DNA of 63,006 bases, counting the filler, from Welwitschia mirabilis (lineage: Eukaryota), in NCBI GenBank assembly GCA_051453625.1. It is 6 parts of one record of this genome, joined end to end, with 100 filler letters (N's around TTAATTAATTAA, not from the genome) between each part and the next. Parts side by side here need not be neighbours in the genome. Positions count along the whole stretch, not along the records: positions 27,971 to 47,124 come from JBOZIK010000001.1; 5 more parts are not named here. One strand, written 5' to 3'. How positions within the stretch are numbered: the stretch's first letter is position 1; each line of letters starts with the position of its first letter. This document shows positions 1 through 63,006 of the stretch, one piece after another. The position numbers and the translations under genes were made by a program. The notes under the pieces were generated by a model. That model had not been told where the DNA came from. It worked only from the letters and a program-made list of their open reading frames with translations, and searched no databases.

Positions 1-7
1 CATCAGT

Positions 8-20
8 TGGTATCAGAGCC
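8..20 (+). promoter_or_regulatory. Primer-binding site, tRNA-iMet type
   Basis: TGGTATCAGAGCC 2 nt after an LTR-terminal TCA; also at 42728-42740 and (one mismatch) 44295-44307. Confidence 0.9.
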
Positions 21-22
21 TA

Positions 23-293
23 ATGTCGACTGGCGGTGGTCTCTGTGACGATGCTCGGGAGGCTGGAGCCCCGATCCTTGGGGACGAAACATTGCAACGA
101 TTGGAGCAACGTTTATTAGGACGCTTGGATCAAGAAATTGATCGTAGATTCCGTCACTTCAAGGAGCGATTCGATGAGATTGCGGATCGGTTAGATGCTC
201 TCGATGTCGATGTGAACCGGAACCAGATTAACGGCAGAAGGCTAGGAGTTGATGCTACTCGTGGCAACCTTGTCTACAGGCTTGTTCCTGTCT
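23..293 (+). CDS. TRIM internal ORF, gag N-terminus-like coiled coil (truncated by gap)
   Basis: MSTGGG...LQRLEQRLLGRLDQEIDRRFRHFKERFDEIADRLDAL...; homologous frames at 42829-43053, 43650-44072 and 45227-45506. Confidence 0.5.
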
Positions 294-1622
294 NNNNNNN
301 NNNNNNNNNNNNNNNNNNNNNNNNNNNNNNNNNNNNNNNNNNNNNNNNNNNNNNNNNNNNNNNNNNNNNNNNNNNNNNNNNNNNNNNNNNNNNNNNNNNN
401 NNNNNNNNNNNNNNNNNNNNNNNNNNNNNNNNNNNNNNNNNNNNNNNNNNNNNNNNNNNNNNNNNNNNNNNNNNNNNNNNNNNNNNNNNNNNNNNNNNNN
501 NNNNNNNNNNNNNNNNNNNNNNNNNNNNNNNNNNNNNNNNNNNNNNNNNNNNNNNNNNNNNNNNNNNNNNNNNNNNNNNNNNNNNNNNNNNNNNNNNNNN
601 NNNNNNNNNNTGCTATGTAGCATATATTGCATTTTCCCTATTTTTTCTTTAGTCCCACACTGTTTAGGGATTTCTGTTGAAAGTATTTATGTCCTATAAA
701 TAAGTGGCTTATATACTGTTTTAAGGGAGAGGAATCAAGACTTGGATTCTTGTATTTGGAGGCTAATTGTCCTTGAAGTGTCTATTGAACCATAGATCGC
801 CGAATAAGATAGTGGGAATAATAGATTGACCACAGATCGCCGAATGAAGCAGTGGACTTCANNNNNNNNNNNNNNNNNNNNNNNNNNNNNNNNNNNNNNN
901 NNNNNNNNNNNNNNNNNNNNNNNNNNNNNNNNNNNNNNNNNNNNNNNNNNNNNNNNNNNNNNNNNNNNNNNNNNNNNNNNNNNNNNNNNNNNNNNNNNNN
1001 NNNNNNNNNNNNNNNNNNNNNNNNNNNNNNNNNNNNNNNNNNNNNNNNNNNNNNNNNNNNNNNNNNNNNNNNNNNNNNNNNNNNNNNNNNNNNNNNNNNN
1101 NNNNNNNNNNNNNNNNNNNNNNNNNNNNNNNNNNNNNNNNNNNNNNNNNNNNNNNNNNNNNNNNNNNNNNNNNNNNNNNNNNNNNNNNNNNNNNNNNNNN
1201 NNNNNNNNNNNNNNNNNNNNNNNNNNNNNNNNNNNNNNNNNNNNNNNNNNNNNNNNNNNNNNNNNNNNNNNNNNNNNNNNNNNNNNNNNNNNNNNNNNNN
1301 NNNNNNNNNNNNNNNNNNNNNNNNNNNNNNNNNNNNNNNNNNNNNNNNNNNNNNNNNNNNNNNNNNNNNNNNNNNNNNNNNNNNNNNNNNNNNNNNNNNN
1401 NNNNNNNNNNNNNNNNNNNNNNNNNNNNNNNNNNNNNNNNNNNNNNNNNNNNNNNNNNNNNNNNNNNTTTCCTATTTTTTTAATTCCCACATTGTTTAGG
1501 GATTTCTGTTGAAAGGACTTATGTCCTATAAATAAGTGGCTTATATACTATTTTAAGGGAGAGGATTAAAGACTTGGATTCTTGTATTTGGAGGCTAATT
1601 GTCCTTGAAGTGTCTATTGAAC

Positions 1623-1797
1623 TACAGATCACCGAATGAGGTAGTGGGGATAATAGCTTGACCACAGATTACCGAATGAAGAAGTGGGCTTTACAGATCG
1701 CCAAATGAGGCAGTGCAGTGAAATATAAAATAGTGTATAAGAACCATAGATTACTGAATAAGGCAGTGGGCTTCACAGATCACCGAATGAGGCAGTC
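1623..1797 (+). repeat. Five copies of the 24-bp LTR motif CACAGATCGCCGAATGAGGCAGTG
   Basis: Copies at about 1623, 1663, 1692, 1745 and 1774 with spacers of 16, 5, 29 and 5 bp; 2-3 copies per LTR in array 2. Confidence 0.9.
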
Positions 1798-4700
1798 AAG
1801 TAAAAAATATTAAACGCTATTCACGCTGCGTCAAAATACCATGATGAGTTGGAATCATTGCATTAGCAAGTGGATGAGATATGATGATGGAAAGGGGACT
1901 ATAAATCATCTGTAAAGCTAATAAGTTGAAGTAGTTCTCTATGCTCTACATTTTTGCCATTGATCTTGACCTCCTGGTTATGATCATCACAAATAGCCTC
2001 AAATTAGAGCATAATGCATTGTTTTGAGCTCATTGAATGTTTAAGGTTCCTGTCACCTAAAAGTACAAAAATACCTTTAAATACAGTATTATAGTTCAAA
2101 AAGTAATGTAAAATTATAACTATTAATACCTTATTTCATAAAAATTTAGGCTTTATTACATTGCATGTAGCAAATTTCTTCTTCCATGATAGTGCTAGAT
2201 TACATAGTTTATGTTGTTGAAAAATGTTGTGCCAAAGTGGATGGTAACTCTATTTGGATCTAAACTGATGAATAGAGGACCAAGCTTCATGACATGGAGA
2301 GCATTAATTATGTTCTATCCCCATGATGATAATAAATATGTTTATGTGTGAAAAATCGAACTTTGGTTTGGATGTCTTAGGATTAGAAGTATGTTCTTGA
2401 CACATCAGCAAGGTATGAGTGAATTTGTCTAAATAAGGAAGTGACTTTTTCAAGGTGCATGTTATGAGTTTTAATGATGTCTATTGTGTTAAGGGGATGA
2501 GTAGCATATAAATAAGGTTAGTGTTTAAAGAATACAAGAGGACAACATTATTGTAAAACAAACTTTAAAAAATTGATTGTAAGATTTAATAAAAAATAAA
2601 TAATAATTGAATCCTAAAAATAAATTCCAAAGAAAAGTACATAAAAAATGAAGAAAGCTCCCATCCTAAGCTAGACTAGGGCAAACAGTGAGGCAACATT
2701 GCATTAGAAATTGTTTGCTTTTACACAACTCTTTGATTCAGTGAACTTCCAATCAATTTACAACTAATTTATAGTTAACTTACCATTTTATAACATCCAT
2801 TTTTTTATTATTTTTCAAACATATAATTACCCTCTCACATTTTCTCTCATTATTTTTACTCATTAATTTATGATCCTTTAAATGTTGGCAACAATCACCC
2901 CCTTAATGAAAACACGTTAATAACACCCCGTTCATTTGTACACTATTCAATTTCATGCCACACCTTGTACAACATTTCATTTTTTGCTTACCACTGTTTC
3001 TTCTTTATTGATTGAATCTCATGATGCTTCTTTCTGAGCTTCAAGTAGAGTTCTTTTGTCTTCTTATCTGTTTTGACTATTTAGCTTAACGCTACGGTAA
3101 TTGTTGAAGGAGCTTTGATTCTGGTTATGCACTCTAATTAGGACTTGATTAAGGGGTTCAACCTTACCAATTATGCTTTTTTAAACTTTCAATTCTTATG
3201 CTTTTATGGTGATCATTGTTGCAACATAGGCAAGGGCTATCTTGCCTTTTATGCTCTTCACTCTATTTTGTTCTTGTTGACTATTCTGATTGTGTTTAAT
3301 TGTAGTATGTAATTGCTACTAGCCCCATAATTTNNNNNNNNNNNNNNNNNNNNNNNNNNNNNNNNNNNNNNNNNNNNNNNNNNNNNNNNNNNNNNNNNNN
3401 NNNNNNNNNNNNNNNNNNNNNNNNNNNNNNNNNCTTGAGATGTAAACTCGTGGTTAAATCCATCATACTTATCTTGTAATTTCTTTTGAAGTCTTGTTGA
3501 GGTATTATGTTGTGATTAATATTTTCTTAGATTTGTGATATCATCTTGTTAAGCTTATGGTTATATATTTTTCACAGATCGCCGAATGAAGCAGTGGACT
3601 TCACAGATCGCCAAATGAGGCAGTGAAGTGGAATATGAAATATTGTATAAGAACCACAGATTGCCGAATGAGGCAGTCGGCTTCACAGGCCGCTAAATGA
3701 GGCAGTGAAGTAAAAAATATTGGATGTTATTCACGTTGCGTCACAATACCATGATGAGTCGGAATCATCGCATTAGCAAGTGGATGAGATATGATGATGG
3801 AAAGGGGACTAGGAATCATCTGTAAAGCTAATAAGTTGAAGTAGTTCTCTATGCTCCGCATTTTTGCCATTGATCTTGACCTCCTGGTCATGATCATCAC
3901 GAATAGCCTTAAACTAAAGCATAATGCATCATTTTGAGCTCATTGAATGTTTAAGGTTCTTGTCACCTAAAAAGTACAAAAACACCTCTAAATAAAGTAT
4001 TATAGTTCAAAAAGTAATGCAAAATTACGACTATTAATACCTTATTTCAGCAAAAATTCAGGCTTTATTATATTGCACGTAGCAAATTTCTTCTTCCATG
4101 ATAGTGATAGATTACATAGTTTATGTTGTTGAAAAATATTGTGCCAAAGTGGATGGTAACTCTATTTGGATCTAAATTGATGAATGGAGGACCAAGCTTC
4201 ATGACATGGAGAGCATTAATTATGATCTATTCCTATGATGATAATAAATATGTTTATGTGTGAAAAATCGAACTATGGTTTGGATGTCTTAGGATTAGAA
4301 GTACGTTCTTGACACATCAGCAAGGTATGGGTGAATTTGTCTAAATAAAGAAGTGACTTTTTCAAGGTGCATGGTATGAGTTTTAATGATGTCTATTGTG
4401 TTACTTTAATAAGGGGATGAGTAGCATATAAATAAGGTCAGTGTTTGAAGAATACAAAAGGCAACATTATAGTAAAACAAACTTTAAAAAATTGATTGTA
4501 AGCTTTAATAAAAAATAAATAATAATTGAATCCTTTCCAAAGAAACGTACATAAAAAATGAAGAAAGCTCCCATCCTAAGCTAGACTAGGGCAAACAGTG
4601 AGGCAACATTGCATTAGTAATTGTTTGCTTTTACACAACTCTTTGATTCAGTGAACTTCCAATCAATTCACAACTAATTTATAGTTAACTTACCATTTCA

Positions 4701-5190
4701 TAACATCCATTTTTTAATTATTTTTCAAACATATAATTACCCTCTCACATTTTCTCTCATTATTTTTAATCATTAATTTATGATCCTTTAAATGTTGGCA
4801 GCAATCACCCCCTTAATGAAAACATGTTAATAACATGCCGTTCATTTGTACACTATTCAATTTCATGCCACACATTGTACAACATTTCATTTTTTGCTTA
4901 CCATTGTTTCTTCTTTATTGATCGAATCTCATGATGCTTCTTTCTAAGCTTCAAGTAGAGTTCTTCTATCTTCTTATCTGTTTTGACTATTTAGCTTAAC
5001 GCTATGGCAATTGTTGAAGGAGCTTTGATTCTGGCTATGCACTCTAATTAGGACTCGATTAAGGGGTTCAACCTTGCCAATAATGCTTTATGCTTTTTCA
5101 AACTTTCAATTCTTATGCTTTTATGGTGGTCATTGCTGCAACATAGTCAAGGGCTATCTTGCCCTCTATGATCTTCACTCTATTTTCTTC
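1660..5190 (+). repeat. Local direct duplication of about 1.6 kb (about 1660-3270 repeated at about 3572-5190)
   Basis: Colinear, highly similar sequence at an offset of about 1910 bp, including the TRIM LTR end (TCA at 1833 and 3743) and its flank; scattered substitutions and small indels between copies. Confidence 0.92.
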
Positions 5191-6348
5191 TAAAGTGGAA
5201 TACAAACAAATGTGTCATCACACTTACACAAAATCAGAATAAGGGGTATAAAGTGCCTTGTTTAATTCCAGGCCACCTTTTAACATGCAATGTCAAATGG
5301 CTAATGGAAAAATGACGAGAGAAGAGACTATATGTGCTCAAATTATCTTCAGTAGCATCATTTTCTAAACCACTAGCAAACACTTCAATTTTTTTTTTTT
5401 TTAGTTTTCATCACTCTTTCACAGGCCTTTCTTCAGCAATGTCTTCTTAACCAACATCTTTGTCATTGTTCTCTACTCTGATGTTTTCCATTTCAGAGTC
5501 TCTGTCCTTTTCTTTGGCAGTTGCATTAGTTTTGTCCACAAAAATGTCTTCTTTTTGCGGCTTATATGGCTTTGCTTGCTCTTCCTTAAGTACTAAACCA
5601 TCAAGCTTTGAATTTTTTTAACTAAATTAGTTTCTTCTACCATGTTTTCCATTTCTTGAACTTATTCCTTCTCTTCTATGTTGGTAGCTTCAACCTTTTT
5701 GGCTTTTATTGACCTTTGCTGCCCTCATTAGTCTAGGGTGCGCCAAAGGGGTGTTGGAGGCGGTGTTCTTCATTTTAGCCCTATACCAGATTCTGCAAAG
5801 GAAACTTGTGTTGGAAGTGGTGTTCTTGTTCATTTCAGCCCTATACCACCTTCTACAAAAGCACCTTTTGGTCTAACATTTGGACTAAAGAAGACATACC
5901 ATTTATGAGGTTGTGGTGTGCCTGCAAAGGAAAACAGAAAATTCTACTCCAAATTGGAGTCCTTTGCAGGGTGAAATTACATAGGGTAAAGAATGGATAA
6001 CTGGCTAATTTTCCAAGTGCTGGATTTCAGAAGTAGTGCTTTCATGTTCGTCATTGCCAATTAAACTAACAAGTTGTTTCACCATGCCATTTCATTATCT
6101 ATTAGTTTCCAAAAATCCCAGGGGTTCTTTTGGTCACCACCATGATAATTCTCTTTAGCATCAGAGTGAAGTGGATGACCTCAGTATTCACTTTCATGCC
6201 TTCTGTTATATCCATGAGCATGCCTTTTTGAATGATCACTTGTACGTTTTTATTGTTTTCTCAAGCATTTCCTCATCCCTCTCTGTTTCATGAGCATGCT
6301 TCCTCTTATTTTTGTTCTGGTGATTTTCTGAAAGATATCATTAACAGT

Positions 6349-7295
6349 TGTAAGGGTGAGAAATCTGCCCCCAAATGATTAAACCTATCTAGTGTTTAAC
6401 GAAAAGGATGAAAGTGGGATTATCCATTAATGATTCTGGTTTTGATTTGGTTGGTTTTGGAAGGGCACGGGAATTGGGTTTATGCTGTTTGAACACAGGT
6501 AGCAACAAATGTAAATGAAATGCGAATAGAATGAACAGACAATGTAATAAGAACAAAATAACTGAAAATAGATTGCAAAATGAAATTTAATTACTGCAAT
6601 GATGAAAGTTATAGGAATTTTAGATCTTCCAAAAGAAGCAAATAAGTAAAAAGTGCAAAGATAATTTGGAAGTTACTATTGATAAGGCATATTTCAATGA
6701 TGAATAATGAAAGCAGAACCAGGAACTGAATCTTAGCTGAAGATCTTGTTGCACAAAGTAAAAGAATTAGGCCAAATTAAATCAATACCTGGACATCTGC
6801 CCTTTATCTTAGGATGTCTGGACCTGTTCTTGGAAAATAGTACTCGGACGTCTGTCCTTCAACCCAAGACATTTAAGCCTATGTTTTATCAAAAGTAGTG
6901 GGACGTCTGAATTCCAAACTAGGACGTCTAGCCTCTATCTCAATTCTTTGTCAGAGGAATTTTAAAATTGGGACATCTGTCCTTTTTGAGAGGGACATCC
7001 AGGTTGTTATCCTTTATTGTGGAAAAAGCTTTCAAATAAACGTTGGGCATGAATTATGAAGCAAGAATAGCTATGAGATAGTTCCTGATGGCACACTTAT
7101 CAAAAATTACCTTCCTTAGGGTTTCCTATTTACAAGTTTCTTATAGATGCAATCCCTAAAATTGTTTTAGGGGAACTGAACTATTTAAAATCATTTGAGT
7201 ATCAAATCAATATAAATACTCCTTTCTCTATGATTATAGGGTAAACTAAACTAGGAAATTCTGATCTTTTCTAATTGCATTTCATGCTGATGAAT
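6349..7295 (-). mobile_element. LTR fragment (Athila-like style) with a degenerate GGACGTCY array
   Basis: Begins TGTAAGGG at 6349; GGACATCT/GGACGTCT motifs about every 20-35 bp at 6790-7000; truncated by gap. Confidence 0.45.
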
Positions 7296-7339
7296 NNNNN
7301 NNNNNNNNNNNNNNNNNNNNNNNNNNNNNNNNNNNNNNN

Positions 7340-7351
7340 TTAATTAATTAA
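7340..7351. other. Artificial scaffold spacer TTAATTAATTAA (also 20792-20803, 27915-27926, 47169-47180, 61131-61142)
   Basis: Identical 12-mer with stops in all six frames, each centred in a run of Ns totalling 100 bp. Confidence 0.97.
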
Positions 7352-7489
7352 NNNNNNNNNNNNNNNNNNNNNNNNNNNNNNNNNNNNNNNNNNNNTCTAG
7401 GGCGTTTTCGATCCTAACAGGTAGGCTCATTGTAAGGTGGTCTTCTTTAGTCATTAAAACGAGCTACCTTGACTTTCCTTCAAGGGAGG

Positions 7490-7710
7490 AGGGGTGCTTA
7501 ACATAGGTTCATTCTCCTTGTGAACCCTAGCATGCCTTTAGAGTAAGTTCCAAAGTCTAGGAAAAGACAAAATCTTTATTAATAGCAAAAGTTCAATACG
7601 AGGTGTAGAAATTAGTAACCCTTTTCTCTATAAAGGGGTAAGAGTATAAATAAACTTCTTTCCTATCTTCCCTCCACCAATTATGGAGGGAGGAACTAGA
7701 AGAGGAAGAA
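7490..7710. repeat. Dispersed retroelement-derived repeat, second copy at about 29108-29325
   Basis: GGGGTGCYTAACATAG...AGAGTAAG...AAGACAAAA.CTTTATTAATAG...GAGGGAGGAA colinear in both places. Confidence 0.7.
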
Positions 7711-8739
7711 GAAATGACAAAGGAAAACCTCTCCTCAAATGGAGAGGGGCTAGTAATGGACCCTGTGAAATGGGACAATGGAAAGGTGTCTATTAGAGCT
7801 TAGCAGGTATTCTCATAGTTGGGGCAAGACATGGCACCCTCAATTTTGGTGAGAAGCTGAAGAAGAATGAAGCTGGAAGGCCTAGAAGACTGGAACAACA
7901 TGGAAAGCCTCCATCAGAAGTGGTAGAAGCTAGTTGTTGCTACCTATGAATGAAGGGTCAACGCTCAAAGTGGGAATTCACAATCCCCTAACGTGAGAAA
8001 AGGAATGGAAGGATAGGTGAAGTAAANNNNNNNNNNNNNNNNNNNNNNNNNNNNNNNNNNNNNNNNNNNNNNNNNNNNNNNNNNNNNNNNNNNNNNNNNN
8101 NNNNNNNNNNNNNNNNNNNNNNNNNNNNNNNNNNNNNNNNNNNNNNNNNNNNNNNNNNNNNNNNNNNNNNNNNNNNNNNNNNNNNNNNNNNNNNNNNNNN
8201 NNNNNNNNNNNNNNNNNNNNNNNNNNNNNNNNNNNNNNNNNNNNNNNNNNNNNNNNNNNNNNNNNNNNNNNNNNNNNNNNNNNNNNNNNNNNNNNNNNNN
8301 NNNNNNNNNNNNNNNNNNNNNNNNNNNNNNNNNNNNNNNNNNNNNNNNNNNNNNNNNNNNNNNNNNNNNNNNNNNNNNNNNNNNNNNNNNNNNNNNNNNN
8401 NNNNNNNNNNNNNNNNNNNNNNNNNNNNNNNNNNNNNNNNNNNNNNNNNNNNNNNNNNNNNNNNNNNNNNNNNNNNNNNNNNNNNNNNNNNNNNNNNNNN
8501 NNNNNNNNNNNNNNNNNNNNNNNNNNNNNNNNNNNNNNNNNNNNNNNNNNNNNNNNNNNNNNNNNNNNNNNNNNNNGGCTCTAGAGGTGGGAGAGAAAAG
8601 ATAATACTACACCCCTTTTTAAGGGAAAAGAAGCAAGTAATGATACACAAAGGAAGAGAGGAATGGAGGAAGGGAAGGTAGCAATGAAAGTAAAATTTTA
8701 CCAATAGCAATACGAGGTACTCTTCTTGTAATTGCAGGC

Positions 8740-11633
8740 AGTGTCGATTGGGCGAAGTAACCTAGTTTTTAAAATAAGGAGGTCACGCTTTAATGTGTAG
8801 TTAACACGATAATCCAACTTAGGCAAAGAAAATTAAGTATAAAAAGTTCAAATTGCATCATAAAGAAATCTCCTATGTCTAATTGCAAATATACTGGAAG
8901 CACATGAGTATCGAACCGATAGAAGACTTGACATAAATTCGTATGGAAATACTATCATCGCCTTATCAAACTGTCACTTTATATGATAAAACAATGATTT
9001 CTCTTAAGTGACATACAACTAATTAAGACACATGATAATCTTGAAAAACTTCCTGTGTAAAAGCATAATTTCACAAGATGTGAAAAGGGAAATGCAATAA
9101 AATAAGAAGTAATCTTTTATGAACATTCACAAGATTCTAAAGATTATTTATAATTCACATGGATAAGCAATGAAATTTAACTAGTCAAATTTACCTAAAG
9201 TCATTTTCATATATAAAAATAATTTTTTTGGAAAGGTTAACTACTTGAATTTATATTAAACGGATGTAATTAAGTAACTCAAACATCATATTCCATTCTA
9301 TGTGAAATGTACATCAATTTAGAATCATAATATAACACTTATGAAGCTAGATTCTTCAAATGGACTAGGCAAACTATTTGACAATAACAAGATTTTCGCT
9401 AAATTGCAATACTTAAAAGATAACTCTTTACTAAGCATAAAATGAATTATAAAAGCATTGAAACATCAAGATCAGGGTTTACATCAACAGGAAATTGATA
9501 AAAACTAGTGTAGGAATGTCATTAAATCAAAATAATCCTAGATAATTTCAAGTTGTTTTGACCGATAGAAAGAGAACAAATGAAGAAGAGAGAGAAAAGC
9601 TAGAGAGAAAATTCAGAAGAATAGACTTAGAAAATCTTAGGACCCTCAAAATACTCAGAATATGCTATAAAACAAGTTTCTAAAACTAAATATTCAAGAT
9701 TAAGTAGAATCGATTGCAACATATAAAAATTAGTTCATCTAGAAAATTACAAAAAATTACAGTAACCTTATTTGACTGAGAATATTAAGCAAACTATATA
9801 ACTTGAGAAAAACTGGATTTCAATTCTGAAAGTACTCAAAAAATACTGCAATATAGAGTCTTGAATTTCTAAAAACACATTAAAAATGTCTGAGAAATTT
9901 GCTGTACAAAATCCGAAAAAATGAGATTTGACAGTTCAAAAATTTGTCTAAGTAAAACAACAACTAACTAAAAATGGTCAAGAAAGGGGGTTTAGAGGCC
10001 AAATTTGGGTTCTAACACTTTAAAAAGGAAAGTTCCTAAATTATGAGAATCTATTGACAAAATTTCAGAACCATTGAAGTTGCAGAGAAAACGCTACGAT
10101 CGAAACCAGCACTAAAATTAACTATTCTACTTTGATTTTTAGAAAGAAGAAGGAAGAGCGAAGAATTCTTGCAAAAGGGAATAATTTTAATTTGTAAACA
10201 ACATAAATAACATATTTACAGATCATTCTACTACTATTAGAGAGGAGAAAATAGAAATTCATCATCTATTTCCTTAGAAGAAAGGTGGAATCGTAAGAAA
10301 TGTACTAGAAAATGAAAAGAATGGAGGAAAAAGAAGAGGACAAGAACAAAACACATGATTTCTTTTGACAAAGAGTGACCAAACATGTATAAACTCAAAT
10401 TGCTATGAAAGTTAATAATTGTTCTACAATCTGATTAGTGCTATTTTTGCTACAAGCTATAACAAGTCTAATTACACTGAAAGAAAATCATGACATAAAT
10501 GCATAAATCAAGTAATTAAAAGCATGAAAAACATAAAGAAAAGGAATACTTATTGATTTCAGATGAATGCACAACCTTTTTCATTAGTCCTCTATCCAAT
10601 TGCTTACAAGATTTGGTGCTTTCTTCTCCTCCTGCACTGCACGATCACATGCACTATCACATGCACTTCACCACCCCTGTAATGTCCTCCAAATGGATAG
10701 AAATGGGAGAAAAGATGATGTAAAATGGGGTATAAAAGGGTTTAGGAGGCTGAAAAAGGTTTTGAATGACGACAAAAGATGGGAATGAGGAATGTAAAAG
10801 GTTTCCAGAGTTGATATAGAGAGAAGATCAACTTGGAAATGAAGAAAAATGAGAGAGAAAGATGAGAAATATCCTTCCAGCGCTTTAGAATGGCAAAATT
10901 GGCATAAAAATGGCATAATAACAATATGATAATGATGTGTTATTGGAGTGGGCACTGAGGGGATTTTTCTAGGAACTCTAGGGTTGGTTACAAGCTGAGG
11001 AGATGCCAAAACCACTGTGAATTCACATGTGATTCATGTCTCATTTTGCAAAACTATCATAGGGTGCTGCAATGCCATTTTACTCTTGGAATTGGTGCTG
11101 CAGTCCCACAAGTAGTTTCATACATAACTACCAAAAATCAAAAAATAAAACTTAATTTAATTTTATCCTTTGAGGCTTGCAATACATGAATTCATCAATT
11201 TTAACTAAAAAATGACTAGAAATAAATAGATTATGGCTTCTGAAATGCAATTTTCCAAGGTACTGATGTCTTGAAAGGCTCTAATGTCATCCAATGTAAT
11301 GCATCTAGTGTTAGAGTGAGTCGGAATCGTCACATCAACAAGTGGATGATATATGTTGATGGAAAAGGGACTAAGAATTATCTATAGAGCTTCTCTAATG
11401 AAGTAGTCGTCTGTGATCCACATTGTCACTCTCAATTATAATCTCCCGATCGCAAGCATCACAAAGAGCCTCAAATTGGATCATAATGCATCTCTTTGAG
11501 CTCAGTAAATGTCTAAGGTCCTTTGTCACCTAAAAAGTGCAAAAATACCTCTAAATGCAATATTAAAGTTCAAAAAGTAATGCAAAATAATCACTATTAA
11601 TACCTTATTTTGTTTAAAATTTAGGCTTCATCA
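8740..11633 (-). mobile_element. Long Athila-like LTR / solo-LTR remnant
   Basis: Minus-strand start TGATGAAGCCTAAATTT at 11633; 11315-11633 is homologous to 1840-2158 and 3750-4070; left boundary uncertain. Confidence 0.55.
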
Positions 11634-12029
11634 TCGACTGTAACAATTATGCACTCAGAGGCAGGAAGCAAGGGGTACAAATTGCTTGACTGCTTCTTTA
11701 TGTTGCCAACTGGGAGATTTCTATAAGGACAGTAGTCACCCCATTGGGCATGAGACTGATACTCGCTCAACAGTGTAATGAGGCAGGTAGGCTTGCTCAA
11801 CCCTGGTTTGATCCAAGGATTTGNNNNNNNNNNCAAGGGAGGAGGGAGGAGGCACAACCGTCGGCTATAAGTGGGCTAAGTAAAGTCCCTAGTGGTGCCA
11901 TACTAGATCAACTTAACAGAATAGTGGTCAACAACATGGGCATTAGGCTAATGCTCATGTAGTGGCCTATATATAAAAGAAATGTTAATATTAATTAATT
12001 GGTATTATATTAAGAATTTTCTTTCTAAT

Positions 12030-13700
12030 ACCCCCATACACTTGTCATCTCGGTCCACTGTGTAATGCACATTGCATGACTCTTAGGTAGGCATTGGATG
12101 GATTCGAGGTAGAAAGGAAAAAGGAAACAAAAGGGAAGAATTTAGGTGGCTAGGGAGGAGGATTGATCCTTCTGGTAAAGAGCATGAGATGAAAAGGATG
12201 AGGTGAGTGTTGAGAGAGTGGAAAGGAGGGTGGGAGGGAGTGAAATATGAAAGGAAAATAAAGAGAAGAGGAAATAGAGGCAGTAGAAAGAGATAAGAGG
12301 TTCCTTCTAGGTCATGGGAAGATCATTCATGTTTTGGGAATAGGAGGCAAGCAAAGGAGGCTTTTGATGATGTTCTTTGTTGAAAGGAGGCATTAGTGGA
12401 TTAGCGAAGATCTGAATAGACTCGATGGGGATTGAAAGTGTTTCTACTACAAAGGGGAAGTTTTGGAAGGGCCTCTAGAAATTAAAGGAGATCTCTTCCA
12501 TGCGACACACAAGGACAAAAGTCGAAGGGGCTTTATCTTCCATGCCCTAGGTGTGGAGAACAGATAGGAGGTCTTCTAGAATTAAGGGGAAAGTTTAGAA
12601 ACCATGGTAGAGGATGTTAGAGGGATGAAGAGAAGCAAGGGGTGGGGGGTGAGAAGGCCTTTCCAATAGAAGAGAAAGACCCCTAGCAGGGAGATGAGGA
12701 CGAGGGAAATGAGGAAAGGAGGATTGGAGTCCTCAAGCCTAAAGATGCAAGCTCATAGATGGACTAGTCTACAAGAGAGATACTTGGATAATATCCAAAG
12801 ATTGAAGGTAGCCTCCTAGATTGGAGAGGTTTCCTTAGGCATGGAAGAAAGCGAGAGGGACCTAGATCCCACACCCTGGGTGTGGAAGGCCTATGGAGAA
12901 GGAGAGGTTGAAGGAAAGAGAAGGGGAAAAAGAAGAGAGAGGAGCAACAAAATGAAGGAAGGAGACCCTCCTCAACACGGAGTAGAGATTGAAAAGAAGT
13001 CTCTATCCAAGGGAAGGGACGAGAAGAGGGATCATAGATCCTTTGAGATAATGATTTGCCACCGAATGACTTTGAAGTAGGATTCAGTTGGAAGAGGAAT
13101 GTGTCTGATGTTGAAAGGGAGTCTAAGGGGGTTGGGAAGGTATGGAGAGGCTAAAGAAGAAAGGAGAAAGACCGCTTTCACAGCGTAGGCATGGTGGGGA
13201 TTGGAGGACCATGTGTTCTACACCCTAGGAGTGCAAGACAATGAGATGAGGTTGAAGGGAAAAAGGGAGGAGGAGAGGGGAAGAGACCAAGAGGGTCTTC
13301 TAGAGCTCGGGACAAGGAGGATGGAGATGAGTTGAGTACGTCTACTAGTTTGAAGGTTTGAGGTGTGGCCCATAGGTGAGGGGTTCAGTTCAAGGAGGCA
13401 ACCTATCCAACTAAAGGGCTGGGGAAACCAAGAGGCAGGAGAAGCTACCTGGACCACCAGAGGTGCCAAGAGGAATGTACAAGGAGGAGGAGGAACCTGG
13501 GTGTGGAAGAAACAAATGGAAGCCCCATGGAAGACTTGGGGAAAGGCTTTGGAGGGTTAGGGAAAAAGGCTAGGGAAAAGGATGGAAAAGGGAGGAAAAA
13601 GATGAAAAAGGTAAAGGGGGATGCTTGGGAATGAGGGAAGGAGCTTTAAGAAGAAAGATTCTTCCACTTGATGGAGGTTTGTTTGGGTGCCAACACTTGT
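12030..13700 (-). mobile_element. Degenerate purine-skewed Ty3/Gypsy internal region
   Basis: Strongly GA-rich plus strand, similar in style to 26600-27000 and 47780-48690; PBS-like TGGCACCCAAAC on the minus strand at about 13681-13692. Confidence 0.35.
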
Positions 13701-16599
13701 GCACCACTAGTCATTCACCTTGGAGGAGGGGAAGAGAGTAAAGGAAGATATTCCTTGAGGGGAAGCTTAGCTTCGAGGAAGGGAGGTGAACAAGGCCATA
13801 ATTAAGGCTAATCACAATTAAGCACTCTCTAATCATGGCTATTATGAGGATCTAGGATGATTGTTTTTGAATTGACATGTGAGGAGAGATTAAAAAAGGT
13901 AGTTAAGCACAACTTTTATGACAGAATGGTATAGAGGCAAGACAAAGGCTAGGTCTAGTAAAAATGGTCTTTGAAGAGTTGTTTTGTTACAATCAAATCA
14001 AGTCCTTATTAGTAACCATCAATCAGGTCATGCTTTTAAAACTAATGGGATGGGATCCAAGGTAAAGTACATTATGGTTCCCAAAATATTCAACTGTTTA
14101 TAAAGGAAGGATCAAGGGATTATATTCACTTGCTACCTTATTCACTTTTGCCTTGCAAGTTTAATAGTTGGCACCCTTCTCTTTCATTATTGTTTGCACA
14201 TGGCTAGCTTACCTAGTCCCATTTCAATGAAGAGGGGATCCTTCTCAAGGGCTTCAAAAGAAGAGAACAAGACACCGCCTTTATAGTTGAGTGTTCTTTC
14301 CTTGCATTTGCTATTTTTAGCATTTGTCCCTTTCCATTTGTGTCTTAGGGTAAGAACTCTTTTGAGGGAGTCCCGTTGTTCCTGAGAGTCAAGTTGGATG
14401 ATTCCTACACTACAAACCTATGAAATGGATGGCAACTTACCACTTAGGAAAGGAAGGTGGTAGGAAACATGGGACTATAAACTACTACTTCCTTTTTGAG
14501 CATAAGGAGTGACCACTCCATAGATCATAACCTTTGCACGACTAGCTTGTATAAACTCATCTACTTTTCCAACTTTAAGACACCCTTATAGAGCATATCA
14601 TCACCAATAGGGATCCTATCAAACAACATAGTTGGTTCCCTTGTATCTCTGAATCCAAGTTTGCATGCTTTGTCCACTTTGGAATCTACATTTTATAGAA
14701 GACATGACACTATATTTTACCTTCCTTGCAGAAAAAGCACCAATAACTAGTCTCTTTGTAAGAATTTCTTTCCCTCTTAGAGGAGTGGAAGACACCAGAG
14801 CTTCTAGCAGAGATAGTCAAAAGTGAGAAAGGGATCTTGGTCTAATTGTTAAGAGAGCTTATGAGATCCAACTACTTTTTCATTCGCTACATAATCATGC
14901 TATTAGATAAGGGCACCCATGTCCCTTAGGTGGTCTTCAAGTCAATGTGTGAAGTGGTAAAGAGGAAAGCGCGATATGCCTGGGCCAAATTCATTTAAGA
15001 TGAGGTAGCTATTATCTCGACCCACCATTAGAAAAACGAGAAGGTGAGGTGTGTGGCCTCCTTTTATACTTGAGGGATGAAAGTGTGCTATGCTAGCCAC
15101 ATTAATAGGAATGATGTGCTCCCTCTTTCGCCCGATGGGGAGGCTATGTTGGGAAACTCATTCCTTGGGATGGGGATATACACAAAGGAGTCTTGTCTCA
15201 AAAAGGTCTATATTTCTAATGACACCAAGAAAGAGGAGTCGAATGTGTTCGATGACAAAATTTCAAATTACAACCAAGTCTTTATTGCCACAGAAAGGAC
15301 ACTCGCTTCATTAAAGGCATCTTTTTTGAAGGTAAAGGAAAAGTACTTGATGATAAGAACTTGGTGCTTTTCAATCTGTGACAAGTGAATCTAGTTAACT
15401 TTGCCTCCTCTTATTTTCCTCTTTGACTCCTTTCTAACATGTTTTACTCTTATTGCAAGGGAAGGAGATAGAACCACCTCTTACTAGGCTAGGATGCCCT
15501 TTTCAGCAAAGGGGAAGTTTGTCTCTAGTGAGTATTTCAAACCTACACAATTTTTCTTCTTTCCTCCTTCATGTACTCAGTTTTTTGTCCTTGAGTTATT
15601 TGTAGAAATGCCTTCCTTATTCTTAAGAGCAAAGGGGAAGACCATCTATGGGAAGAGGAGGAACAAGAATATTTGCCCTATGTAATTAGATCCCTGGTCT
15701 TTATATTCACTAATCACCTTTTCATCACCAGATCTAAGAGCCATCATATCTTCTTGGAGGGAGCTGTGGAGAGGGGGCTACCTTTTAGGTACGAAATATA
15801 TCACTTTTAGTTTCTCCATCATGAAGATGCATTAAGAGGAGAGGAAATAGAGTGCTTCAAATTTGGAAGAGTACTAAACCTGATTGGCAGAGCTGGAGTA
15901 GTAACAACAGAGAGCCAAGGTAGGAGAGAGGGAGGCCAAATCATTCAAAAGGAAAATGAAGCGCTTAGCCAGCACCTTTAAGAAGTCTATAGCTTCTCAA
16001 AGAGTGCCATTAAAGCTAAAATCGCCAACCTAAAGGAAGAGCTACCCAAGACATAGAAGGTGGCATAACGACTCCACGGGATGATAGAAAGGTAGGCAGA
16101 GAAGAAGAAAAGCATATTAGTGGAGCTTCTTTACTTGTGGGTTCCTCCCACTCCTCTAGAGACCTTGGGATAGTGTTATGCTAAGAACTTGGGACACTTT
16201 CTCTCCTTTGGATTCCATCAAAGCTCATAGAGGCTCTTATTTTTCCCCTTGATAAACAACAGTAGTTCCTTTCCCTGTTCTTCTTCAAATGTAGTAGTGG
16301 AAGCCATTTGTGGCTTCCTTTAGTAGCATTCCATCGTTTCATAGTAGTAGCATTAGACTCCACTTAATGTAACGTGTGTACTAGTTTTCAATAAAAGAAG
16401 ATTGGTACATGTTCTGTTGAAATGCATCTCTCTCTTGTCTTCACTAACGTCTTCCAATATAACTTGCTTGTTACCTTACCAACCCTTTGACACAAGACTA
16501 GGTGGGGAAGGAGGAGGATGGAGAAAAAGAAAAACTAAGTAGAAATTTGCTAAATGTTGAAAGGAAAAGACTTTAAAACAAAGGTTTAAAAACATAAGG

Positions 16600-18590
16600 C
16601 TAACCTATTACTATACATTAGGTTGAGATTGTTAAGGGAGAAGATCAAGTTTGGGAGATGCCTAAAACGGCCTTAAAGGAATAGTGGACTTGGTAACCAT
16701 TGAAGCTCTTTACAATCAATGTATTCTGACTTGAAATCTTGAGCTCCCATGAATGTTGGAATTTGTTATGGCCCTAAACAAACTAGGGCAAACTTCGAAG
16801 GAGTTCACACCTTGTATGCTACTCTGTCCCTTGTCAAGATGAGATCTTCAATAAGGAAGCCCTTCAATGTGGCCCTTTTATCAACCACCACTTCACTATG
16901 GCCTAGTGCCCAAGCATGGAGTAGAGGACTTCATTCGTATGTCTTGCACATCTAGGAGTGCAAGCTCCCCATCAAGAAGAGCTTGGGAGGAGTCTTAAGT
17001 TCTACTCCATCAAGTCATAGGTAGCCAAGTGAAGTTGGATTGAGAAACATCTAGTATGGATTGGACTGAATGCTTGCCTTATGTCTAAGTAGTGAACCCA
17101 AAGGGCATACTTGATTAAGGGATGCCAAAATTTTGGTCCCTTTTGAATGGTAGATTGCATCCCCACATGAAAGTTAAAAAAACTGTTCTCTTCCCACAGA
17201 TGAGGGAGGAGTGGATGCAAGAATTGTCTTCTTTATCCTAGCTAGGAGGTTCTCATTGTAGGCTTCAGCTAGGCCTTCACCTGGTGGGTAGTATTTGGTG
17301 TAGATTTTTAGAAAGATGTACTCATCATCACACAGATTTGCAACATGAATGAAGGTAAAAGCCTTCCCATTATTAGAAACCATAGTGTAGGGTGCCCACC
17401 TCGGGGCATGACATTATTTTTTAGGAAGTCAATGACAATCTTTATTGTGGAGAGGCAAGGAGGCTCAGCCTCCATCGAACAAGTGCAGTAGACTGTTGTA
17501 GTGATGATGAAGGAGAGACTCATTGAAGAGGGGAGGTAAATCCTCCCAATCAAGTCCAAGGCCCACTTTGCAAAAGGGTGTGTCTCAGAGATAGGGAAGG
17601 GAGGTAAGGCAAGCTTCCTATCCTTGGAAGAAAGCCTCTACTAGATATTGTAGGTCTGTGCATGCTTATGAACATCCTTAGGCATAGTGCCACTGAGGCC
17701 AGGGATTAGTAGCTCTCATTATCTACGCTACCTAGAGTCAAGCTAAGGTGTGCATGCCATCTATTTGGTCATGGAATATCATGGAGAAGCTCTTAAACGT
17801 CTTGCATGTTTGCATATCGAAGTTACACTTTGCCACTTCACTTGAAAAAGCTCCATTGTTTAATATGAACCTGGCAACATGGAAGGCCTTCTTAATAGGA
17901 GAATAGGCCTTTCCTACTTTGATGAGCTGGGGTTCCTCAGTAGAGCCAAGGTGAACTTCCTCTACTTCATCATTTATATAGGTCTCAGGGAGGGAGAGGT
18001 CAAACTTAGTGTTGAAGAACTTCTCCAATTGAATGAATCTAATAACAATCTTGTTTATTACAGAGTTGGAGCATCCCATTATTTGTGAGATGACCATATA
18101 GTTCCATTTCTTCATCATCAATGGTCTATATGTCCAACTCTCCCTTTAGTGGAGAAATCTCAGAATCTAACTCTCTGCTTCAAAAACTTGGAGGACCCGC
18201 ACTTTGTCTGGGATGGACTTCTTATGAAAGGAGATAATCTAGAAGTCCTCTACATTTATGCCATTCATTGGGGTTCCATTGGTAGCTTCATTGGTAGCTA
18301 AAGCTACAACCTTATACTCTAAGGAGTTCTTTCCTTTGGAAATCTGAGAGAGTCCACTCATCAAAATGGCTAAGTAGGTATGCTTTCAAAAGGGGGTTGT
18401 GGGCATGGTAGTCCCCTCTGGCTTGGTTGACTACAACTCTGAGTCTCCAAAAATGTGAACTTTCTTAACTTTAAGAAAGCATGCTCACTTCAAGGCCTTA
18501 ATGAGAACCTCATACTTTGCAGAACCTCATACTTTGTAGCATTATTGGAGACATGAACTTCAACCTAAAGCCCTTCTTAATGCAATGGCT
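16600..18590 (-). pseudogene. Decayed Tat/Ogre-type pol: RNase H-like, pre-RT linker and integrase fragments
   Basis: Minus-strand peptides PFAKWALDLIG, MVSNNGKAF, YYPPGEGLAEAYN (integrase core), EEVHLGSTEEPQLIKVG and SNNATKY (cf. the Tat additional RNase H motif SNNxAEYEAL); many stops and frameshifts. Confidence 0.75.
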
Positions 18591-19747
18591 AGAAGATTAA
18601 ATTTTAATGTTCCTAAATAAATGTGGCATCATAAGCCATGCCTCTACTACTATAAGCCTCTCGGCTCCCCAAAATCCTATCAACTTCCAAAAATCTATTA
18701 TTTTCATCTAAATCCTGCCATGGGCTTGATACCCCTCAGGCTAGATATCACTTGGGCTTGATATCTTTTAAAATAATAATAATAATAAAAATATCGAATC
18801 CCAAATATTAGTAGAACCCTAACCGAAAAGACCAATGTCATCTTGACTCACGACAGGTTATCAATAACCCTTAAGTTGGTCTATAAATATACCAATGAAA
18901 CCCTTATTGTAGGGTAAAATTTTGAAGGAAAAAAATTCAGACCTAGTATACCTATCCAATTGTTGTAACTTTGTTTTGACTAGAGAACTGACCACAATAG
19001 CTACCCACCGCTATTCTTTCCTACACAAAGCTTGAATACCCCTCAAATTCTTTCAAAATCCCAGCCATTATTCTACTCAATCACCCAAAACCTATATGTT
19101 TTCATTTCGCTAGTTTCCTCAAATATTTCTGGGCATGCATGAACCCTTTGTAACAAAACACTATTAATAGAAAGCTATTTTTGATTGCTTTAATTTTTCA
19201 CACACTGCAATTTTTAGACAATTTTACATTCTTTGTTGACATTGGTGTCTTCTGAAGGCTTCAAGAATTCTATAAGTTTCGTCATTTCAATGTTTTGTTT
19301 TTGTTTGCAATACAATTTCAATTGTTGTTTCTATTTTTGTTTCAATCTCTACTTTTGTTTTCATTTCAGCATTAGCTGTTATTAGTATTCAGATGACAAA
19401 GACTTTAGACCTTTTTCCTGCATAAAACTCAACAAACCAAAGTTGGAATTGTTAGCATACAATCTATTTTATCCATTTCTCCCAAGCAAATGTCCAAGTT
19501 AAAGCATCCAACAAGACCATCATTTTACTCATTGAGATGATTGTCAGGTCTAACCCAAAATCATGGCATGAATTGGGCATATCACATCAGCTTGTAGACA
19601 GCTACTAGTAAAACACCTTTTTGTCTCACCTTTAGCTCTAAATTTGTATTGCTTATTGAACCTACATCTTCTCTTATTGTGTCACACTACAAGCCTTCAT
19701 TCTCGATCCCCCACCTCATATAGAAACTGGCTTCCTGAGGTTAACCT

Positions 19748-21538
19748 TCTTGGAGGCCCCTTACCATCACACCAAAAGCCATGACTTAGGTGAAAGCTGG
19801 AACTCTTTATAATTACCCACTTGTCAGGCTGGGCATGGGCACCGCATACCCAACAATCTCCCCCTTGATCCACAGGCCAAGTGCTCACATGAATCTTTCG
19901 AACTTCTTGTACCACTGTCTAGGAGCTTGCTTCAATCCATATAAACTTTTCTTCAACCTTCACACAAGGTTTTCTTTATCAGCAACTTGAAAACCTTCTG
20001 GTTGTACCATGTAGATGTCTTCCTCAAATTCACTATGCAAAAAGGCAGTTTTTACATCTAGTTGCTCTAGATGCAAGTCCTCTGCAGCTACAATGCTCAG
20101 CACTAATCTGATAGTAGTCAACTTTACTATAGGAGGAAAAAAATCTCTGTGTAATCAATTCCCCTTTTCTGCTGGAATCACTTCACTACTAGCCTTGCCT
20201 TGTATCTCTTGCTGCCATCATGCTCTTCCTTAATCCTATACATCCACTTATTCTATAATGCTTTCTTTCCTTTTGGCAACTCAGTAAGTGTCCTTGTCTT
20301 ATTCTTTTGGAGTGACTCCATCTCATCTCTCATGGCCAACTCCCACTTAACAGAATCTGTTGGCTGCATTGCTTCATCAAAACATTCTGGTTCCTCAACA
20401 TCAGTCAAGAGTAAATAATGTAACAAAGGAGAGTACCTTTGTTTGGGCTTAGGTGTTCTTGCAAACCTTCTCAACTGAGGTTCTGATGTAACTGATTCTG
20501 ACTCAGCTTCTCTATTTTCGGGATTCTCTTGAGTCCTTTCAGCTACATCGCTCTTTGAGATTTCTTCCAGTTTAACCTTCTCACTTTCTACTTTCCATTT
20601 CCCTACATTGTTATATTCTGGTCCACACCTGTCCTTGTACACCACATTCTCATTAAATGTAACATCCTTGTGCCTTATAATTTTCCTATTCTGATCATCC
20701 CAAAAGCGATAACCAAAATCATCAGAACCATAACCAATAAAATAGCANNNNNNNNNNNNNNNNNNNNNNNNNNNNNNNNNNNNNNNNNNNNTTAATTAAT
20801 TAANNNNNNNNNNNNNNNNNNNNNNNNNNNNNNNNNNNNNNNNNNNNGAATCAAGTCGCGAACTTCTGATAGCTTCAACATCTGACCTCTCGACGAGCTG
20901 CTTACTGTAGTCACAGTTGCAGACCAACTTTCAGGCAGTGATGATAATAAGATCAATGCTCTAACTTCGTCCTTAAACGTGATCTTCACTGACCTCAACC
21001 GATTTGTGATCTTGTTGCATTCGTTGATGTGCTTTGTAACTAATGCACCCTCAGACATCCTCAGATTAATTAATCGACACATCAGATATACCTTGTTTGG
21101 GGCCAAAGGCTTCTTGTACATATTTGATAAGGTCTTCATCAAACCCTGAGTAGTCTTCTCATTGGCAATGTTAAGCGCAACGTTCCATGACAACGTCAAT
21201 TGGATCACCTCAAGTGCCTGGTGATCTAATAGACCTCAATCTTCCTTCTTCATATTATCTGGTTTCTTTCCTGACAACAGTTCGTGCAACTTCTTCTGGT
21301 ACAGATAGTCCTCAATCTGCATCTTCCAGAAACTGAAGTCTGCCCCACCAAACTTGTCAATCTTGACTTTCCCATCTACTGATGTTATTGCTCCCACTCG
21401 TCCTCTGTGAATGTGATCGCTTTGATACCAGTTGTTGGGCCAATTACCATTACACCAAAAGCCATGACTTAGGTAGAAACTGGAACCCATCATATTTACC
21501 CACTTGTCGGGCTAGGCATGGGGACCGCATACCCAACA
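19748..21538 (-). mobile_element. Short non-autonomous Ty1/Copia (Tork/Tnt1-like) with about 106-bp LTRs, nested in the Tat integrase
   Basis: LTRs about 19748-19855 and 21433-21538 (TGTTGGG...CCCAACA); PBS TGGTATCAAAGC (21419-21430); PPT AAGGGGGAGAT (19856-19866); gag IDKFGGADFSFWKMQIEDYLYQKKL; RT LYGLKQAPRQWYKKF. Confidence 0.9.
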
Positions 21539-22910
21539 ATCACCTAATCATTGCCTTCCATATCGCCCATCACCAATCAGACATCCTTAAAACCTTTAAA
21601 AAACACATCCAACCCTGTGACCTTTACATTGGCATGCTGTTCCTTATCCAAATTTGCCTTTAATTGGATTGGACCTTATATCATTCATGCTAAAGATCCC
21701 AAAGGGGCATTCAATTGGAAACCCCTTGATGAGATACTTCTCATAGAGCTTGTTGGTATTCAATTTCTCAAATGCTACTATCATAATTTCCCACCCACAT
21801 GCATCCCACCCTTCTTANNNNNNNNNNTTGTTCGTGCTTCTCTCTAATCTTATTCTTCTACGTCTCCTAGCTATATTACCTCTATTTTGCATCTCTCTTT
21901 CATTGCGTAACACTCCTTCTTAAAAACGTACCATCTGATATTCCCATTTGTCTACTCCCTTTCTTTTGCTCCCTTCTTTTAACTCTAGTCTATATCTATA
22001 TCTCAATCTCCTTGTTTCTCTATCTTCTCTACATGCACTATTTCGTGACATGTACAAACATCTCCCCATCTAATATTTTCGTCTTCTATGTTAACCCTAT
22101 CTATATCTCCTATTATTTCCTTGTCACTTGCTATTCCTTTTCTTCTATAAATTCTAAATTCTCCACAATTGCTCTTCCTCCAAATACTTGGAATTTTTTA
22201 TTGCAGGTTCTACTTATTTGATCATAGCACCATTGGTCTCAGCAATCGACATCACCAACGTATTCTGGCACTTACTTCCTCTACTTCTATGCCACATTGC
22301 AAAGAGCGGCCCCCATCAGTATTACACCAACATCATAGAACACTGCAATTTATCCAATGGTGTCTTAGCAACAAGAAGGCACGCCATGCATTTTTCACCC
22401 CAACCAAGCATGCCCTTGCTTCATCAACAATTGCAATAGCACAATGACATCTTCAACTTTAGTCCAAGTCTCTAGCAGCCAGCTAGCAAAATCAAATTAA
22501 CATCATTTTGTTCTTTCTATGCATTCTTCATAGCATCTTAGAATACTTGCATAGAGGGGCAAACTGTAAGATCAAATTTCATCTTCTTAAATAAATGTGG
22601 CATCTTAAGTCATGGCTTGGTGCCCACAAGCCCCTCTGTTATCCCTTGAATCCCCCCAAATTCTAAAAGTCCTATCATCCTCATCCAAGTCCTGCCATGG
22701 GCTTAATACCCCTGTGAGGCTTGATGTTCTTTGGGCTTAACATCTCGTAACAAAATCATTAAAATAAAATAAATATATCAAATCCCAAATATTAGTAAAA
22801 CCCTAACCAAAAATATCAATTATATCTTGACACATGGTAGGGTACCAGTAACTCTAAAATAGTTTATAAACATAACAATGAAACACTTATTTTTAAAAAA
22901 TAATTTGGAC

Positions 22911-24802
22911 CATATAGTTAAAATGTGGATCGGAATCGCGATTCTAGCGATCTTGAATTGCGATTCCCAGAAAACTGATCCGATTTACCTTGGAAGCGTG
23001 TTTTTCTGGGAATAGTGATTCTGGTGATCTAGAATTGCGATTCCTGGGATTCATGCGATTCCAGCGATTCCAGGATCTTCTAGGATAAAATAGTCCAATA
23101 AAAGTGAAAAATCTTGATTTTCCCCACATTTTCAATTCCATCTTGCATTGAGAACATTGCTTCATTTCCATAGTAACCTAGACACGTATAATTTTGACAT
23201 TAAAACCATTTTATTGAATGTAATGTATTTTCCCTTTTTTTCAAGATTTCTAACATGGATGATCATCACAATTGTGTTATAGTTACAATGTTAAAAGCTT
23301 TTCACCTAAGGTACTACAATATAGACACCTACATAATATGTTGCATATAAGATCGATCCTTTTGGGAAATTGTNNNNNNNNNNNNNNNNNNNNNNNNNNN
23401 NNNNNNNNNNNNNNNNNNNNNNNNNNNNNNNNNNNNNNNNNNNNNNNNNNNNNNNNNNNNNNNNNNNNNNNNNGTCTGCAGACAATATGCCAGCATAATG
23501 CTTTCTCAAGAACAGACTCTTCACAAGAAGAGTAAACACATTGAAATCAAATATTACTTCATAAAAGACAATGTGAAGGAGGGAGTAATCATGCCCAAGC
23601 ATGTTTCTACGAATGAACAAGTTGCTGATATATTGACAAAGAAGCTGCCAATATGCAATATGGAGCATTTCATCTTCAAATCAAACATGATTTTTTGGTC
23701 TCCAACATTTAATTTCCACATTGTCCCAATGGATTATTGGTGTAATGTCGTCCAATGTGGACACATCATATGTTTGTGTCATGGTTATGTGTTAATGTTG
23801 TTGCCCAGAAAGTTGTGAACTTAGAAAACTTTATGTTAAGAAAAACATAAGGGTGTTTTGTAAGGGATTATATCCCATACGGGTTAGAAAGGAAGGATAA
23901 CTCCAAACCCCTCTATAAAAGACTTGATTGATGTAATGGAATATATGAGACTGATGCCTCTTGAAGAGAAGAATGAAATGCTAGAGAACTTCTGTCACAT
24001 CTTTTTGGTTGTCCTTTTCTTGATGCTTTAGTTTTTTTCGTGCTTTAGTTAATGCTTGAAATTTCCTGGGTCTTGCTTGATTCCACACAATTAAAATGCG
24101 GATCAGAAACGTGATTCCGACGATTTGGAATTGAGATTCTGGTGATTCTAGCAATTCTGGGAATTCCAGAATCTTTTAGCGTAAAACAGTCTAGTAAAAG
24201 TGAAAAATCTTATTTTTTCCCCATATTTTCAATACCATCTTGGATCAAGAACATTGCTTCATTCCCTTAGTAACCTAGACGCATATAATTTTGACATTAA
24301 ACTACCATTTCATTGAATGTAAAGTATATTCACTTTTTTTAAAATTTTTGACATAGAAGATCATCGAAGTTGTATTATAGTTGCAATGTTAAAAGCTTTT
24401 CACCTATGGTACTAGAATACAAACACCTACTATAATATGTTGCATATAACATTGATCTTGTTGGGAAATTGTATATATTTTACTTTTTATATTTTGTTTT
24501 AAACTTTAAAAACTATATGCAATATTGTTTTCTACTTTAAATTGTTTAATACACTTTAAAAACTATGGTTGGTAATCGATACTTACTAGTCTCGTAATTA
24601 ATAACAATACTTTTATATTGTTTTTGAACTTAACTTATCCTTAAAAATTCAATATCTTGAAATCTACCTGAAAAATATCATATCTTAGTATAGTTACTTC
24701 GTGATTCCGCGTGATTCCGGGTCACGATTCTGGCGATTCCTATGATTTGGATCTTTCAACCACAAAAACGTTTGTGTAGCGATTCCACATTTTAAAAGTA
24801 TG
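22911..24802. mobile_element. Non-autonomous hAT-type DNA transposon
   Basis: TIRs CATATAGTTAAAATGTGGA / TCCACATTTTAAAAGTATG (16/19 match); 8-bp TSD ATTTGGAC (22903-22910) / ATTCGGAC (24803-24810); subterminal GCGATTC/GTGATTC repeats at both ends; host LTR resumes across it. Confidence 0.85.
23474..24029 (+). mobile_element. Copia RNase H tail plus probable short LTR inside the hAT element
   Basis: HKKSKHIEIKYYFIKD...VSTNEQVADILTKKL; TATA-like CTATAAAA at about 23913; segment ends ...CCACACA at 24029. Confidence 0.75.
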
Positions 24803-25449
24803 ATTCGGACCCAATACTCGGACCCGATACACCCATTTGGTTGCCATACTGCTTCCAATTAGAGAATGAACCATTATAGGTACCCATGGCTATTCTATCT
24901 TACCCAAAGCCTAAATGCCCCCAAAATTCCTCCAGGAATCCTAGGCATTATTCTACTTAATTAACCAAAACCTGAACATTTTCATTCTGCAAGTACCCTC
25001 AAATATTTCTCAGCATGCATGAGCCCTTTGTGATGAAGAGTAAAAAGTTGTTTTTGATTGCTATAATGTTTCACCTATTGTAATATTTAGACGATTTCAC
25101 ATTCTTTCTTTATTAACATTGGTATCTCTCAAGGGCTTCAAAAATTCTGTAAGTTTCAACACCTCAGTAGTTTATTTTCGTTTGCAATCTAATTTTAGCT
25201 GTTGTTTCTGTTTTTGCTTTAATATCTGCTTTTGTTTTCATTTCGGCATTAGCTATTATTTGTATTCAGCCAACATTAACTTTAAACCCTTCACCCTCTT
25301 AAAACTTAGCAAATCAAAATCAGAATCATTATCACACAATCTCAGCTCCATCCATTTTGCGAAACCCCAAATAGGGTTGATCTCCTAGGGCTAGATTATT
25401 CACCCTTACAATGACCATATGGAGCTTGAAGGACCACCCCAACACCATG

Positions 25450-28400
25450 TCCTTTGCTCTTGGTAGCTGTATCAAAGAAGATTGACTAGGTGTGTTCTTA
25501 GGAGGTAAGAGAGGAGGGAGTCTCTTCTCGTATCTATTGACCTAAGAGCTCTCTAATGTCATAGAAGTCTATTTCAATACTCATGTCTGTGATGGGCTTC
25601 TTTCTGAGTAGTCTCAGAAGGGACATTCACCGCATAAAAGTCAGTAACACTTATCACCTTTGGGCCTGAGGCCAACTAAGCTTTCATGTTGTTAAGGATG
25701 TCCTAAACGTTCACATTGGTTTGGTTGCGTTGCATTGTGGACTTGCTATAGTCTTTTAGAGTCATGTTATGCTCACGAGCTACCTTGGAAGAAAGGATAT
25801 TGGTAGAAACATTAGAATTGATTAAGTAATTATGGACCTTCTTACCAAACATTCGTAGGGTAAGTAGAAAAGGTAAAGCCTTCTTCCTAGAGCTAAAGAT
25901 GGTGGCTTTGGCTTCTAGCTTGGCAATGTTCATCTTAGGAGGAGACGTACATTGGCGGTAGGTGTCCACAGAAGCACACACTTATGTAAGCTTCCTCCTT
26001 TGTTCCTTGCTCATTTGGGGGACCTCAAAGAGAGAAAGGTTGGCTTTGCATTTCTTGAGTCCTTCTACTACATTATAGGACTAAGTAGCTTACTACTTTT
26101 CTTTGTTTATCGTGGAAGACACCTTAGAAGTGTTGATGCTGGTATCTATCATCTTTTGGAAGACGAGAATCATTTGGCCTTTCTTCATTGGACGACATGC
26201 GATTCTTATAAGAAGGGATGAAGGTAGTCATGTTCTCCTTTGTCCTTTCCTTGCTAGGGTTAGTCTTGAGGCCTATGGACTCCCTATTCGCAGCCCTAGC
26301 TTTTCCTAGTTTAAACTAAGGTTTGGAGCACTAAGAGATGCTCAATAGCATTTGTAGGTCCATTCTCACCTTAGTGAGGGACCAGAGTAACATTATGTCT
26401 ATTTAACAAGTTGGTGATGTCAAAATAGTAAGTACCCTCCATATAGGACATGGAATTAGTTTGATGTTGAGAGGTTTTCATAATCTCGTGGATCTCTAGG
26501 TTGTTTTGACAATTATATCTAGCATGGCTGGCAATCTAGTGGAAGGGATAAAAGTGATGAGAGATTGTTGAGTTTGTGTTGTCCATGGGAACCTATCCCT
26601 ATGCTCTTTGGGATCCTGCCCAAGGTTAGGGAAGCTTTTCCTTGTGGTTCTTTCCTTCCAATCTAGGATTCTTCCTTGTTAGGAGTCTTGGGCTGCTTTC
26701 AGAGCCCAAGGAAGACATCATGGAGGTGGAGGGATAGCTTGGGGCTACAGGGAGAGGACTAAGAGATGGGTGAGACCTAAAGTGGTTGGAAAGAAGTCGA
26801 GGAGTTGGAAGAAGGGCAAGTAGCAAGAAAGTAGATATAGAGGATGGGGAAAGAGCAGGCAATTATGGTGGTTGGAAGGATTGGGCAGGGGCATGATTGA
26901 AGGAATTGGACATAGGGAGAGGAGTAATATTAGGAGAAGGAGGCATACTAGGTATAGATGAACTATGCTTGGAGAGCAATATGGAGTGCCTGATGCCAGT
27001 GTCTCTAGGCTCATTGTCTCATTCACTAAATTTTGGAGACTGTTGAGGTTAGGCTTTTGCTTGAGGAAGAAGCAAGTCATCCCATTGGGGGCAAACTTGT
27101 ACAACACCATCACTTGAAAAGCTAATGGCTTGGACTTGGTCATAAATGACCTAAAAGTGGTTGTTAAAGGTCTTGACCATCTTTGTATACTCATTTTTGA
27201 TGGTTGCGAAGTACTGCTAAAGGTTCTCTGAGTGCATTTGCCTACCAAATTACTGAAGAACAAGCTTGAACTAGACCATTCCATGAGCTGATGGAATTTA
27301 GAGGAACTCACGTGCATCACAGTTATGCTTCCCCACAAGATAGAGGAGAAATAATTGTCAAAAGACATCTTCTTTGTTGACTTTCAGAAAGGATAAGCCC
27401 TTAGTGAAGATTGTAATGTGGTCTTTTAGGCTAGAGTAAGAGTGAGGACTCAATGCTTATAGGAATTTGTTACACTTGGTAAGCAGGTTTTTGCAGTTTG
27501 GAAAGTTGATGAGATTGTTCTTGGTATATGGAATTGAATTTGGATTAGCCCTTGGATTAGGTTGGACAATAAAACTATGAGTAACTAAGGTGATGATAGA
27601 AGTTGTAGATGGGATCGAGTTAACTCTTCAACGGTGAAAGTTGTTAGGAGCTTAATAGGCACCCTAAAGGGGGGGTTGAATAGGGTAAACAAGATATTTT
27701 GATACTTTTAAAGAAATATAAATCTGATAGCACAAATATTGAACAATAAACGAATAAACAACTGAATGAAAAAACAAAAGAACCAAGTGCACTAGATTTT
27801 ATAGTGGTTCGGCCAAGCCTACTCCACTCTCAGGGGGCAGCAAACAGCTATCAGCCTCCCGGTTCCCTTANNNNNNNNNNNNNNNNNNNNNNNNNNNNNN
27901 NNNNNNNNNNNNNNTTAATTAATTAANNNNNNNNNNNNNNNNNNNNNNNNNNNNNNNNNNNNNNNNNNNNACAAGTTCAGGCCAGATTTCTGAATATTGA
28001 TAGAGATTCCTTCAAGTGATCTTTTCTCAATGTAAGCAAGCCACCTTTAATCCACTAGATGGAGGTATATATAGATACAAGCCAGAGAAGAGCCATTGGT
28101 GGTTGGAAACTGCAGTTTAATGTCTATAAAAGGCTATATTTTTGCGTCAACAAATATATATCCGAATGTCCCATCGTAAAAGTTCGGACGTCCCTGTTTT
28201 TTAATCTTCATTTCTGGACAACCGAACACAGGGTCGGACGTCCCTGTTTCCAAGGTCGGACGTCCCAGTATAAAAAGTCCGTATATAGGGTCGGACGTCC
28301 CAATTTGTCAGGATAGATGTCCCTATACAATAAATCTATGTACAGGGTCGGACGTCCGAGTTTATCAGTTCGGATGTCCCAGTATATAAAACCGAGTAGA

Positions 28401-28760
28401 GCTCCGGACATCCCGATTACTCAGGACGGACGTCCCAATACATAAAACCGCATGGATGGTCAGACGTCCCAATTAGACATGGCGGACGTCCCGGTCTGGA
28501 GAAATCTTGTTTTCTTAACTGAAAAACTTCATCATTGAAAATATTTGATGCAACAAAAGTCTTTTACAGGAGAAGGAGGGGACTTGGATGGAAAGGACTT
28601 TGCTAGACAAGTCTCATAGCAGCTAAGCTCTCTTGAGAAGGACTTTAGTGAAGGGACTTCTCAATTCCTTCTAATTCTTTTGTGATCAATACTTAAATCA
28701 CATCTGGCTATGGTACAATAGGATAAGGAAAATGCAATGGCCCTCCTTTTGGCACCAGAA
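25450..28760 (-). pseudogene. Decayed Tat-like gag-protease, interrupted by a solo LTR
   Basis: LPFLLTLRMFGKKVHNYLINSNVSTNILS (degenerate protease, cf. L(I/V)DSGAS); PBS-like TGGTGCCAAAAGGAGGG on the minus strand at about 28741-28757, then TGTTGATG at about 28765. Confidence 0.6.
27642..28555 (-). mobile_element. SIRE-like solo LTR with a perfect 5-bp TSD
   Basis: TGTTAGG...GCAACA flanked by AAAGT (27637-27641 and 28556-28560); GGACGTCC array at 28165-28495; termini resemble the reverse complement of 54548-55692. Confidence 0.88.
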
Positions 28761-30818
28761 GAGGTGTTGATGTAAATTCCTTTCCCTATGCATACAAGAG
28801 CAACAACACATAGTTTCTAGGGTGAAGGGATGCTAGAAATAAGGTACTGTAGGAGAATTCATCATGGTATAGAGTAGCCAAGGCATAGGGTAGAGCTATG
28901 TGGGCTTAAGTCTAGTGAAGACCTCATGGAATGATAAGATATAAAAACAAAACAATGAAAGACAAAGGAAAAAGGAGGGAGAAAGGATCTGTGTTCTCAT
29001 ACCAAAGCTGTAAGAGATTGATTTCTTTATGAAGGGAAAAAGGCATATCAAAAGCTGGTCTTTTTCAATTGTTATAGCAAGCTGCCTTGACTTCTTTGCA
29101 AGGAATAAGGGGTGCCTAACATAGATTCCTCCTCACCGTTAACTTTATTGTGCCTTCAGAGTAAGGTTCTAGAGTCTAAGGGAAGACAAAAGCTTTATTA
29201 ATAGTAAAATCCAAATGCAAAGTGTAGAGATTAATAATTTCATTCTCTGTAAAGGGACAGAGTATAAGTAGACTTTCTTCCAGCTCTCCTCCATCAACTC
29301 TAGAGGGAGGAATTGGAAGAGGAATAGGAGAAATTGTTGACGATGTTATAAACTCGGTTTAACATTCCTTAGGATGGAGCCTTAAAGGCTTCAGTGAAGT
29401 ATGTTGAATTGACTGGGAATCTCTAAGATCTACATAGGTGGTATGGTTGATTGGATGAAGGAGATCCGTACTACAAAATCCTTTGAGCAACAACATGACT
29501 GAAATGTTATAGAATCCTTTGCTACTTTGTGTTGTATTTTGGAATTTCTCATCATTTCTTGTACTTTTCCTTTTTACTACTTTGGTCATTCTAATTTGTG
29601 TACTCAATATTCGATGAGTAGAACTTTATAAGTTCATTTTTCTTTGAAATTTGGAAGCATTTTTATTTTTTTAAAATTTGGAATGCAAGATGTCAAAGGT
29701 AAAGCTATACCTGTTAAGTTAATAAAAGTTCTGAGGGTTTCCTTATTTTACTGCGGTGATATCATCCAGTTTTTATCTTGGCTAATTCAACTATTGTTTG
29801 AAATCATTGTCACCCTATGGTAGGTAAGTCTGGGGTTTTTCCTTGGCTAATCAAACTGTGCTTTATTTGAAACAGTTAAAGTTATGAAATTGGCTTTCTT
29901 ACTTCAAGCTTGCTCAAACTAGATCAATTTCTGCCTTCAAATAAAGAATTTAAACCTAACCTTAGTGTGGAGTTTGTTGAAGACTTTAAAATTTTCTTGG
30001 TTAATTGATATTTCTGAAATATTTGAATACTGAAACGTTCCAACTTGCAATTGATCCTATCTTAGAAATCAAGGGCTCTTGGCCCTCCACTGGGCAATCC
30101 TAATCTTCTGGTTTGATAAACACAGTAGGCTTTTGTGGACTGGTTCGGAATATCTCCCAAAAATGAAATTATCAGAATTTGGAATTTCAATGCTTAAATC
30201 AATCAGCAAAAGCAATCAGTCAATGAGAAGCTTAAAACATTGCTACATTGCTAAGCATACAACGGTGTATTTTAATAGGATGAAACTACATTCCTTCCAA
30301 GCATGCATCAGGATACACGGGTAATTTAAAAACTTAAGTATGTCAAGAAAGAAATCTATTTGAAAATAAAATAACAATAGCTTTGATCAAGAACAAATTG
30401 GTCAACCCTGTGGAGTTGGACAGCCCATGAACTATTTTAAATTGTCAACAAAATATTAAATCAAGTCCATGTTAAAAATGTCTCCACACATGTTATAGGA
30501 ATAACTTCTTTAAAAAATTAACAGAACATGTATCACTTATAATTCTTGATGAAATGAAATAATAAAAATTATTATCTAATTTTTAATTCTTTAGTTACAA
30601 TTTCGTAAGTTTCCAACTTGAGGTTTAATAAAACCCAATATAAATTTCTTATTTAGAAAATATAAATTATATAATTATATGTTTATATTTTAGGAGATAT
30701 AATACAAAATCTGTATTACAAAACTCATATTTCAAAAAAGTTAAAATAATATTCTTTATAAAACTTTACAAAGGGTGAGCTTTACATCTTTAATAATTTA
30801 GCAACCAAAAGTTCTTTT

Positions 30819-30871
30819 GGGGTTGGTGCGAGGGGCGGGAAGGGGGAACGGGGGAGGGGAGGTTTGGGGGG
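30819..30871 (+). other. G-rich tract, potential G-quadruplex
   Basis: Seven runs of at least 3 G in 53 bp within AT-rich non-repetitive DNA. Confidence 0.5.
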
Positions 30872-31327
30872 AAGAACTTCCTAGGAATAACAAACTTACT
30901 AATCCGGCTGATGCATAGTCAAAATTTGAAGAAACAAAAACCATACCAGAATTCTAAAAGCCATCCATAAAAGAGCATTAGGAATAATACATTATTCATT
31001 TCGTTTGTTTCGTAAAAATCACTTAGTGTGCCATATTGACAAGTTGTAAACAAGACTTGGACAAAAATCATGAATCATGACTGAAATCTTAACAAGGCCA
31101 CTATGTGCTGTATGCTAACAGAGGCCTCCAATGAAACAATGTCTTATTGTAATACTCCAAACTGTATGTGCATCAACACTGAAAGTGTCATGTGTAATTT
31201 AATTATATGATTTGTGATTCCCTTAATCTCAAGAATTTAAAATTAGTTTTGAGTATTGGTGTGCGTGTTTTATCCTATGGAAGACAAAAGGAAGCTTGAT
31301 ATATAGAAGATATGGTTATCTTTGCAG

Positions 31328-31411
31328 ATATGGTATGTCTGCAACAGCAAAAGATTTTGAAATTTATGCTTCAAATGCGACCTTTGAGGATCCTCTCATG
31401 TGTGCTCATGG
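31328..31411 (+). CDS. Internal exon of a plant NTF2-like (SnoaL-like fold) family gene
   Basis: TTTGCAG acceptor and GT donor; encodes YGMSATAKDFEIYASNATFEDPLMCAHG, which I recall as matching the conserved plant protein motif LYGxxATxxDFEIYAPxAxFEDPLMxAHG (At5g04830-like, from memory). Confidence 0.88.
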
Positions 31412-31539
31412 GTATAGAATTTGCCACTTTCTATAATTCATGTAGTGTCATGTACATAGTTCCCATATGCAAAGGATCCATCTGTGCTGAATTAACACTA
31501 AGTTCTGTACATTTTGTTTTGTCTCTGCTGGCTATGAAG

Positions 31540-31579
31540 AGTGCAACAAATCAAATCAGCTTTTTATTCTCTTCCAAAG
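31540..31579 (+). CDS. Next exon of the same NTF2-like gene
   Basis: After a 128-bp GT-AG intron the split codon GG|A is completed and the frame continues VQQIKSAFYSLPK, followed by GTGATG. Confidence 0.88.
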
Positions 31580-32127
31580 GTGATGAGATCATTTTTGAAT
31601 ATTTATCTTTAATGATTTGAAGAATTTGTGCAATGAAAATGCTTTATGTAGAGTAGTTTCTTATGCACGTAAAGAAAGAGATGGTTTGACCAGTTGCTAT
31701 GTACGCTTGTCATTATCTTCCAGTTCATAAGAGATAAATCACTGAAAAAGTACAAAACTTATGTGCTTAATGTTGGTTTCATTGTATTTTCCCTAAGACT
31801 TTTTACTTTTTGGCTGATGTTGTTACGTTCACTAAAATTATCACTTTTTCCTTCAAAGAAGTTAAAATTCTGGGTTTATGGTGGCTGCTGCACTATTAAG
31901 AATAGGAGTTTTATGTCTCTAAAATAGGATTTATATTAGATGCGAAGCATTCCTCTTTCCAATTTCTTCCCTTGGCTCCCAAACAACTACTTTCTACCTA
32001 AAGGGTTTTAGTGAGTTGAAGGCTCCATCTTGGGGAAAAAAAACTATAACCCTAAGGGCCAAAGGAAAAAGGGAGATGGGATCATCTTAATATTAGTATT
32101 TGAATATTCAAATTTTCTTGTGAGTAA

Positions 32128-32201
32128 TATAAAATCAGAGTTTACATGCAACAACAATACAAAGAATAGTGGAGGGTGAAAAAGCAAGAAAGACAACAAC
32201 A

Positions 32202-32232
<31 letters not shown>

Positions 32233-34322
32233 TCCACAAGACACATAGATGTACAAGGTAAAACCCTCAGAGGCTGCCACATTGGAAGAAAGAGCTCTCT
32301 TAGCTATTAGGTAAATGAACATGCCACATTTATGATGTGCAGGGGTCTAAGTTCTTTAAATAGGGTTAGGGTTCTAACCTTATCCAAGCTTGAAACCCTG
32401 GAATTCACCTTTTCTTTGTTTACATATCTAGCTGCCTCATTTATTATTTAGGCCTCAGTTTAAATTTTAACTTTAATTCTAACAGGTAAATGGACTACCA
32501 AGGGTTGATCTTCCTTAAGAACATTATAACATAACACAAAAATGCAAACCTAAGATTTGGCTTTAAATACTAACAATCTCCCACTTGAAGACAAATCTAC
32601 CTTATCCATCCATGTGAAGCAACTACAATACTGACTTGATCTCTAACATCTAAGGAATTTATTAGGTTACCTTCAATGTCACATATCATTTTGCTATCAT
32701 GGAATGGTACCTTCCACTAAAATAGTCGTCAATAAGACTAAAGCATTTGTGTTCAAACTAACCAAAACAACTTGGATTATGGTAGAAAAGGAGTTGGATT
32801 GCAATCAGAACAGACTAGAGGCTCTCTAGCAAATGGTTCTTTTCATTTCTAGAACAAGGGCCTTCTAAAACTATGCAGTATATAACAATGGAAACAAACT
32901 AGAGTGATATGATGACCACTATGCATGAGATGTTCAATATAACTAGTTTTTATAAACTTCTGCATCAGTGCATAAACTTCTACTTATTGAAGTGACTGCA
33001 ATAGATAAAAGAACAAAACATTGTACAACTCTTATTACCAATATGTCATGATGAAGGAAAAATACACCATAAATTGGCTAAAACCCACCAAAGAGGATCA
33101 TCCTCCACAACAACAATTTGGACCTCTCCTAAGGACTTGGCCTTCTTAGAGGATTCATCATCATGTCTAAGCAATAGACAATTTCTCTTTACATACATGT
33201 CCTTTCGTCTTGCATTTCCAGCAAATTGGTTTACTTCTTTTCCTCCTTTTGGTCTCCACTTGCATATAATGGCTCAGCCTTAGATGAAGATCCACTAGTC
33301 CTAGAATGATATTATTCCTCTATTCAAGGAATAGCAACAACTTTGTCATAGTCCATGGCTGTAAATGTATTGGCACTAATCTCTATCACTGCATGATCCC
33401 AATTTCATAATGCACCTAACAAGATGAACGAGTGTTTGATGCCCGACGAGCCTTACAGCCTTCTGCTTCTAGATTTGCTACTATGACATTAGGTCATGCC
33501 AACAAAGTCAATGGCATTTCCAATTCTTTCATACCCATTGAATGAATCTCATACAATAAATATGTGATTTTCATTTTCCACAAATGATAATGCTTTGCAT
33601 TGAAGTTTTTCACAATAGCCATATTTGTATCCACAACTCCCAAAAAATCAAGAAACTGCAAACAAAGAAAAACAATCCACCATAGCTTTAGGAAAACCCG
33701 CAATCCCTCCAATTTCACATTGCACATCCTCAAAGATCTCCTTCAATCTCCATATAGAAGAAATAGAGCTCAAATAGAAGGAAAAAACCCTTGATCCACT
33801 TGCTTTAGAACTTGGCATTATTTGTTCATGTGATCGCTAGAACTTAGGGGATAAAATCCTAATCCCCCAATAACAAGTGTTGCAAAAAAATAGAGTTTAT
33901 GTGCAACAACAATAAAATGAATAATGAAGCATGACAAACAAAAAATGTGAAACCCAAGAAAATCCATGACATGAGCTTACATGCTAAAACCCTAAAAAAG
34001 GTAGAGGGAAACATCCATATGAGAAGAAAGTGCTCTATTGGCTGGTATGCAAATGAACTTGTCGCATTTACAATGTGCAAGGATTCAAGTTCTTTAAAGA
34101 GGGTTAGCATTTTAACCCAAGCCGAGGTTGAAATTCTATATTAAAAAAAAACCTCTAGAATTCACTCTCTTTTAGTCTTATGCCTTATTCCCTCATTTAT
34201 TCATAGGTCTTGCTTTATATTATTACTTTAATTACAACATGTGTATGAACAACCAAAGGCTTATCTTCCTTAGCAACATTACAACATAAAACAAACACAA
34301 GTTTTGGTTTCAAACTCTAATA
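32128..34322 (-). mobile_element. Old gag-only (TR-GAG-like) Copia derivative, about 2.2 kb
   Basis: Diverged LTRs about 32128-32575 and 33878-34322; PPT AAGTGGGAGAT (32576-32586); gag start MAIVKNFNAKHYHLWKMKITYLLYE; possible TSD AGTAA (32123-32127, 34323-34327). Confidence 0.7.
32205..32232 (+). repeat. (AG)14 microsatellite inside an LTR
   Basis: Direct reading. Confidence 0.95.
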
Positions 34323-34409
34323 AGTAAAACACTTGTCAAAAGTTGACATTTGTATCAAGGAAATATTACAACATGCCTTCTTTTGAGAAAAATTTGTATA
34401 TGCCATCCT

Positions 34410-35309
34410 TAATAGAGGATCAACCCCAGATCTAGAGAGGTGGGGGGTGAATACAATTTATGAAAAAATTCAATCTAATAAAATTTAATCGATCTTCATT
34501 GGTTTTTATCACATCAAAAAAGAGTAAGAATCTAAACAAAAATGTAGAGGATAAAAACAAGTGCACAACAAATTTTGAAAGTGGCTTAGGTGCAATGTGC
34601 AACCTTTGTCCACTCTTTAAGCCTTAAACATCACACCTAAGGTTGTATCTCTATAATTTCTCAAAGCTATGATGCTAACCTATAACCGTACATCTTGGAT
34701 AGTGAGGTCCAATCCACAAACTAAAATTTGCAAGAGATGCTTTGAATGAGAGGTATGCCTTGTTGCTCCTATGCATTTCACTCAAGATTAGAAGAATTCC
34801 TTTTGTAATGTGTGTTAAGCTAGGCTTAGAGAATAGACAAAGATCAATAAAAAAATTCATGGAATAGTAGAAGGCATAATCAAATTCTTGAGAGAAAAAT
34901 GGAAGAATAGTATTTCCAATTGAGTGGCACTTGTCTTTTTATATGTTGAGAGCTGATCTCGGCATTTAGGGGATTGGAGCTTGCTAATCATCAAATTAAT
35001 TCTCATCTAGTTCATCAACAGCTAAAATGTTTAAATTCATGTTTAATCGCCCACATAGTCTCTCTACTCGTTTGAATGTTTTTCGGTTGAATAATCTGGT
35101 CATTTACTTAAAAAGCTAGGTCAAGTTGATAGCATTTGATTTTTATAGGTCTAGATCTATAGCTATTAGGTCACCCACAAAAATATCTAGTTAGTTGAAT
35201 ACTTGGATATTGAATTGAACACAAACCAAGGGGTTGTCCCAAGTGAGATATCGGTCAGTGGTTGCCCTGACGACGAAATTTTGGCAATCATAAATCTAAT
35301 CAAACAACA
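34410..35309 (-). mobile_element. Old SIRE-like solo LTR remnant
   Basis: CTAGAGAGGTGGGGGGTGAATA near the left end, like the termini at 27642 and 59108; ends ...AAACAACA; no TSD seen. Confidence 0.5.
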
Positions 35310-36950
35310 AAACTTCACTTGAATACTAGATTTGAAAATATCATATTACAAACACAAATTTTGCAATTTCAACTATTCATCAGACAATAATAACAACTTG
35401 TTTTTAATTAGTAATTCCACTCTTACTTATTGATGGCATTTCTTGTAGTTTCACATATTTGCTTAATTTTCCATTTAGTAGTCATTGAATGCATTAAAAA
35501 AGATGATAGAACAATGCTCTCTAACAAGAAATTGCATTAGAAATAGCAAATTGACTTTACTGTGGTTAAAGGAAAGAACAACATTAAAACAGTCGCTACT
35601 CCAAAAATCGAACGGGAGATGATGTTAATAAAACCATACATCTTGAAACCATGGTAGAGGGCTTCATTATACAAATGAAATTTTTGCCAAATCACATTGA
35701 GAATCAACACAAAGATATTCCTTGCAAAAGGACAAAGTTGGAAGCAGTGACTGGCATCCTAGAGATTTATTGTTGTTTCTTAGCAGGATCCCCTCCTGCC
35801 AATGGTATCTCAAGATCTTGTTTGGGATGTTGGTGCCTGCTAATTTTGTTTTTCCAAAATTGGCATACTAGCAATTTATTGCCATTTCTCGATGAGATCC
35901 CATTCCAAATCTAGAGGCCTTTTAACTTTTTTAAAGAAAATAATTTGAAGAAAACAAATAAAACCTAATTAAAGGGGATTTGATCCCTCCATTTTCTAGA
36001 ATTTTGTTTCACTTCTCTTGATGCCATAAACAACCCCTACAACAATGCAGTTGTGGTAACATTAGGGTTTTGGACGGTTAAAACATTTAAAATATATAAA
36101 TAAATTATAAATATGTAAAATGTATAGTTTCTTAATATCTCGAGATTTTGTGGGCATAGCCAGTATTACTCCCAGGACCTTGTAAGATCCCATCTAGAAA
36201 ATTTATGTCAGGAGGGGACGAGATGTGGAACGCAATCATACGTTGCAACAAAAATTGAATTGACAATTAAAATTTAAGATTTGCAAAATAAAAATAGACA
36301 TATTGAATGGAATGTTCCAGATGTTAGTGCAACTATTTCTAAAGTTCTAAAACAATGGGAAGAAACAGGAGAGAAATCCCAAACCTTGATCTACTAGGGG
36401 TTCCTAAAAGAGAGGACGAGAATTTAATTGAAGAAATTCCACAATCAGTAGAAGAAAAAAATTTACGTTAAAAAATAACCTATTGTCGATGCAAATTCAA
36501 TTTGTGTAGGTTTGGAAAGGGCAACAATGTCCAGTTCCCAAGGGTGAGGTCCTAGACTTATTTTAGAGGGCGGCTAGAAATTAGGTACCCAATACAATTG
36601 CCCTTAGGGTACATAGTAATTGGGGAATAGGGTTAGAGCATAGGCTAAGTGTAGTGAGTAACACCTCACAGGTACTAAGGTAGGTTTAAAGAAAAAACAA
36701 GGAACGGAAATGAGAAAATAAAATAGAGGGTATAGTGTAAGGAATAGAAGGGGAACCTCTTAGAGGAGAAGGTATCCTCAGATTGTTCCAAGGTGCTAGG
36801 TGAAGGGCATAGAATAACTCTTAGATATGGGAATAGAGGTTTCAGCCGGATCTCCTCCCAAGGTTGTAACTAGGTGATCGTAGTTCTTCAAAAAGGGAGA
36901 ACAGAAAGGCTACACTAGGAGGGTGTTCTTTCTGCACTAAAGATAAAGGG

Positions 36951-36983
36951 TCTCTCTCTCTCTTTCTCACACACACACACACA
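36951..36983 (+). repeat. Compound (TC)n(AC)n microsatellite
   Basis: Direct reading. Confidence 0.85.
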
Positions 36984-39900
36984 CTAGATAGAAGATGCTT
37001 GAGGAAAGGTCCTCCATGATTTCTGTTGTGCCTACAAATGGTAAGTAATAGAATAATTAGAAAGGAACAAAACTCATTTTATTAGTATCTCTCTTAAAAC
37101 ATCACTCTTCTTTGAAATGGAGAGGAGAGGACTATAAATAGGTCTCTCTAGGTGAGAAGAAGGAAGGACTATTACATTACAAAAACAAATAATTGAAAAC
37201 AATTCTTTACAAAACTTGACAACAAAGCATTAGAATTGCCAAAAGATGTGCAGTTGATAGAAGCTTCTTCTGTTGTCTTCATGAGTCTTCCTTGCAAAGA
37301 AGGTGAAATCATTTGCTAGATGGGAGTTTGGAAGAGAGTGAAGGCAAGATCACTATCCGGTATATGAGGAAGTGAGCTCCAGTCTTACAAATAACTTTTA
37401 CAGTGCTGGAGGGTAACAACGGAATAGAGAGAAAACATAGAGAGGGTCTCCCAGATGCAAAGACCTAAAAATGAGAGAGAAAGGGAAAGATGCCTCTTAG
37501 ATGAAAGGTAGAGAAGTTGGGAGTGTCATGGAAGAAAGGGAAGGGAAGTTATAATGTTGGGATCTAGATAGCATCTTTTTGCAGTTAGTTGTCCTCATTG
37601 TCCTTAAGCTAGTCATGATTCCATCATTGAGGTAGTGCTTGGAAGATCAATGTGGTAGTTGTAAAAAGGTTGACAAATGGCTAAGTAGTCATTGGTGGTA
37701 CTAAAGAGGATCACTCCATGAGAACAGTGCTCACTTAACTAGGTATCATGCTAGTACTCACCTTGTGGTGTAATGTCATAGGTAGGCTCACTTGATTTTG
37801 GTGTGCCTTCATGATTTGATTCAACTTTAAGACTTTTAAAGTTGAAGGAAAGGTGTGGACTGAATGATCATGCCCTTAATGAAGGAAGTTGGGGAAAGAT
37901 GTGAAAAAGAATGGCCTTGTCTGAAGAACTACATCTCTGAGAGTGAAACAACTTGGGGAGGATACTGACTCAAGAGATGCTGTTGTTCATGCTAGTAGAT
38001 GAACCAAATATAAAACTAGGTAAAGAACCTAATATCATTGTTGCACAGGGATAATTGGTGTTGACTAATCAAAAATTACACAAACTATTATAAAACTTTC
38101 AAGTTACAAATCAAAGAAAAGAAAAGGGAAAAAGAACAGAGGTTGAGAAATTGATTTTGAAACTTCATTTGGAAAAGTGGAAAGTAAGCGAGCTTTAAGT
38201 GTTTACCCGATTCGTCCTTTTGCTGTTCCTCACTCAACCATATGCTGCACTATCGTGAAACAAACTTCAGACCATCAAGTCTAAAGGCTTGGGTCGTGGT
38301 GACATAATCTCATTCACCATTTGAGTGTTGGTGAATTCGAAAGTTACTAATTCTTTACAGCAAATGGAAAGTATGAACTTTAAAGTGCACAAGATCCATG
38401 AAATTAGTAAGACTTAGATCAATTAACTTAATGAATTCACTCAGTTGGCCAAAGTAAAATTTAATAGTATGTGTTGCTTAAGCATTCCTAGTACAAAATG
38501 ACTTGAGAGTAACAATCACAAGAAAAGACTCTTTAGAATTAAATCAGAAATAGGCATATTACATCAAAGATAAACAAAGTAGAAAGGACTCCTTGAATTA
38601 TCCTTGAAAGTAAGCTCACTCCCTAAAGAGGCGCTCAGAAGGCCATCGCGACTGACGCTCCAAAGACTCTATACTTCGCCCAAACGAAGGATGTTTACAA
38701 TAAAGGGCTCAAGGCCCTTTTATAGGCAAGGATGGGCATGGAGGATGGTTACAAGCTTAGGTGAGTGGTCACATAATGATGACATGAGGTAGGGCAGTTT
38801 GTCATCTTTCAGTAGGTGAAGATCCTTATGACGAGGCCAACCACTTGGCTTCTAGATGCTGTTGTTGCTGCCAACCCCAGTCATCGCCACGTGTCTCCAC
38901 TGTCATCCTACTCAACAATGCCGCATGTTGTTGTTGTTGTGTGTCGTCGTCATCACGGCCATGTGTCATCAAAAATGCTACTTGCATTTAATGTAATTTT
39001 GCATGATAGTTCAAGAACATAAGAATGGACGTGTTTTGCTCAGAAACACTGGAGGCACCGGTAGTCCTAGACAATGGCGCTGACATTTTAGCTTGAATAA
39101 TCGTCATCTTTTGTAAAGTCCCTCAAAATGTGATAATTAACCTGAAAATGTCATGGGAAAATGATAAGTCCAAAATTAATATAGAAATCAATAGAAGACA
39201 TTTTTTTATGATAAAATCGATTATATTAATGTCCTCCATTAAAATAAATTGGTCATTTAACTTGATTGTAATGTCAATATTTATATGTTAACACACCCCC
39301 TAACCAGACTTTCGCTAGTGCCTTAACAAAAAGTTGATAATGATATGGTTAAACATGAAAAAATTGTCTAAATCGAAGTACTCAAGCATGAAAATGATAA
39401 AACTTTGAAAACTTTTATGACCAATTTTCTGCAATTAAGCTATCAAAATGAAAAATTTGGTGAAAAGCGAAGTGAAAACTAGATGCCATACCCCCTAACC
39501 AAAATTGAACTTTGTCCTCAAAGTTACATGGTGAAAAGTGTTAAAATTAGTTTGAGAACACAACCTTAGAAAGATTTTGAAGAGTCCTTTTTATTGAAAA
39601 CCATGCAAAATGATGCAACTAAGCTACAAAAGGGGAAAAAACTAACTATTGCAGAACAACCATTTTATTCTTCCTAAAAATTCTAAGTAAAAAGTCGAAC
39701 CCTAAGAAGTTTATTTTATGATGAGTTGGAATGGATGATGGAGACGGACAGTCAAAATGTGACAATGGACTTAACCATAAACCGATGAATAAATGAGCGA
39801 ACCTACCTAAGTTAATGGCCTTTATTATATTTTTGTGATTTTTAATGGATCTCGATATCAACTAAGTGTAGTATTAACCAACTAACTTGTAGGAATTGAA

Positions 39901-42380
39901 GAAATCATAGCAAATCCTAAGTATGAAAGTTANNNNNNNNNNNNNNNNNNNNNNNNNNNNNNNNNNNNNNNNNNNNNNNNNNNNNNNNNNNNNNNNNNNN
40001 NNNNNNNNNNNNNNNNNNNNNNNNNNNNNNNNNNNNNNNNNNNNNNNNNNNNNNNNNNNNNNNNNNNNNNNNNNNNNNGTTTCATGAAGAAACCACTACT
40101 GAATTGCCAGTAAGCATTTATATCCCCGATGCAATTCATTATGTTGTAATTAGATCATTAGAGTTGCATTGCTAGCGAGTGTCTATAGCATCGATGCAGT
40201 TAACTAAACCCAAATAAGTGATTAATGATATGTGCATTTGGAGAAGAGATATTAATTTTTCTTTTGTCCATCTTCTCATATTTAATTTTTTTTAGAGGGG
40301 TTCATTGGCTCATTAGCCTAATCATGACAATCGTGTCCCTATTAAAAGCTTTAGACATAACGATCATACAAGAGGGTAGATTCCACCTTTCTAACCAAGT
40401 TTTACTGAATTTGGAAACCTTAAATGAATGTGCTCTTAACCATCACACTGGATATAAACATAACTCTTCCTTAGAAACCCATAAGTGAACTTAATTGCAA
40501 CAATTACTTAAGTGAGAACGAGATCACTTATTATTGATTTTTGTTAAAGGCCATTTAACCTGAGTCCATAAGTCTCAAGAATTCATAGATCGATGGTTGG
40601 GGTGGATGGTTTGTTGGCTTAATGGGGTCGTTAGGAAATGGTAAGGGTGAATGGAGGGACTTAAGGGAAAGGACTTTGGGATTTCCTAAGTGAAAGTGTT
40701 TAAACCGATGATTGTACTGATGGTAGTGCTTGTGAGGTTTTAGGCGAGAGAAAGCATCATCCACACACAGTTTTAAGGTTTCTAATTTTTTCTAAAAGAA
40801 ATCTAGCCTAAAAGAAAATTTTGCTCTAAAACAAAAATCTAATCTAGAGGCTAAAAATTCTCTAAGGTGATATGTGCGTGAAGGCTTAAGAGTGTGGAAA
40901 CGAATGTTGGATAATTCAAGACTTTGTGAAGTATTTTGAACCATGAGGGAATCCATGTAAATTCTTATGCAATCGTTTATGAAATTCCAAAGAACATTAG
41001 TGTAGGCAGAAAAGTTTATGCATTTAAGATCAGTAGTAGTCCATCCCCTAGCTTGTTTATGTTTAATCAACAACTCTTGCAAGATATCATTTTGGGAAGA
41101 AGACAAAAACGAATTGGAAATTACCTGATAAGGTAAGTGTTCATCGGAAGAATTAAGGTCTTTGAAAGCTACTTCCAATTCTACAGAAGTTCTCTCTTCT
41201 TTGTTAAGGCTTAGGTCTCGCTTAGTAAGTGAAGGTGGAGATATAATGGTTGGCTTGTGGAGTTGTTGAGAAAAAGGTGAGGATTTCTCAAATGATGGAT
41301 CACATATGGGATTTTTACTAATATTCTTTTCCTAGTTAAGGTCACTAGTGGATTCCTCCTCGTGTGATAGCTTACGTGACAATCTTTGTAATTCAATTCT
41401 CTCTTTATTGATGTCGCTTAATGGCTTATCCGTTTTTGTGCAACTCTCTAAGGTATAGCCTTCCTCACATGGTTGTTCATCTTCTGATTCATCCTCTGAC
41501 GTGTTTAACCCTTTACTAAAGTATAGATTTCTCACGTATAATTGATCACTTAGTAGTACATTTCTAAACTCAAGATTTTTATGAATTTCCTCATTGGTTT
41601 CTTCCTCATTTCTAAAGGATATGGTTTGGTTATCAATAATTTCACTATTTTTATTTCTTTCAAGGTTTTCAATACTCTCAGGCTCATGGAATGTAGGAAG
41701 GTTATCCTTTTGTTGGTTGAGAATTCCAATAATTTGAGCACTAGTCTGCGTTATTTGTTGGAGGATTTGCTCAAGGTTACTTAGGGAAGAGGAGTGTTGT
41801 TTCAAAGCTCTCTCATGGTCTTGGTTAATTTGATTTTGAGCATGCATGAAAGTTTTTACTAACTCCTCAAATGGGGTGGAGGAAGGTTATTGTTGCATGA
41901 AGGAACATAGATGGTAAGGAACAAATGATGGGAGGATATGGTAAAATGAAAGGTATGGGATCAAACTCTTATTGAAAATAAGGTATTTCAAATTCAGGAT
42001 AACGAGTTTGTTTGGTATGTGGAGGGTGTTGGTCAAGTGAGTATGGAAAGGAGGGTGAAGGGTAGGGGTTGTTGTGTTGGATGTAGTCTCCTAAAGTTTT
42101 CCTGGGCCGAATGTAATCTCCTACAATTTTAAGTTGATCATGATTAGGTATATTGTAGGGATTTTTGTAGTTTTCATAAGCAGAATGGGATTCAAAAGCT
42201 GTTTTGTTCTATCTCCCAAAAGGATCATGTTCCCAACCCATGTCGATTTTTTAGAAAACAATATATGGGGTTCACTAAAAGATCATGTTTTCATGAAGTT
42301 TTACAAATATAGAGGAGGCCTGATATCTGAAAGATTTCAGAGAGTTGAGGAAGGGATTTCTATCAAGTCTGAGAGTTTTC

Positions 42381-45300
42381 TGACGCGGAATGATGCGACC
42401 CCCCGATACTTCTATTTTTTTTATTTTGCTATATATTGTTATTTCCTTGCTTTTAGTCCCACATTGTTTAGGGATTTCTGTTGAAAGGACTTATGCCCTA
42501 TAAATAAGTGGCTTATGTACTGTTTTAAGGGGGGCAGAAATAAAGAATTGGTTTGTTGTATTTGGAGGCCAATTGCTCTTTAAGTGTCTATTGAACCACA
42601 AATCGCCCAATGGGGCAGTGGGGATAATAGATAAACCATAGATCGCTGAATGAGGCAGTGGGCTTCACAGATCACTGAATGAGGCAGTGAAGTAAAAAAA
42701 GTATTTAATGCTTTCATGCTTCTGAGGTGGTATCAGAGCCTAATGGCGACCGACAGTAACGACGGTGGTCTTTGTGATGTGCTTGGGCGACTGGAGCCCT
42801 GATCCTTGGGGAAGAAGTGTTGCAATGATTGGAGCAACGTTTGCTGGGACACCTGGATCAAGAAACCAATCACAGATTCTGTCGCTTCAAAGAGCGGTTC
42901 GATGAGATTGCAGATTGGTTGGATGCTCTCGGTGTTGCTGTGAACCAGAACTGGATTAATGGCAAAAGGTCAGGAGTTGATGCTGCTTGTGGTGACCCTG
43001 TCTACAGGCTTGTTCCTGTCCGCAGGCAAAATTTCATGCATCTGATGAGTTGATGTACCCTAACCTTGAGCCCAACTTGAGGACGCGTTTTTCTCAAGTG
43101 GAGGGGATTGACGCGGAATGATGCAATCCCCACATAGTTTTATTTTTATATTTTGTTATATNNNNNNNNNNNNNNNNNNNNNNNNNNNNNNNNNNNNNNN
43201 NNNNNNNNNNNNNNNNNNNNNNNNNNNNNNNNNNNNNNNNNNNNNNNNNNNNNNNNNNNNNGGAGGGGATTGACGCGGAATGATGCAATCCCCCCATAGT
43301 TTTATTTTTATATTTTGTTATATATTGTTATTTACTTGCTTTTAGTCCCACATTGTTTATGGATTTCTGTTGAAAGGACTTATGTCCTATAAATAAGTGG
43401 CTTATGTACTATTTCAAGGGGGACCAATAAAGAATTGGTTTGTTGTATTTGGAGGCTAATTGCCCTCTAAGTGTCTATTGAACCACAGATTGCCAAAGGA
43501 GGCAGTGGGGATAATAAATAAACCACAGATCACCGAATGAGGCAGTGAAGTTAAAAAAAAAATTGAATGCTTTGACGCTGGGTCAGGATGGCGGTGGTCT
43601 CCTTGACGATGCTTAGGAGGCTGGAGCCCCAATCCTTGGGTACGAAGCATTGCAACAATTGGAGCAACGTTTATTGGGATGCCTGGATCAAGAAACCGAT
43701 TGCAGATTCTGTCGCTTTGAGGAGCGGTTCGATGAGATTACAGATTGGTTAGATGCTCTCGGTGTCGATGTGAACCAGAGCCGGATTAATGGCAGAAGGC
43801 CAGGAGTTGATGCTGCTCGTGGTGACTCTGACTACAGGCTTGTTCCTATTCGCAGGCAGAATTTCATGCATTTGATGAGCCGATGTACCTTGACCTTAAG
43901 CCCAACTCGAGGACGAGTTTTTCTCAAGTGGAGGGGACCGACGCAGAATGATGTAACCATCCTCCTCCCCCCCCAAATAGTTTTATTTTTATATTTACTA
44001 TACATTGTTATTTCCTTACTTTTAGTCCCACATTGTTTAGGGATTTCTATTGAAAGGACTTATATCCTATAAATAAGAGGCTTATATACTATTTTGGGGG
44101 AATGAAATAAAGAATTGGTTTGTTGTATTTGGAGGCTAATCACCTCGAAATGTCTATTGAACCATAGATCACCAAATTAGGCAGTGGGGATAATAGATTG
44201 ACCACAAATAGCCGAACGAGGCAGTGGGCTTCACAGATCGCCAAATAAGGCAGTGAAATTAAAAAAAAAATGAACGCTTTCACACTGCGTCAGGTGGTAT
44301 CAGTGCCTAATGACGACCAACGGTNNNNNNNNNNNNNNNNNNNNNNNNNNNNNNNNNNNNNNNNNNNNNNNNNNNNNNNNNNNNNNNNNNNNNNNNNNNN
44401 NNNNNNNNNNNNNNNNNNNNNNNNNNNNNNNNNNNNNNNNNNNNNNNNNNNNNNNNNNNNNNNNNNNNNNNNNNNNNNNNNNNNNNNNNNNNNNNNNNNN
44501 NNNNNNNNNNNNNNNNNNNNNNNNNNNNNNNNNNNNNNNNNNNNNNNNNNNNNNNNNNNNNNNNNNNNNNNNNNNNNNNNNNNNNNNNNNNNNNNNNNNN
44601 NNNNNNNNNNNNNNNNNNNNNNNNNNNNNNNNNNNNNNNNNNNNNNNNNNNNNNNNNNNNNNNNNNNNNNNNNNNNNNNNNNNNNNNNNNNNNNNNNNNN
44701 NNNNNNNNNNNNNNNNNNNNNNNNNNNNNNNNNNNNNNNNNNNNNNNNNNNNNNNNNNNNNNNNNNNNNNNNNNNNNNNNNNNNNNNNNNNNNNNNNNNN
44801 NNNNNNNNNNNNNNNNNNNNNNNNNNNNNNNNNNNNNNNNNNNNNNNNNNNNNNNNNNNNNNNNNNNNNNNNNNNNNNNNNNNNNNNNNNNNNNNNNNNN
44901 NNNNNNNNNNNNNNNNNNNNNNNNNNNNNNNNNNNNNNNNNNNNNNNNNNNNNNNNNNNNNNNNNNNNNNNNNNNNNNNNNNNNNNNNNNNNNNNNNNNN
45001 NNNNNNNNNNNNNNNNNNNNNNNNNNNNNNNNNNNNNNNNNNNNNNNNNNNNNNNNNNNNNNNNNNNNNNNNNNNNNNNNNNNNNNNNNNNNNNNNNNNN
45101 NNNNNNNNNNNNNNNNNNNNNNNNNNNNNNNNNNNNNNNNNNNNNNNNNNNNNNNNNNNNNNNNNNNNNNNNNNNNNNNNNNNNNNNNNNNNNNNNNNNN
45201 NNNNNNNNNNNNNNNNNNNNNNNNNNTGATGCGAACCGGAACCGGATTAACCGCAGAAGGCGAAGATTTGATGCTGCTCGTGGTGACCTTGTTTATAGGC

Positions 45301-45750
45301 CTGTTCTTATCCGCAGGCAGAATTTCATGCATTTGATGAGTCGATGTACCGTGACCCTTAGCTCAACTCGAGGATGCGTTTTGCTCAAGTGGAGGGGACT
45401 GACGCAGAATGATGTGACACCCCCCCTAATAGTTTTATTTTTACATTTTGCTATATATTGTTATTTCCTTACTTTTAGTCTCACATTGTTTAGGGATTTC
45501 TGTTGAAAGGACTTATGTCCTATAAATAAGAGGCTTATGTACTATTTCGGGGGAATGAAATAAAGAATTGGTTTGTTGTATTTGGAGGCTAATTGCCCTC
45601 GAAGTGTCTATTGAATCACAGATTGCCGAATGAGGCAGTGGGGATAATAGATTGACCACAGATCGCCAAACGAGGCAGTTGGCTTCACAGATCGACGAAT
45701 GAGGTAGTGAAGTTAAAAAAGAAAAATTTGAACGCTTTCACGCTGTATCA
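42381..45750 (+). mobile_element. Tandem-array TRIM (array 2): LTR-I-LTR-I-LTR-I...LTR with a single TSD
   Basis: LTRs 42381-42725, 43109-gap, 43271-43585, 43939-44292 and 45400-45750; consensus termini TGACGCRG...CTGCGTCA; PPT AAGTGGAGGGGA before each downstream LTR; TTTTC at 42376-42380 and 45751-45755. Confidence 0.93.
45521..45528 (+). promoter_or_regulatory. TATA box of the TRIM LTR
   Basis: CCTATAAATAAG is present in every sequenced LTR copy, about 90 bp upstream of the 24-bp motif cluster. Confidence 0.65.
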
Positions 45751-48700
45751 TTTTCCAAGCGAAAATGTCAGTGGTGCTAGTCAGGGAAAGGGACGACACC
45801 GGTCAGAATGAGATTTACAGCTTCAGAAAAGTTTTGGGGGTTCATGCAATTATCACAGAGTGTTTGACATTACAAGGCAATGAAAAAACCAAAAGAGAAA
45901 TGAAAATGGCAAAACATATGAATCCACTCTTAACAAAAATTAATTAAATATTTTTAGATTTTCAGTGTTTATATCAACAAGCTTGCACAAAAAATTAAAA
46001 CCAAAATTAAAAATGCTAAATGAAAATCATGCAAAGCAAGTTAAATTTTAGTGTTTTTTTGGTTCCTTGGCTGCAACTTACATAAACACTATTAGATCTA
46101 TAACCAGATCAAGTTAGAGCAAAGAAAACTAAAGAAAACTCAAACAAGACTAGTTCGGGTATCAGTGGAAATGACCTGTACCAACCATTGAAAAGAAAGA
46201 TAAACAAACAACAAAAAAAAAAAAAAAGAGAAAATGGACTAGTGTGGATATCCTTGGAAAGGAAATAGTACAAAAACTAACTAAAACCTTATAAGAAAGA
46301 AAGGTTTGTGCTCTTTCTGAGTGGCTACCGTACCATTATCCCTAGCAATGATGCTAACATCTTGTTTGTTCTAGTACATGAACTGGATTTAAAACTAGGT
46401 AAAGAACCTAGTATCGTTCTTTCATAGGGGTAATTACGGTTGATTAAACAAAAATTACACAAACTCTTACTAAGCTTGCAAGTTACAAATTAAAGAAAAG
46501 AAAAGGGAAAAAGAGGAGAGGTTGAGAAATTGGTTTTGAAACTTCGTCTGGAAAAGTGGGAAGTAAGCAAGCTCCAAGCGTTTACCTGATTTGTCCTTCT
46601 GCGATTCCTCACTCGACCATGTGCTACACTCTTGAAACAAACTTCAGACCATCAAGTGTAAAGGTTCGGGTCATGGTGGCATGATCTCATTCACCATTTG
46701 AGTGTTGGTGAATTTGAAAGTTACTAATCCTTCACAACCTAGTAATAAAAATGGAAAGTATGAACTTTAAAGTGCACAAGATCTATGAGATTACTAAGAT
46801 CAATTAACTTAACGAATTCACTCAGTTGACCAAAGTAAAACTTGATAGTGCGTGTTAGTTAAGCATTCTTAGTTTAAAATGAATTGAAACTAACAATCAA
46901 AAGAAAGCACTCTTTAGAATTGAATCAGAAATAGACACATCACATCAAAGATGAAGGAAGTAGAAAGGACTCATCAGATTATCCTCGAAAGCAAGCTTAC
47001 TCCCCAAAGAGGTGCTCAAAAGGCCATCACAACTGATGCTCCAAAGACTTTATACTTTGCCCAGACAAAGGAGGTTTATAGTAAAGGACTCAAGGCCCTT
47101 TTATAGGCAAGGATGGGGTTGGGGNNNNNNNNNNNNNNNNNNNNNNNNNNNNNNNNNNNNNNNNNNNNTTAATTAATTAANNNNNNNNNNNNNNNNNNNN
47201 NNNNNNNNNNNNNNNNNNNNNNNNAGGTGAAGATCCTTATGACGCGGCCAAGCACTTGGCTCCTAGATGCTGCTGCTGCAGCCAACCACTATCATCGCCA
47301 TGTGTCTCCATCATCATCCTGTTCAGCAATGCCACATGTCACTACTACATGTCATCGTCATCACTGCCATGTCATCAAGAATGCCAGTTACTTTTGATGT
47401 GGAACTTGATCAAGCCCATAACTGCATTTAATCTAATTTTCCATGACAGCCTAGGAACGTGAGAACGAAGATGTTTTGCTCAGAAAGATCGATGACGCCC
47501 CTCGGTAGTCTTGGACGACAGTGCTAGTGTTTTAGCTTGACTAATCATTATCTTTTACAAAGTCCCTTAAAATGTGATAATTAACTTAAAAATGTCAGGA
47601 GAAAACAATAAGTTCAAAATTAATATAGAAATCAATAGAAGACATGTTTTTATGAAAAAATCAATTATATTAATGTCTTTTGTTAAGATAAATTGTTCAT
47701 TTAACTTGATCATAATGTCAATTTTCACATGTTAATAGCTATGCACGAGATTGGAGGACACTGAATTTTACAAGGATGAGGCTAGGATGGAAGGTTGAAA
47801 GAAGGTGGAAGGAAGGGGTCTTGGAATTCCATGCCCGATGTGGGGAATTGACCTAGATTCCATCCCTTGGGTGTGGAATTTGAGTAATGAGGGTGTGGAG
47901 GGAGGAAGGAGGAGAAAGACAAAAAGGAGAAAAAGAGGGTGGGAAGGGAAGGGGAATAAGGAAAAGGGATAAGAGAAAGGTGAGAGGGGTAGGCAAATGG
48001 GGTCTTTAGAAATGAACTAGATGGGTAGCTTCTAAGGTTGTGGGCTAGCTTGGTGTTTGATGATGAAGATCCAAGCCAAAGATTCCACGCTGTCAAAGTT
48101 GGCATTTAACTGAGTTAAGATAGGAGAGAGACTTGGGAAAGAGGAATTCCACACCCAAGGCATGCAATTAATCTAGATGGTGAATTAAGGGAAAGGAGGA
48201 GGAAAGGGGGATGGGTGGAGAAAAAATGGAGAAAAAGGCAAGGGAAGGGAAGAATGAAGAGGAATGGGGAAGAATAAGGTTGATGAGGGAGCCTAGGAGG
48301 AGAAGGCAGATTGAAGATGTCTTCATGTGGAATGAGAAAGCTAGGGACGCTAACTGAAGGTAGAGCATAGAACTGGAAGAGATCAAGTTGTTGCCAGACT
48401 CCAAATCTGGTTGCTGAAGCTGAGCTGGAGCCCCAGGCTGGACAGAAGTGTGAGATCTAGGCTGGATTCCATGCGTTGGGCATGGAATCTAGGGGATGAG
48501 ATAGGGTTAAGGGGAAGGGGAAGGAAGAAAAGAGAAGGAAAGAAAGAGGAAGAAAGAAGGAAAGAAATGAAGAGGGGAGAGGAAGGGAGAAGAGGGAGCC
48601 AACTAGAAGAGAACGCTGAACAGAGTTGAAAACAGGTCCTCCCAATATTTTGGGGTTGGGTTGGTGTCTAAACACTTACTAACCATCAGGCATCCACAAG

Positions 48701-49979
48701 AGGACAGAAGAGAAATGAGAGGAGCAAAAAAGGTTAAGAAACTTTAATAGCGTAATTAAAGTAGTTGACCCTTTTAACTAAGCTGCTTCCAACCTTACCT
48801 TTTGATGCAACTTGTATGAAGTACAAAAGTTGGGGCCCACGACAAACATTCATAGAAAAGATTCCTCATTTTTGGTGCAAACCCTAGGTTTATTTATAAA
48901 AAGGGGGCCCAATACCTCATTTTGCACCTTCCACCTGTTAGTTTTCTTGAGTTTTGTGCAAGTTTTGTGAATTTTGTGTACAAATTTTCCAAGATGGCAA
49001 GTCAATCATCAAAGATCACCTTGAAGAATGGATCCTCTTCCAAGGCTACAAAAGGAACCTAGGGTACTCCCTTTGCCTCAACCACCAGTGAGTTTGCACT
49101 TCCATCTTTTGTTATCCTTATAGGGTAACTTTCCTGAACACTTCACTTTCTCAAGATTTCTCCTTGAAATGGAACATTGTTGCTCTTCAGACCCTATTGG
49201 CATGATTTTCACTGCCGCTCATTTATATCAATGGGTGCTAGGATGTATGGGCGGGAAGAAGGAAGGTCAGAAGTATGGAATAGTCAAGCACTACTCTCTC
49301 CTGTATTTCATTTAGGAGGATAGTGTGTTGGCAAGGAACTTAAAACAACTAGGGCTCTATGAGTTAGCTCATTTTCTAGACTTCAAATCTTCGCCAGTTC
49401 AGGTAGAGGACATTGAGCTAGCTTCTTTGTGTGTACATTCCAAGATCTCCTAATCCGACTCACATTTGGGTTCCTATCTTTGTCGATGTTATCAACCAAA
49501 TGTTTGATCTTCCTTCAAAGAGCCCGTCTGATGTCAAGACGATCCCGGACATTGCTTCCATGAATCTTCTCAACCTGCTACAAAATTGAAGATTACTTGA
49601 GGCGTTCGTTGAAGCACTCAAAAGTGAGAAGGGGATCTTAGTTTATCTTCTTAGAGAACTAGTCCGCTCAATGTGTTCATTCACCTGTTCGAGTCTCATC
49701 CTCTTTGATAAGGGGACTCACATCCTTGGAGTATTTTTTGAGGCCATGTGTGAGGTGATGGCCCATGGAACTAAGTATGCATTGACCGAACTAGTCAAAG
49801 AGAAGGTATTTGCCAACCTCATCCATTGCCAGAAGAATAACAAGATAAGGTGTGTAGCAGCCTTTTATGCTCAGGTCATGAGAGTTTAGTCTGGAAGTAG
49901 ATTGGTAAGAGACAATGTCTTATCTCTCCTTAAGGGTGAAAAGGTCACCTTAAGCTCCCACTCCTTTCTTAAGGGTGAA

Positions 49980-52670
49980 TAAACAAAATGGTGTAACTGA
50001 AAGAAAAAACAATCTTAATAGAAACGTCCAGGACTATGTTAAGTGATAAATCTTTGTTTCAACATTTTTGGGCAGAAGCAGTTAATATGGCCTGTTACAT
50101 TAGCAATAGAGTTTTTCTAAGACCCAACACAAGCAAAACTCCATATGAGTTGTGGCATGGAAAAAGACCTACCGTAAGCTATTTCAAAGTGTTTAGAAGG
50201 AAGTGCTTGATTCTTAAAGATAAGGAAAAAACTAGAAACTACGAATCTAAAGCTAATTAAGGAANNNNNNNNNNNNNNNNNNNNNNNNNNNNNNNNNNNN
50301 NNNNNNNNNNNNNNNNNNNNNNNNNNNNNNNNNNNNNNNNNNNNNNNNNNNNNNNNNNNNNNNNNNNNNNNNNNNNNNNNNNNNNTTTAATAGAAATGTC
50401 CAGACCATGTTAAGTGATCAATCTTTGTCCTAACATTTTTTGGGCAGAAGCAGTTATTACGACCTATTACATTAGCAACATAGTTTTTCTAAGACCCAAC
50501 ACAAGCAAAACTCCATATGAGTTATGGGATGGAAAAAGACCTACTGTGAACTATTTCAAAGTGTTTGGAAGCAAGTGCTTGATTCTTAAGGATAAGAAAG
50601 AAGCTAGAAATTTTGAATCCAAAGTTACGACCTATTACATTAGCAACATAGTTTTTCTAAGACCCAACACAAGCAAAACTCCATATGAGTAATGGCATGG
50701 AAAAAGACCTATTGTGAACTATTTCAAAGTGTTTGGAAGCAAGTGCTTGATTCTTAAGGATAAGAGAGAAGCTAGAAGATTTGAATCCAAAGCTAATGAA
50801 GGAATATTTTTGGGTTACTCCATGACAAGCAAGGCTTACAGAGTGTATAACAAAATGCTATGCAGAGTGGAAAAAATAGTTCATGTCAAAATTGATGATA
50901 GTAATACAGTCGAAATAACTACAGATAAAGATGATGAAGATATTGTTAAAATGACCAATCCTAAAAGTAGTAATGAACCAACATTAAATGAAGATGATCA
51001 ATCCTAAAAGTAGTAATGAATCAACATCAAATGAAGATGATCAATCTCAAAAACATACTGCTCTACCATTGAGAACTCATCCACAAGAAAATATTCTAAG
51101 TAACCCAGATCAAGGAACTACAACTAGAAGTGAAAGAGCATAAGCAGCAGTTTTCTATGTCTCCTACCATCCTTGGAACCCAAAACTTTTCAAGAAGCTC
51201 AACAAGACAAATCTTGGATGTTGGCTATGCAACAAGAACTAACTTAGTTTGAACTTAATAAGGTTTGGGATCTTGTGCCTACTCCAAAAGGTAAACACAT
51301 AATTGGAACAAAATGGGTTTTCAAGAATAAAAGGGATGAGAATCATAATGTTGTTCAAAACAAAGCTAGATCAGTTGCTCAAGGGTATAGTCAACAAGAA
51401 GGAATAGACTATGGCGAAACTTTTGCCCTTGTAGCCAGGCTTGAAGCTATAAGAATGTTGCTCGCTTCTGTTTGCTGTCATAAGATAAGACTATATCAAA
51501 TGGATGTTAAAAGTGCATTCCTAAATGGATATATATTAATGAAAAACTTTATGTGACTCAACTACCAGGATTTATTAATTCAAAATTTCCAAATCATGTA
51601 TACAAACTCAACAAGGCATTATATGGCCTCACACAAGTCCCAAGAGCTCGGTTTGAGAGATTGATCACCTTCTTGACATCTAATGGCTTTTCGAAAGGCA
51701 ATGCTGATCCTACACTGTTTATTAAAAAAAAAAAAAAAGACCAATATCCTCATTGTTCAAATCTATGTAGACGATATTGTTTTTGAAGCAACTAGAAACA
51801 GTCTAGTCATGAACTTTGTCAACGTCATGCAAAGTGAATTCGAAATGAGTCTCATGGGTGAATTAAATTTCTTTTTGGGACTTCAAATCAGACAAATGCA
51901 AGATAGGATATTCATAAGTCAGACCAAATACATTCAAGAAATTTTGGAAAAATATGAAATGAGCAATGTCAAGGATACCAAAACTCCTCTCTCTATAAGT
52001 ATTAAATTGAGCAAAGATGACAATGGAAAAGGAGTGAATCAAAAGCTTTATAGAGGAATAATTGATAATCTCCTATATTTCACCGCTAGTAGACCAGGTA
52101 TAGCACATAATGTGAGAGTTTGTGCTCGTATCAAGCTAATCCAAAAGAATCACACTTAGCATGTGCTAAAAGGATACTGCGTTATCTAAAATCAACTCAA
52201 TATTATGGTCTTTGGTATCCATACAATACTACTATAGAATTAGCTGGTTATAGCGATGCAGATTGGGTGGCTATGTTGACGATCGTAAGAGCACAATTGG
52301 GGCATGCTTCTATATGGGAAACTGTTTAGTGTCATGGTCAAGTAGAAAACAAAATTCGACCTCCTTATCAAGAGCAGAAGCTGAGTACATTATTGCAAGT
52401 GCATGTTGTGCTCAACTTTTGTGGATGAAACAAATGTTGCTTGATTTTGGAATCAAACTTGATTCAATAAAACTTTATTGTGACAACATCTCCAGTCCAA
52501 CATTCGAGAACAAAACATATTGATATAAGACATCACTTCATTAGAGAACAAGTTCAAAATCACAGCACTAAAGATCAAATTACTGATTTTATGACCAAAA
52601 GCTTAACCGCAAAAAGATTCATTAATCCTAGGAAGAACTTAAGTATTGGGGTCTTCCCAAATCCTCAATA
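49980..52670 (+). pseudogene. Decayed SIRE/Maximus-like Copia pol (integrase, RT, RNase H), 5' part missing
   Basis: FWAEAVNMACYISNRV, GTKWVFKNK, YQMDVKSAFLNG, VQIYVDDIVF, GYSDADW, SRTKHIDIRHHFIRE; multiple frameshifts. Confidence 0.95.
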
Positions 52671-53000
52671 AACCTGACAACTCTGACTATTATGAAGCTA
52701 CCTTTGTCATCAATGTTTTGAACTTGATCACTTTGTCAAATTTTGGGTTTTTGTGCCAAAATTCATGATGTTTTCAACCTGGACGTCCCAGTAAAATTTC
52801 TCGGACGTCCGACAGTTATTCTTTTTATAAATTCAGGTTTATTAAAACCCGAATGTCCTGCTTCGATAACCCAGACGTCTGAGCTACTAAAAATGTGGAC
52901 GCCCTTGATTTTGTTTGCCTTATATACATGCCTTCACCTCATTTTACTTCATTCTTTTTTCCTCTCTCAGTCAATTTTCTTCTAGAGTCTCTTTCTTCAT

Positions 53001-54081
53001 CATGGTGAGATCCAAGTTGGCTTCTAGGAAAGGCAAGGAACCTGCTTCTGAATCAAAATGGTTCCTTTCTCTAGACCACAAGAGGCAATGGTTTAGTGGA
53101 TTTTCCAAGAGACCAATTGCCCTAGAAAGAAAAATTGACTTTGAATCTTGTAGAAGGGAAGTGAAGATTGACCATTTGTTTATAGAACAAGGATGGCAGT
53201 ATGCTCTTGACCTAGATACGAAAGCAACTGCAAGAATCGTAAGGCTTTTCTATTGTAATGGCACTTTTAATTCTGAAGATTGGCAGATTAGAACAAAAGT
53301 TTTTGGGAGAGATGTAGAAATAGGTTTGGAACATATATCATTGATTACTAGTTATTCAAATGATGGTCTATTTTGCGAGATTACTTCAATGGACTCTATT
53401 AGAGAATTTATGTCGATTGAAATCTTCATGCACGAGTTATGTGGAACAGACATAGTTTGAAGACCAAATTTATGTACCAATCGGTTGAAGCCTCGAGTTT
53501 TATTTCAGGTTTCTACACACAATTTAGTCCCAAAACTAGGTCACAAGGATGAAGTGTCTCCTCTCCGTGCTTACATACTGTTTTGTCTTGTTGTGAGAGT
53601 TAAAATAAATTTGTGCAAATTCATTATGGTCTACATCAATCAGTTTTTTATTACTAGATACTCAAGCTTACCTTTTGGAGGCCTCATAACTACACTTCTG
53701 AAGTTTGTTGTGAACAACGATGAAGAATTACTGAGAAGTCGAAAACCTTTAGGGCTATACTCATTGAAGAATATGAACATTTTTGCAGAATCAGAAACTC
53801 CTCCTCCTCCACCACAAAATCAAATTCGTACAAAAGAAGGCACAATTTCTCATACAAGTCTAGTTACAAATGAAGATATCATGAAGGCTATTTTGGAAGT
53901 AAAGCAAATTGCAGAGCAAGCTACAGATGTTAGTTTACAAGCAAAACAGGTAGCAGATAGAGACCACTGCAAAGTGGAATGTATTGCATTTGGCCTTTCA
54001 GCTTATGGACTTGAGATTCCTACAGGCTCACATGAAGAAGAGGAGCAACAACCATCATGTTCTGGCCATTCCTCTAATTAG
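53001..54081 (+). pseudogene. Extra (env-like position) ORF of the SIRE-like element, broken at about 53460
   Basis: MVRSKLASRKGKEP...VRLFYCN...HNLVPKLGHKDEV...LPFGGLITTLL lies between pol and the 3' LTR, the usual place of the Sirevirus extra ORF. Confidence 0.75.
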
Positions 54082-54547
54082 CTTTCTGCTTCTTGCTTAT
54101 GGAGTATCCTTTTGTATATGCTCCATGGATATCCTTCTTTAAAGCAATCTTGTACTACCAGTTGTACTCAAATTTCCTTTAATAATATACACTGGTTTTT
54201 GTGCATTTTCTTATTTCTACTCAATTTACTTATTTTAATGATGACAAAGGGGAAGAAAAGAAATTATAGAGTTTTGTTTGATTTACTTTCTTTCGCATTT
54301 TGTACACCTATATCTTAACAAAAACATTTTTTTCTGATGTGATATGGAAATAAAATTGCTTTATACCTATGCTATTTTTAATGGGCTAACAAATTGAGGA
54401 GATTTTACAAGTACATCTTGTTTGAGCTTACTGTGTACAGGCTTATTAGGAGCACAAATTCAGGGGAAGCAGCTAGCTTTTCAACCCACTGCGTTCTCTT
54501 GAGAAGATATATTGAAAAAAGGTTGTCATCATTGAAAAAGGGGAGAT

Positions 54548-55692
54548 TGTTGGATACAGAAGTTTTAATGATGATGAAGTGATCCCTAATAGGTTTATTA
54601 TGAGCTCACTTGAGAATTGGAGAATCCGAAGATGGTCAAAATCGAAGAAATCAAATAGATTTGGAGAATTTTCTAAGGAAAATACACTGGGACGTCTCAC
54701 TTGTCAAATCGGGACATTTCACATGTCAAACCAGGACATCTGGGCAAAGTTTGGTGTTACACTATTAGGACGTCTGACCTGTCAAACCAGGACGTTCGAG
54801 CTAAATTTAGTGATAAAGTATGATGACCTCCGGACTGTGAAACCAGGACGCCCAGGATCAACTCAGAGACAAAGTATGGGGACATTCGACCTGTCAAACT
54901 AGGATGTCCGGAATGCTCTCAGTTTTAATGGAAAAAAACTGGGACGTCCAACCTTCTTGAATGGAATGTCCAACCTGGCAAACGTTGCAGCGGAAAGATG
55001 ACCGTTCTGACCAATAGAGCGCAATATTCTAAGGAGAAACGGCTAGGACATCCTTTGGCATGCCACTAAAGTTTGACTACACCTTGTTCGAGGATCTAAT
55101 AACTAGAAAAAGAGGTTATATAACCTAGTTTTAAAAGAGATCAAGAGGCTGCTTGACTGTGATATCAAATAAAGCTTTGATAAGGACTGTACTTGACTAA
55201 GCTACTGTTCTATCTCTCTTCTTCTTTTCTTTCATTTGTACTTCACTGAGTTATTCTATTGAAAGTCGGTAGTGCCGAGAACATGTTGAAGATCATTGCA
55301 TCACTGGCACACAACCATCAAAAGCAAATTTGTTGTAGATTGTATGTGTAGCTCTTAGTGAGCATTTAGTGGTAACTGACGTTACCTTTGTAAAGTGTTG
55401 TATGCATACTGAAGACCCTTGTTGGAGGGTGATGTAATGATCTTGAAGATTAAGAGAACCAGGAGGCTGAAGGCTATTGTTGCCCCCTAAGAGTGGAGTA
55501 GGCTCTTGTGCTAAACCACTATAAATCTGTGGTGCATTCTTCTTTGGTGTTCTTTATTTCTTACTATAATTTCTCTTAAATGCTATCAATTATTCTTTTT
55601 AGTTTCTTATAATTTTTGATAACACCCTATTCATCCCTCCCCACCCCCCTCCTCCTGCCCCCCCCCATCTAGGGTTCCATACGATCCCAGCA
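54548..55692 (+). mobile_element. 3' LTR of the SIRE-like element
   Basis: Multiple PPTs (about 54247, 54461, 54535-54547 AAAAAGGGGGAGAT); TGTTGGAT...ATCCCAGCA; GGACGTCY array at 54690-54970. Confidence 0.88.
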
Positions 55693-58600
55693 GTTGTTGT
55701 CGGCACAACAAATTCAAACTTGTGGCATAGGTGGGTATGACACATTGGTCAATTTGGTTTGAATGTATTGCAATCTAACTCCCTTATTCATTTGCCTGTT
55801 TATAGCTTTGATGTCTATAAAGATTATAAAGTTGGAAAGTCACATAGAGTAGATTGTAAAAGGAACAGGCATCACTGAAGTAGTAGCAAGTTAGAATTTG
55901 TTTGCTCTAATGTTGTTGAACCTTCCAAAATTACATCTATTGCTGGTGGCCTGTATTACTTAGTTACCTTTGTCGATAATTTTAGTAGTAAAATTTGGGT
56001 CTATCCTATCAAGTTCAAGGACTTGGCACTTGATGTTTTTAAGAGGTTTATTGCCCAAGTTGAGACACGAACGAGGTTGAGAGTTAAGAAATTTCTGTTT
56101 GACAATGGAGATGGATACATCTCATGTGCTTTTGCTGATTTCTATGCTCAAAACAGGATCATACACAAGTATATTACTCCTGAAACGCCACAACGAAATG
56201 GAGTGGCTGAGAGGTTTAAGACAACTTTGTTAGAGCATGCAAGAATCATGCTTGCAGCTGTATGTCTACCAAAATCATTTTGGGGCTAAAGCAGGTAGCA
56301 CTATTGCATACGTTATCAACAGGTCATGTCATTCAACACTAGATGGATAAATCCTTGAAGTGTTGTGGAGAGGAAACCATATCTCCTACTCACATCTACG
56401 CATTTTCGGTTGTGAGGCCTATGTTCATGTTCAGAAGTCACATAGGTCCAAATTGGATGATAAGGCACACAAATGCATCTTTATTGGGTATGGCAATGAT
56501 GATTTTCGTTACAAGCTTTGGGACCCTGTTTGCAAACAGGTAGTTAGATCTAGGGATACCACTTCTGGAGAAGATTCTCTATTTTATCCACAGCAGGTTC
56601 AGAATCAAGATGGTGAAATGTTTGATTCTAGCATCCCTCAACAAGAGCATGTTAGAATGTTTGCGCATGATGATGATGAAAGTGAGGTAGGTAGAAGACA
56701 TGGCTGAAAATGAAGATGAACAGGTTGAAATGAACATGATGAGCAAGAGGCTAAGGATGAAGAACAGGTGAATCAACAACATTGGGTGAGAAGGTCCACC
56801 AGAGTCACAAGACAACTAGATAAGTATTCTCCATCTTTGAATTATGTGTTACTTACTGATTGTGGAGAACCTAAAACATTTGCAAAAGTTAAAATGTCTC
56901 CTAATGTGTAGAAGTGGGAGGCATCAATGAAGGAAGAGTGGAAGTCTTTGAATGATAACCATACATGGGACTTGGTACCTCTTTCAAAGGGGAGAAAGGC
57001 GTTGAAAAGTCGACGGGTTTTCTAGCTGAAAATAGATTCTAATGGCATAAAAATATACAAAGCTAGGCTGATTGTGAAGGGCTGTGAACAGAGGCTAGTA
57101 TTGAGTTTATAAAAATATTCTCACCTATTGTGAAGCATTTTTCTATTAGAATTGTTTTATCACTAGTTGTCTGTTTGAATTTAGAATTAGAACAACTAGA
57201 TGTTAAAACAACATTCTTACATGGGGACCTGAATGAAGGAATTCACATACAACAACCTGAAGTTTTCATTGATAAAGGAAACCATATTTGGTTTGCAAGT
57301 TATATAGGAGTTTGTATGGGCGAAAACAAAAGCTCCTAGGCAGTGGTACATGAAGTTTCATGCCTTCATGAAGGAGCAGCAATACATTAGTAGCAATTTC
57401 GACCATTGCGTTTATGTTTCAGATGATTTTAAGTGGAAAATTTTGTATTCTTTTATTGTATGTTGATGACATACTAATTGCAGGAAATGACAACAATGAA
57501 ATAAAATGCTTAAAGGTTGAAATGGGCAAGAACTTTGCCATAAAAGACCTTGGACCAGCAAAGCAAATCTTAGGAATGCAAATTGAAAGGGATAGAAAGA
57601 AAGGACTGCTATGGTTGAGGCAAAATGAGTACATTTCCAAGGTGTTGGAAAGATTTAGAATGACAAATGCATGCCTTGTAAGTACTGCTCTAGCTCTTTC
57701 AAACTTAGCAAGTGTGATGATGCCAATGGCAAAATAGATTTTGAAGATGTTTCATATACATCAACAGTTGGTTCATTGATGTATGTTATGGTTTGTACTA
57801 GCTCGGATACAACAAATGTTGTTGGTGTTGTCAACAGGTTTATGAGTTGTCCACGTTGGTCACATCAGACAACAATAAAATTGATCTTGACGTATTTAAA
57901 AGGTACTCAAGGTTACAACCTACAGTTTGGAGGAGGCAGTCTAAAAGTCAGAGGCTTTCTGTATGCAAACTATGCTGCTGATTTGGACACTAGAAGGTCT
58001 ACTAAAGGTTATGCTTTTGTTCTTGGAGTTGGTGCAATTAGTTTGCAATCTAGACTCCAACAATTGGTAACCTTGTCAACTACAGAAGCAGACTATGTGG
58101 TGTTAGCTAAAGCCTTCAAAGAGATGTTGTGGCTGCACGGATTTCTACGATTTTTGGGATTGAAGCTGCAATAGTTTCATGTGTTGTGGGATAGTTAGAG
58201 TGCCATATTTCTGGCAAGGAATCCTTCTCGTGATGAAAGAATTAAGCAGATAGATGTCAAATACCATTTTGTAAGGGACATCATGGAGGAGAAAAAGGTG
58301 AGTGTGCTGAAAGTTTACACAAATAAAAATGCAATTGGCACTTTGACAAGGAACATGGTTACTGATAAGCATACCTTTTATAGCAAGATGTTTGGGTTGG
58401 CAACAACGTGAAGGTAAAGACTTGAAAAGTAGTGCCCTCCTGATTCTTGGAAAGAGATTTGTCTTCAAGGGAGAGGAATGCTTCATGAAGTCAAATCCTT
58501 GTTATATTAATTTTATATTCACTTTTGTATGACTTCCAAGTCATGTTACTTTTTGTAAAAAGTACTTCATATTGTGATAAAACCCTAAAAGGGTAAGGGG

Positions 58601-58810
58601 GAGTTAGGGTTAAAACCCTTAGAGGGTGTCTATAAAAGCAAGATGTTGCTGTAACATACTTATTACCTTTTCATTTTGCTTCATAGTGCTAACAAGAACT
58701 CTGCAGTGCTTTTCCATTTTTTTCTGTAAAGGTTTCCACATAAAATTCCTATGTGCTATTCCTTTTTTTGCTTGCTGCTTTTTTTCTTTCGCTGTGTTTG
58801 TTTTACAACA
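55693..58810 (+). mobile_element. Decayed Tork/Tnt1-like Copia pol with PPT and 3' LTR (58479-58810)
   Basis: TPETPQRNGVAER, HLRIFGCEAYVH, EQLDVKTTFLHGDL, LLLYVDDILI, LSTTEADY; AAGGGAGAGGAA then TG at 58479; ends TTACAACA. Confidence 0.92.
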
Positions 58811-59107
58811 TATTTTGTTGTAAAGAATGGATTCACAAAGTTGGAAAGAAGGATTTTGAAGTAATTGCATAGTTGCATTGAGCTGTGAAAGCTTGTTGAG
58901 TGGATGTTCAAACAACGATTTGCAACACACTATGCGTTGCATTACTTTTGCTGCACAAGACCTGCCAGTCTGCCACTAAGACTATAATTCTAGAATGTAA
59001 GATTGATGATGCCCCTTTCTTTTAAGAGTCCTTTTTAATAATGAATTGCTGTAGAGATCAATGAAAAACCTTTTTTCCCTCGTCCTTTAAAGAACTTTTA
59101 TGAGTTC

Positions 59108-60466
59108 TGTTAGGATTGAAAGGCACCCTAGAAGGGGGGTGAGTAGGGTAATAAAAATTAAATTACTCCTTAAAAAAACTTTATCAGCCTTAGTGAAGAG
59201 CAATGCTATTAAGAGGATTCAATAAAACAAAATGAAGAGTAGGAACAACAAAAGAAATTGTGCACTAGATTTATAGTGGTTTGGCTATTCTTGCCTACTC
59301 CACTCTTAGGGGGCAGTAATGTGCTTCCAGCCTTCTGGTTCCATTAAAACACCCAACAACTTGGGCACATTACAACACCCTTTTTCAAGGGTTACAATCC
59401 ACTTCCTTCACACGGGATACATAGGCTTACTCCAATGAGCCACTAGATGCTTTAAATAGCAAGAGATCTGATGGTGTGAGTGCCATCAGCACAATGCATC
59501 AACAATGATAGCAAGATTTCCAAACACAATAGATATGTTGGTGAAGTTCAAATTGTACATGAATATCAGAGCTTATGACATACAATCATTTGGAGCATTA
59601 GCCTTATACAAGATGAGGATTTGGCTTTTTATAGCCTAAGAGTAATAAGATAGTTGTTGGAGCCTCAGATTTGAAGCCCTAGCGGTTTATTACACAACCC
59701 TAGCCATTTGGATTTCAAAAGACATTTCTATGGTTGCTACAATGGTCAAATTTTCGCTTCAATGTTCCTTGAGTCAGACATCCCATTCTTTTAGCTCGGA
59801 CGTCCCGGTTGTAATGCTGGACTTTTGTCAAAATCGAGAGGGATCCCGGATGTCCCATTCCAAGGTCTAGACATTCCCATAGAGTCAGCTGAATACAGGG
59901 TTGGGCGTCCTGATAACAAGCTTAGACGTCCCCCTACAAGTTTTCTGCATATAGGTCTGGACGTCCCAGTAACAAGGCTTGGATGTTTCGAAACAATTTA
60001 CCGCATATAGGGTTGGACGTGCCATCTAATCGGGCAGACGTCCCGATTGGCACAACTTTAGAATTTCATGATTTTGGTGAATCCAATGCACAGATTTAGA
60101 CATCATTGAAACCGCGGATGCTTTCATAGACTCTTCCACAATCTTCCCCTCTTCGATGATCATAACCTTGTTCAGGAACTGATAAGAGAGAAGGTGAATT
60201 ACTCCCACTGAAATTGTGCACATTGATTGACCTGTGATCTGCAAGAATTGATAACAAATGAGAGGTCTTTGCAGGCGGTTTAGTGCAGTAGTGTTTTATC
60301 AAAATTGGAAAGTGCCTTAAATGCATCAAATTTGGATAATGACTGCACTTTTCCGAGATTTCCTCTTGTATCTCCAAAATCATCAGAATTGCACTTAAAC
60401 CTATATAAAAGTCCTGCAAAACAACTCATAAAACCCATCAAATAACCGTAAATTGGCAATGCAACA
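59108..60466 (-). mobile_element. Composite LTR: SIRE-like left part, Athila-like right part
   Basis: 59108-59345 matches 27642-27870; GGACGTCC array at 59775-60045; right end GCAACA is followed by TAGCCCCCCACTTAGCCTTTGTCAGTCCC, like the Athila PPT region at 39294. Confidence 0.65.
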
Positions 60467-63006
60467 TAGCCCCCCACTTAGCCTTTGTCAGTCCCTGACA
60501 AAAAATAGGTGGAAAAACTATAATTGCAAGCCAACTTACTTTCAAAAGATAAATCTAGAAAGCATAAAAACAGGCTCATAAAAACACATCATATGGGTAG
60601 ATAACAAGTAATGCACAATGTGTATGAAAACTTTTGAAAATTTTATGTCATGAAAGCTTTAAAATTTTTGAAAAATGAGCCATGTAAATGGATCTCTGCT
60701 CCCCTCAAAAGAAAAGGCAATACGTATCATATTGGCAAATAAGGCAAAGAAGATAAACGAGAGTGGGAAGGCAGGAAATGAAAATGAGGACAACTTTCAA
60801 AACAAAGTGCAAAGCTGAGTAATGTCAGATTTAAAAAATATAGAGATATGAAATATTCTGATAAGTAAAGAAAAAGTGGATAAAAAGTGTTTTGCCATAG
60901 AAAAGATTATGAGCAGTGTTTTACAACACCAAAAATCTGAAAATAACACAAATCTAAACAAGAAATTACCTTTTATTGAAAATTAAAATAGGAAAACATG
61001 TTAAGAAAATACGGTAATGACTTTGAAATAACTAACCAAACCACAAAAGAAAACAAGAACAATGGGCATAAGATAACATAACAAAANNNNNNNNNNNNNN
61101 NNNNNNNNNNNNNNNNNNNNNNNNNNNNNNTTAATTAATTAANNNNNNNNNNNNNNNNNNNNNNNNNNNNNNNNNNNNNNNNNNNNTTCTTCTTCTTTTT
61201 CATGCTTTACTTCTTTTAGATCTTTCATAATTTGTCCTATAGTACGATTTTCTTTAGTGGTTTTAGGCCAAGTTTGACTTGTTTCTACCAAATTATCTAG
61301 CACACTCCATGCATCATCTAGGCTTAAGTTCAACAAATTTCCTCCACAAGAAAAGTCTATTAGTTATTTCATTGAAGTATTTAATCCACTATAAAAATAA
61401 TCTATAAGCTCTTCTTTACAAAATTCATTAATAAGGTTGGAATGGCTAGTGCTTATAAAATGTTCATAGGATGTTGCATAATCTTCATGAGTTTGTTATT
61501 GGAAGTTAGTTACTTATTTTCTTTTCTTCCTCATAAAACTCTCACTCAAAAATATTTTAACGAACACTTCTTACACTTGACTCCAAGATTTAAGGCTCTT
61601 GTGTGGAATGGTTTTCAGCCAAATGTTTTCTCTTCCTCTAAGTGTAATGGGAAAAATAATCATGTAGGTTTGGTTATTAATACATTTTTTTCCATTTCTA
61701 TAGGTAAGCACTAGTTGTTCCATATCAGCTAAATGTTGAAAAGGATCTTCCTCTCGTTGCCCTCAAAAAGTTGGGTAAGCACTTAAATTCCTTAGTTCTA
61801 GGAGGCAAATCAAATAGATTTTAAATTTGATGTTTTTGATTATCAATTAAATCTTTAAGGGTAACTTTCACATTTGAAGAAGAAGTTCCTATTATGATTA
61901 GAGCATTTGATGAAATAACTTATTTTTATTTTTGCAATACTTTCAAAAATTTAGCATTTTTGAAGAAACAATATGATCGCCTTCTACACTATAATTTTAT
62001 TTTACAAAATCTAATTTGAAATAATAAAAGCAGAAATATCTTCTTCTTCAATTCTAGAAATTTGTATACCTAGGGTGTGCGTATCTGGATTTAGTTTAAA
62101 GTCAAATAGTTCTTCTCTGATGTTTTCTTTAATTAGGTTCCGTTCTCTCTGATATTTGGGCTTTGTACCAAAATTCACCATATCCCTGCATGCTCAAATA
62201 ACTAATAAAAAGGAAAAATTAAATATAGCAGACCATGACTTGCCTAGTCATGTGGACAACAAGGAGGATGATGATCACAGAAAATGAAAATCCAAAAGTA
62301 TAGAAACTATAGAAATTATACAGATTATTGTCTAGAGTGTTATGTGGACGATGAAAAGGAGATAGTTAACTTATTTATGGAAAAGAAAATTTAAAAATGT
62401 GGAAAAATTTTAAGACTATCATCCTTCTAGTCGTGGGGATGACAAATAAAATGATAGTTTACTATAAAGAAAAAAATAGAGAAAAATTGCAAAAAAGCAA
62501 AAAGTAATTGAAAACAATAAACTATCATGTCCTACATCATTATGACAATAGAGGAAATGACAGAGTCCTTAAGAAAATTTGTGAAAAATAAAGTTACAAA
62601 AATAAACCTACTTTAACCTAAGCTAGAAAAAATACATGACTAATTCAAATAACTAACCTAAATAGAGGATTCAAGGAACTTATCTAATTAGTGACAATCC
62701 TCTGAGTTTCTTACTTCTTCTCTAGTAATGGCAGCAAATGTTGCAATGTGAAATTATGCAATCTAAAAGTCATTCAGGTAAACCTATAAATCATATAATT
62801 TTCATAAAACACACACTAGTATAGATGGGAGTTCACTCAAATGTCATAATCCAATGAAGGCACTAGGCTTAGAGTTAGAAAATTAGTTTGTCAAAGTATT
62901 TTTAGTCCTTTTTTTCTTATAAAAACTGAAAGGAAATAAACAAGTAAATGCGATGCTAAATGGAAATGAAATATAAGTGAATGAAAATGGAAATTAAAAT
63001 GGAAAT
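60467..63006 (-). mobile_element. Athila-like internal region with gag remnant; 5' LTR starts at about 62739 and leaves the window
   Basis: DFSCGGNLLNLSLDDAWSVLDNLVETSQTW and EDPFQHL on the minus strand (61190-61790); degenerate PBS at about 62720-62737. Confidence 0.7.

Follow-up and report, generated by a model that had tools for sequence, protein, structure and literature searches.

The Welwitschia mirabilis genome (assembly GCA_051453625.1) carries a tandem-array TRIM (TA-TRIM) at positions 42381–45750 of the window, meaning here the whole 63,006-nucleotide stretch that was analysed. The array occupies one insertion site. It is likely not clonal: variants in its LTRs suggest descent from at least two family members. 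The reading that we prefer, at a probability of roughly 0.55, is that a cDNA multimer, put together from at least two different members of the family, integrated as a whole.

Array Anatomy

The whole array lies within one part of the window (27971–47124). Four sequenced LTRs of 315–354 bp alternate with internal regions of 353–383 bp, and adjacent units share an LTR. A first-pass annotation of this DNA had described the same alternation with LTRs of about 350 bp and internal regions of about 350–380 bp. The features are as follows.

42080..42375, left flank, an older high-copy repeat that hosts the array (1191 candidates) and resumes at 45756
42376..42380, + strand, left copy of the target site duplication (TSD), TTTTC, from the repeat structure and empty-site paralogues
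42381..42725, + strand, LTR a, 345 bp, U5 haplotype T-A-A-T; its left junction is also in an exact contig of public run X3
42726..43108, + strand, internal region 1, 383 bp: GG, tRNA-Met-type primer binding site (PBS), decayed gag start, integrase tail, polypurine tract (PPT)
42728–42740, + strand, PBS of internal region 1, TGGTATCAGAGCC
43096–43107, + strand, PPT of internal region 1
43109..43161, + strand, LTR beginning, 53 bp, probably the start of LTR b; recurs beyond the 100-N gap with one mismatch
43162..43261, 100-N placeholder gap, its two ends overlapping
43271..43585, + strand, LTR b, 315 bp, lacking one U5 sub-repeat, U5 haplotype as in LTR a
43586..43938, + strand, internal region 2, 353 bp, without PBS; its junction with LTR b is bridged by an exact contig of public run X1
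43939..44292, + strand, LTR c, 354 bp, U5 haplotype G-T-G-C
44293..44324, + strand, start of internal region 3, PBS present
44325..45226, 902-N gap, its size suggesting one more LTR-plus-internal unit
45227..45399, + strand, 3' part of the last internal region, with PPT
45400..45750, + strand, LTR e, 351 bp, U5 haplotype as in LTR c
45751..45755, + strand, right copy of the TSD, TTTTC, from the empty-site paralogues

The repeat unit is about 730 bp, and a monomer including both LTRs is about 1.07 kb. The LTR termini are TGACG...TCA, except that LTR a ends in TGA and LTR c starts with CGA. The internal regions open with GG and a PBS, found in internal regions 1 and 3, and close with a PPT plus two bases, found in all three sequenced internal ends. 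We take the PBS to be of the tRNA-Met type. This agrees with the CRM PBS given in PMC3059260. The exception is internal region 2, in which LTR b and the GG after it are fused directly to sequence from 31 bp further along, with loss of 31 bp including the PBS. The gag start of internal region 1 extends over about 100 decayed codons.

The surroundings have a structure of their own. A 764-bp direct repeat (84%) flanks the array at window positions 37983–38736 and 46362–47117 and may represent the LTRs of an older host element, to which decayed minus-strand frames at 40795–41886 are assigned.

A Single Insertion Site

TTTTC occurs only before LTR a and after LTR e, and no TSD was found at the inner LTR ends of the array. 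Paralogues of the host repeat that lack the insertion have the left flank running on into the right one, and the two overlap by exactly 5 bases in 11 of 19 (an offset of −4 to −7 in 14 of the 19); therefore, the outer TTTTC is a true TSD. The first-pass annotation's claim of a single outer TSD thus stands, and the TSDs between units that it had named as a sign of independent nested insertions were not found.

The assembly is fragmented (6.27 Gb in 921,328 contigs) and places two N gaps within the array. For the 902-N gap, subtracting the 178 missing internal bases leaves 724, or one unit, by the scaffold's estimate of gap size. A fifth LTR would lie there on the strength of that estimate. The L5I4 form is compatible with the gap size, the gap length being an estimate and no contig spanning the gap. 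This is also how the proposal in the first-pass annotation of four internal regions and at least five LTRs fared: the arithmetic agrees with it, with only four full LTRs sequenced and the fifth estimated. At the 100-N gap, about 62 bases are present on both sides with one mismatch. This gap is probably an overlap placeholder, and it could conceal further units.

One might ask whether the array is a scaffolding artefact, or else a set of independent nested or adjacent insertions. The number of contigs, the two N gaps and the want of any public contig across the array would allow it; the Logan contigs of public runs are too short, and none spans the whole array. We consider it very improbable. 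The true TSD links the outer ends, and the stretch from LTR b through internal region 2 into LTR c, where the LTR type switches, is contiguous, gap-free sequence. The units differ by 11–17%, and because the LTR pairs are only 83–89% identical, the array is not an assembly stutter, as the first-pass annotation had already argued from their divergence. A 27-mer private to the four LTRs ties them to this locus, and exact contigs cover two junctions: one of 150 bp from run X3, which bears another species label, across the left array junction, and one of 111 bp from run X1, possibly the assembly's own sample, across the junction of LTR b and internal region 2. Among the public runs, no RNA run is listed as containing the array sequence.

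Parentage

The TRIM arose by internal deletion from a CRM-like Ty3/gypsy element that this genome also contains, since both of its internal parts match longer elements, one of these retains the domains of such a parent, and the parental integrase frame enters the LTR. Internal positions 1–309 correspond to the PBS and the beginning of gag in longer elements (L140–L144 and L146) at 75–84%, and positions 305–381 match their integrase tail and PPT at 84–88%. L140 encodes, in order, RVT_1, RT_RNaseH_2, rve and SH3_Tf2-1. The integrase frame of the parent crosses the PPT and continues about 17 codons into the 3' LTR. The designation CRM-like is based on domain order, termini, PBS and integrase frame: the parent has RT-RH-IN order, a GPY/F motif, TGAYG...YRTCA termini and a tRNA-Met PBS. 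These features, together with an integrase frame running into the 3' LTR, which is described for CRM group A, are shared with CRM clade chromoviruses in the available part of Neumann et al. 2011 (PMC3059260). Compared with that clade, the TRIM copies are dispersed. The 297-aa integrase piece of L140 gave no match to a chromodomain. Both the tandem-array TRIM character and the CRM-type origin, which the first-pass annotation had mentioned as known from other plants, are borne out.

L140 (244–5230) is itself a degenerate CRM-like element. Its 5' LTR is of the TRIM type, and at its 3' end an LTR of the parent type begins; it is likely a recombinant between the TRIM and its parent.

The coding capacity of the TRIM is confined to a remnant of the gag N-terminus, and a Pfam search returned no match at threshold. 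The remnant decays neutrally, with 14 of 61 aligned copies free of stops over 70 codons (one copy duplicates the window's own unit). A conserved small protein in the internal region was considered and rejected, as there is no codon-position bias (0.175/0.133/0.130) and stops are frequent. A Cassandra-like or other RNA-gene-derived LTR was likewise rejected; an Rfam scan to E = 1 gave two chance-level matches and none to 5S.

The Family across the Genome

A one-unit search of the 6.27-Gb genome, which along with within-array LTR divergence had been proposed as a check in the first-pass annotation, yielded 5632 family candidates. Two or more internal regions are present at 8 other loci among 40 regions scored. 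In LTR–internal–LTR chains, a TSD with at most one mismatch flanks 12 of 21, and the LTR pairs are 84–92% identical (K2P 0.08–0.19 in 12 monomers). This divergence makes the family old, and the K2P of 0.12–0.21 among the array LTRs indicates a similar age for the array. At the fetched loci, a PBS follows 75 of 139 LTR ends, preceded in all 75 by GG, GA, AG or AA, and the two bases between PPT and LTR are AC or TC in 52 of 62 copies.

With LTRs, PBS, PPT, monomers bearing 5-bp TSDs and no coding capacity, the family belongs to the TRIMs, with a monomer slightly over the <1 kb convention quoted in the available part of PMC13570524. The array in turn has at least three LTRs alternating with internal regions, shared LTRs and one outer TSD, as a TA-TRIM should. 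The suggestion in the first-pass annotation that the family could be an incipient satellite did not hold up: the units, at 83–89% identity, are not homogenised, the family is dispersed on many chromosomes, and no long homogenised satellite-type arrays were found in the fetched loci, where the longest has about five LTRs (a short-read assembly could hide longer ones).

The first part of the window contains another copy or array of the family (5–1828 and 3573–3744), consisting of an internal region, LTR pieces and two N gaps. Additional U5 sub-repeats and a TTGACC variant characterise its LTRs. A direct duplication of 1.6 kb, 92% identical (window 1663–3274 and 3573–5191), starts inside the LTR end of that copy and takes in the LTR flank. 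The TRIM LTR appears modular. Its start is without about 55 bases that the parent LTR has between two short direct repeats (compared with the 3' LTR starts of L142 and L143), and another LTR family (L072–L097) also contains its 29/40-bp U5 sub-repeats, in higher copy number.

Two LTR Haplotypes in One Array

When the columns of the four sequenced LTRs are sorted by how they split, 15 separate a and b from c and e, and the other two splits have 2 each; about six of the 15 adjoin indels and are alignment-dependent. Four sites in U5 (LTR positions 202, 254, 255 and 272) were compared over 109 LTRs. The G-T-G-C haplotype is in 4 of the 109, namely c, e and both LTRs of an unlinked, TSD-flanked monomer (L022). 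T-A-A-T is in 7, namely a, b and LTRs of L007, L016 and L027. In a maximum likelihood tree, c and e group with L022, and a and b fall apart from them. Since the haplotypes exist at unlinked loci, the variants are either older than the insertion or were brought in by conversion. The TTGACC variant occurs at 32 places genome-wide, many of them in a related LTR family.

The switch of haplotype, from b to c, comes after the PBS-less junction of LTR b with internal region 2. That junction has 1 match in the genome, which is the window itself, and the idea that the array was copied as a multimer to other loci was rejected accordingly. A variant of c and e at LTR position 132 was also followed up as a marker of a sister copy; its sole outside match (L067) is no sister copy, as it belongs to a longer relative whose LTR differs.

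The two blocks are not cleanly separated, because some sites in LTR b and in the internal regions contradict the division. LTR b shares a T at the U5 end with c and e, and a rare internal variant is common to internal region 1 and the last internal region and absent from internal region 2. At the 21–22 informative transversion columns, a and b differ at 3, as many as a and c or a and e, and c and e differ at 0. TSD-flanked monomers differ at 0–2 of these columns, and unlinked pairs at a median of 5.

These irregularities bear on an alternative in which a monomer or uniform multimer inserted, unequal crossover between LTRs of sister chromatids or homologues grew the array, and ectopic conversion brought the second haplotype. 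The 27-mer common to all four LTRs has its 4 exact genome matches, all 4 of them, in the array (a looser pattern has one outside match), a sign either that the LTRs had a close common source or that conversion took place within the array. The K2P between a and e, 0.16, is inside the range of monomer LTR pairs, and the mosaic sites, which lie at the end of LTR b and within the internal regions, speak for this alternative as well. Monophyly of the four LTRs was not rejected (p = 0.175, log-likelihood lower by 22.6) in an AU test, a weak one that used 72 of the 109 LTRs, left out one long-branch row and did not reject two no-TSD control pairs either. Growth by unequal crossover is also the usual reading in the available text of PMC13570524 and one of two in that of PMC11899658. 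Against this, the conversion tract would have to cover four sites matching an unlinked element and then be duplicated early, since c and e are as distant as monomer pairs; nor does it account for the lack of a PBS at the junction where the type switches, or for the family's cDNA-end joints described below. We regard it as somewhat unlikely.

Two other monomers (L023 and L046) have no TSD and carry LTRs of different lineages, with 6/20 and 6/22 informative differences, a pattern expected from recombination between separate insertions.

LTR–LTR Joints and Other Arrays

Elsewhere in the family, LTRs are joined head to tail with 4–7 spacer bases (L099 at 3384–3414, L108 at about 3845, L177, L179, L180, L181 and L182). 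There are 8 such joints, equal to 7 events at 6 loci, as L180 and L182 share a flank and are counted once. Five were found with a pattern that leaves the spacer free. A first pattern was too loose, with 494 matches mostly to another repeat; a tighter one gave 6 matches, 5 of them real, versus 2 in a reversed control. Eleven rows were flagged as LTR–LTR, and L009, L041 and L048 were dropped for having no LTR start after the joint.

The eight spacers are AAAC, GGTAAAC, GGTC, AATC, TGATTC, CATAC, GGATC and GGTAC. The last two bases are AC or TC in all eight, like those between PPT and LTR, and the first two are GG or AA in six, like those before the PBS, as would arise from end-joining of unprocessed linear cDNA ends. 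Retroviral two-LTR junctions arise by end-joining of just such ends. In plant extrachromosomal circular DNA, LTR–LTR junctions are attributed to NHEJ in the available part of PMC9324142. Two joints lie inside one TSD (L108, AGATA; L177, AATGA, with an internal gap). At three loci (L017, L059 and L106) the GG that follows an LTR end runs directly into other element sequence. The family also has deletions with starting points other than just after GG. Most subscription journals lay outside the literature covered, within which we found no paper on genomic TRIM LTR–LTR joints of this kind in plants.

A second five-LTR array (L100, 3269–6426) is flanked by TTATA/TTATG. Its outer LTRs share a 41-column deletion that is absent from the three inner LTRs. 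Matching outer LTRs that differ from the inner ones are the template-switch signature in the available part of Sabot and Schulman 2007 (PMC1950507). By contrast with such cases, a three-LTR array at L004 is homogeneous, with LTRs 92–93% identical and 0 informative differences. Because cDNA-end joints, L100 and the homogeneous L004 coexist, more than one route to arrays operates in this family.

Free cDNA is also central to a further explanation, namely that a monomer inserted first and that free cDNA or one-LTR circles of other members later recombined into it without integrase, the old TSD being kept. An integrase-independent route of cDNA recombination is known in yeasts (Ty5). It would give mixed units with one TSD, and it fits L100, with its foreign inner and matching outer LTRs, as well as the end of LTR b, which is partly chimeric. 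From a single crossover, however, one would expect reciprocal chimeras, with LTR e ending as a-type, and LTR e is c-type from position 7 to 334. We consider this explanation rather improbable.

Proposed Mechanism

We infer the timing of the joining: joining before integration is favoured because of the ab|ce split, the presence of the haplotypes at unlinked loci, the cDNA-end joints and L100. In this model, the enzymes of the CRM-like parent would have packaged several short RNAs. The right end of a finished cDNA (the CA of the LTR plus the GG that precedes the primer) would then have switched to, or been joined with, a second cDNA, and further units would have been added through normal PBS-guided transfers. 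Integrase would have inserted the entire multimer, with one TSD resulting, after which the units would have decayed neutrally, possibly with later conversion or unequal crossover.

Several observations run against a preformed multimer. Classical template switching predicts matching outer LTRs, and a and e do not match. The outcome of the AU test, the private 27-mer, the monomer-like distance of a to e, the equal differences of a to b, c and e, and the mosaic sites count here as well, as do the deletions starting elsewhere than after GG and the homogeneity of L004. The first-pass annotation had proposed one insertion event and left open the choice between a multimeric cDNA and later unequal recombination. 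The single site stands, and the haplotypes shared with unlinked loci together with the cDNA-end junctions in the family now tilt the choice, short of proof, to joining before integration.

Relation to Known Arrays

An array of this type is ordinary for a TRIM, as TSD-bounded L5I4 arrays are already published for maize and pear. The comparisons that follow are to the available portions of the papers cited. Gao et al. 2016 (PMC4717578) report TA-TRIMs in 129 subfamilies in 35 genomes, including the maize Zma-SMART L5I4 with TSD ATAAT. It is likewise a short nonautonomous LTR element with shared LTRs, up to five of them, and one outer TSD; here, in contrast, the unit is about 730 bp, has gag-start and integrase-tail remnants of a CRM-like parent and involves two LTR lineages. 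Sugar beet has 97 TA-TRIM copies with 3–21 LTRs (PMC13570524). Cassandra copies with three to five LTRs and a TSD are described from pear (PMC4079214) and from grasses and ferns (PMC7215508), and both template switching and recombination are proposed for them. Unlike Cassandra, our family has no 5S rRNA domain, and its array LTRs are 83–89% identical, whereas Cassandra units are almost identical.

Joining before integration has been proposed in PMC1950507, in Zeng and Sun 2018 (10.1101/452573) and in PMC7215508. The complex LTR elements of the first two are similarly TSD-flanked multi-LTR inserts with two parents, and those of 10.1101/452573 include inserts in which the outer LTRs are not the closest pair, as in the array here. 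Theirs are long and have three LTRs, whereas ours is miniature, has five, counting the one estimated from the gap, and comes from a family with unprocessed cDNA-end joints. PMC11899658 treats it as an open question whether tandem LTR structures are inserted ready-made or arise afterwards by recombination.

Significance

The family is a test case for that question, in that it combines lineage-marked LTRs, thousands of copies, many arrays and joints keeping extra cDNA-end bases. A long-read assembly could yield the share of each array-forming route. Mixed-origin arrays also violate the assumption that outer LTRs are identical at insertion, and so they bias LTR dating. We put forward only tentatively that integration of cDNA concatemers is routine in this TRIM family, the concatemers being built from different source copies by way of template switching and end-joining of unprocessed ends. 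If that is true, the family's old copies, which number in the thousands, would preserve a fossil record across the genome, and sequence alone would suffice to count how many tandem LTR arrays arose before integration and how many after it.
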